A DNA stretch of 64,000 nt, from assembly GCA_964035545.1 (NCBI GenBank), contig OZ037767.1, forward strand, positions 10,550,581 to 10,614,580, read 5' to 3'. This DNA is from Bugula neritina. Lineage: Eukaryota; Animalia; Bryozoa. Below, in pieces: positions 1 through 64,000 of the stretch (its first letter is position 1; each line of letters begins with the position of its first letter). The notes below the pieces were generated by a model. That model made no database searches, was not told the origin of the DNA, and saw only the letters and a program-made list of their open reading frames with translations. Made by a program: the position numbers and the translations under genes.

Positions 1-855
1 TATATTTTATAAAACGGCAATTAGCTATAACCTCACCAAATGTATATAGGCCTATTAGCGGAGCTTCACCTTGTAGTTTGGTAGTCTTACCATGATGTTT
101 TTAATACTTTACAAAAAGGTCAGAAATGGCTATATCTATAGATTGTATCAACATTTCATCTAACTTTTTGGGCAAACAAGCTAATAACAGTGATCAGTGT
201 GCAAGGATCAAGTGGTACATTGTGCCCCGCGTGGCTAAGTTGAAAATAAATGTGGTTCAAGAAAAGTTTATTTTAGAGTTTGTTGTTATACTAGTTAAGC
301 AATGTAAAGACAAGCAATAGCAACAATATCAGTAAAATCTAGGCTTGTTACCTTTGAGTGTAAAAAGTTATAAAGCTTTAACAACATCATAAAAAATTCA
401 CAAAAAGTAGGTAAAAACAGTTTTTGACTTGCCTCTTCAACATGTATGCTCCGTAAGTGTTGAAACTACAATAGCTGAAAAATTATGTCAATACCTTTTT
501 ATTAAAAAAAATCACAACTCTAAGTCAATAAGTTCTCTCACAATTTGACTGCCTTTTTGTACCGCTATGACCTTTGTGCCCCCGTTACCCCTATTATACT
601 ATACTCTTTTTCCACTTCGCTCAAACTGATATTCTAGTTAGAATAATTAAACCAGTACATCTAAACCCATTTGACGACACAACAACATTATTTAAGCAGA
701 ACTAGAAACTCTATAAACTCAAAGCACCTTATAAATAATATAGCATGGTGCAGATAAAATATGCAGACATAAATTGCAGTGAAGGTGCTTTGAATTAAAT
801 AAAATTAAAACCGCACCAGTATACATGCTATCAGTGACCGCGTAAAAATATCTAA

Positions 856-12477
<11,622 letters not shown>

Positions 12478-12567
12478 GACCGATGTTTTAAAACTGAGTT
12501 AAAATGAGTAACATGTAACATCAACAATTGCCTTCACAAAGTTCATGTGTTGGTTATAGAGTTACAA

Positions 12568-12594
12568 TTTACGTTATGTTTTACATAACGTAAA
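12568..12594. promoter_or_regulatory. Conserved inverted repeat ~90-120 bp upstream of the CATSPERG ATG (also at 36771-36797)
   Basis: TTTACGTTATGT-TTT-ACATAACGTAAA; near-identical and at the same distance from the ATG in both paralogs, amid more diverged flanks. Confidence 0.45.
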
Positions 12595-14467
12595 GCATAA
12601 CAGCTAAAGATGCCATTTGAAATCTAAATAACATTTGTGTAATAACTATGCTAAAGTTGCAGATTGCATATTTTATTAAACAGAAAATGATTTCAGTTCA
12701 AAACAACCAAACAACAAAAAAAAAGGAAGTTGCTATAGATGAAACAAAACTTGACAGCAGACTGATATAGAAAAGTCTATATCATAGAATTTTATTAAAA
12801 AACAAATTAAATGCTACAGTCATTTAGTTACACCTGTGAATGAAAGAAGAAGTAGAATTTATTGCAAATGTTCAAATTATTATAGGCAACAAAAACACTT
12901 TTCAGAAAAATTCATTATCAGCTATTTCATATCATAAACATTTGAGAGAAGCTCCAATAAAGACTTTACGCTGGGAAAGGTATTTGAAACAAGAGCAAGC
13001 TCGCCCTGTAATCAGATATAAGAAATAAAGTTTACAATCTAAAGTAAAATAAACAAAATTAAATATCAATTTATAACTGACCAATTTTGATTGATGGATT
13101 AGTTAAAAAAATGAGTTGAGTTAGTAAACTGTTTTAAGCCATCATGTCAGGACTGTATACTAGAGCATCTTTAAACTGCAAATCTGTTCCGATTACTTTC
13201 CAATAAAGTAATAGTATAAACTAATAGATCATTTAACTTCACACGACTCCAAATTTTCTATCAAAATACCAGCAGGTGAATTTTTATAGAAGGACTTTCA
13301 ACAAATTAGAATTTGTTATAATTATACAATGTTATAGGGAATGAGAGGGATATTGGGGTAAATCTATTGCTTGTTACTACGACTAATATTAGTATAGTAA
13401 CTTATAGGAAGGTTTTTAGCAGAGAACCTTCACCTGTGTACCATGTTATTGTGTTTACACCACATCATCAAGACTACAAGCAACAGAAAAATGTTAATAT
13501 TACAAAAACATAGCATAAGTAAAAATTGTATACATACAAAAAATGTAGCATAAGTGTTGAAAACAAATTAATCCTTGTCACAAATGAGCAAAGTTACAAT
13601 ATAAACAACTGTATCTAAGAAAAATGAAAACAATAAAAAAACTTACTTTGTCTGCTATATGACATAAGTTGTCCACTAGCACATGGCTTTTTCAAGTGAT
13701 TGCACTTGAGAGCTATGGCTGTGCTATATGTATATGTATAGCACAGTGTAAAAGCTTTGCATAGTTCACTATAGTCAGCAATCCCACTACTGGTATTAAT
13801 AACAATATTACCTCTACAACCATGACTACTACTTTTACCACTGCTTCGCTGCTGTTGCTATGAATATCAATACCGCTACTACTTCTACTGTCACAAACAA
13901 GCTGCTGTTGCTATGAAAAAAAGGCACCAAAACTTCCCCCCCAGTCTAAACCAGCGGTCAACATTAAAGAGAAACTCAGCAACAGTGGTTTCCAACTTTA
14001 GCATTCTCCAGCAGAAAATGACATCATCAAACTTTTAGCTAGTCCTGAAAGCTTGTTCATCTATTTTTATTTTACACTTCATCACTATGCGTGTCAAAAG
14101 CTGCTCTATGCATCACATGATGTCATTCATCCACTGTATAACCATAACTAACAATTTGCAGACATAAAGTTAATAGGTAAAAGTTGAAACTAAAATATTA
14201 TTTGTAACATAGAAGTGTTGAAGCTGTTTTTTTAACTATTAGCTTATTTTTAAAAAAAAAACATCTCCAGCTACATATTATTTGCTTAAAAGAATTACTT
14301 AAAAAATTAGTAGAATCGTAATATGCCGGATTCATATAATCATTTTATTCCTCAGTGTAATGGGAAACATCATATGTCATATTATATGCAATAAAATTAT
14401 ATTATGTTCAGTGTTGTACGCTGTAGCTGTAACTGAGCCCGTTCTACTATATATATACTTTAAAAAG

Positions 14468-15375
14468 TTAAACCAAAAAGAAAGAAGCCCTGGAGTTGAA
14501 ACTATTGATGACATTGCCATCGTCATCTTCTTCTATTTTGTACACATGATTCAGTCTTTCTTCCATAGTACTGGCTATCCCAGCCCTAAACTTTACTGTG
14601 CGTTTATGTCTAGTACCATTACTGGTGAAAGCCATGCTATCTACAATTAAATCAATTTGTATTACCATACAACCCCTTGCTTTGCATTTGCCTAAACTAT
14701 TAATTGTTGCGATATGATATCAAAGGATAATCTGGTATGTATACACTATTTAGCATACGCTACAGACTAGCATATTATGTTTCATTCCTATTCTATAAAG
14801 CTTAAAAATAATTAGCTTTTTAGAAAAATAGGACTGTTGAAATATATTATTTGACAAGCATATTTTATTGACAGTTCATCTTTTATTGCAAACTAAGTAC
14901 TCACATGTTCCAGGCTTAGAAGCATCAACAAAATTGAAGTAATAGTGATCAATTTCACTGACGAAAATCAACACTTTTTTGTTTATGAGATCTTTTGTGT
15001 TGGGAGGTAAGTAATAGAGTTCAAAATCTATTAATCCATCAGGCATAAATTCACAGCTGGAATAAATTAAATATGCAACATAAATTCAATTTCAAAAGAC
15101 AAGTTGCAATTTTGCAACAAAGGTTGCATTACAACTATATCATTATACTATCGTATTGCAATTGTATTATTATGTTATTACATTATCACTGTAAATTACC
15201 ATATCATTGTATTATCACTGCATTATTATACTGTTGCATAATATAACTAGAGCAGCACTCACTAAAAAATAGTCCCAACTGTTTGAACACTTTGTTGGTA
15301 ACTTTGAATGTTTGGATGAAGATCTCCAACTTTTATAGTTGTTGTCAGTGTAGCTTTTTCTTTCTTATCCAAATC
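14468..15375 (-). other. Exons encoding a GOLD-like C-terminal domain
   Basis: GTIFYCEFMPDGLIDFELYY...ASKPGTYSMAFTSNGTRHKRTVKF lies directly after the Sec14 domain, as in SEC14L proteins (PG.Y.L.F.N...K.V.F). Confidence 0.6.
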
Positions 15376-18300
15376 CTTAAAAATCACAAAAAAGCAGCTA
15401 GAATTCTGACAAAAATAATTAATATTAACTGAATGCCTTCCTAACATCATTTTTACAAAGGCTAAAACCACTGACCATATATTTACTAAGCCAGTGCTAT
15501 AACCACAAAACTACTGGTGCTCTTTTTTAAGCATTGCAAATACTCGTAATTTTGAAAATTGTTACATGTAATTTTGCTATAGCATTCATTGGCATATTTG
15601 TTTTATTTTCAAATAGTTAATATTGGATTTCTTACTAGTCTATAAACAGCGACTCACCTTTAGATAGAAATGAGGTGGCACTGGTACCAACATGTTCATA
15701 CCAGAGTAGATATTGTATGTTCCGTAGAGAGAAGGAGGAAGATATTGTTTATCTATCACACTATGCAGTATATCTCGCCAGTCATCTCCATCTAAGTGCT
15801 GAGTGTGAAACCCTTTACGGTTTTCAAAGAGTGGCAGATAATATCGGTCCAGCATCTTTTTACATCTACTACCTAGCAGCACAGCAATAAATATATACTG
15901 TATACATGGCCACAGCACACTCAGCTGTGTCTATAGCAACAATATCTATATTAATAATGTGTCCATAGCAACAATATCAAAAACAACACTGTGTCCATAG
16001 CAACAGTATCTATAACAACACTGTGTCCATAGCAACAGTATCTATAACAATACTGCGGCTATGGCAACAATATATTCTATTAATTTACCCATTTTAACAG
16101 TGTGTACAAATTTATCTATAGTCAGAGTATACACAAACATAATTTATATGTAGCAATAAATAGTATACACAGCTGTATCCATAGCAACAAGATCTATAAC
16201 AACACTGTGTCCATAGCAACAGTATGACACTCTAATAAAGCTGTATCTACAGTGAGACTATATGCAAACATATTTTAGCACATGTACAAACATAAAACTT
16301 GTAACCATAACAACAGGGAAATTGATGCTCTTTAGATTTTTTAGTTCTTCGTTTACAAGCTGACATTTTACTCATAATTCCTAGTTATATATCAGTATAT
16401 AGGATTTAATGAAACTGTGCATGTCTCAACATACTTTATATCACCATGTAGCTAGTTTATTCATAGCATGACGTGCAAAGCACCAAACGAACTTGTTATA
16501 CACACCATGTATAATGTAGACATTCTTGAACAGGCAGGGATAACTCCTACACAACAGCAGGAGAGAAGCATGAAACCAGCCCAGGCCTTGCATAGCCTTA
16601 GAGTCAAGATGATATAAGAATTGACTACAATCTACAATAAGGGTGGAGCTGTACCCTCCCTAAAATTAAACAGAACAACATATAAATAGAGCTAGAGCCT
16701 ATCCAAATTCATAGGTTTAAACGTTAAACAAACAAAGAAGACTTTTTAAACTCTAAACATATATAAATTTTATAGGCTAAATATTAAGAGTAAATTCATA
16801 ATATATCTCACCTCCTTGGACAGGTGCTCCACCATTTCAAAAAGATACACCATATGAAGCATAAACTGGGAACTAGTACAGCTCTTCGCTAAGCCATTAA
16901 AATCTATTTTATCAAACTGACAAACAAATGTGGGGTTATCGGCCCGATCAACACCTGTACACTCGATGATGTTTCCATGCTGCAACATAATAACATAAAT
17001 ACACTCAATGTTATTTCTATGCTGCAATATAATAATATAAAAATAATATTATAAATATGAATAAAACTTAGGTAAAGTTCATGCAAGGTAGATCTTGTAA
17101 GCTGACACATACCTTCAAGAGAACTTCCTGGGGAGCATATCTCTGATACAACGTCCATGCCTCTATACTAGATTTCAATCTTACTGAGTTTTTCAAATAA
17201 AGTTTAGCGTCTGCCAAACTGTACGCTAAAGCATGCAGTAAATCAAAATACCATACAGGAAGACATAAACCGCAAACCAAAATTACGCACCACAAACCCA
17301 ATTAAAGCAGAAGTACATACTGTGCCCTCTGCCTTTTTTGTATTGTTTATTATGTTGTAAAACCTTTTTTTTATTTTTGGGAAAATGTTAAAATACACTG
17401 CCAGCAAAGTTGAAACCAAATTTATTCAAACATTGATCGACAAAACAAAGTACAATAAAGTTAAGATGGCACAAATATTTATTAAAAAATGTGAAAAAGC
17501 TTGACCAGGTTTTATGCTGAGGATAAAACAAAACAACCATTGCATTGTTTACTAAATTCATTTCTATTGACAGTAAAATGTCAATTAACATGCATGAGAA
17601 TGAAAATATAGACTTTGTACTCCAAAAATGAATAAACCCTCTTGGCCGTTTCTTATTTTTGTATTATCAAAACTCACCCTTAACCCATCTAGAAATGTAA
17701 GCTGATGTCCACCCAGCCCTGATCATCAAGCTACATTCATTCAACAAGGAACTAGCTAATGCCTGTTCAGTAGGGTTTATCACTTTTCCATTTACTATTG
17801 TATCTGGATCAATCTCTGTTATCGGATCCTTCTCACTTCTTTCCTGTTTTCTATCCTACAGGTATGGGCAAGCAAAATGCTTATCTATTAAAATAATATC
17901 TAGTAGCTTATTATTGTATCAATTTTTGTTTTTAGGGTATTTTTCACTCTTCTCTTAGTAGTAAATACAAATAAAGAAACTCAATCTATTTAATTGTAAT
18001 GTCATTTAAAAAAGTCTTGGAAAAATTTGGAGTTATAGTTTTCAAACTGCAATATTGATGTTTATGCTTCTTGCTGTAAATAAAAAACATTACCAATAAA
18101 GATGCACACCTTAAACTCTGTCAAAGCTTTCTCTAAGTCTCCACCATTGTCTTTGAACTGCACAATTGATTCGTTAATCATTAATAGAACCTAAAAATAC
18201 CACCAACATAGAGCAACATTTGGAATCTGAACAGTTCTTAAAGCTTTGCAAAAGTCCTGCTGTGTTAGCACACTAATATACACATTGAGTCAAATGATGT

Positions 18301-21300
18301 TTTAGAAAAATTGATTTAAACAGAATAATCATACTCTAGTGTAGCACGTGTGGTGTAAACATAAATAATAATTTTATTAACATGTTTGTAACAGGTTGGT
18401 GTAAACAAGTACAGTATGATACTCTTCTGAAAGACAATGCCGTAGACATAGCTCAATTTGATACTATGATAAAAGACATGACCAATTGCAACACCATTAG
18501 GCAAATGCTTCAGCAAAACACCATGTGATAACACTACTTTTTATGACACAACATAAGCTATGTCATTGTGAATCAATGTTCAATATTAAATAAAGATTGA
18601 CATAAAATGTCAGATAACTCATTCATAACTCAATATATGACACATTCATGATACTGCCACAGAATTCCCAAGATGACTCATATCATGACTTGTGCAACGC
18701 GACTCATCTAGGTGACCGATGACTGACTCACCCATTTTATAATGACTGCGAGAGTCATTTGCTCATTACTGCTCTCTTCATCTATGTGGATAACACTGAG
18801 ATATGGGTCACACAGATCTCTAGCCTCCAGTATGTTTAAGATGTTTGATGCAACTGGTGCATACTTTTTAGCCTGTGCTAGAAGGCTTGCCACTCGGTTA
18901 TAGCCAGATACCTCATTTCGAACATCCCACCATCGCTAGAAAAGTAGAGATGTTAATTTAAAAATAAGAACAAATAAAAGGCCACTGTTAATGAGGCTCA
19001 TCTAGTCAAGCAAAGATGAGAGAAGCAACACAAAGAATTGTATAATAATTTGGTAAACATTAAACATCAGTATCAAATGTCCAATATTGTATTGCAATAA
19101 TGAGACGGTAAACTAAGTTACAAATAAGAATCTTTGTTATTCTGTTTCATTGAAAAGCTTGACTTTTACTGGCATCAAGGTTTCTACACTATACAAAATG
19201 TATGTTAGAAAAACCAATGCAAAATTATAAAACATGTTCTTCAACTAATATAATAAAAGCTATATTTTTATATCAAACAGATAAGATAAATATAGAGCTA
19301 CTAAAAGATGGAAATTATATGGTAAGATAATTGCAAACCTGTAAGGTGAGATGATCCTTCTGCAGTACGAGGAGAAACGCTTTCAGTATATCAAAAACCT
19401 TGAGAGGCACTATTGTGTATTTGTAGAAACCCACAATGTCTACTGGACTGATTTCAACTAACTAGAAAAACAAACAGCCAAGTACTATAATGTTATTTAA
19501 TGTAGTGAGTTTGAAATTCCAAGTATAAATTATCAACAAATGATGATAATATATTTACATCAAGTTTGATCTCTTCAATACTGGTGAGGAAGGAATTTAA
19601 TTCAGCTGCACTGTCTATAAGCCCTTTTAGCTTGTCATGGAGCAGAGATATAGGAGTAGCAAATGCAGGCGGCATTGATGCCTTCAGTGTCTTTAAGCTC
19701 TGCATAGCAATTTCTAAACTTTTTATATGCAGAGATAGTTTAGGGCATTTCTCTATCATTGCCATTTCTATTTCTGCCAACAGAAAGTAGGTTTGTGACT
19801 GTAAAAACTATTTTGATCAAATAAACTGTTGAATAGTTCCTATAATCTTTCAGCTTACGTTGCAGAAATTTTTTTTCCTGAAACTGCAAATAGCTCACAT
19901 ATGAAATGAAAGCTTGTTATTGTGTAGTGTAACATATTGGCATACGTTATTCAATAGTATGAATTAGCATGTTACTGTATAGACTATAGCATGACGCAAA
20001 TATGTTATTGTTTAGTATGGCATCATAGTATAAGCATGTTGTTATATACTGCATAGCATGACACAAGCATGTTATTCAATAGTGTGATATATAAACACAT
20101 TATTGTATGTATCATAACTCTTACCAGCCTTGATGGTCAGATACTTTCCACAGATGACAGACAAAGCAGAATACTGATCTCGAGCTTTGCTGTCTAAGGC
20201 AGCGTTTGGGACATCCTCATTCATCAGAGCTATTCTCACATAATCCTCTTCAGTTAAATGCTGTTACATCCAAATAGGTTTATAAGATACAGTCACATCT
20301 CATACACAAATACATCACCAGGTTCCATTCACATTACCTACTACAGAGTTGAAATTGCAGCATTACATTTGTAATGTCATTACTGGTTGTGAGATACTAA
20401 AACAGTAAACAATGTCATGTGAGTTGTGGCACAGCGTCACATGACATGCTGAAACAAATTTAAAAACCATTCATTCAGATATAACTTTAACTGTCATCTG
20501 AAAATCTTACTACACCATTGAGAATTGTAGGATAATACAGAAGTTAAAAGCTCCCAGACACACACTAAAACATTCAGACTAACTTTTATTTATTTTTATA
20601 CTGACTTTTATAAAACTATCTTGCATAATCCGAGCGACTAGAGACAACGCAGCTTTGTATACTCCATCTTTATCTGGAAATTCCAACTCTTCAAATTTTT
20701 TTGTCAATTCAAGCAGATGCATGATGTTCTGGGTCTCTTCCGCTTCAGCAATAGCGTATCGCAACTCTTCACATATGTTCTGGTAGCCCACAACTGAGTG
20801 ACAGAAGATCACTTGGTGAACTGACACTAAGATGCTAAGCCAATTCTAGCACCACACATGATTCAGAAAATATTCAAGTCACAAACTTAAAAGCATTTTT
20901 TCTCAATAAGCTAAGTTCATTCATTATGAGTTAGTCTAACATATGAGGAATTAAATACAATTTTATAATTTTGCTTAAAAACAGTCCAGCTTTAGTAAAA
21001 CTGCGTTTAAAACCAAATGAATTGACTATAATTTTTAAATTATTTGATGCACTACTGAAGTATAGTATTAAGCAAGTTTTACAGAAATACTAGAGCCATT
21101 CAAAAATTTAAAAGAAACTCAGCAGTTACAATAGTAATAATAAAAAGTTTGAAACTCAAAGTGAGTGGAACTTACTGTTCTGCTGCATGTTTGAGTTCAT
21201 TTTAGTCATCTGAGAGCTCAGTTGATTGCTGTACTTATCAATTAATTGTATAAACTCCAGTTTCTGAGGATGAGGCAATGGTTTGAAAAAGTCACGCAAA

Positions 21301-24300
21301 CTATAAGAAAAAACACACAGAATTACCAAATCTTCTGACGCTAATAAATGCATACCGGCAATTTGATTGTTGACTGAAGTTCTACAAAGAGTGTTTATTA
21401 AACAATTTAAATTCTTGCATCATAACATTAAGCCATCAGCTGCTCTAACCTTTCCTAGTATTATACTATGTAGAAATGTTACATGGTAATATATTCCGTT
21501 ACAGGCAATAATGTTTGTTTTTAAGGCTCTATTAATTATAATATGTTATATTATATTATTGCATTATCTATTGTTGTATTATATCTTATATGCACATATG
21601 TGTTTCATAGCTTCTGTAATTCGTCTTCAAAACTAGATGGTAGAACAATAACTTCTATTTTATAGTATAACTAGTCAAGTAAGAAGGAAAAAGATTTAAA
21701 TTTTTGGCTAAACATTATTCTAAAGTAAAGATAACTGCTTGCTTATAGTAAGATATGGTATAAGATCATAGACTATAGAACCCTTAGCCTATATAATTTT
21801 GGAGTTTGACTATATCATAAGCATTAGGTTGTGCAATATAACTCTAAATATGTGTGTTTGTACTGCTCTCACTAATATCACACGCAACTCACTCTTTTAA
21901 ACTAGACTGATCTTGCTTGCTTTTTGCCTCTTCGATTTCTTCTCTCGCCAACTCCATGAACTTGTCGTCTGCCTTTAGAAGAAGATCTTCTGCATCAACA
22001 ATTGCGAATTGCTTGACACAATCCTGGGCACTCTTGATTTTGCTCCATAATGGCTGGATAACAAAAAAGCAATATTGTTCAAAGCCTTTACACAAAAGTG
22101 GCTAAAAAATGACTTTAAAAAAAGGAGATGCCATTCATTGTGAAAAATTTACCCGACACTCTTTGCCGTACTCTAACATCTCTCTTAAGGGGCTGAATGT
22201 AGTGTCATACAACTTTTTTTCAGCCGTCTTTATTGCATCCCCAGGGTCATCAATACCAACTCTACTAAACTCTATCCGAGCAGCAATAATGGCAGCAGAC
22301 AGTTGTTGTGGAGCGACATTTGAGCTACTTAATAGTCTGGTAAGAAAAGGTACGAGTTGTTGGTATAGAAGAGCTTTTCCAGTTTCTTCCAACTCTAAAA
22401 ATATGCCGATGCAATAGAAAATTGAAAAACAAAAAAATGTAAATACTAATTAGATATATGTATTGCCGTTTAAAAAGGCTTAGAATAATTATAGTATGTC
22501 ATAAAATATGTGTATATAAAATAAAGCACTGGCTCCAGTTATTACTATTGAACGTTATGTCACTACTACCAAGAGACATTAACTCAGTCTTAATAATTAT
22601 AAATATTTAAAAACTACTAGCAACATAGTTTTGAACAAACAGACTGACTTACTTCTCAGGTCATTAGTTATTTTGTACTGCTTTTTGCTGAGGTTAAAAG
22701 CCGCTAGAATTACAGCTAGATCTCGAGGTTGTGCTTTGTTTTTGATGGCTGCTTGCAGTTGCTTGGATATTTCATCATACAGCATCTAAGAACACAGAGC
22801 AAAATATATACATAAAAAATTAAACATCTAGAGTTTATAGCAATGAAATTAAATATAAAAGTTGTTAATATTCTTTTTCTAACAGTGATAGTAATTATTT
22901 ATATTTATATATGATAAATATATTTACACACTTTATTAAATAGGATATATGTTTTGAACATAAAGCGCAAAGCTTCTACAATATAAAAAGTGAAAAATAT
23001 AGTAGCCATTGTTTAAAATATACTTTTTAATTTTAGATTTTCTAGTAAAATACTTTTTTGCCATAGAAAGTAAAATAACTAAAAAAAACCTTACGTTTCA
23101 AATTTTATAAACATTACAAACTATAATCTTGTTTTATTGATTAAAATTATAGCTTGCTTTCAGTGCGTGTGTTAGCAAATTTCAAAAAGCAAAGTTTACG
23201 TTTATTTTTTTTTGGTAAAGTTAGATATAGCAATAAAATTTAATAAAAGTTTTACTACTGTACTTACAAGAAGTTATTACAGTTTCAAAATACAAATGAG
23301 TAATTTTAATTTATCTAATACACATCAGCAAATTATGACTAAAGTTTAAAGTTTGCTAAAAGTTAATTAAGATCAACTATATGGAATGAGCTGGAAGAAG
23401 ATCCTGCAACCTTAAAGCGCAATGTTAATGAAAAGCCATCATAGTTTGCACATCTCAATTCACTAAAAGATCAAGAAAAAACATAGAAAATCAAGCGAAG
23501 TTAGAGAAAACCCTGATTATTCAGCTGTATTTGTGAATATTTTATTAGGGCAAAATATCATAAAAATTAGCAGTTCAATATTGTGAAAAATAGCTAAAAA
23601 CTAGACATATTGAGGATGTACCAAATTAGGTAAAATGACTCCAATATACAAAATCCAAACAGTTGTGTGTTTTTACAAGCTTTGACTGAAATAATTCAGT
23701 CTAAAGATTATGTGGTGATTTTCATCATGAGTATTTCGGAGTTACCTTCTCCGCTCGGGGCATCACACTATCCATGTCTTTCAGTCCATGGCTATCTAGA
23801 CTGCTTCTTAACTGAACTATAATGTTATGAATCTCCTGGGCTGTATGTGCTTTCTCCAGAGAGTTAGCTAGTGGTAGTATCACAATGTTGTAGAGGTTTC
23901 TGTTGGCTTTATCAAGGAACCCTGACACGTCCTGCATTGTAAGTAAAGTCGCGAGTCTTATGATATTAAGGATTGCTCAAATTGCATACTGGGGTGCAAT
24001 GCATTCAGAGACACACTCATATACTTAATTAGAATAAATCGAATCATTTATGAGTATAAAGATGAGTCAAACCACATATTGAAGTGTTCAATATCAAGCC
24101 AAATTCAAATAAAGTTGTTGAAAGCAAAGTTTTACAAAGGTAATTGTATTTTTGATAAAACTGGATAAGCATTTTGTCCTAGCTAGTGAGACATTTACCA
24201 CTACTCCATAGAAAGCAAACTTGTTGATGGCGTTTCGTATTTTGGCAGAATCTTTCCTTTTCATTTCTTCTGCTAGCCCTTCTTTCAAAATTTTATAAAG

Positions 24301-27300
24301 CTGAGTCTTTGCAGTCTTAATAAGACCTTCATGATCTGTAATGTTGTGAAACTCCAAATCTCTCTCCGTCTCTGTTATGGCATCCCGTAGCAGCTGAGCT
24401 GTTGGCTGTTTGGTAGCTTTTTTTAAGTTGGCTGTCACTTTATCTGCAAAAAACAGCAAAATCGACTAAAAGGCTTTGAGTTATGAAGATGTCTAAATCA
24501 TACATGAATAAGGATAAATTTTATTGGTGTCATTCAAAAATTAATTTTGGGTGAACAAAAAATGGTTATATGTTTGAAGCTTCAAAAATTTAATTGAGCA
24601 ATGTATGCATAAAGAAATGAAAATAGACTAGATAACTTTGTAAAATGCAAAAACTGGGAGCCCGTTGTTTCAAAGGAATTATAATTAGTAAATAATGTCT
24701 ACTTATAACAAAATATTAGATAAAATGCACTCACTATATATTGCATTCTTAGCTTTCTCTAAAAGATCCATTTTGTCAGGTATTTTATGCTTTTTAAACT
24801 CTTGAGATGCAAAGTGCAGTTCCCACAAGTCACGTCTTTTCAATGACTGAAATGTTTTATGATTCACAAATTACAGGATAGCTGCCTGACACATTGCTTG
24901 ACTTACAGATCATGCGGCTTACAGGCATCACATGGCATCACAAGCTTACATGTAAACCACTCGACATTTTGGCATCTAAAACTTTTGACCTCTATGCGTT
25001 GAAAAATGAAAAGTTTGGAGAATAATACTTTGGAAAAAAATATAGCAAAAATGCTCCCATGCCAAACTTACATATATAAAGACATGAAAAACTAAGTTTT
25101 ATTTTAGAAAACAGTAAAAAAGTTACACTTCTGTAATACAAGAATAATAATTTTTTGCAATAACAAGTAAAAAGTTGAAAAGTATCCAAAGTCTCAAATG
25201 AACTATTACTTATCTACTACTAAATAAAGTAGAAAATAAGAAACTATGTATAATAAACTAACCCTGAGCAGTTGTTTAGTGAGAAGTTTAGCTAAGTTGT
25301 CAGTAGCTTGCTTGATCAAAGGGTTAGCATCAGCCGTGTCTTCAGGCATAAAATGATTGTAGTTTTCTAGAGCCTCTGCAACATCTTTATAGTTCTAAAG
25401 CAGAAGGTTCTAGAGTGATATTAGTAAGACAGATTATATTCCCAAAAGTAAGACAAGAAGAAAACACAATAAAAATTAACAAGAAATAGTAAATTATACG
25501 AAAATGACTTTATAGGTAATTGCAGGAAAGTTTGAATGACTGCAAAAATCATTTAAATATAATATTATAGTTGAAACAAAACAAAACATTTGAACATGTC
25601 AGTGCTAGTCAGCATATTTACTGCAAAAGCAAAAACAAGAAACCTCTAAAAAGTTTTAATAATTTTATTTAGTCATCATCAAGAGCAAAATATTTCACTC
25701 AGTCAGTTCTCTGGCCAGGGTGTTTCACTCACATGACTGTTGATGGCATCTATGAGCTGTAGAATAGCCATCGCTTTCTTTGCCAGTATTTGCTTGGCTT
25801 TTTTCATCAAATTCGTTTTATCGGGATCAGCAAACATCTCATGTTTTGTCATTTCCTGTTAATTGCAAATGAAAATGAGACATTTATTAGCGTGCACTAC
25901 TAGCAGTGTTACATATTTTACAGTAAATATATTCAAGTAATTTCTTTTAATATAATAAAAACTGTTATATTAGTAAGAATGTTTAGTACAGCTTACAGCA
26001 ACGGTGATGCCCATTCCACGAATATCATGCTCGTTAATTTGCTTTTCCAATTTCTTCTTTAAAATATCCTTCAGAGCATTCTAAACCAATGAAAAATAAA
26101 TTGGCCATAGTTAGCTATACTGGATAGAGACAATGGACTTTTGGGCAAAACATTAAGGGTTGATGGCACGTGAATATACAATCACACACATTGATTATAT
26201 TTATAAAAAGCCAATTTACGTCAATACTCAATGTTTGTTAAACTTAAACAGAATCAAGAGATTTATTATGTGCATACTGTATTCAAACAGATGTGTTAAT
26301 TTGAAGGCTTCAATAAAAAATGCATGCAGACAGCAAATGCAGAGGAATCTGCTATAACACTAACTCTTAACCAAGTTACTTAAAGTTCTGTGCTCAAAGG
26401 TAGTAGCTGATCATCCAACCTTATCTGTAAAAGATATCTTAGTCTCTGGAACTTCTGAATTTGATTTAGTAAACTGAGTTTTAGTCAGCGCCTGTGAAAT
26501 CATAGCATGATTTTCTGTATAAATGGCTTCTAAGAGGGTCTTCTTAAGGGAGGCTTGAGATGCTGTGTAAAACATAGACATACAAAGGCATGTCTGTAAG
26601 TCAAACTAATATTTTACCAGAAAACACATGTCTGCAAGTAAAACTAATATCCCATTGAGAAAATGGTTATACTCACCAACGTCTGCAAGCCGTCCAATAG
26701 AAAGAATCTTCTTTATTGTTGGACTTTCTTTATGATGCAACATAGCTAACCAATAATATCTAGTCTTCCAAAAGTAGAACAAAATAACGTACGTGGTCAT
26801 CACTAGCATTGTGCCCTAAAAACAGTAGACTGGTAGAGTGATATTACTCACAATAAGCACATAATGAATTGGGTCTAGCACAACAAGTCTAGTTATACTC
26901 ACTAATAACACAGCATAGTCTTGCTGGCCAATCTTGTATCCAAAAACTCTCACAACGAATTGAAACTCAAACCTACAGTTGGTGGTAGGATCAACCTCTC
27001 TATCAAAATACAAGCAATAGACTTTAGTATATTAGTAACATCTAACTATTTCGGTGGTATACAATTATGATCAACATTGATTTAATAAAAAGTGTGATAA
27101 ACTAGAGTTACAATAATTCCTCTTGTCAAATATGCTGTTAGCTTTGTATGATCCATAGTTCTAGAAAATTACAGCTTACTTGGCAATTAGCCAATTATTC
27201 AGTAACTATGTATAAGCAACTTACAAATTGGAAAACTCCAATAGGAAGAAGTATTCCGGGATGCCATCTTCTGAAGGAGGTGGATAATAACAGTCACTTT

Positions 27301-30300
27301 TCTTGTCACAATGCCAGTTTATGGCATTGTTGTTAGAATCATAGACTGGGTAGCCATCATGAGTTTCACGAGGAAAATATTCTTCAGGGGTGACCATTAG
27401 AGAATCTGGTTGCTTTCCATCACTAAAAACACAGACAGACAGAAAAGAAAAAGAGAGGAAGAAAGAGCAAGAGAGAAAAAGAGAAAAGGAGAAAGAAAGA
27501 AGGAAAGAGAGAGAGAAAGAGAGAAAGAAAGAGAAAGAGAGAGGGAATGAAGGAAAATTAATCAACAGCAATACATGTAATTGCACTGATTGCTATCAAA
27601 GTAAGGCATAGTTTTATTAGTTCTTGCCACAAAATCAGGAAACAGAACTTGATTCTACCAAACTTTCTCATTTGCAACTGATGAATAGGAAAACAAACCT
27701 TTGGTTGAAAGAGTTATAAAGCCTAATTTCCTCTGCAGAAAACCTTCTCATTTGTTTGTAGGTGTTGCCTCCTCCTACCACTTTCAAAGTATATTTTCCA
27801 TAAAAAGAAACACTTTGGCCAAGATTCAGGTAAATGACTTTGAAGTGAGGATAGAAGGCTGTGAATAAACAGAGAGCCACTCTTTCAATTAGTTGTAATG
27901 TGGGACAAAAAATACAAACAGAATAAAATCTAGATATGTGTATTGTACATATATTATTAGGACACAGTTAAGCGCATGACATGCAGACCAATAGACAGGC
28001 AGAAAGAAGATACAACTCCTACATAAGCCAACTATAAATACAAGCATGTTTTTTCTCTTGAGGTAAAAAGCACATGAGATGAAGTGAAGGCGAAATGCGC
28101 AGATTTGTAATAACTTTGAAAGGAAAAAAAAGTTTCATTGCATAAATATAAAACGCCAATACTTTGTAAACACACATGCACGCACACACTTACTGTGTTG
28201 GAAGTAAAAACAGTTTTTATATTCATCTCGGTTCAAACAGTTCAAATGTGTCTGAAGAATTTCTAGTTCTTCAATTGATCGTTCCAAGTCAAATGACGGA
28301 ACAACTTGTGGCGGACAACCAGCAAAAATCTGCGTGTTGTGCAAACCCTGAACATAAAAAATATAAGCCAAAGTTTAGTAAGAAAACAAAATATACTTTA
28401 GAGAAACAATTTTACACTCAAGTTTATTAAATTGCTTTATGTAATGTATTTTTAAACTTTTGGTTTATCGACTTTGTAAATTAAGTTATGCAATACACTG
28501 CTATCTGAACAGCCGAACTGCCATTAAGTCAGAAGTTTTGACCGTTGGTGAGCCGAGACTTCTATTTTTCTGCAACAAATTCATTTTGTTCTACAACTTT
28601 TGAGATTTAGTTTGCATCCTGATAGCTGAGGATCTAATTCATTTGACTTAGAAATAGTGAAGGTGGCAACTTACGTGAAAGTGGTGAGTTGTAGAAGGAC
28701 AGTAGGTATCTAAGGTGGAAACTTTCAATAGAAGAGTAACTTCTTGGAGATTCACCCCTGGCACCTGTTGTCTAGGTGTGTAGCTATCATTGAGCGACAT
28801 TGTTACCTGCGTTGTATGATATGTATACAGTGTAAACTTTACATACATCATGTAATTTATTTGATATATACATACAGTAGAGAACCTGACTACTCTCTCA
28901 TATAACCAGTAGAGTATACATTCATTACCTCATACAGCAAAATTTGTCTCAAATAGTTGAAGGTCTTTTTGACGTTGATTTTCACAACACCAGTAACAGA
29001 CAACTCCAATGAGAGTCTCATGTTCTCCATGTCGCTATAATCTGCATAGATCATGTACAAAATTCGGTGTTAATTGTGTGACCAGCATTTATTTACAGCA
29101 AACTACAACTCCCAAATAGCTCCCCCTATAATACTTTACATGCAAAGCATCATTATTCATTTTGGTTAAAACTTAATTAGCAAGCCAAATATGCTGAAAC
29201 AACAACAATCGGTATAGCAGTGCCAAGTGGCTACAGAGTGAAAAAGAAAAAGTCGGAGAATTAGATAGGATTCAGCACTAGAACTAGCCCACATCTATAA
29301 AATGTCAGTTTAAGCTATGCCCATTGGAGCTCTTGGAGCATACATACAAAACTGTAGATTAAATGGAGTAGCTGAAAACAAGTACTCACTGATTCAACTG
29401 TCTCGTGACTCATACTCATTATTACTTAGCAATTACAGCGTAGCGAGTCCTAATCATGTAATGATATGCATGTTGTAGTCATAGCCATAGAGTCATAGTT
29501 ATGTAATCATAGTCATATAGTTATAGTCATAGTCATATGGTCACACAGTTACATAGTCATAATCATATAGCCATAGTCATATAGCCATAGTCATATAGTG
29601 ATTATAGTCACATAGTCATATTCATATAGTAAGTTGGTAAGCCAACCTATATGTTCCTTATTGCTAGCGCTTTGTACAGCAATGCTGACTGTGAAATTTA
29701 TTTCAGAACCCTTGTCAAGGTAGATAACTGACGGAAGCGGTGCAAATCCAGTAGAATGGCTTTGACGACGTTTTTCCTACAAGTATAAAGACAGCAATTT
29801 TAGTCGGTGGAAAAGCAAACCTACCAGCAATAAAATACTGAAAGCAGAGACACCGGTGTAAACCAAAAACCGGTTACAAAAAGTAAATATTTTGCTGCCA
29901 TAGATGAACTTTCAAATTTGTTTATATGTTTATTTACATATTTTGTAACGTGTTTCAACTAAAGGACGTTCATAACTATGCAACATTATAGAAAGATAAA
30001 ATGTGTAGTCATAGTCATATTACTACGTTAAAACACAAAAATGGAAACACGTCGGAACATTAGTATAATTTCACATAATTTCTTGTAACCAACATAAAAA
30101 TACAATTATTATTTACAAAACAGTGTGCGCATATATAAGAGGATAAGCAATCGACCAATTTTAAAAAAGCAATTTCAAAGAGTTGCACAGTCCAGCAACA
30201 TATAGTGATGCATTACACTTTAAAGAAGTAGCATAAAACTTGAATTACTGTATGAATTTACACACTACCCAAATACTAGTTTTTATAATGAGTACCATCA

Positions 30301-33300
30301 ACAAGTGTTCTTGTAACATTCAGTAAGTTACTCATAAGACCTACTTGGGTGTCGGAGCGAAGAATTCCAAAGCCGTAGCTAGTTAGGTCAACCAGCGCTG
30401 CCATTTCCTTCACGAAGGAAGTATAAAACTCGTCTGATTCGTTGTTTAAATTGCTCAGGTGACGAACTTGGTTAAGAAAGTTGTAAACTAGCAGATGATG
30501 GATTAAAATAACAGGCAGCACTTGCTTGTTAATACCTTCAGCTCTCATTATAGGAAATCCTCGCCAATGATATTTCTGAATAGTGTAAAGTAATAAAATT
30601 ATAAAGGCTAAAAATCTGTATCATATCAATTTAGAGGTAGAATTTTACACACATTATGTGCATCAAATCTTATGTAATATTCATATGTAACATGTAATAT
30701 TATTTGTGATATGTCATGTACTTATTAAACAACAGCCAATGATATGTAAGCTCTCCCTCTCAACATCACAAAACAGAGTAAACAGAAATTAGCTACGTTT
30801 ATGCAGAATCACTCTAAAAAGCAAATTTAGTAATAGAAGCCTACAATAAAACAGATAAAATACATTATACGATCCTTACCTGATCCCTAACATAGTCTTC
30901 TAGAACCATACTATTTGTTATAACTTGATAGTTACACCTGTGGTCATGGAAATCTGAGTGGTTGCTTGATGTTTCCAGTCTGAAAGTTTAAAGAAAACTA
31001 TCTGTAATTTTGAGATTACTCAGAAAACTTAGGTGTTGCAGTTCTTGCCACAGAGCGGTCATACTAGTCATATAGCAAAGACATAATTGTGCCAAACAGA
31101 ATGAAACATAACTTCACGTTGAACTACATCATGTGCAAAAAATGATCAAATGCATATCAACAAAACAAAATATGCTATAGTATTATTAATAGTTCTTGTG
31201 GCTTATAGTAAGCACAAGGTTATGGGTCCAAATCTTGATATGGTCATTGCATGGTGATGTCAGGCACAATTACCCTTTGTGACACCAAAAACAAGTCATT
31301 AGGCCAATTAAAGCTACCTTTACCATCAAGGGTTCTTTTGGGAATATCAACATCAAAACTCTGAAGTTTTCTCATAAAATAAAAGTAGAATGATCTTCTT
31401 TCTAGATAATTTTTTATTCTTTATATAAAAACTAACAAACATGCAATGGATTGTATTATATTGCATGTATTGGATATAATAAACTTTGTATTAGTTATAT
31501 AATTATATGCTAATTAAATTTTAGTTAATTTGCAATTTTATGTAGTCAATCTAACTTTCTAAAGTATAGATATAGTTATTATTTTTTACCTTACAGGCCT
31601 ACAGCATACCCTAACATGAAAAATATAACATGAGAACCTACCACCACAACTACCACCGCCATTACTACGAGTACTACCACCACTACTACCGTGTACTTAC
31701 CACTACTACTACCACTACCACAACTACTACATACCGGCCAAACAAGTCACTATCTGCATCATCTTCATTAATCACATCAGCAACATTCACCTCAACCTTC
31801 AGCAAACTTTCATGTGGTCTGGCAGCATTCTCTTCAGCTAGCAGCTATCAACCATCAAATAAACAAAAGATCAATCACAGTATGATTTAAAATAGTATAT
31901 TTGGGCTGAACACATCGGCATAGTTATGTACTGTATACTGCATATCAACTTCTTCTATAGAAACAGAAGACAATTTAGCCTTAGGACTACAATAATAGCT
32001 TTGACTTATGTAGCTCAATCTTAGATCTTCTGCTACATTGGTAAAGTATTTCCAGGTCTGACAATCAGAAAGTGATAATGCACACATGATCATTTGTGAT
32101 TTACATAGTAAGGAGAGTAAAACATGGAGATATGAAAGGATGCATGGTCGTGTATAGTTGTAGAGAAAAATAGACACTTACAACAAGAAGTTGTCCACTC
32201 CGTATAAACTTCATACTTATTACATTGTGAACAGCTAGGAGATCTACATAAGAGTCGGGTTTTGTTTTACTCGTCACTTTCCTCCAACCATATGAAGGAT
32301 AGATCTGGCGTAGTACCTCATTCTCTGCTATCCACAACATAATCTGTAGAAATAGCAAGTCTAGCAAGTAGAATCTACAGCATACTATGCAGAGATGGCA
32401 CATGTAATCCACTGAATAATTAGTAGTAAGGCTAAGCTTGACAAGCCTAATCTACAGCAAAATATATAAAAATAAATTTTGCAAGGGTGATCCACCACCT
32501 AATCACAATAAATACATCTGCTACACAGAAGTAAAAGTCTTGACTGTATTGATTAGTACCTGCTTTGTTGGTTGACCAGAATAAAAAGCCACGAGTCCAC
32601 TTTGATCTGCTGCAACCAAACTATAACTAGCTTGTTCATCTGCATTAGTTAGACTATAAAAATGACCTCCCAAAGTTCCATATATCACATGACTTCCAGT
32701 CAGTATTAGGTTGTTTTGAGAAAAAGACAAAGACGTGATGAAGTCAATAGTTATCTCCTTCTTTATATAACAATCTGTACAGATGGCGCCAGCTCTCTGC
32801 TTTTCAGCCAATGTTTGCTGCATCTTCATTTCTGTTTCTATTTCTACGCAATATTAATCAAGCAATAGGATAATTAAAACAATTTTGCAAAATTCATATC
32901 AAAAAATTAACACTGTAATCAACAATTAAGCAGTATTTGAAGCTGAAAATTATCAAATTAATATAAATTCGTTTGTCCAGTGACAAGCCAATTAAAGATG
33001 TAAATGAGATAATAGATTTTTGCTAACACTAACAAATAATGCAGGAAATATTATGAGTCCAGTACTTTGCAACTAGTAAGTAAGCAAGTAAGCACAAAAA
33101 CTTTACCTGCTGTGAAAAGTGAGTCGAGCTGCTTGTGAACCGTTTTGACTAAATATCTCTCAAATCCTAACAGCAAGACTGGTTCAACGGTATCAGCTGT
33201 TATATAAATAAACATTTCAGTGAATAAATTAAATTTTTTGCACATATAAACTTATACAAAACCAATGTTAAACGCAGACTTGAGAAGTAATACAGCTTAT

Positions 33301-36300
33301 TAGGCAGGAGAAAATTTTTGGTGAATTGTTGATTTTTAATTTAATTACAGCTCAGATCAGCTATACTGAAATCTTTCGCTATCTTTAGCAAACTAAATGA
33401 GAATTGAGACCTTATAAAACCATGCAGCTTCTTTTTTTTGTAACTTTATTGAGGAAACCAATAAACTAGCAAAGTAGATAGCCAGGAATATTTCATAAAA
33501 ATGCAGACTCTATGCCATAGATTATGAGACCTCACCTACACTGTATCTCCACACTTTATAGATGATGTCATTTAACCTGGTTTCCTTAGTGAGAACATTA
33601 ATGTGGGAGGATATAACCCCGTCATAGCAAGCATCAACTATCTCACATTGCTGGTTACATACTAAGCTGATGTTGACCGGCTCTAAGACAAGTCTCTCTC
33701 CACTAAGAGCTAAATACACAACAGGAAGTAGTTGAGGTGTAAGGGGAAACTGATTATGCTTGATGTAGAATGGAGTGAATAAAGTATGAAACTGTAATTA
33801 AAAAAAATTAGATAACTGCTACACTAAATGGCTGCGATTTTTGTATTCATACATAGTCCAGAAAGACAACTACTGACCGAGTTTATAAGATGAAACATGC
33901 TCACTTACCCTGTACTGGATAGTAGACTGTGTTTTTAGCAAATACTATAATGCGAGGCTCTGAGTTGTAATACCTGCTATCAACCTTGAGTTTTTCTACG
34001 CATTCTTTTAATATTACAACAAAAGACACTCTGTAGCCCCCACCAATCGTCATCTCAATGAGTCCAACCTACATATTATAGCAATTCAAGTTTCATACTT
34101 TTCAATTAAAATAAAACAAAAATTCCTTTGTTGTATAAAATGTAAAACTAGATTGCCGGATAACAAAGGTGTGAACCTGTGTGTATTCAAATAGCATCAG
34201 GAATTGTTTGTCTCTGGAACAAAATAACTCTACTCTAGACTTCAATAACAAACCAAAAAGTAAATGTATGTACAGAGTGGAAGCATAATTTACTTACGTT
34301 AGTAGCAAATAATACTCTAGAATGTTCTGTTACAGCTGAATGAATGATAATATCTGTGGGGGGTTTACTAGTATTATTGCACAGGTCCCTTTCTCTTGAT
34401 ATGTCGTTGAAAGAAGGCTATAAAAATTCATGAAAAATTCTACGCTTGAGCAGCGATTGAATATAGGTGAATAACTCAGCAACTTACTTTAACAAAATAT
34501 ATACATGCCTATGTTACACTAGCCTATGGCATTTATAAATAAAAGAAAGACCAGAGCAGAAAAACATAAAAGAGAAATGTTATAGAAACTGAAAAGAGCA
34601 ATTTAACTTTTTATATAATGATCGCAATTAACTGTGTAATTATAGTTATTTGTATTTATTAGCTCAAGATTCATTTGTCATTATAATGTAGAGAAACAGC
34701 TATTAGGCCTCTCACTTTGATAGCATAAACTGAGCTCCATTGATTATCACTGAAAAGCACTGTGTCTGTATCCATGGTTAAAATGTTCATCACTGCAAAG
34801 CTTGATATCATGGGGAATCTTTGATAGCCTTCAGATAAGAAATTCACTTTTATTTCATATAATATAATATAATATAATATATATAAACTGATATTTTTCA
34901 CACGCACGAACACACATCTATATATACAATCATAGTATATATATAATTAAGGTTATAACTAGAATAATGTAAATATGTATGTCTGTAGGCCCAAATCAAC
35001 AACAAATAAAATAAACGAATTAAAAACAGAGAGAGTAGAAATGTATTTTAGCTAATTGAAAATACCAAAAAGCTGACTATATATAAATGCTGCTGTAATA
35101 CTCCCACCTTTATTAACAAGTCCGGCAGCCACTTTAGCATCAAATGTAACGAGACTACCAAAGTTACAGAAACTCCCACAGAATGGATTGAGAATGAAGT
35201 ACTCTCTAAAATCATATGAAAATAAAAAAGGGAATTTTTGTAATTAATGACACTGGAAAGGTTTTGTGAAAAGAAGCAGCGGTTGAAACTGCACCATGAT
35301 ATTGAAAATCACAGACAAAGCCCAGACTGCCTAAACGAGACAGTCCTTCTGATGTAGGAGGCAACTCCCACTATGTAAAACCAAACTCCATGCGTCTTAA
35401 TTTATACTTCAGGGTAATGTTGTCATGGTAATAGAAATACATATAATATTACAATTATTATAAATGCTGTGCTTATAAAAGAAACCTGTATGGAGTAGAG
35501 AAAAGGGCTTGCGGATATTCTTCCACAGAAATCTCAAGGAAAAGATCTCTATCATTGACAGGTAAAGGAGCGACCCAAACAGGTTCACATAATGCCCTGC
35601 ATGGCTTCGCAGATCCATTGAGTACCGATGCATCTGTCAAATAGCTCTCAAATTCGTTCTCTACTGAACCTGCAAGTTTCAAAGTGATGAAATATGAACC
35701 ATTTTCTTCTGTTCTATAAGACATGATATGCATCTGTTTATAGAGACCAAATGACTAACAGCAACATTACTTGCACAAACTTAAGAAGGGTGTTACTCTG
35801 CTAGCCGCAACACATAGAATATACTGCCATGACTTCTAAAATTAGAAATACAATGATATTAAGCAGGAAGCACACAAGTGGCCACACAGAGATTAGCATT
35901 TTGGCACAGCTTCTTCAGACCACAGAAAACTTGAGTCCATCTTCTTGAAATTTAAGTGAGTACAAAGCATTATACTGAAACAGAAGCTGCTTTTTCATAA
36001 AAATTTATTTTCAATTGCATAAAAATCATAAACTAAAAAAAGCTGTGAAAGTTTATTCTTACCAACATGTATCCCTTCTCGCGTCACATGAGAATTACTA
36101 ACTTTGATATGAACAGCAACATCCTTTTGAGCAACTAAAATTGCAGCTTCAGGAGAGTAGACATCATTACAGAAAATACTCAGTTGTATCATATTCCTGT
36201 AGCCCACCAGTGCATTCTGTAATGAAAGCAGTTAGTACCTGTTATTTTTCTTACTGTCATGTAAATGGAAACAAGTTTTCAAATATAAATTTCTATTCAA

Positions 36301-36676
36301 CAATGTTTCAATGAAAGTATATGTGCTGGATAATTACCCTGGCTAAAAAATATGCAAAGGCTTTCCTATGAAAGAACTTTAGTTTGGTGTTTATTTTGAA
36401 TTTAGTGTTTCTGACGTTTATCCTCGTCACCTCTCGTATGACAGCTTTGCCATCAACCTACCACAAAACATAAAAAAAGTAGATTCAAAATTAATAAATG
36501 ATTCAATTGTATCTAGTTCATAGGTTGAAGCAAAAAATTTAATGTATACATACCTCCAAAATTTTTGATTGCCATTTGCAAGTTTCCCTAAGAGTTGACA
36601 AGTTACCTTTAAATTTACTAATGCCAAAGCCAATGAAGCACCACCAACACACAATAAGAAGAAATACTTTTTTCAT
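14468..36676 (-). CDS. CATSPERG: CatSper-gamma-like gene, copy 2: signal peptide, ectodomain and TM fused to a long cytoplasmic tail (helical repeats, dynein-MTBD-like segment, Sec14, GOLD); ~48 exons, ~2400 aa
   Basis: Exon 1 (36676-36554) gives MKKVFLLIVCWWCFIGFGIS-KFKGNLSTLRETCKWQSKILE (signal peptide plus CxW motif). Later exons match recalled CATSPERG motifs: LRQIYPSYGW, PLPSVIYLDKGSEINF (cf. LPERIFLDKGTEYSF), IFAGCPP, FYPHFKV...SFYGKYTLKVVGGG...FSAEEIRLYNS, INWHC...C...PEYFFLLEFSNLEVDPTTNC. TM exon 26815-26677. Tail exons: 26562-26420, 26080-25997, 25855-25733, 25394-25263, 24846-24735, 24443-24199, 23931-23746, 22785-22653, 22394-22153, 22053-21893, 21300-21176, 20793-20606, 20260-20125, 19773-19559, 19461-19339, 18935-18732, 18190-18110, 17855-17678, 17225-17113, 16979-16812, 16659-16506, 15872-15658, 15375-15263, 15056-14905, 14640-14468. 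All are GT-AG, phase-compatible and stop-free. CATSPERG identity is more certain than the fusion. Confidence 0.8.
15658..17760 (-). other. Exons encoding CRAL-TRIO_N + CRAL-TRIO (Sec14) lipid-binding domain
   Basis: AYISRWVKAYSLADAKLYLKNSV...YAPQEVLLK...GVDRADNP...IDFNGLAKSC...TLIVDCS...SYPCLFKNVYIIH...WRDILHSVIDKQYLPPSLYGT...VPPHFYLK parallels SEC14L2-type LLRWLRAR...PPEVI...GYDLDGCP...LDAKGLL...IIYDC...NYPETLKRLFVV...[21 protein letters not shown]...IPRKYY. Confidence 0.8.
15924..16315 (+). repeat. 32-bp minisatellite with core TGTGTCCATAGCAAC
   Basis: Cores at ~15926, 15958, 15990, 16022, 16054, 16174, 16206, plus GTAACCATAACAAC at ~16301. Confidence 0.85.
18110..19600 (-). other. Exons encoding a dynein-stalk microtubule-binding-domain-like segment
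   Basis: Spliced peptide IKLDLVEISPVDIVGFYKYTIVPLKVFDILKAFLLVL...RWWDVRNEV...LLAQAKKYAP...TLAVIIKWVLLM follows the recalled MTBD pattern L..L...DI.E...Y..PP..V..V..A...LL...W......L...L..YD...A..L..WV..M. Divergent; pattern match by eye only. Confidence 0.5.
20606..26562 (-). other. Exons encoding ~10 degenerate ~40-45 aa alpha-helical repeats (tail of copy 2)
   Basis: Recurring pattern L..A.....D...L..A...F..H.I.D..G.I..A...L, e.g. LLRSLKRRDLWELHFASQEFKKHKIPDKMDLLEKAKNAI; LLRDAITETERDLEFHNITDHEGLIKTAKTQL; LSAAIIAARIEFSRVGIDDPGDAIKTAEKKL; HLLELTKKFEELEFPDKDGVYKAALSLV. Confidence 0.7.
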
Positions 36677-37917
36677 GACTAATTACTTCAAAGATGAGTT
36701 AAAAGGAGTAACTAAGATAATATTGGTATTTATCTTCAGTAAAATTCGAATGCTAGTTATAGCGTTACTCTTTACGTTACGATTTACATAACGTAAAGCT
36801 TAACACCAAAAGCTGCAATTTGAAATTTAAATATTATACCTGTGTAATAAAAAGTTTCAAGTTATAAAACACCTTTGTATAAGCAAAATATGCATGCTAC
36901 TATCACTGTAAAACCCACAAACAACTGTGTGTCATGAGCTATGGTACTATAGGGAAACGCCATTTACTTAGCAATTATTTGACTGCTATATTAATATAGT
37001 GACTGCTTTATAGCTGGTTTAAAGAGAACAGCAATGTCAGCTATATCATAACAGTTTTAAATAAAATAGCAACTACGGAACTGCAGTATCATATATTAAA
37101 GATAATTTAAACTACAATCATTTTGTAGGTCCATAACCAAAATTATGGTATGTATCACGTGCATTCTGCTAGTTAGAAGAATCAACGGATTGGTGTCTAG
37201 TGGAGTGATATATATTTAATTTATTTCCTAACGTTCCTTGTAGACCTTACCTATCATGAGACTAAAATACAATTAATTCAAAACATAGAAATGTAAATAA
37301 TGTCATATAACAGATTAATATGTAAAATGACTGAAACAGTTCAAACCAAATGTATGCAAATGTATAACAATGTATAATTAGTCAAATGTATAAATAAGCA
37401 ATTATGGATCCCAAAAGTTATTACCTCTTTCCTCCTTTTATGTGAATGTGATAATTAGGTTTAACCTTATCCAAATTCAAAGACAAATTCAGACTGAATA
37501 CTAATTTTTATAACACTATTTTTTCAAACTAAGATAGACATCTCATCCTTCCGTTGTTCTTCTGATATTTTGTATACCTACTCAAAGCTAATTATTAGGT
37601 TGCTATCAGCTATAAAGCTAGCTTTCAATATGAATAGCTGTCAAATTACAGCTAAGAAAAACTGCCTTTCTACGTAATTTATACCGTTACTGATTATATG
37701 GAATTTACATTGTACCGAGTTATAGTTAGCCTTCTGTTGGTTTTGAATTTAAACCAGACTATACCTATACTATACATTACTGCATTCAGCCTTAGAAAGA
37801 GAACGAGGTACTACTTTTACTATAACTACCTATATATTAACTTTTTTTCATTATCTAAAAATTAATGTTTTGACTAATTACATATTACTGTTTTATTTTT
37901 GCATATTTTAAATTTTG

Positions 37918-37920
<3 letters not shown>

Positions 37921-37966
<46 letters not shown>

Positions 37967-37992
37967 TATATATATAAGCATATATATATATA
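37921..37992 (+). repeat. (TA)n microsatellite
   Basis: Directly visible, ~40 bp from the outer end of the inverted duplication. Confidence 0.95.
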
Positions 37993-38311
37993 AAAATCTA
38001 ATATCAGAATATTCATCTCTAAACATGCAGTAGCTTCAAGTTTCTGCCTTAGGGGCTAAAACATAAACTGGAATGCCTCAGATTTAGATTCAAATAATGT
38101 GGAATATTTATCACTAAACATGCAGTCTATTTTTACAGAAAAATTAAAACAATTGGAAGCCAACACTTGCATTTTATATTGCTTTTATTTGTGAAATTTT
38201 TAGTTTTACATCAAAAATAATCAGCAGCATAAGAGAGATGTCTTAAACAAAATATGTAATCAGATAAATACATTTATGTTTTTAACTGAAAGGTGAAAGC
38301 CAGGTCAAGGA

Positions 38312-38796
38312 TTATTTGCCTGATGATTCTGCACAGCCATAATAATATGTAACTGTACATTTACATTTGCTGTCTGAGAAACTATCGTAATCATAACCCT
38401 TTCCTGAACAGAATGTCTTACAGTAGCTTTTTCCATCACAATCTCCTTATATTGGCACTAAAACTGTTGAAAAAAACAATTCATTTAGAGTACTTTGGCA
38501 AAATTAGTAACTTTATTTGTATGATGGTAAACTTTGTGACAGGGAGACAATGGCGTGCATGGAAGTATAAACATAAATAGTTGCATATGGTGAAGTTTGT
38601 AAAACTACATATCATAATAAGACATTGTGAAAATACAAACTTTGAAGCTAATCTCTGCATTCATTGTATATAAATATTCATTACAAAAATACTTTTTTTT
38701 TGATAATTTTGTTATTTCTGCATTACAGACTAACTTCAACTTACCCAAGGCGCTGATGACCATACTGACAATCACAATTACACTGAGAATCTTCAT
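38312..38796 (-). pseudogene. Cys-rich peptide copy A (near-identical to B, single nonsense codon)
   Basis: Exons 38796-38745 and 38463-38312. The Tyr TAT of copy B is TAA here (38449-38447), just before the mature peptide. A MITE also sits in its promoter. Confidence 0.8.
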
Positions 38797-39278
38797 GTTG
38801 TTTCAGTTTCTATAATATTATAGGTAAATAAATGAATGCTGATTAATATGCATATACATGTAGAAGAAAATCAGCTTTAAAATAAAACACAATACCTTTG
38901 ATCTAGAAATATTTAATTAAAACTAGAGAGTACCATATGTATATTTTTTTATATTAGTATTGGCCGTAACATTTGTTGTGATTATACACATGATAGTATG
39001 CAATTCATAATGTATTTTGCTGCCATAATTATATACGAAACATATGACTATAGATATTTCTTCAAAAACGTTCTAACAAAATAATAATATATTAAAACAT
39101 AATAAACTCACTAGACGCAATAAAAACATTTACCCGACTGTTTTAAACAAGCAATATGCATACAGGTGAACTTACCCGTAATTACTATCTGTGTCTGTTG
39201 CTTGTCAGAATATGAGCAATAAGAAAGCTAGCTGAAGCTTTTATATACAATTGGCAGGTTCAGTTTCAACCTTAGTTA

Positions 39279-39593
39279 GCCTTGGGCCACACGGTGCGTA
39301 TTTTCGCATGCAAAAATTGAAATCACAAGTAGCAAAGGTGTCGACTGTAGCGTCAGTAATGCGTGATAAATAAAGCTTTCATTTTTAAATCGCACTCGCT
39401 TTCAATAGAACGCAATTTGCTGGAATGTAGCACTAAATTAAAGAAATTGGGCTCGCTGAATAGCTACCAGCCAATTAGGTGATGATGACAGAGACGATTC
39501 GCACTTATCGCTCAGCATTTTCAACAGTGGACACCTTTGCTACTTGTGATTTCAATTTTCGCATGCGAAAATACGCACCGTGTGGCCCTAGGC
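39279..39593. mobile_element. PIF/Harbinger-type MITE (315 bp, ~65-bp TIRs, TTA TSD)
   Basis: GCCTTGGGCCACACGGTGCGTATTTTCGCATGC... / ...GCATGCGAAAATACGCACCGTGTGGCCCTAGGC, flanked by TTA on both sides. The empty site is visible in the other arm (~42560). Confidence 0.88.
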
Positions 39594-39939
39594 TTAGTTC
39601 GTAGCTTTCAGTTGATTGGTTGAGAATTGTTTCAAGTGGCAGAAACTATTATTTTGATATGGAATCTAATACATACAAAACAGTGTTACTTACAAAGAAT
39701 AATAATTGGTGTGAATAGAAACAGAGTTGATGCTGAGTAAAACAAGAACATGCTATGGAGTGCTAAATTTTACACTCATTTATGTATCTCATGTTCCCAC
39801 AAAAACACTATCAGATGTCTATAATAACTAGGAGATTATATGTTGTATTATATTCACATGGTGTTTGTAGGACAGGATAGTTGGTGATGAACAAAACAAC
39901 AATATGCAATACAATTACAGTAAGTAAGTATAAAAGTTA

Positions 39940-40349
39940 TCCCCTATTCACACTTTGCCGTACTGTACGCCGTAACAGCAAATGTCTGCCATCTTCGATA
40001 ACATTCAGGCTGAATCGTATACAGGTATACTTTGCGGAGTTGATCAAGCGGTGCTTGATTCAAAAAATCCCTATGTGTAGAGTTGATCTGGTACTAAAAT
40101 TTAAAGAATATTTTCCGCTAGTCAATAACGTTTCTATCATATTTTTTGAGAAAAATTGTGCGAAATAATTTGTGGATAATATCCAAAGGCGTACAAGTCA
40201 CTGCATATCCAAAGACAAGAATTAGCTTTATTATGATTGGTCACAGCTCAACGTCATGCGTACTTTTTTCAGTGTGTGAACGCATGTAGACTAAACGTAA
40301 CAGCGGCGCCATTTTGTTTGTGCTGTTATGGCTAAGCGTGAATAGAAGG
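39940..40349. mobile_element. PIF/Harbinger-type MITE (~410 bp, TTA TSD); truncated inverted copy at 41265-41456
   Basis: Ends TCCCCTATTCACAC / GCGTGAATAGAAGG flanked by TTA. The paralogous segment at ~48535-48560 (agtaagtatgaaacTTAcagtgttcggct) shows the empty site. Confidence 0.78.
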
Positions 40350-41480
40350 TTACAGTGTTTGGCTACCTACAAAATCTCAATAATAATGATTAACAACACA
40401 CTGCTGGTTACGAAAATGAAGTTCAAACAGATAGAAAACAGCTAACATTAGGGGTGTACATATTACCGTACCACAATGTATAACTTGGGTTACTCAGGCT
40501 TATAGCTACATCCAATAAAACACACATAGTGACATTGCTCTAGAATGTTTTGTAAAATATAGATAATATGTTTAATGTGCAGCTGTGTGCTTTTGCAAAA
40601 TTTGAATTATGAAATTAGGATTCCGTACCTTAATCAAATGACAAAGAATGATCAATCAAACAAGTTTGTGATAATTATATCTCAATCTGTATCAATATTT
40701 AACAATATAGGAGAATTGATATTTAATACTGACAATAAAAACAATCTAATGGTGTTTCTATATTCAGCTACTACAATATATTAAATAACACTTCAAATTC
40801 ATTTACCAGAGTTATTCTTATTACAATCACATTACCCATTTTTGATGACTAGATCATATTCTACTGTAGATATATTTTTTCATTTACTGCCAAATTACTT
40901 CTGAAAACCGAATATCACTAAAACGCAAGAACTTTATCACTTAGTAATTAGGGTCAGAATTAAAAACCTTTTATTGTTTAATAAAAATGTAAACTGATAA
41001 ATGTTGTTCATTGTTTAACACAATAATGAGTATATAGTTAGATATTACATCTCTTTCAGAACATTCAAGGCTACCATGATGATGAGTTTGAACAACTAAA
41101 GGTTGTTCTGTGATGCTACTTAATGCAGGTTTTAATCTCTGATGCTTGCTGTTTGCAACTCGCCTCTTTTCATCAGATTTTTGCATATACTAATAAATTT
41201 TGTTTAAGTTGCTTTACATGAATGAATACTGCATGTATATTTCATTTTCTGTTGTTTTACTTTCAGCGGAAAATATTCTTTGATTTTTAGTACCAGATCA
41301 ACTCTACGCAATAGGAGCCTCACGAAATTTTTTGAATCAAGCACTGCTTGATCAACTCCGCAAAGTATACATGTATACGATTCAGCCTGAATGTTATCAA
41401 AGATGGCAGACATTTGCTGTTACGGCGTACAGTAGGGCAAAGTGTGAATAGGGGATAACTTTTATACTTACTTACTGTAA

Positions 41481-42219
41481 TGGGGCTGCCACACTACAGT
41501 CGAAACGCAACTGTGAACGCCTCTGTGATGTCACAACTGTCTGATATCTGAACGCAACTGTCAGTTTTTCGCGATGCGATGAAAGTTCGACATGTCAACT
41601 TCAGCGATCAGCCTATCACTGACTGGCCAGGTAAGCCCTGATTGGTCAAGTGCTTTCACTTATTTTACCTGCTACTATAAGCCAGCATTATTATTTGAGT
41701 TGGTTCTTCGAAAATTATATTATTTTACTTTTAAAATAATTAGGATGAAGTTATGTATGAAAATCTTAATAAATTATGAAAATAACTATTTATTAGATAA
41801 ATTTTGCTGAACTTTATCTGCATATTTATTTTTTGTAATTTGGTTGACTTTTATTAGCGTATTTAGTTCTTTAGGCTAGTGGATGAGCTAATAAAGTTAA
41901 ATAAAGCTAGTAATTTTGAATAATTGAAGCTGGTAAATTAAAATACAATTGTCTAGTAAATCTTATTAAATTGTGCCAGTAAATCTCAATAAATCGCGCT
42001 AAATTTGATTGTTGGTTACTGCGGATACTGCAGAAACTGAGTTATGGCATTCCTATTGGTTAAAAGTTTACTACCGGGCTGGAGACAGTTAGCGTTCATC
42101 GTTTGTAGTGTGAACTGTAGTGTGACCAGCAAAAAGTAGGACAAGAACGTTGAATGTATGCCCGAGCAGCTCCAAAATAGCTGCCACAGTCGAGTTTCGA
42201 CGGTAGTGTGTCATGGGCA
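41481..42219. mobile_element. PIF/Harbinger-type MITE (~740 bp, TAA TSD)
   Basis: Imperfect TIRs containing CACACTACxGTCGAAACxCxACTGTG; TAA duplicated at 41478-80 and 42220-22. The empty site is in the other arm (~39915). Confidence 0.82.
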
Positions 42220-42534
42220 TAATTGTATTGCATATTGTTGTTTTATTCATCACCAGCTATTCTGTTCATGACATCTCTACAAACACCATGCGAATATAAT
42301 ACAACATATAATCTCTTAGTTATTATAGAGATTTGGGAGTGTTTTTGTGGAAATATGAGATACATAAATGAGTGTACTATTTAGCACTCCATAGCATGTT
42401 CTTGTTTTACTCATCATTCACTCTTATGTCTACAATATTTCTACTTACATTAATTATTATGTTTGTAAGTAACACTGTTTTGTATGTATAAGACTCCATA
42501 TCAAAATAATAGTTTCTGCCACTTGGAACAGTTC

Positions 42535-42670
42535 TCAACCAATCAACTGAAAGCTACGAACTAACTAAGGTTGAAACTGAACCTGCAAATTGTATATAAA
42601 AGCTTCAGCTAGCTTTCTTATTGCTCATATTCTGACAAGTAACAGACACAGATAGTAACTACAGGTAAGT
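42535..42670 (+). promoter_or_regulatory. Core promoter and non-coding first exon of peptide gene B
   Basis: CCAAT at ~42539, TATATAAAAG at 42593-42602, Inr-like TCATATT ~30 nt downstream, donor CAG|GTAAGT at 42664. The layout is conserved at A (~39175-39250), C (~45715-45790) and F (~58863-58940). Confidence 0.7.
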
Positions 42671-43042
42671 TCACCTGTACGCATATTGCTTGTTTAAAAC
42701 AGTCGGGTAAATGTTTTTATAGCGTCTAGTGAGTTTATCATGTTTCAATATATTAATATTTTGTTAGAACGTTTTTGAAGAAATAGTTTTAGTCATATGT
42801 TTCGTATATAACTATGGCAGCAAGATACATTATGTATTGCTTACTATCATGTGTATAATCACAACAAATGTTACAGACAATACTAATAAAAAAAATTATA
42901 TGGTACTCTTTAGTTTTAATTAAATGTTTCTAGATCAAAGATATTGTGTTTTATTTTAAAGCTGATTTTCTTCTACATGCATATGTATATTAATCAGCAT
43001 CTATATAATATTTACCTATAATATTATAGAAACTGAATCAAC

Positions 43043-43523
43043 ATGAAGATTCTCAGTGTAATTGTGATTGTCAGTATGGTCATCAGCGCACTGGGTAAGT
43101 TAAACTTAGTTTGTAATGCAGAAATAACAAAATTATCAAAAAATTAGTTTTGTAATGAATATTTATATACAATGAATGCAGAGATTAGCCTCAAATTTTG
43201 TATTTCCACAATGTTTTATCATATTATGTAGTTTCACAAACTTTACCGTATGCAACTCTTTACGTTACTTCCATGCACGGCATTGTCTCCCTGTCGCAAA
43301 GTTTACCATCATACAAATAAAGTTACTAACTTTGCCAAAGTACTCTAACTGAATTGTTCTTGTTTCAACAGTTTTAGTGCCAATATATGGAGATTGTGAT
43401 GGAAAAAGCTACTGTAAGACATTCTGTTCAGGAAAGGGTTATGATTACGATAGCTTCTCAGACAGCAAATGTAAATGTACAGTTACATATTATTATGGCT
43501 GTGCAGAATCATCAGGCAAATAA
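43043..43523 (+). CDS. Secreted six-cysteine defensin-like peptide precursor, copy B (intact, 67 aa)
   Basis: Exons 43043-43094 and 43372-43523 (phase-1 GT-AG intron): MKILSVIVIVSMVISALVLVPIYG-DCDGKSYCKTFCSGKGYDYDSFSDSKCKCTVTYYYGCAESSGK*. Hydrophobic signal peptide; spacing C-x5-C-x3-C-x14-C-x-C-x7-C. Confidence 0.85.
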
Positions 43524-44749
43524 TCCTTGACCTGGCTTTCACCTTTCAGTTAAAAACATAAATGTATTTATCTGATTACATTTGTTTAAGACAATAAATC
43601 TGTCATATGCTGATTAATTTTGTTGTAAAACTAAATATTTCACAAATAAAAGCAATATAAAATGCAAGTGTTGGCTTCCAATTGTTTTAATTTCTCTGTA
43701 AAAATAGGCTGCATGTTTAGTGATGAATATTCCACGTTATTTAAGTCTAAATCTGAGGCATTCCAGTTTATGTTTTAGCCTCTAAGGCAGAAACTTGAAG
43801 CTATATCAATAAATAGCTAAGCAAGTTCACCTTAACCTCTAAACAGCAATTTAGAAAGAAAATAGCTCTATAATGCTCAAAAATTTATTTTACATTCCCA
43901 ATACAGTTCTTGAATGATTAAAAAAATGTATAACAATTAACATAATTTGTATACAGTATGTATCATGTTATATCTTTTGTCATCTCAAAATAAGAGCTCT
44001 TGTGTAAATCAGTTCTTTTTCAATTGCTGAATATTTGCTTTATATCTTCACAGACATAATATTTTGGAATGCAACCATATAATCAAAGATAGGAGGGAAA
44101 ATTATTTTAAAGTAGTAAGAATTATTTAAGAATGTTCAGAAGTAAGTAATTTGGAGAGAAAAGATGAGAATTAATCAAGATGGCTACACCAATTCAATCT
44201 ATGCAACAAATTTAAATTGGCACTCTTGTACTTCATTATAGTTAGTAACAAATACAAACACATACTATTATAACAGCTTCTGTACAAGAAAGTTGTTTCT
44301 GGAAAATATAACATATTTATAAACCATATCATATAACAAGACTCTATTTTTACATTATAGGCTACTATTTTATTGCTTATAAATGTCAAGTTATATTTCT
44401 ACAGATATACAAGTAGGTTAATCAAGAAATTGTGAGTTCAGATTAATTTCACCCTCAAGCAAAATTAAATGAAGTTCACTGTAACTTGCACTTCAAAGTT
44501 TTATAAAAGAAATGCAGCAGAGCTATATTAGAAACAACTTTAACATTATCGTCGAACAATTTAATTTGCTGATCACCAAAGAATTAGCAGCAATTGAGCA
44601 AGTGTTTTAGCATCCCATGTGCCACTGTTTTTATTGTGCAAAACAAATGTCTTACAAAAAAAAACAGCGTATTACCTTTAAAAAAGAAAGTATTCAAACA
44701 ACCAGAAAAGCTGTTCGTTAAAAACTGAAAGCCATAATTAGCTCAAGGA

Positions 44750-45227
44750 CTAGTTGCTTGAGCTACTAGCACTACCATTTTAGTATTTAGTGATGGCAAT
44801 GCATATACATTCTTTTCCATTGAAACTATAATAGCCTACTTAGTATTCTTGCGTTAGCAGAGTGATCTACAAGAATCCTTTCCAGTGTAGTGTTGGTACT
44901 GTAAAAAGAAATAGAACACAGGTTATTAACATTGACCATATTGGTAGATTTATTTGAATAATGCTAAATTTTGTAGCAAGGAGGCAAGACAGGAGGTGAA
45001 AGTAATATGAATAGTAGAATTTGTAAAGTTATATAGTGAAAACCAAAAGTTTGAGGCTAATCTCTCTGCATTGGATTTGTATTAATATTTAGCAGAAATA
45101 TATTTATTGTTGAAGTTACAGATATATAAAAATTAATTTTCTATTTCTGTACTACAAACCAACAATTTAACTTACCTAATGCACTGATGACTATACTGAC
45201 AATCACAATTACACTGATAATCTTCAT
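44750..45227 (-). pseudogene. Cys-rich peptide copy C (frameshifts and stops)
   Basis: Signal exon 45227-45176 (MKIISVIVIVSIVISAL) is intact. Exon from 44898 reads ..GKDSCRSLC*RKNTK*..YYSFNGKECIC..KY*, out of frame with the signal exon. Confidence 0.75.
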
Positions 45228-46199
45228 GTTGACTCCGTTTTTATAACATTATAGGTAGATATTATATGGCCTATAGATGTTTTTGTATACGTAAAAAAAT
45301 GTAAGCTTCAAAACGTAATACCCTTCATAAAAAGCAATTTGCTATTAAATTTCTAAAGAGCGTTTTAAAAAGTTGCTTGATAATAGTTATTCGTTTGCAA
45401 CTATAGTTTTTCTGTATAGTCAAAATTGCTTACAGGTACTTTCAAAAAAAATTTTGTTTTCTTATTTCCAAATTAAAGTAAGGATTGCTACGATGTTTTA
45501 CTTTTGTTTTTTGTGCAATTTGTTTAGAAAGCCAGTACATAATGGTTGTTTCTTAAAAGTCATATCTAAATATGATATATTTGATCGAAATAATAATTTT
45601 AAAGTAGCAAATAAAAAAATTAAAATATGATAAACATGCTAGATGTAAAAAATAGTATAATAATAATTGTATGAATTAGAACATATTTTGAGCAAATCTG
45701 CTTATATGTGAACTTACCTGTAAATACTATATGTGTTTAATACTGGTCAGAATATAAGCAATAAGAAAGTTAGTTAAAACTTTTGTATACAACTTTTAGT
45801 TCAGTTTCAACTTTAGTTTTAACATTCAGTTGATTGGCGATCAGTGACTGCCAACTATGTGAAGCTATTGTTTTGTCGTTACAGAATCATCTATCTGCAG
45901 CATAAACAGTGTGACCTTCATCATTCTCAGGTGTTCCGGTTAGTAACCGCCAACTAAACATAATTTTTATTCGACATAATGCCTGATCAATACAGCTATA
46001 TTACTTTGAACTCATATCCTGAGATTGTCATCATTACAATGGCATCCTTTTTATTTGGCCAGATCACATTGTTTTTATATCTGATGACTATAGATCATAG
46101 TATATACTAAACATGCAGTCAAAATTAATTGGGGGAAAATGAAGATTGAGAACAAGAACCTCATCACATAGTATTTAGTTTCATAATCTCAAGTACTAT

Positions 46200-46294
46200 G
46201 AAAAATAATTGCCCCACTAGGATTCGAACCACAGACCTCTGGTTTTGAAAGCAGGCATGCTAAACCATTACACCACAGGGGCTACTTGGTAAAC
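46200..46294 (-). repeat. tRNA-like unit of the same family as 50722-51043
   Basis: Reverse complement GTTTACCAAGTAGCCCCTGTGGTGTAATGGTTTAGCA...GGTTCGAATCCTAGTGGGGCAATTATTTTT shares the flanks as well as the tRNA-like core. Confidence 0.65.
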
Positions 46295-47018
46295 ACAACA
46301 CTACATACTATATTATGACGTTTGAAAATGATATATATATATATAAGTTAATAAACTGATGAAAAGCTGTCACTAGGTGTTTGACTAAATAGTTTTTGCT
46401 GTGAAATATTTTCTATGTTAATTTAATGCTTTTTGCAATAAAAGCAGTAGCACATAAAATGCGCAAATGTTTTTGTTCCAATTGTTTTCTTTTTTTTCAA
46501 AATAAACTAAATTTTAGTAGTGAATTTAAAGTCAGTTTTCTTTTGGTTTAAACTTAAAGTGGCAATTATATACAGTAAAAATCCTTCACTGTGGACTAAC
46601 AATGGAGTTAAAATCATTATTGTACTCGTAGCTATATTATATAACTTCACCAGTTATACATGTTTATTCAGCCATAGTTTATATTATTTGATTATAGTTC
46701 TGCTACAAGTCCCAGTCAATGCTTTATTATCATCTTATTCGACACACTCACTCAACGGTTGACTTTTTTTGCACTCATAATAACATATTTTATTAATTTT
46801 AGAAAGATGTTGTAATACGATGCTATTGTAAAATTGTTTTCCTCTGGCCATTTGCGTATCTACAATTTCTTACATTTTCTTACTTGTGTAGACTATGAAT
46901 GTGCAACAATAAAGCAGCAATCTCACCAGTTAACACAACAAACACTACATTGTTTTTCAAATAATTTTTTTTAATCAAAGGGCAATAAGGTGGGCGTGCC
47001 AACATGCAAAAATGGGCG

Positions 47019-47168
47019 GGTGTGTGTGTGTGTGTGCGTGTGTGCGTGTGTGTGTGTGTGCGTGTGTGCGTGTGTGCGTGTGTGCGTGTGTGCGTGTGTG
47101 CGTGTGTGTGTGGGTGTGTGTACATGTGTGTGCATGTGTGTGTGTGCATGTGTGTGCATGTGCGCGCA
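47019..47168 (+). repeat. (GT)n / (GCGTGT)n microsatellite
   Basis: Directly visible; source of the HT/VC-repeat ORFs. Confidence 0.95.
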
Positions 47169-47839
47169 AGTGCCCGCGTGAGTGAGCAGGTACGTTTTAT
47201 TAGAACAAACAAATCTGATATTTCGGGCACCTCTGTTTCCATCTTCAGAGTAACAATGAATGATCACAATTCAAAAGTTATGCGTTAAACACTATGCATG
47301 ACATAAAGTATAGAGGGTGGAAGTTATTTCAGATTATTTAAACTGAGGTTGATAATCTCATTTTATATTACATTAGTCAAAACAAATTCTACAGATTTCT
47401 TTAAGGAAACGGAATAGCTGGGTTGATAGTATATAAAGAGTAGGAACTGAGAGTTATGCCTAAACTACTGCAAGAATATGCACTTTGGCTGAATATATAT
47501 TTGGTGAAGTTAGCTTAGAACTGTACAGAAACATTGATGCGAGTGAACTTATGTTGGCACTGTAGTCACATTACATGTGCATACACTGGTGTGACAACTC
47601 CGTATAACAGCTGATGTCTTGTCACTTCACTCTTCACTGCTGTCATCAAACTATTCAATTTTTCTGGCAGTAAAATTAAACAATCTAATTAATACAAGTT
47701 GTTTTTATTAGTGAAATATTGGATTTATATATCAAAAGTAATCAAAAGCAAAAAAGAACTGTTGTCACAAACAAAAAATGTAGTCAAATGAACAAAAATA
47801 TTGCTAGCTGAAAAGTGAAAGCCATAATTAGGTCAAAGA

Positions 47840-47977
47840 TCACCTACTCAAAAATTCACCATAACCATAAGCAAATGTAACGCTACATATATATCTGCTG
47901 TTCATCGTAATTCTTTTTTGCACAAAATTACTTGCAGAAGCTTTTACCATCACAAGCCCCATTTGTTGGTACTAAAA
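47840..47977 (-). pseudogene. Cys-rich peptide copy D (orphan mature-peptide exon)
   Basis: VLVPTNGACDGKSFCK*FCAKKNYD, then a frameshift. No signal exon found upstream. Confidence 0.75.
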
Positions 47978-50289
47978 CTGTTAAAAAATACAAAATTTAG
48001 TTAAAGTAGTTTGACAAAATTAGTTAATTTATATTTTGGACATTTTTAACATTTGTGACAGGGCGACATTGCAGTACATGGAAGGAACATACAGGATTGC
48101 GTAGCAAAGCTTATAGATCCTACATATAATAAAACATTGTGGAAATATAAAATCTGACACAAATTATATAACACCTGTATTGGTTTATATAAGTATATTA
48201 CTAATTATTAGTGAAACCTTTTATAATTTCTATAATAGTCATGCATAATACTGTTTTTAAAGATTACAATGAAAAATGCCCATTAATTTAATAACATATG
48301 GCATCTAATTCCAATTATCATATTCAAGAGAACTTTATATGCTAAGACTTTAGAAGAATACTTAGCTAAAATTTGGAATAACTGCTTATACTATTACCAT
48401 GAAACAGAGGTTTGCTATATATTGAAAGTAGCTATAGGAGATTACCTTGTACTATATTCACATGGTGTTTGTATAGATGTCATGGACAGGATAATTGGTG
48501 ATGAGTAAAACAGCAATATGCAATATAGTTACAGTAAGTATGAAACTTACAGTGTTCGGCTGCCAACGCAATCTCAATAATAATCATTAACGTACTACTG
48601 TAAAAGAAGGTGAGGTCCAAACAGATAAACATGCAGCTAGCATATGCATATGCATCACCATAACACAATGTAAAGTTTAGGTTACTCAGGCATATATAGC
48701 TGCGTCGAGGTATATAAGTCGTAGTTTCAACCAGTCTATATCTGCATCCAGTTAAAACACATATCATGACATTGTTCTAGAATGCTCTGCTAAGAACATG
48801 ATATGTTCTATAGACCTTTTACAGAGGTTCATGATATTCTCTTTACAATTAGGAGTTGTGTTCTCCTAAAGTGAATAAGTTGAACCTTTGTATAAAGAGC
48901 AAACTCATCAAAAGTTTAAAATTTGACTGCTACTTAAAATTCTAATTATGCTATAGAATTGTTATTTTATGAGATACGTATTTTGGTATAAGCATACATT
49001 GTACATATTGGCAGTTCAAAAAAAATTTTAAAAATATCTTTTCATGGATAATTTTGACGGAAATAAACTTGAAAGATGCATTTTTGTGGTTTTGGTTATT
49101 ACTGAGCAATGCTAAAGTGGCAATCTAGCATTGCTCAGCAACCAAAACCATAAAAACGAGTTCATGTCTATTTTCCTCAACAAATTTCATTTTGCGAGAC
49201 CACAACTCTTAACTGTAAGGAGGACATTAAGAACCTCTGAAACGGGTCTATTTGCAGCCGTGTGTTTTTGCAAAAGAAGTTCGATAAATGTCTATTATAT
49301 ATATTATCCCCAAATAATTTTAATAATGAAATATAGATCACGTGAGCCTTGATCAAATGGCAAATAATAATTGATCAGACTAGTGTGTTTATGGTGATTA
49401 TATTTCAATTATTTTGATGTTAAACAATAGAGAAATTATATTTAGTATACTGACAAAAGAGGCCACCTAAGGACAATCAATATTAATCATGTTATACCAA
49501 GGTCATCCTTACTACAATAACATATTATCTGTGATTGCCAGAACATAATATATAAGTTCTACTAAAAACTATATTTTCATCTGTAGTCAAATGTAGTTCT
49601 GGAAATTGAATTATATTGCTACAATGCAAGAACCTTATCACATCGTAGTAAGTGTCAGAATTTTATAAATTCTTACTTTTCTATTGTTCCATGGTGATAA
49701 AATGTAAATTGATGAATTTATAAATAGTTATTTCTTATTTGACATAGCGAGTGTGCATATGTATGGGTCATTTTATTTAATATTGTAATAATTTCCAGGA
49801 TTATCATATTGAGGTGGATTCTAATGTGTGCAATTATTGTATCAGTCGAATTACGTAACTTAGTAGAACTACCCAAGCTTTTAACGTGAAGAAGAGTATA
49901 AGTATATTTCATACAAATATATAAACAGATCACATCTAGTTACTCTGACTTAATGTAGGAAAAAGGTAGTACTGTACAAAACGTCGTCCGTGTGCTATCA
50001 ACTACATTTCCTAACTAACTGTCCGGAAGCTATCTGCTTAGTCGGGGGTAATCACGTTCCTCAACGTGATTGGAGACTCCTATAGTCTATCGTGCCCCTG
50101 CATCCTAATTATATTTATATATATATATTATTATTGCTATATATGAGTTTACATAACAAAAATCAATCACATAATAGTTCAAAGTATTTCAGACAGCACA
50201 TTTAAGTTATACGATATCGATTAGACAAAAGAAGTTATTCGTATTATATACAATCATAAAAATTTGTTCATTCGGTAAAAGAGAATCAC

Positions 50290-52731
50290 ATGATGAAGGT
50301 AGAACGTGAGCAAGACTGGCTGTTCGTTGCAGGTATTTCAATATATACTTTAAAATCTTGATACCTTTAATATGTGAAATGAGTGTATCCCTCTGAGTTT
50401 TATTATAGATAAAATATTGCAAAAGATAATGTTCCAACATTTGTTTTTCAAAATTTAACTTTTTCATAAATAGTCCAAGTCATAAAGACAAGCAAATGCA
50501 CTTTATGCAATTGCATCACAATGCATGCTTTTTACAAATGATACTTTGCACAAAAAGCTTTTTTCAAAACTTTTTATGTTACTTATTTAAACTATATTTT
50601 CTAGACATTGACTTTTAATGTCAATGCAACAATTGTTGCGGGGTTGTATTTATAAAAAAAAAAAATATATACATAGTGGTTTTTGCTGTAGCGGTTAAAT
50701 AAATGGTAATTGTAGAGATAAGTTTACCCAGTGGTCCCGGGTGTAATGGTTAGCACACTTGCTTGCAAGCCGCGGAGGTCTCGGGTTCGATTCCCAGTGG
50801 GGGCCATTACTTTTCAAGCTATTTTGGCCTGTAATGAAGTATAGCAGTAGTACTCCGAGAGAGTTGAGAGGTTAGGGGAGCCTGAAGACTGAAGAAGTAG
50901 TAGATAGGCCAGTGGAGTTCAGAGAACTGGGTGGGATGTAGTGATATGTTTACCCATGTAGTCCCCGTGGTGTAATAGTTAGCACACTTGCTTGCAAGCT
51001 GGAGGTCTCGGGTTCGACTCCCAGTGGGGGCAATTATTTTTCATTAATTAGCTGAATTGTTTAATGTTGTTTCTCAAACAATCAATTATTAAGCAAGTCA
51101 TTTCATAACTTTTATCAGATTTTGAAAATATAATGTTATATATATTCACTTTTTTATATCATTACTTATTATCTGATTGAAACTGAAAACAAGCTTTATA
51201 TACTTTTTTGTAGTGCTATTACACCTAGTGATACCTGTCACAAGCCAATGCGACGCTGCCACTGACAGATTCAGAAGATACAGTGTACCAGAGAGCAGGT
51301 CTATCACAGATCATTTGACTGGTGAATCAGTATTCAGTCCAGTTCATGGAATCTGTCTGCTTAGATGCACAGAAGGAGAAAAGTGCAGAGGAATCATTTA
51401 TGATGCTCCACAGAAAAGATGCTTTTTGAAGGATTGTCTGAATCCGCACTTTTTTGTTAATTGGAACGGATCAGATCCAAACTATAGCATTCAGATTTCA
51501 CAGAGAATCAATGTGGAGCCAAACAAACTTCTTGCAAGAGGTATGGAGTGTTGAATTCCAGTAACAATTATGAAAATATTCGGTCATTGAAGTTTTAACC
51601 TTTTATAGGCACTTCATCTTTTAATAAAATTTGAACCTAATGTAAAAAGCTATTTATTAAAATGTTGATCAATTTATTTGACTCATCTTGTAGGAAAACC
51701 TGTCAATATCTCAAGTGTTTATGATCCAAAAAGATTTTCAGCATCGTCAGCAGTGGATGGAGTTTACCTGGTAAATGAGGTACTTGGCAAACATTTTTCT
51801 ATGGTTCACAGTGAGGAAGAATACAGACCCTGGTTAAGAGTAGATCTGGTGAATAATTACTGTGTCTGGGCTGTCAACATTCTCAACAGAGAAAATGGTA
51901 AGGCTAGTAATTAATATACAATTTCTCACACAAAACTACACTAATATACAAATTTATGCTTATGACCCTACTTTTGTGCTAAAACCTTTTTTTGGTAAGG
52001 TCTACAGCAATTTTTTATTTATAGTAGGTACATACTTTTTGAAAAAAACTAAATACTTCCAATAATGGAGTACATATAGAGCAATACTTTGATATAAAAC
52101 AGTTTAATAAATAGGAATTTTTGCTTTCACATGGAGTTATCATGCTCTTTGAACAACAATTTCTTGCATATTGCCAACTTTTTGTATTCGTGTATCTAGA
52201 GTGTGCAGTCTCACCTCAAAAGTACATAAAACTTTATTAGATTAATCTGGCTTGAATCTGTGCATAAATAAGTTGCTATAAATTGCAACAAACTTTCTCA
52301 TATTTTTTGTGTGCCTCAAACAGTTTTGGTTATTATTCATTATTTAAATCAAAAACCTAAAACTTGTTGATGCAATATTATAATAGTTTTATATCATGAT
52401 AAAAATCCAAAAAATGTTGTTTGATTCAGAATACAAAACAAGTGTTGAATGTGCTCTAATATATATTTTTTAACCTTTTTTGCAAGCTCTTAGGAAGTCT
52501 TGGTGGGAAAGATCTATGAATGCTGAAGTTACAGTTGCTATGACCGAAGAAGAAATAGAATTTACTGGAACAAACCCTGAAGTCTTGTGCTACTACCATG
52601 ATGGAATTCTCAACCAATCATTCACCTTAGCTACTTGTAAACAACCAATCAGAGGCCGTTTTGTTCAGATTTTGCTTAATGCTACAACTATTCTAAACAT
52701 ATATGAGATAGAAGTTCATGGAATTTTATAA
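50290..52731 (+). CDS. Secreted PAN/apple + F-type lectin (fucolectin / F5/8 type C-like) protein
   Basis: Predicted exons 50290-50332 (tentative), 51214-51540, 51694-51897, 52487-52731, all phase 1. PAN-like CLLRC...C.GIIY...CFLK; F-lectin motifs LARGKP..SS, ASSAVDG, H...RPWLRVDL, V..LNR, C...IRGRFVQI, LNIYEIEV. Confidence 0.8.
50722..51043 (+). repeat. Two tandem tRNA-like units (~225-bp period); tRNA-derived repeat or pseudo-tRNAs
   Basis: TGGTGTAATxGTTAGCAC (A box) ... GGTTCGAxTCCC (B box) at ~50732-50804 and ~50962-51031, each followed by a T-run. The anticodon stem does not pair cleanly. Confidence 0.7.
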
Positions 52732-55687
52732 AACGACAAGTGAATGAATACTATTTTATAATTGTTTGTGTTGAAGCCATTATTGATTTTTTTTATCTTT
52801 TTTTATGTGTCTAAAGTTGTGTTGTAATTATGTAGCATACCTGAACTGTTTTTGGGTTCAAACGAGTTTGGACGGATTGAGGGTCAAGAGAGACAATTCA
52901 AGGACCTACTGACAATAATTTATACTGTATAAGTCAATTATTTTTAATAAGTGCTATATTTTGGTATAATCATAGACACAAATTACCTATAAATACAAGT
53001 TTCAATTCATAGTTTTTTTTTTCTTTTTTCTACTTAGCATAATGTTGCATATAGATTATAGACATTTAAACCAAATGCTAGTTATCATATGGAAATACTC
53101 ACCATCATAAAGATGATGAAGAGCTTGGTGGTTGTAGATTAAATAATCACGCAGAAACGAAATACCCAACTGTTCTTGTGATTTGGTTTCTCTTGTAATT
53201 CAAGTATTGTATAATAGTTGTTATATTTCAAACTGCAAACTATATGTAGCAATATACTACAATAAGTTTGGTAAAATGATTTGCAAAATTGTTAGTAATT
53301 TTATTTCTATGGAATACACATTTGAAAGATCAATGTTGAAACCAACTGCATGCAGTTACTAAATAAATACAAACTTTTAATCAGTATGACAAAAAGTTTA
53401 AATTCCAATGCAAATAACTGGTTTCTGTTATGTAAACAGCATTTTCGATAATGTTTCTATGAAGTTATGACAATTTGGAATCTGTTTTAAATAAAGGTTT
53501 TCAAATATTGGTCTATATATTATTAAAACTATTTACCTAGAATATTTTAACAGCTCATTTGTAATTCCCTTAATTTTTTAAGAATATTTCAAAAGAAAGT
53601 TTCTAGGTCAAGTAAGGTCTGTAATAACTTTCTGAAATATGCAATGTGACAAAGTTGAGACCAAAAAAATGCTCTCTAACTGAAAATAACAATAATCTCA
53701 CAAATATTAGGAATTCAAGCAAGCCGCAAGTGGTGTCTAAATTTATGTTGAATCTTGAAACATCTTTTCCATATAAAGCTAGAAATCTTAGCCATTAGAC
53801 GTCATAAAATCAATAACTCATTTAAATATGTTTGTGAAAATATATTATTTTATCACTAGATGAGTTCATTGACTATAGAAAATTGTGTGAAGCCTTTAAA
53901 TCACCTACGTACAACTTTCTTCCAAATGTTATCAACTCTACAAATCAAGAACGTAAATATACTGGCAGACTAAACCTAATTGCTTTTTGCCTACAAATTC
54001 AGATATTATATATTATGAAAAACAACTCAAAATAGTGTTGAACCACACACAACATAAGCTATAATATGTACACTATAATATTTTATAATTGCCAGAGTAA
54101 AAGATATATGCAAAAGCAGAAGCACCATTTTTTATAAATTGGAAGGTTTCAATTATATTCCCCAATTTTTTGTTTGTGTTTCTTTTTGTATGTCATTTCC
54201 AGCTTTTGTGTTGACAGGCATAACATTTTTGATTGGTGAAGTACAATGTGTTTTTAGCAGTGATGTCATAGCAGACCCTTTTCCAGTAACTTCCATACCC
54301 CTTTGCAATTAAAAGTTGTGTCCTCCCAAAGTGAATAGGTCAAACCTTTCAATAAAGAGCAAGCTCATTGGAAATAATTTATACAGTTTGTCTGCTACTT
54401 GAAATTTTAACTATGTAATAGACTAACATTTTTAAGATATAGATATTTTGGTACAAGCACGCATATTGACAATTAAGCTTTTTTTTAAATTATTCTTTTA
54501 TGAAAAATTTTGAAGGAAATAAACTTGAAATCATTTTTGTGTGGCTTTGGTTATTAAGCGATGTCAAAGTAGCAGCTATGATATAAGTCCCATTAATCAT
54601 TTGTTGTGCTCTTTAAAGTATAATTACTTAAACATGCTAAAACAGTCAACTCACTGGCCGTAAATCCCATATGCTGTACATACATGTAACCAGCAGGCAT
54701 GTGCCCTAAGACAGTGCAAGCTTTAGTATACAGACCTGGAACTAGACCAATTAAGAGTTAGAAAGCCAACAGATATAAAGTGGTGAAAGCCAGCACAACA
54801 ATTGCTAGAACAAATGTTAAAGTTTTTTTGCAAAGTTTTTTTTGTGAGACGTTATATCAAAATAATTTGGCTTTGGAAAAAAATTTCAAGAAAGCTGTTA
54901 CATCTTTTTGCTCCTTAAAAAGTATTAAAATTAATTTAGCACACTATTCATATAACAGAAAAAACAACTCCCTTTTAAAAAAGCACATATGAAGTATTAA
55001 TTTTCAAACAAATCAATTCCAAAACATTTACAACAAAGTACTTGGTAATTAGTATAATGCTATATAATAGTTAAGAGCATGAAAAAAATAGTATTTTATT
55101 TTACACAAAAATACTGGTAATTTTTTTGGAAGTAATAGCATTTTATTCATCAATTAGGTCAATTGGCAGCTGATTATTAAAATATTATTTTAAACAAATT
55201 TCTAAAAATCTTTAGAGATAAATTAGGAAAGTTATTGAAAGCGTATCAATTAGTTAAAAGAAAGAATAGTAAAGCATATTATATAGTAGGTTGATAGCTA
55301 AGCGTAGGCTCAGAGTTATACTAAAATTACTCAAATAATATAAACTTGGGCTCAGGATACATTTTTTGAAGCTGGCTGCATAGAACTGTACAGACACATT
55401 GACACAAATGAGCTCATCTTGGCTCTATAGTCAAGTTACATATGCAAATACTGGTGTGACAACTCCATATAACAGCTGGCATCATGTCATTTCACTGCTA
55501 TCATCAAACAATTTATTTTTTCTGGCAGAAAATATTAAACAATCAAAACAAGACAAGTGAAATATTGGACTTGCAAAAGAAAAAGGCAGCTCAGCAAAAA
55601 ACTTTATTATTCTGGACAAACAAATGTAATCAGGTAAACAAAAATATTGCCAGCGGAACAGTGAAAGCTATATAATTAGGTCAAATA

Positions 55688-56161
55688 TCACCCACTTGAA
55701 GATTCACCACAAGCATATGCATATGTGCATGTACCTTTGCTGTTTGAGTAGCTCTCATAACCATCATAATCTTTTCCTTCACAGTATGACTTGCAGTTGC
55801 TCTCTCCATCACATGCCCATCCGCCGGTACTAAAACTGTTAAGAAAATACACTTTAGTTTGTGAAATTTGACCAGATTTTTAAATGCATTTGTATGATGC
55901 TAATTTTTGTAACAGTAAAGTGACATTATAGCATATAGAAATTGTATAATAATAATTAGGCATAGTAGAGTTTTTAAAGTTAATAACACATTAAGAAAAC
56001 ATAAAATCGGTGGCTATAATAATCTATACCTGTATCGATTGATGTAAATCATTATATATTACAGAAATATTTATTTTTACTATTTTTGTTATTTTTGTGT
56101 TACAGACTAACCATAACTTACACAGTGCACTGACAACTCCAGTTACACTGAGAATCTTCAT
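55688..56161 (-). pseudogene. Cys-rich peptide copy E (1-nt deletion, shortened signal exon)
   Basis: Signal exon 56161-56122 (MKILSVTGVVSAL) is 12 nt shorter than in B. Exon 55835-55688 has GGGCATGT instead of GGG GCx TGT (frameshift). The ancestral frame reads CDGESNCKSYCEGKDYDGYESYSNSKGTCTYAYACGESSSG*, with the fourth Cys lost. Confidence 0.75.
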
Positions 56162-56899
56162 GTAGCTTCAGTTTCTATAATATATCATAAGTAAATATTA
56201 TATTATTATAAATGCTGATTGTATTATAATTTATATGTAGTAAATATTATATGGATGCTGATTCACATGGCTTCTTTTCTTTCTTTTAACCAATTAATTG
56301 CTGAGCTGTTATGACCTTTTTATAAAGTCTTCTTAGACTTGTTCAAAACTATGTATATTTATTCATCAGTTGCGAATTGACCTATCTGTTGAATGGAATA
56401 CTCTTACAATTTTACTAGATTGTTTGTGCAAAAAAAATTTTTTTTCAAGTTTTCTTGTAATTCTCTATATCTTTATGAAAATGTTTAACTAAATTGCTTA
56501 GAAAGGACACAACTCTTAATTATAAATTGGGTATTTGGGACATTTGAAAAGGGCCTATACTATTCATTATCAAAAAACATGTGGCCACCCTGTCATACTG
56601 TAGGCCTTCATCAGGATCAGCCCCACAATAGTGACACACCCCAAAAAAAAGTTGTATGCCTGGGCAATGATATAGGAAGGACATGCTGTTACCCAAATAG
56701 CTTTTTTTCCCTTTTCTTGTTGCTGACAAATTCAAAGAAACAGCAGGGCTGTTACTGTTTGGCAAAAACGCCATCACAGAAGCTGCTACAGCAATGTTGT
56801 AAACAACAACAAACTGCCTTAAGGGCTCCAACTCCAGGTTTGTCCTCGGGGTTCACTCTCCATACAAGCCTTTATCATGGTTGGGTATTGCCACAAGGC

Positions 56900-57105
56900 A
56901 GCGGCCGAGACTTCTGGCTTGCAAGGAAGTATACTAACCATTACACCATGGGGACCACTGGGTAAACTGAACACTTCATTCTACTCAGTTCTCGAAAAAC
57001 TCCACTGGCCTCTTTACTACTCCTCTAGTCTTTAGGCTGCCCTGGCCTTTCAACTCCCCCGAAGTACTACTACACTTTACTAAAGGCTGAAATAGCTTGA
57101 AAAAG
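56900..57105 (-). repeat. Spacer plus partial tRNA-like unit of the same family
   Basis: Reverse complement matches the 50810-50950 spacer followed by GTTTACCCAGTGGTCCCCATGGTGTAATGGTTAG; 3' half lost. Confidence 0.65.
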
Positions 57106-57600
57106 CTTTGAGTTTTTTTCTTTCTTTTTTTTATTTATATCGGAAAGGAAGGGTGACTTTCCGATGGGGGAAAGATGTAGTAAATCTGGGATCTATCTAA
57201 CACTCTTGCGTTATAGATGCCTTAACTGTTTTTCTTTGTGTAAATAACTATGTTTCCTTGTATTTGTTGATCCCTCGCAGGGTCTCCGATCTTTAGTTGA
57301 GTCCGACACCCGAAATAGTCCAGGATGTCCAAAAAATTGGAGGGTTTGGATGTCTGTTTCAGTCGGAAGTCGGGTGCCAGATTCAAGCAATTCGGATGTC
57401 CGAGAGGCGATTGGACACCTGAATTCAGGCTGAAAATTGGGCCTTTGTGCAAGAAATATTTTAGTATAAAAGGCAGCTGGTTTTTGTTGCTAACCTGTCT
57501 TGGCAAGGTATTACTACGGACTACTTGGAACTATTGGCTAACCACTTAACTATATCAGCATCCATTCAATAAACTCTCCGCGTCTACAACCTATCTCAAT

Positions 57601-57812
57601 GGGAGCAGCTGTGGTCTAGGGGTTAGAGTGTTTGCCTAGTAAGCATAAAGGTCATGGGTTCGAGCCCGGACAATGACCATTGGCCATGTTAGAAAAAGCA
57701 TTCAGTCATATTATTTGCCTCTGTGCCTCATCTTAATAAATCCTTAGACTGCTTTAACAAAAACCTCTTCCATCAGGGTTTTCTCACAGGGATAGTAACT
57801 ATAAACCTGTGT
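57601..57812 (+). mobile_element. tRNA-derived SINE (second family)
   Basis: GGGAGCAGCTGTGGTCTAGGGGTTAGAG...GGTTCGAGCCC head, with a body shared with 60006-60200. May extend further 3'. Confidence 0.7.
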
Positions 57813-59756
57813 AAGTTGTTTTATCTCCAAGCTATCTCATCTTGCTCAGACACTCACATAGAGTATATGTTTGATTAGACAATCTGCACGTTTATAACAG
57901 CATTGCTGTAAGGCAGCAGAGGTTCTCGATGAGAGTTTTCTTTCTCCAAGATAAGCTGTCCTCCCAGACTAATGAGCCCCATCTAACTATTGACAAAAAG
58001 TACAACTTGAATAGCTTTCACTTCACTTTGTAACCAAAGAATGACAGTTTACATGCATTCAGTATAAACAGTCATATTCAGTACAATTTGCAAAATCTGT
58101 AGTATGTTGTATGATACTGCTTACAAACTATTTTCAATAAATAATTATTTTGCAACTTTTTTTGAACTGATCAAAACCCTGAAGTTTTTGTTGCGAGGCA
58201 TAATTTTTATTTGAGAAAGAAAAGTAACAAACTCTTGTACAAGGGGGTGAGTTTCAACACCAGAGATGCTGGTAGCAGATTGTACCACAATTCATAATTT
58301 GGATTTAATTTGGCTTATTACTGCCACCAGTCTAAAATGTGTTGATAATATGCAGCTGTGCTTTTACACATTATCCAAAATAATAACCTCAAAAACCTAT
58401 CTTGAATAATGAAATCTAGGTCACCATGTAGTATAACAAAAGGGCATTAAATATTAGGTCAACAGATTTGTAACAATCATCATTTATCGATTTATATCAT
58501 TGAATAATAGAAAAGCCCTTTTAATTTGAGCGCTATAATTACTAAGATGAGGCTATTGGTATAGCAACATTCAATTTCCGGAGGTAAAATTGACGACAAG
58601 CAAAAGTATATTTACAGGATTTTATGATCTGACCATCACAAAAATGTGATATAGGCAAAGTGAGAATCACAAATAATGTGATTATAACGATGGTAGTCCT
58701 GGCATCTGGTTTTAAAGTAGTATAATTATAATACGAATCCTGCACAGTTCTCTTGACCTGGTGCTTTGCTGAATTATACAAACCACTTTGTCCAGTTGGC
58801 AGTTACAAACTAATCAGCTGAAAGGTACCAGCTAAGTAAGGTTACAACTAAACTTAAGAATTGTATATAAAAGCTTTAGCTAGCATTCTGATTGCTCATA
58901 TTATGACAAGTAATTGACACAAATGGTAACTACAGGTAAGTTAACCTATAACCATGTTTCTTGTTTAAAATATTTTCTAATTTTCACCTGTTAGGCTTAT
59001 CCTGTATCAATATATTGTAGTAATTTGTGCAATTACTATGCGTGGGTTTTTGCTTGCGTATTTAGTATGCTTTTCTAACTAGTAATTACTAGGGTAGCTG
59101 CCGTGTAATAACCTTTATTATCCACAATAAAGTACGATACAAACATTATATCAATTTACAATACAACATCAGTCACTACTAATACGTATATACACTTCGA
59201 GTCCTCGCTCACAACAACGTGATAATTGCTAACTACCCGGGAACTGTCACATGGGTCGCAAGTTCATTTTCCGGTTCTTCTTATTAGATAATACATTAGG
59301 GCCTTTAGTATTCCCCGAACGGAGAGGAGATGATTCTATATTATTATACTGCGTGACCCACTACACCATGTCAAAAGCTATTTTAAACCAAAGATGACAT
59401 CCATATTTTTTAAATAATTAACATCCAACAACCATTATGTGAAAATGTGAAATGGAAATAAATTTCACAGAAAAAAAAAATCCATGGTAGTCTTTAACCT
59501 TAATCTTAAATAAGGAATTTTTTTCTCAAGTAACCAATCTTGACTACAAAAATTAATAATATTAATTGTTCTCTACTAAACTAAAAGTCACAAATGAGTT
59601 AATATTATGAAAAAAGGTTTTTAAGATGTTTTGTAGTAGTTTTATTAAATTATTTTTATGGAGGGTGTTGTATTTTATAGCTAACATTCTACTACATATG
59701 CAATAAACATGTATCTATATAATATTTATCTATAATGTTATAGAAACTAAATAAGC

Positions 59757-60469
59757 ATGAAGATCCTCAGTGTAATTGTGATTGTCAGTATAGTCATCAG
59801 TGCACTGGGTAAGTTAAAATTAGTCTGTAGCACAGAAATAGCGAAACTAGTAAAATTAAGCATATCAAATAATTATTAATATACCTACAATCAATGCAGG
59901 TGTTTCAATTTGCCTCAAATTTGGCCTGTTTCAAATGTTTTATTAGCTTTATAAACTTTACTATGCCTTATTATATTGCTTGTATGTACCGTAACACCTC
60001 CTATAGGGAGCAGCAGAGGTCTAGAGCGTTTGCCTAGTAAGTGGGAAGTCATGGGTTCAAGCCCCGACAAAGGCCACTTGTGATGTTAAGAAGAGCATCC
60101 AGTCATAATTGCTCTTGTGCTTCATCTAAATAAGTCTTTAGCCCGAATTAACAAAAAAAACTTTCTATCAGGGGCTTTCTCACAGGGATAGAGACTATGA
60201 ATTTGCCAGAGATTTTTACTGTTAACGCCTCCCCTCTTCTTACATAATTTAGCATTGTACAACTAAGTTTAACAATATCATCAAAGTTCTTTAAACTAAA
60301 TTGTATTTTTTTAACAGTTTTATTACCAATGGATGGAGCGTGCGTTGAAAAAAGTATTTGCAAGTCATTCTGTGAAAAAAAGAGATACAAATATGATAGC
60401 CACTCAGACAAAAAATGTTCATGTACAATCACATATGCTTTTGGTTGTGCTGAAGCTTCATTTGGATGA
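59757..60469 (+). CDS. Secreted six-cysteine defensin-like peptide precursor, copy F (intact, 67 aa)
   Basis: Exons 59757-59808 and 60318-60469: MKILSVIVIVSIVISALVLLPMDG-ACVEKSICKSFCEKKRYKYDSHSDKKCSCTITYAFGCAEASFG*. Same Cys spacing and length as copy B; a SINE sits in the intron. Confidence 0.85.
60006..60200 (+). mobile_element. tRNA-derived SINE (second family) in the intron of peptide copy F
   Basis: Colinear with 57601-57812 (…tttgcctagtaag…gtcatgggttc…cagtcata…ttctcacagggatag); absent from the introns of the other peptide copies. Confidence 0.7.
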
Positions 60470-61755
60470 TCTTTGACCTAATTATGGTTTTCACCTTTTA
60501 GTTAACAACATTGTTAGTCATCTGATTACATTTTTCTTATTCGCAATAAGAAATAGCTTGTGCTGCTGGTTATTTCTATATATAAGTAAAAATTTCTTTC
60601 ACCAATAAAATTAATAAAAAATGCATGTATCTTATTTCCATTGTTACAACTTTTCTGCCAGAAAAAAATAAATTGTTTGAAGTCTTTTTTGAGAAATTAG
60701 CCACATTTGTTTTAAAATTTAAAGTGCAAGTTATGGTAAGCATATTTTTTACTTTAGATCAATGATGAAGTTGAAGCTACTCACAATTCTGAACTAGCCT
60801 ATTGTATGTCATAAAACCTAACTCCGTAAATTAGCATACAATAACAGTTGCATAATGCAGAAATAAAGTCTAGTTATATAGCTTCATAGAAAATGCAATT
60901 TATTTCTCAGAAACAACTTAATTCAATTGTGCAGAAAAATGTTACATACAGAAGGAAAACTAGTTAGAAAGACAAAATTCATTCAAATAAAGTAATTACA
61001 TACTTTTACCATAAACCAAATCTGTCATGAATAAACATTAGTATGAAGACTTCGTTGTATCAGTTACAAAGCAAACGTTTGTAAAATCTACTAATTACTA
61101 GCAATTAACTGCAATTGGCAATGCGTAAGGTAGTACTGTCATGCTATAGCAGACAAGGATTACACACAAATCTAAATTGTTACCATCAACTCACTACACA
61201 TGTGAATAAATATGTTTAACCAGTTTATTAATGTGCAACAGATTACTATACAATAAAAATAACTATTGAGCCAGTATGGTACTTGAGCTGCACTAATTCA
61301 TGGTTCAATGTTGTCTTCTTTTTATATCTTGTATTCTGAAGATATTTTTAGCTCCCGTTTTATAATTCAAGATAGCCGTGTGACGGCACCAATAAGTGTA
61401 TATTATTCATGAGTTTTTGGTAGATCACTTGATGGTTTTGTGCATGAAGGAGAGCGAAGATTAATAGCAGTAAAAGATGTCTTCTCTATGGATTTATTGA
61501 AATATGCTGTTGGTTCTCTTGAACTTCTAAATTGCAGAGCAGTTTTTTGGTGTGCAATCTTATGATAAATATTACTCACCACCGACATCAAATGTTTTCA
61601 CAGTGCATAGCTAATGTCAAAATCCTATTTTACAGTCTATGTCAGACCTTCTGACAATGTAGCTAAATGTTGACTTCCAACTGATCTTACACTTATATTC
61701 CTAGGAATATTATGTAAAAGTAATTATAGTTCTAACTTTATACCCAGTTTGGTGT

Positions 61756-62004
<249 letters not shown>

Positions 62005-62749
62005 ACAGTACATAATGTCCTATACAGGGTATATTATAAAGTCTATTGTAGATTTCATACGGTGTAGATATATAGTATATAGTAGACTATAGTGTATATT
62101 GTTGTGTTTTTTAATAGTGTTAAACAAGAGTAAGCAGTAAGATTACACATGTATAAGTAACAGTGACTGCAGAACAGAATGTGTGACTGTATTGTATTAA
62201 AGCTATAGCAAGTAACTGCCATTAAAAATACAAGCATATGTAAAAATTGACAGAATAATAAATGACTAGTATTTTTGTATGGCAAAAACTGTATATAATG
62301 AATCTAATTAAGTATACATTAGAATAAGAGGTAATATTGTGCTTAAATTGTAGTAGATATCATAATATATCTCTATAATGTTGTGTGTTGACAAGCTAGT
62401 TCATAACATATAGCACTCCTCCCTCACAAATTTATGGCTTTTACCAATCTGACTGTTTGCGCTCTCTAGATGGATAGCGCCTTTCAGGAGGATGGACAAT
62501 ATTATTATCAGCTTGGTGTGTGTTGAGTACAACTGCTTTCTCTATATTCTTAGACGGGATGCAAATTTGAAGCGAATTAGCATGCCTATTGCAGTTGCCA
62601 CTGTCTGTTTGTACTATGTAAATAGCATTTCCTTATTTTCATATGATTGTTCTTGAAATCCACTTAAGACCAGAAATGTGAGTCAATAGTGAACTAACTG
62701 TATTGTCTTTTCCGAGAGAAGTATTTTATCTTTCATGAATCTCTGCAGT

Positions 62750-63005
62750 AAAGCATGTGATGTAGTCAGTTGTATATATAATATAGCATATAGTATAGTC
62801 AATTATATGTATCTTATAGCATATAGTACAGTATATAGCATGTGGTATAGTCAGTTGTATGTATAGTATAGCATATAGTATAGTATAGCATGTAGTATAG
62901 TCAGTTGTATGTATAGTATAGCATATAGTATAGTATATAGCATGTAGTGATATAGTCAGTTGTATGTATAGTATAGCATATAGTATAGTCAGTCATACGT
63001 ATAGT
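62750..63005 (+). repeat. ~45-50 bp degenerate minisatellite (TAGTCAGTTGTATGTATAGTATAGCATATAGTATAG…)
   Basis: About five copies directly visible. Confidence 0.85.
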
Positions 63006-63101
63006 AGATGATTAATTGGTGACTGCAGTAAATTTACAGTGGAGAGTGACTATACTGAAATCAAGTAAATTATCAGCCCCTGTTTATAATACAACACTCA
63101 G

Positions 63102-63235
63102 ATGATCGAAACCTATGATGCCGTTGATACGAAGTAATTTTAAGGAGAGCTCATAGATAACATCAGCATTCAACTTTTCACCATCAACATAAATGAAGTC
63201 AAATGTTTCACTCTCACCTCCTTCTATCAGGGATT
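63102..63235 (-). pseudogene. Class I (CCoAOMT/COMTD1-like) O-methyltransferase exon, probably decayed
   Basis: SLIEGGESETFDFIYVDGEKLNADVIYELSLKLLRINGIIGFDH matches the L...GE.GTFD...VDADK..Y..Y.E..L.LLRPGG.I..DN motif. The expected donor reads CTGAGT rather than GTGAGT. A possible final exon (~62640-62743) contains a stop. Confidence 0.6.
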
Positions 63236-64000
63236 CTATAACATAGTGATAACAAAAATAGAAGTTGTAATAGAGTAGGTAATAGTGAAACTGCTGGCAT
63301 GAAAGAATGCTATTTTTCACTTGGCTAGAGTTCATTGACACTTTTGGCAATGTGCCACAATGTACTTAGTTCAAATGTTGTAACTCAACACCAAGCTAGA
63401 TGAACAGGGCTTACACAGTATGGCACCTTAAACAATGTACTCTATGTTATAGCATGACATTGCATAAAGCTAAAAGATGTAATGGCTTTTTCATGTTAGC
63501 TTCAGCGCTCATTTTGTTTATTTATATACAGCTATAACAGCTTTTCTGTGCAAGTTAATATATAAGGTGGTAACACTTCTACTGTTTTCATTGTAAATTA
63601 TTTTATGATCAATACACCTGTTTGAAACACAACACTCTACCTATGAATAACATCATGTGACTGAATGGGTCATATTATGTGATGACAGTATAGACACTGA
63701 TTTAAGGTCGATCACCCAGGAAATTGCAATACCACATTTCTTGTCATGACAAGAAAAGCTTTAAACAACCCAATTTATAATTTTAGCTGATAATTGAATA
63801 AAAGTTATCAATATATCTCCCAACTTTGGTAAACTTGATAATATAGTTTTAACACTAACTTATAGCACTCTAAAAGCACATCACAGTATACTGTAGGAAG
63901 CAAATTATGAATCAATATCAAACAAATTAAACTGACTGGGAAATTTTTAAGGTTATTAGTATCGGCTCAAAACTGAGTCAGCTCTTTGTAAAGATAGCCA

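Follow-up and report, generated by a model that had tools for sequence, protein, structure and literature searches.

The stretch of Bugula neritina DNA analysed here, referred to as the window, comprises 64,000 nucleotides of contig OZ037767.1 (GCA_964035545.1, positions 10,550,581 to 10,614,580 of the forward strand), and coordinates are those of the window. On its minus strand lies a 48-exon gene model with GT-AG introns, which stays open from its ATG at 36676 down to the stop codon at 14468, for a predicted protein of about 2,386 amino acids. The model codes in order for a signal peptide, the ectodomain of the CatSper subunit CATSPERG, one membrane helix and 25 further exons; this last count, with GT-AG boundaries and an open frame down to 14468, reproduces the original prediction exactly. 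The exon chain was obtained by dynamic programming, in which conservation among four copies of the gene and splice-site matrices were scored, and the acceptor of exon 18 was corrected to start at 28806, the length of 2,386 amino acids being counted after this correction. Database searches used single exons, and the joined model served solely to check frame, hydropathy, internal repeats and dN/dS. The following features were assigned:

14468 to 36676, minus strand: whole gene, copy 1, 48 exons, ATG at 36676-36674 and stop codon at 14470-14468; frame and splice sites are kept in the three other copies
36554 to 36676, minus strand: exon 1, start codon and hydrophobic signal peptide (Kyte-Doolittle 2.0 over residues 1-22)
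26903 to 36676, minus strand: exons 1-22, CATSPERG ectodomain, residues 1 to about 1046 (Pfam, PDB 7eeb_F / 9ubw_F, dN/dS about 0.2)
27699 to 27858, minus strand: exon 20, best CATSPERG_C match (Pfam and PDB matches)
26677 to 26815, minus strand: exon 23, single transmembrane helix, residues about 1047-1066 (hydropathy 2.0; conserved in all copies)
26420 to 26562, minus strand: exon 24, post-membrane exon, 48 amino acids, ending AAG/GT in phase 0
26081 to 26419, minus strand: junction intron, 339 bp, donor AAG/GTTGGA in phase 0 and acceptor TTTAG/AAT in phase 0
25997 to 26080, minus strand: exon 25 (t1), first tail exon, 28 amino acids, internal and coding, its acceptor conserved
20125 to 25855, minus strand: exons 26-36, alpha-helical repeat region (internal similarities, unit alignment)
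18110 to 19773, minus strand: exons 37-40, conserved helical module with two hydrophobic helices (proposed earlier as dynein-MTBD-like, not confirmed)
15658 to 17855, minus strand: exons 41-45, probable Sec14/CRAL-TRIO-like domain; each of exons 43-45 matches one third of it, in order
14468 to 15375, minus strand: exons 46-48, C-terminal domain of about 145 amino acids (proposed earlier as GOLD, not confirmed; dN/dS about 0.2)
1 to 12477, minus strand: copy 2, tandem duplicate with its ATG at 12477; the CATSPERG part and the post-membrane exon (end near 859) lie inside the window

In mammals, the CATSPERG ectodomain belongs to the canopy that the sperm CatSper Ca2+ channel forms outside the cell. 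The assignment of the upstream half to CATSPERG is borne out by exon 20, which scores 41.2 bits against the Pfam family CATSPERG_C (PF22846, cut-off 27.6) and matches residues 921-969 of the mouse CATSPERG2 chain 7eeb_F with an E-value of 7e-7 (phmmer). The family CATSPERG_Ig-like (PF22851) reached 20.6 bits on one exon, under its cut-off of 27, and the exon-by-exon scan with the beta-propeller family PF15064 gave no match, the positive controls of that scan being likewise silent. According to the hydropathy analysis, the protein has the features of a type I topology, namely a signal peptide and one membrane helix after the ectodomain (hydropathy peaks over residues 1-22 and 1041-1066), and this helix is followed on the cytoplasmic side by K-T-R and other basic residues. 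Mouse CATSPERG2 (7eeb chain F, 9ubw chain F) is also a type I protein and has the same large ectodomain, with the CATSPERG C-terminal domain placed before the single transmembrane helix. Whereas the mouse chain is 1,145 amino acids long and has only a short stretch after the helix, the B. neritina model continues for about 1,320 residues beyond it. This long tail is a point of difference from the CATSPERG family and no ground to exclude the ectodomain from it.

The gene is present in four copies in the genome, which lie on chromosome 3 (OZ037767.1): copy 1 at about 10,565,048-10,587,256 of the contig and the others at about 10,536,600-10,563,100, 2,238,500-2,261,200 and 2,262,600-2,283,500. 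CATSPERG_C gives four genomic matches (35-42 bits), and the tail exons 29, 39 and 45 each match the same four loci and nowhere else, so that in these scans the genome contains neither a stand-alone CATSPERG nor a stand-alone tail gene. In a projection of the model onto copies 2-4, the intron boundaries all fall on AG/GT except for one acceptor, which was later corrected, and all length differences between the copies are multiples of 3. Copies 2 and 4 are free of stops (2,395 and 2,394 amino acids in the first model); in copy 3, exon 15 is alignable only partially and the frame is open elsewhere in the alignment. The synonymous divergence between copies (dS 0.14-0.49) is similar for both halves, indicating that the unit was duplicated whole, and dN/dS is low in each (ectodomain about 0.2, tail about 0.15), which shows that both halves are under purifying selection. 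The open frame and splice sites have been retained despite a dS of 0.25-0.5 among copies, and a chance open reading frame is excluded by the splice sites, frame and selection kept across copies. All copies are fairly recent duplicates inside one species complex, and the conservation at the junction of the two halves is therefore partly a matter of inheritance. The junction is also not an assembly error, since it is covered by a 763-nt unitig built from independent DNA reads, which matches 25808-26570 with zero differences. A search of sequencing runs for the stretch turned up this DNA run and no RNA run.

On the upstream side of the junction, exon 24 behaves as coding sequence: third codon positions hold 25 of its 40 changes (P 1.5e-4), copy 4 carries an in-frame deletion of 6 nt, and the phase-0 AAG/GT donor is retained in six sequences. 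The intron that follows, predicted to be about 340 bp long, measures 339 bp in copy 1, 2,653 bp in copy 2, 712 bp in copy 3 and 380 bp in copy 4, against 448 and 837 bp in two contigs from another sample; in copy 2, this intron and the tail extend about 14 kb past the window start. It is poorly conserved except for its last ~130 nt (about 26225-26090, with a CACGTG at 26172-26167). None of the contigs from more distant species, which measure 0.7-1.5 kb, extends as far as the junction. The exon past the junction begins at an acceptor and not at an ATG, as had been noted, and t1 indeed lacks a usable start codon: an in-frame stop lies 0-4 codons upstream and the sole in-frame ATG is codon 23. 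At the same time, 19 of the 26 changes in t1 (P 4e-5), and 14 of the 21 in its first 22 codons (P 0.002), fall on third positions, and its dN/dS is 0.03-0.11. Given coding sequence from codon 1, a conserved acceptor and the stop ahead of it, t1 is neither a first coding exon nor a 5' UTR exon; having no start of its own, it must be joined to a coding exon further upstream. For this partner, the CATSPERG post-membrane exon, which ends in phase 0, is the one conserved candidate. A hidden first exon for the tail was rejected, as listing all phase-0 ATG..GT candidates in the six junction introns revealed no conserved mini-exon.

The requirement of t1 for an upstream exon, together with a frame kept in all copies, makes a single polypeptide, as originally proposed, the best reading of the DNA. 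We consider it likely that the locus is a single gene encoding a giant type-I membrane protein with the CATSPERG ectodomain and a cytoplasmic tail, next to which a short isoform may exist; splicing of the junction intron is predicted here from the DNA. One could argue instead for two adjacent genes, in which CATSPERG would end in K-V-G-stop and be polyadenylated within the 339-bp gap, and the tail would form a cytosolic protein of its own, transcribed from a second promoter and starting in a first exon that has escaped recognition. The K-V-G-stop of the unspliced read-through was reproduced from the sequence, the donor GTTGGA is weak (the junction donor begins with GTT in three of four copies), and copy 1 has an AATAAA 153 nt into the intron, at about 26267. 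The short tail of mammalian CATSPERG (chain of 1,145 amino acids, match at 921-969) also speaks for two genes, as does a 2026 survey reporting substantial variation in CatSper subunit length across species only for CatSper1 (PMC13674862). Against this stand the codon-level selection on t1 from codon 1, with no start before codon 23, and the in-frame stop and conserved acceptor that precede it. Moreover, the introns compared, 339-2,653 bp in the four copies, contain no conserved mini-exon, no promoter-sized conserved block and no AATAAA at a conserved position. The read-through stop lies 1-16 codons past exon 24 in the four genomic copies, the resulting C-termini are unlike in sequence and length (1 to over 20 amino acids), and neither part occurs alone in the genome. 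Taken together, we regard two separate genes as improbable.

The weak donor, the early stop and the AATAAA do allow for a terminated short transcript, and a short CATSPERG-only isoform made by polyadenylation within the junction intron could coexist with the long form. If the weak donor competed with intronic polyadenylation, sperm would make both a short CATSPERG and the giant fusion from one locus, which would also accommodate the need of t1 to be spliced to an upstream coding exon. However, the copies differ in where AATAAA occurs as well as in their read-through peptides. The DNA therefore gives no sign of a short isoform under selection, and we think a locus with two products unlikely. 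An operon-like arrangement, in which a trans-spliced leader carrying the start codon is added at the t1 acceptor, might be suggested by the position of this acceptor a few hundred bases past a possible poly(A) signal, as is typical of trans-spliced operons in nematodes and tunicates. Yet such a leader would need to bring an AUG in frame, the intercistronic distance would differ eightfold between copies, and the papers retrieved on spliced leaders and bryozoans concern chaetognaths only. Such an arrangement is therefore very improbable, and the single gene encoding a membrane-anchored fusion is the reading followed below.

The conserved open frame continues for ~1,300-1,320 residues after the membrane helix. 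Its first large part, the repeat region of exons 26-36, contains at least nine units of about 48-52 amino acids up to exon 34, with internal similarities down to an E-value of 4e-8, and a similar motif occurs once in exon 35; no Pfam family matched this region. The exon directly after the membrane exon had been thought to resemble the first helical repeat, but the repeat HMM gives -1.0 bits on exon 24, which is not significant. On t1 it gives 3.9 bits, with shuffled sequences at -1.2 +/- 1.9 and a maximum of 7.8, and a repeat straddling the junction was accordingly dropped as evidence.

For the helical module of exons 37-40, a microtubule-binding function had been suggested from a likeness to the dynein stalk. 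Pfam returned no match for exons 37-39, a PDB phmmer search found nothing either, and among the 42 matches of a genome scan with the dynein stalk family PF12777, none lies at the four CATSPERG loci. An hhalign comparison of exon 39 with seven dynein MTBD exons of the same genome gave a probability of 0.5%. A genome search with exon 39 found its own four copies only, its AlphaFold model has a pLDDT of 52 and is unusable, and look-ups of exons 39 and 29 in the ESM Atlas gave no usable result. The identity as a dynein MTBD, which found support in none of these tests, was rejected.

The Sec14 part of the original prediction fared better. Exon 43 matches CRAL_TRIO with 13.7-14.6 bits (E 0.03-0.06) and exon 44 matches CRAL_TRIO_2 with 13.7-14.3 bits (E 0.05-0.08), all below threshold. 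In comparisons with the genome's own Sec14 exons, exon 44 aligns over 42 columns (hhalign P 0.022) and the profile of exon 45 aligns to the motif at the C-terminal end of Sec14 (hhalign probability 57%, P 1e-4); the top PDB match of exon 45 is Sfh5 (E 0.22). A genome-wide scan with Sec14 profiles did not pick up the four-copy locus. In alignments with known Sec14/CRAL-TRIO proteins, such as yeast Sfh5 (PDB 7y10) and those encoded by the genome's own Sec14-like genes, exon 43 falls on the first third of the domain, exon 44 on the middle third and exon 45 on the last, with the C-terminal motif that ends in LP..L.GG-like residues included. No single exon reaches the Pfam cut-off; several weak, collinear matches to one clan, none of which passes alone, point to a probable Sec14-type lipid-binding domain in the tail. 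Sec14 proteins are small and soluble, whereas the domain predicted here would lie at the end of a membrane-anchored protein of 2,386 amino acids. For the GOLD domain proposed at the C-terminus, exon-by-exon searches of exons 46-48 in Pfam, in a GOLD_2 genome scan and with PDB profiles gave no match, and this identity was rejected as unsupported. A motif near the boundary of exons 47 and 48 may recall the end of the SEC14L GOLD domain.

If the gene is read as one unit, the protein would consist of the signal peptide, the CATSPERG ectodomain, the transmembrane helix and a cytoplasmic extension of ~1,300 residues, made up of helical repeats of ~50 amino acids, the conserved helical module, the probable Sec14-type domain and a last domain of ~145 amino acids. 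It would presumably sit in the sperm flagellar membrane, where the tail could serve as a built-in cytoplasmic scaffold that links the channel to membrane lipid or to sub-membrane structures. These functions of the tail are suggested by weak domain assignments. One might go further and speculate that all CatSper-gamma subunits carry a 1,300-residue arm ending in a Sec14 module that binds lipid or a hydrophobic ligand, thereby coupling the canopy directly to the lipid composition of the membrane or to a small hydrophobic ligand, and perhaps to what lies under the flagellar membrane, a proposition that we put forward tentatively and consider doubtful.

In mammals, the positioning and intracellular regulation of CatSper rows depend on separate cytosolic subunits. 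CatSper-tau (C2CD6) and the EFCAB9 / CATSPER-zeta / ARMH2 subcomplex are cytoplasmic components of the mammalian channel (PMC8857959, PMC12638846, PMC13484710). CatSper-tau is described as having a membrane-associating, lipid-binding C2 domain and as targeting the channel to flagellar nanodomains, a role akin to the one proposed for the tail. CatSper-tau and the EFCAB9 subcomplex are separate polypeptides with folds unrelated to the tail, to which we do not claim homology, whereas the B. neritina tail would be covalently joined to a canopy subunit. As the original prediction had supposed, this fusion appears to be undescribed: no account of the architecture was located in the literature searched, and an exhaustive search with exon 45 found no annotated protein of the gene among 1.84 billion representatives, its four matches being three short genomic ORFs and one repeat artefact. 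Word-index protein searches with the post-membrane, exon 29 and t2 frames retrieved only unspliced genomic ORF fragments, none of them annotated or transcript-derived. A CatSper-gamma with a long Sec14-like tail would thus, judging from the predicted protein, be an architecture not described for the CatSper channel. That no protein of the gene turned up in the large public protein collections searched suggests that automatic pipelines may be splitting or missing it.

CatSper is, to our knowledge, the most complex ion channel known. If the speculative coupling to lipid or ligand is real, the subunit would carry its own sensor and tether, which is not known from any CatSper complex. A canopy subunit with its own lipid-binding arm would then represent a natural experiment on which functions can be built into the channel, and would offer a testable handle on the control of sperm Ca2+ entry by lipid or ligand in a broadcast-fertilising invertebrate. 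Genes for CATSPERB and a CATSPERD-like protein were also found in the genome, which indicates that the CatSper channel complex exists in this animal; four copies of CATSPERG stand against a single CATSPERB gene.

The minus strand of the window carries a long series of stop-free stretches between 36.7 and 14.4 kb. An exon chain was built from these by dynamic programming, with a score that combines conservation among gene copies with donor and acceptor matrices. The resulting gene, copy 1, consists of 48 GT-AG exons and runs from an ATG at 36676 to a stop at 14470-14468. The start of exon 18 was reset to 28806, a conserved CAG located 30 nt downstream of the first-chosen acceptor in all copies, because the first choice is not an AG in copy 2. 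After this correction the coding sequence is 7,161 nt long and encodes 2,386 residues, and some of the model's ectodomain boundaries lie on weak sites and are possibly off by a few codons. The original prediction had counted 25 exons after the transmembrane (TM) exon and placed the junction intron, which separates the post-TM exon from the tail, at 26419-26081; the chain model reproduces both exactly.

Exons of copy 1 in the chain model (window positions)
36676-36554, minus, exon 1
36457-36338, minus, exon 2
36216-36063, minus, exon 3
35669-35486, minus, exon 4
35205-35108, minus, exon 5
34828-34716, minus, exon 6
34417-34298, minus, exon 7
34068-33909, minus, exon 8
33709-33536, minus, exon 9
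33196-33107, minus, exon 10
32843-32560, minus, exon 11
32343-32182, minus, exon 12
31844-31735, minus, exon 13
30979-30880, minus, exon 14
30575-30414, minus, exon 15
29776-29647, minus, exon 16
29041-28929, minus, exon 17
28806-28675, minus, exon 18 (corrected acceptor)
28347-28194, minus, exon 19
27858-27699, minus, exon 20
27422-27225, minus, exon 21
26999-26903, minus, exon 22
26815-26677, minus, exon 23 (TM)
26562-26420, minus, exon 24 (post-TM)
26080-25997, minus, exon 25 (t1, first tail exon)
25855-25733, minus, exon 26
25394-25263, minus, exon 27
24846-24735, minus, exon 28
24443-24199, minus, exon 29
23931-23746, minus, exon 30
22785-22653, minus, exon 31
22394-22153, minus, exon 32
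22053-21893, minus, exon 33
21300-21176, minus, exon 34
20793-20606, minus, exon 35
20260-20125, minus, exon 36
19773-19559, minus, exon 37
19461-19339, minus, exon 38
18935-18732, minus, exon 39
18190-18110, minus, exon 40
17855-17678, minus, exon 41
17210-17113, minus, exon 42
16979-16812, minus, exon 43
16659-16506, minus, exon 44
15872-15658, minus, exon 45
15375-15263, minus, exon 46
15056-14905, minus, exon 47
14640-14468, minus, exon 48

The predicted identity of the upstream half as CATSPERG is secure at the sequence level, as exon 20 matches Pfam CATSPERG_C with 41.2 bits and aligns directly with mouse CATSPERG2 of the solved CatSpermasome structure (7eeb_F residues 921-969, E 7e-7). 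A CATSPERG Ig-like match in the ectodomain is sub-threshold in Pfam. The hydropathy profile shows a signal peptide and a single membrane helix at residues 1047-1066, with basic residues directly after it. A protein of this kind is predicted to have type-I topology, so that everything beyond the helix would be cytoplasmic. The genome has unequal numbers of genes for the CatSper subunits, with four CATSPERG copies but a single CATSPERB gene and a CATSPERD-like gene (contigs C7:929799-931362 and C2:25473946-25474173 of the assembly, G000).

Whether the two halves belong to one gene depends on the junction, which we compared in six sequences: the four genomic copies, all of one species complex, plus two contigs of a different sample. 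In t1, 19 of 26 changes fall at third codon positions (P 4e-5), as do 14 of the 21 within the 22 codons before its sole in-frame ATG (P 0.002), and dN/dS is 0.03-0.11; t1 is thus coding from its first codon. It starts at a conserved pyrimidine-rich acceptor. In five of the six sequences the TAG of this acceptor is itself an in-frame stop, and the remaining sequence has its stop five codons upstream. T1 must therefore be an internal coding exon rather than a first exon or part of the 5' UTR. The post-TM exon is likewise under codon-level constraint (25/40 changes at third positions), and copy 4 has lost 6 nt of it in frame. Its end is a phase-0 AAG|GT in each of the six sequences. Read-through past this GT meets a stop after 1, 2, 10, 16 or >20 codons with residues unrelated between copies, so that the sequence beyond it behaves like an intron and not like a conserved C-terminus. 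Against a single gene, the junction donor is weak, although GTT donors recur elsewhere in the model. AATAAA motifs in the junction introns share no aligned positions between copies, and when all ATG..GT phase-0 candidates in these introns are listed, no mini-exon is common to the copies. A DNA-run unitig with a depth of ~150 covers 25808-26570 with zero differences. It also counts against a single gene that searches of protein collections returned no transcript-derived or annotated protein. Comparative sequence data make it reasonably likely that one gene encodes a fused CATSPERG-tail product, with which a short isoform may coexist.

The junction introns measure 339, 2,653, 712, 380, 448 and 837 bp, and only their last ~130 nt (about 26225-26090) align between copies. 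Copies 1 and 4 have an E-box-like CACGTG in this conserved end (26172-26167), which may contain the branch point, act as a splicing signal or have a regulatory role. The 2,653-bp intron is that of copy 2 and includes a ~600-bp dispersed repeat (window 1-600), present across chromosomes in at least 40 copies with 86-92% identity.

The genome searched is a 216,009,554-bp assembly with a chromosome 3 (C3) of 32,418,041 bp, on which the window occupies 10550581-10614580; published values for tzBugNeri2.1 are 216.00 Mb in nine chromosomes and 32.42 Mb for chromosome 3 (PMC11480708). Copy 2 lies in tandem with copy 1, with its ATG at window 12477, and extends past the window start, while copies 3 and 4 are arranged tail to tail at C3:2.238-2.283 Mb. 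When the model was projected onto copies 2-4, all boundaries were AG/GT except the exon 18 acceptor corrected afterwards, and exon lengths differed only by +3, -3, -3 and -6. In the first model, copies 2 (2,395 aa) and 4 (2,394 aa) are stop-free; in copy 3, exon 15 alone lacks a full alignment. Nei-Gojobori dS for ectodomain and tail, respectively, is 0.24 and 0.28 between copies 1 and 2, 0.40 and 0.48 between copies 1 and 3, and 0.22 and 0.14 between copies 3 and 4, with dN/dS of ~0.2 in the ectodomain and ~0.15 in the tail. The unit was therefore duplicated whole, with purifying selection acting on each half in all copies. Precisely the same four genomic loci are matched by CATSPERG_C and by each of the tail exons 29, 39 and 45, and searches with these four found neither a short CATSPERG nor a free-standing tail gene in the genome. 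Two introns of the tandem copies contain simple repeats. Intron 13 has an imperfect trinucleotide repeat (window 6004-7038 and 31590-31750) that is short in copy 1 but long and greatly expanded in copy 2, where it forms a poly-valine open frame of 345 codons (GC skew -0.53 over 6001-8000), and a CT/TC-rich microsatellite in intron 20 (27430-27590 and 1830-2150) is longer in copy 2.

Over the first ~580 residues of the tail, nine or more repeats can be recognised, each 48-52 aa long with two predicted helices; they match no Pfam family beyond a weak HEAT-like trace. The dynein microtubule-binding domain (MTBD) proposed for exons 37-40 was not borne out by any test. PF12777 does not match these exons and has 42 matches genome-wide with none at this locus, a PDB search with the module found no match, and comparison by hhalign with seven MTBD exons from the genome's own dyneins gave a probability of 0.5%. 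With tblastn, exon 37 aligns with the end of a dynein stalk coiled coil at E 0.12, which is not significant, and the AlphaFold prediction for exon 39 is too poor to use (pLDDT 52). By hydropathy, the module contains two hydrophobic helices ~70 residues apart (Kyte-Doolittle 1.7-1.8; residues ~1849-1868 and ~1935-1955, window 19461-19339 and 18935-18110), which may pack as the core of a small helical domain or, alternatively, dip into the membrane as a hairpin.

For the proposed Sec14 domain, exon 43 has a sub-threshold match to CRAL_TRIO positions 8-63, and exon 44 has one to CRAL_TRIO_2 positions 40-89 and also aligns to the genome's own Sec14 exons (hhalign P 0.022 over 42 columns; control P 0.51). 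Exon 45 aligns to the Sec14 C-terminal motif (hhalign P 1e-4, probability 57%; control P 0.41), with yeast Sfh5 residues 224-251 as best PDB match (E 0.22). Exons 43, 44 and 45 thus point to consecutive thirds of a CRAL-TRIO domain in the proper sequence, from its start to its end, and these collinear matches make a Sec14/CRAL-TRIO domain in the tail probable, short of proof. For the last domain, read as GOLD in the original prediction, Pfam, genome-scan and PDB searches returned no match; with the domain divided among three short exons, such exon-by-exon tests have little power.

We propose that the ectodomain would join the CatSper canopy, and that the tail may act as a built-in cytoplasmic arm, in which a repeat scaffold bears a lipid-binding module. 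Such an arm would be suited to tethering the channel in one membrane domain, or else to detecting a hydrophobic ligand. Mammalian CatSper-tau, which carries a C2 domain (PMC8857959), might resemble the tail in function, not in ancestry. A 2026 comparative study reported substantial length variation only in CatSper1 among eight CatSper subunits (PMC13674862), and the literature searched links CATSPERG with Sec14 in gene lists only. Close relatives of the exons are found on JGI metagenome contigs labelled AY690838. Short contigs of other samples carry relatives of exon 45 (39% and 34% identity, same 3' exon boundary), and exon 29 has relatives with 64-65% identity. The tail family therefore reaches past B. 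neritina, on contigs that end short of the junction.

Elsewhere in the window, a scan of large ORFs found no other recognisable gene between 37 and 64 kb, where an open frame at 51177-51551 (plus strand) has a weak PAN-domain match just below the cut-off (20.1 bits). Six contigs of the assembly (C125, C193, C188, C86, C255 and C154) have dynein-stalk and Sec14 matches that lack introns and are interrupted by numerous in-frame TAA and TAG codons; they look like ciliate cobiont contigs remaining in the assembly.

Follow-up and report, generated by a model that had tools for sequence, protein, structure and literature searches.

What do the short, split genes that recur in this 64-kb window (the whole stretch of DNA analysed here) encode, and can their products be assigned to a known class of cysteine-rich peptides? 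The window holds six paralogous copies, named A to F: B and F are intact, the other four (A, C, D, E) broken. B and F share a three-exon layout, in which a TATA box and a non-coding exon are followed by a signal exon, a phase-1 intron and a mature exon:

42593..42664, plus strand: copy B, TATA box at 42593, with the predicted non-coding exon 1 and, next to it, a GT donor (42665)
43030..43094, plus strand: copy B, exon 2, with the end of the 5'UTR, the ATG (43043), the first 17 predicted signal residues and the phase-1 donor
43095..43371, plus strand: copy B, phase-1 intron, GT..AG, 277 nt
43372..43523, plus strand: copy B, exon 3 coding sequence, with the signal peptide end, mature peptide and stop
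43392-43520, plus strand: copy B, predicted mature peptide, 43 aa, six Cys, GK end
43593 and 43645, plus strand: copy B, AATAAA
58864..58935, plus strand: copy F, TATA box at 58864, with the predicted non-coding exon 1 and, next to it, a GT donor (58936)
59744..59808, plus strand: copy F, exon 2, with the ATG (59757), the first 17 predicted signal residues and the phase-1 donor
59809..60317, plus strand: copy F, phase-1 intron of 509 nt, into which a repeat is inserted at ~60006-60201
60318..60469, plus strand: copy F, exon 3 coding sequence, with the signal peptide end, mature peptide and stop
60338-60466, plus strand: copy F, predicted mature peptide, 43 aa, six Cys, G end
60604, 60613 and 60667, plus strand: copy F, AATAAA

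The preliminary description had placed a phase-1 intron in the signal peptide, and this is what both genes contain: the 52-nt signal coding sequence ends at GTAAGT and a 152-nt exon follows the AG acceptor. When joined by coordinates, B and F give 67 codons each with no internal stop. Their predicted signal, assessed by hand from the sequence, starts with Met-Lys, has a mean hydropathy of 3.1-3.2 over residues 3-20 and places a Gly before the mature part. A TATA box and non-coding exon lie upstream of A, B, C and F, and it is on this conservation that the predicted exon 1 of B rests. Run X1, which covers the introns and behaves as DNA, differs from the window; across B exon 3 its contig has no stop and differs at two synonymous sites, while its copy of F, also intact, carries a single change in the signal peptide. 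On the basis of this gene structure, B and F are almost certainly real secreted-peptide genes.

The cysteine array first described for the mature peptides, C-x5-C-x3-C-x14-C-x-C-x7-C, is real, being found three times in the six-frame translation of the window and never in 200 locally shuffled windows:

38333-38440, minus strand: array in A
43395-43502, plus strand: array in B
60341-60448, plus strand: array in F

Both intact mature 43-mers carry CxxxC and CxC, as had been reported, with cysteines at positions 2, 8, 12, 27, 29 and 37. CxxxC (Cys 8/12) precedes CxC (Cys 27/29), which is the order of the CSH motif. The reported composition also stands: B is charge-neutral and rich in Tyr and Asp (6 K/R, 6 D/E, 6 Tyr), F is more cationic (8 K/R, 5 D/E), and the peptides end in GK and G, respectively. 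In general, a C-terminal Gly is a well-known source of peptide amides.

The spacing, 5-3-9-4-1, is shared with short scorpion toxins and defensins. Among the alpha-KTx toxins (agitoxin-2, 1agt; BmBKTx1, 3e8y; tamapin), agitoxin-2 has a register, 5-3-(9+1+4)-1, identical to that of B and F, and these toxins likewise have a phase-1 intron in the signal peptide. Unlike them, B and F have Phe and His in place of the fourth Cys and an extra Cys 8 residues past CxC, and the sequence match is not significant (E 0.49). In the five copies that retain it, the canonical fourth Cys site (C6) carries an aromatic residue, Phe in B, A and C, His in F and Tyr in E; the site is deleted in D. With C6 absent in all copies, the C2-C6 disulfide from the N-terminal Cys to the first-strand Cys has no partner. 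The hairpin GXC gamma-core is also absent; at its site B has D-S-F and F has D-S-H.

B and F might nonetheless be anti-predator or anti-fouling toxins that act on ion channels, like those of scorpions, given the agitoxin-2 register and the scorpion toxins that lead the Foldseek and Atlas comparisons described below. However, at the K-C-x-N site B has S-F-S-D and F has S-H-S-D, Cys spacing does not separate a toxin from a defensin, and a phase-1 intron, found as it is in many secreted proteins, is not diagnostic. Bryozoans are not known to have a venom apparatus, which also counts against such a role, and we regard it as quite improbable. The K-C-x-N signature of potassium-channel blockers is important, though not essential; because it is absent, a classical potassium-channel pore blocker appears less likely.

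Six-cysteine invertebrate CS-alpha-beta defensins share CxxxC, CxC, a short n-loop, size and a signal peptide with B and F. Their reference array is C2, C3, C4, C6, C8, C9 (PMC5116183), whereas that of B and F is C2, C3, C4, C8, C9, C10; B and F also differ in missing the GXC gamma-core and any Pfam match, and B in not being cationic. Precedents for a lost or shifted non-core disulfide exist in mytilins, ASABF-6Cys-alpha, sugarcane Sd6 and AdDLP. In the published table, mytilins have C7 in place of C6, AdDLP has the two core bonds only, and Sd6 has C1 and C10 but no C6. None of the four has exactly the six cysteines C2, C3, C4, C8, C9, C10, no sequence similarity of B or F to them was detected, and none of the 533 rows of the published CS-alpha-beta table has the array of B and F.

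Database searches leave the family unplaced, as the preliminary description had it, with no homologue from sequence, Pfam, PDB or metagenome data. Pfam returned no family at E up to 1, nor at E up to 10 for any of the three sequences searched, and PDB sequence searches nothing better than rows at E 0.49-4.4. A search of 5.8 billion proteins with B exon 3 (lengths 26-86 aa) gave no candidate. The sole match among 1.84 billion representatives was a tandem-repeat sequence of 403 aa that lacks the Cys array, and we rejected it as chance. In JGI metagenomes, none of 305 pattern matches was confirmed and a 21-nt signal-exon pattern had no match; the unnamed Atlas clusters held no usable match.

Structure prediction bears on the CS-alpha-beta core that had been proposed. 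The AlphaFold model of B (pLDDT 60.8) has a helix at residues 5-14 and strands at 19-23, 26-29 and 33-36, with pLDDT < 50 over the tail (residues 36-43). Its helix and beta-hairpin, the second strand carrying CxC, are absent in the model of F (pLDDT 54.6), which instead bridges residues 29-30 to 38-39; all fold matches are weak. The four Foldseek matches of B are all short scorpion CS-alpha-beta toxins, at E 5-8 and below significance, and F returned no row. With VIA, the B model superimposes on BmBKTx1 with an rmsd of 1.7 over 30/30 residues (Z 2.6). A wide VIA search with B placed the defensin-like LURE1.2 at the top of 73 rows, tied with unrelated rows (Z 3.2), and included navitoxin (rmsd 1.7 over 30). 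Most of its rows were glyoxalase-type helix-plus-three-strand fragments (Z 2-3), taken as a sign of the topology of the B model only. The VIA matches of B range over Z 2.2-3.2 and none reaches 5. In Atlas, the leads for both peptides fall in clusters of scorpion toxins or gamma-thionins (0.76-0.84). The proposed core finds weak structural evidence in B but not in the F model; overall, we regard a CS-alpha-beta core as probable.

How the remaining two cysteines pair is a separate matter. The aphid peptide BCR4 (PDB 7PQW) has the same motif order as B and F (C, CxxxC, CxC, C-terminal C), with cysteines at 17, 21, 25, 32, 34 and 48, but adopts a distinct fold with pairing 1-5, 2-4, 3-6. Because BCR4 combines this order with another pairing, the array alone does not imply a Cys2-Cys37 bond. 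B and F might accordingly not be CS-alpha-beta peptides at all and instead have BCR4-like or other pairing, or form interchain dimers through Cys2 and Cys37, a reading with which the missing hairpin of the F model and the fold change proposed in defensin-like families would agree. However, the spacing is 3-3-6-1-13 in BCR4 and 5-3-14-1-7 in B and F, so that the loop between CxxxC and CxC counts 6 residues in the former and 14 in the latter, the canonical hairpin length (9+1+4); CxC lies on the first strand in BCR4 and on the second in the B model; and it is the better model, B, that forms the hairpin. BCR4 has been reported from aphids only. We hold such an alternative fold or pairing to be unlikely. 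Judged from the sequence, a third disulfide rewired to the tail as an intramolecular Cys2-Cys37 bond is the likely arrangement.

The broken copies, and an insertion beside one of them, are these:

38312..39247, minus strand: copy A, duplicated from B recently and in inverted orientation, and broken in the present assembly; ATG 38796, exon 3 start 38463, premature stop 38449-38447
39278..39594, strand not assigned: MITE-like insertion with 71-nt inverted ends and a TTA duplication
44719..45789, minus strand: copy C, a decayed gene with a variant TATA at 45789
45227, minus strand: ATG of the copy C signal exon, which has no canonical acceptor in the usual position
44898, minus strand: start of the degenerate copy C mature exon, with stops and frameshifts
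47801..47977, minus strand: copy D, an orphan mature exon interrupted by a premature stop (47930), with one deletion and two Cys gone
55647..56174, minus strand: copy E, with a shortened signal exon (ATG 56161) and a frameshifted mature exon starting at 55835

Copy A is 92.7% identical to B across 1259 bp, and the MITE-like insertion, which B lacks, lies ~30 bp upstream of its TATA box. The remnant of C is recognised by nhmmer at E 4.3e-9. A search for a signal exon in D detected none, and neither a TATA box nor exon 1 was detected in E, which keeps five Cys in an out-of-register frame. The cluster adjoins two CatSper-gamma-like genes and encloses a secreted PAN/F-lectin-like gene; a homologue search with the PAN exon gave 12 candidates, none significant. 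A neighbouring gene indicates that the host is probably a marine bryozoan. The ~1 kb upstream of A, B and F contains no NF-kB-like site, a point against a host-defence role.

Nearly invariant signal exons beside diverged mature parts had been taken as typical of defence peptides or toxins. The contrast itself holds (94% DNA identity and 16/17 residues against 25/43), while adaptive divergence does not follow: the mature-region dN/dS between B and F is 0.57, not distinguishable from 1 (Fisher p=0.17), and 0.78 for non-Cys mature codons. All six Cys are kept between the two at 58% identity. The mature exon differs more than the flanks (41/129 against 110/522 differences, p=0.014), as do its synonymous sites (12/28, p=0.017), a comparison biased by the picking of flank blocks as alignable. 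Four broken copies out of six and the dN/dS of the non-Cys codons would also suit a dying relic cluster in which B and F have fallen out of expression or use. Yet B and F retain TATA box, splice sites, frame and six Cys at ~30% exon divergence, A and B differ less in exon 3 than in their introns (2/152 against 42/642 differences, p=0.009), and both frames are intact in run X1, which makes such decay very improbable.

A further possibility is that peptides of the same fold serve as ligands for signalling or for the recognition of gametes, larvae or colonies, as the defensin-like LURE peptides do in plants. The neutral charge of B, the LURE1.2 row, in which this peptide is bound to its receptor, and the position beside the CatSper-gamma-like genes and around the PAN/F-lectin-like gene are in line with this, as are comparable lineage-specific families without antimicrobial activity. 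A conserved leader, a variable mature part and pseudogenes, a pattern that favours host defence, are reported in the Mytilus MgCRP-I and Zymoseptoria defensin-like families; synthetic Zytrisin-1 (Zymoseptoria) and MgCRP-I members, on the other hand, had no antimicrobial activity. MgCRP-I, which is restricted to its lophotrochozoan lineage, resembles B and F in its 5'UTR exon, its exon 2 with 17 signal residues, its phase-1 intron, its pseudogenes and its variable mature part with six Cys, but differs in its C-C-CC-C-C array and in a pro-region with dibasic cleavage; we view the likeness as an evolutionary analogy, not demonstrated homology. Against a ligand role, gene adjacency says little on function in animal genomes, the LURE1.2 Z score is not significant, and the loss of four copies would fit high-turnover defence repertoires. 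In favour of host defence, anionic defensins with antibacterial activity are reported to exist. Overall, signalling seems fairly unlikely.

B and F are apparently a real, undescribed CS-alpha-beta variant. Host defence is the most likely role of the predicted peptides, though at no better than even odds, and the combined reading, as secreted CS-alpha-beta peptides with a third disulfide likely rewired to the tail and a likely host-defence effector role, is our tentative preference at slightly below that level. Under this proposal, both introns would be spliced and the signal peptide cut after Gly24; Cys8-Cys27 and Cys12-Cys29 would staple the helix to the hairpin; and the tail past CxC would fold back as a third strand, a Cys37-Cys2 bond replacing the usual one from Cys2 to strand 1. 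The C-terminal G or GK would yield an amide, leaving a 41-mer in B and a 42-mer in F, with net charge of about 0 in B and +4 in F. Because B is neutral, the aromatic-rich sheet would bind a specific microbial envelope target rather than lyse membranes by charge alone. With the strand-1 bond gone and a C-terminal third strand closing onto the N-terminus through Cys2-Cys37, this new wiring may define the first bryozoan CS-alpha-beta family, policing surface or symbiotic microbes, a proposal to which we give not quite an even chance.

Bryozoan peptide immunity is barely described, and the sole statement on bryozoan defensins in the literature searched concerns big defensins in Flustra. As 43-residue paralogues, one neutral and one cationic, B and F should be easy to synthesise, making fold and function directly testable. 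Searches that require the canonical six-Cys pattern would miss a tail-rewired family and, if the disulfide has indeed moved to the tail, these peptides would show the extent to which the CS-alpha-beta scaffold can be rewired.

The cysteine array reported in the preliminary description, C-x5-C-x3-C-x14-C-x-C-x7-C, occurs three times in the six-frame translation of the window (animal DNA with a high AT content; GC about 0.29-0.37 per 4 kb) and never in 200 locally shuffled windows, in which a looser Cys pattern appeared once. Comparison of the window with itself and searches of it with profiles revealed six paralogous copies of the peptide gene, A to F, between 38.3 and 60.5 kb, with matches to five signal exons and six mature exons. 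Two of the six copies, B and F, are intact.

Parts of the intact peptide genes B and F
TATA box: 42593 (B), 58864 (F); upstream of the predicted non-coding exon
Exon 1: predicted, short, non-coding; GTAAGT donor at 42665 (B), 58936 (F)
Exon 2: ATG at 43043 (B), 59757 (F); 52 coding bases, then a phase-1 GT-AG intron
Exon 3: 152 coding bases in B and F

In both genes the joined coding exons give 67 stop-free codons, with AATAAA signals 3' of the stops. The phase-1 intron does lie in the predicted signal peptide, as had been described; a phase-1 intron is general among secreted proteins (PMC5308243). The signal peptides, judged by hand, have a Kyte-Doolittle mean of 3.1-3.2 across residues 3-20, and a Gly directly precedes the predicted mature part. 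The mature 43-mers have Cys at positions 2, 8, 12, 27, 29 and 37 and 7-8 aromatic residues each, with 6 basic and 6 acidic residues in B and 8 and 5 in F. Conversion of a terminal G or GK to an amide is established enzymology, and would bring the net charge to about 0 (B) and +4 (F).

The remaining copies are broken. Copy A arose recently from B by inverted duplication; it carries a premature stop at 38449-38447, and a MITE-like insertion lies immediately upstream of its TATA box. C retains a signal exon beside a mature exon in decay, D is a mature exon alone, carrying both a stop and a deletion, and in E the signal exon is shortened and a frameshift is present. A and B differ at 2/152 bases in exon 3 and 42/642 in the introns (p=0.009), a contrast that counts towards B and F being functional, although the low divergence of exon 3 could alternatively be caused by gene conversion.

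B and F share 25 of the 43 mature residues, including all six Cys. Their DNA identity is 94% in the signal exon, 70% in exon 3 and 69-85% in alignable non-coding blocks, so the described contrast between a nearly invariant signal exon and a divergent mature region stands. The ratio dN/dS between B and F is 0.13 in the signal exon and 0.57 in the mature region (0.78 without the Cys), the latter indistinguishable from 1 (p=0.17), and adaptive divergence of the mature region is not demonstrated by this comparison. Synonymous sites of the mature region also diverge more than the flanks, and overall the divergence is compatible with selection that is relaxed or mixed, together with homogenisation of the flanks.

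X1, the one public sequencing run listed as containing the locus, behaves as DNA of another individual, since introns are covered and many positions at full depth depart from the window sequence; no RNA run was listed. Among the best-supported differences listed, its single contig over B exon 3 carries two synonymous changes and no stop, and one contig spans F with one difference, Met-to-Thr in the predicted signal peptide. The contig at window positions 43266-43555 shares some differences with copy A and has B-type letters at other sites, at a depth of 169 versus about 115-145 for single-copy contigs, which suggests that the inverted pair A/B has undergone gene conversion or has been collapsed. 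That the cluster is a relic seems highly improbable.

The surroundings of the cluster comprise several genes and repeats.

Other features of the window
855-12645 and 26413-36850, minus: tandem pair of a large multi-exon gene, DNA blocks 68-89% identical
13000-26000, minus: exon-like ORFs of a further gene between the tandem copies, predicted helix-rich, weak Pfam matches alone (for example 19493-19807, 22135-22449, 24094-24465)
48810-49251: second MITE-like element, 66-nt inverted arms, partial similarity to 54301-54574
50961-51032, 46198-46306, 57601-57805, 60006-60201: SINE-like repeats derived from tRNA, in two types
51177-52731, plus: predicted secreted protein gene, three exons, PAN and F5/8-type (F-lectin-like) domains, sub-cut-off in Pfam
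63084-63240, minus: isolated COMTD1-like O-methyltransferase exon (Pfam E 1.4e-6)

CatSper gamma domains are present in both tandem copies (CATSPERG_C of Pfam, E 1.3e-10 and 2.2e-10); judged by these domains, the pair is a duplicated gene for a sperm calcium-channel auxiliary subunit. The PAN/F5/8-type gene sits between copies D and E of the peptide cluster, and a search for its homologues found none. The O-methyltransferase exon (43 residues) had five matches, two of them named, both as Bugula neritina COMTD1 (84% and 79% identity), so this one exon points to a probable bryozoan host. The exon may be a gene fragment, since no additional COMTD1-like exons are apparent within 62000-64000. One SINE-like repeat scores as a tRNA in Rfam (36.4 bits), where ARAGORN finds no tRNA gene, and one copy lies in the F intron.

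The family could not be placed from the sequence at first reading, and database searches bear this out: Pfam returned 0 families, and no homologue of the peptides was found among 5.8 billion proteins, 1.84 billion representatives or JGI metagenomes. A single match among the representatives was discarded as a repeat-derived chance match. The best PDB sequence match for B is agitoxin-2 (E 0.49), gapless across 35 residues; five Cys coincide, but the fourth Cys of agitoxin-2 is Phe in B. This site holds Phe in A and C, His in F and Tyr in E and is deleted in D, so the Cys was probably absent before the copies diverged.

In the numbering of the ten-Cys CS-alpha-beta (cysteine-stabilised alpha/beta) reference array defined in PMC5116183, B and F have C2, C3, C4, C8, C9 and C10, a set with no row in Figure S1 of that paper (533 rows including headings; a 2016 table), as compared by eye through its spacing columns, without cell shading. 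C6 is missing from its rows for, among others, AdDLP, Milnesium defensin 2 and one sequence each from a sponge and a snail; sugarcane Sd6 has seven Cys without C6, and mytilins have C7 in place of C6 (PMC5116183). The sections consulted of PMC11561630 give five bacterial classes, none described with the B/F array, those of PMC12466427 do not contain the word 'bryozoa', and big defensins are reported in Flustra (PMC7203481). A full-text literature search, largely outside subscription journals, found no paper on the array or on bryozoan CS-alpha-beta peptides.

The proposed CS-alpha-beta fold is only partly upheld by modelling. The AlphaFold model of B, built from a two-sequence alignment, has a helix (5-14) and strands at 19-23, 26-29 and 33-36, with mean pLDDT 60.8 and values <50 from residue 36 on. 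All four of its Foldseek matches are short scorpion toxins (E 5-8), and in the VIA structure comparison residues 2-31 superpose on 30/30 residues of BmBKTx1 (rmsd 1.7, Z 2.6). A wide VIA search gave 73 of 48,161 chains that reached Z 2 and none that reached Z 5; LURE1.2 was the top match (Z 3.2), and most others were unrelated helix-plus-three-strand fragments. Cluster leads from Atlas were scorpion toxins and gamma-thionins (0.76-0.84, under the tool's level for more than a lead). The F model is poorer (pLDDT 54.6), lacks the hairpin and had no Foldseek match, which speaks for a different fold; so, for the pairing, does aphid BCR4, whose motifs come in the same order although its bonds are 17-34, 21-32 and 25-48 (PMC9604261). 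Several weak lines, none decisive, concur on a CS-alpha-beta core. We consider a different fold or pairing unlikely.

With core bonds 8-27 and 12-29, Cys2 and Cys37 would remain unpaired. If the third strand that follows CxC in the B model (33-36) runs back along strand 2, the inferred geometry would bring Cys37 to the end of the hairpin turn, the place of Cys2 in canonical members. An intramolecular Cys2-Cys37 bond would be the most economical reading.

Host defence is the role that we favour, with about half of our confidence, given the predicted secreted and probably amidated defensin-type scaffold, the combination of a leader that is conserved and a mature part that varies, and the high gene turnover. 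The peptides may bind a specific target on the microbial envelope, which the neutrality of B and the aromatic residues of both peptides make likelier than charge-driven lysis. Synthetic members of comparable expanded families had no antimicrobial activity (PMC5234102, PMC4558851). A signalling role is the less probable alternative, and a toxin role is less probable still, the peptides lacking the potassium-channel signature K-C-x-N (PMC5004176).

We conclude that the peptide gene family is real and apparently undescribed, and that its scaffold is likely of the CS-alpha-beta type. The family lies outside the canonical six-Cys defensins and alpha-KTx, as it lacks defining features of these groups that were tested for. 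Lineage-specific Cys-rich peptide families are common among marine invertebrates; the rewired array is a specific feature of this one, and inexpensive to test.
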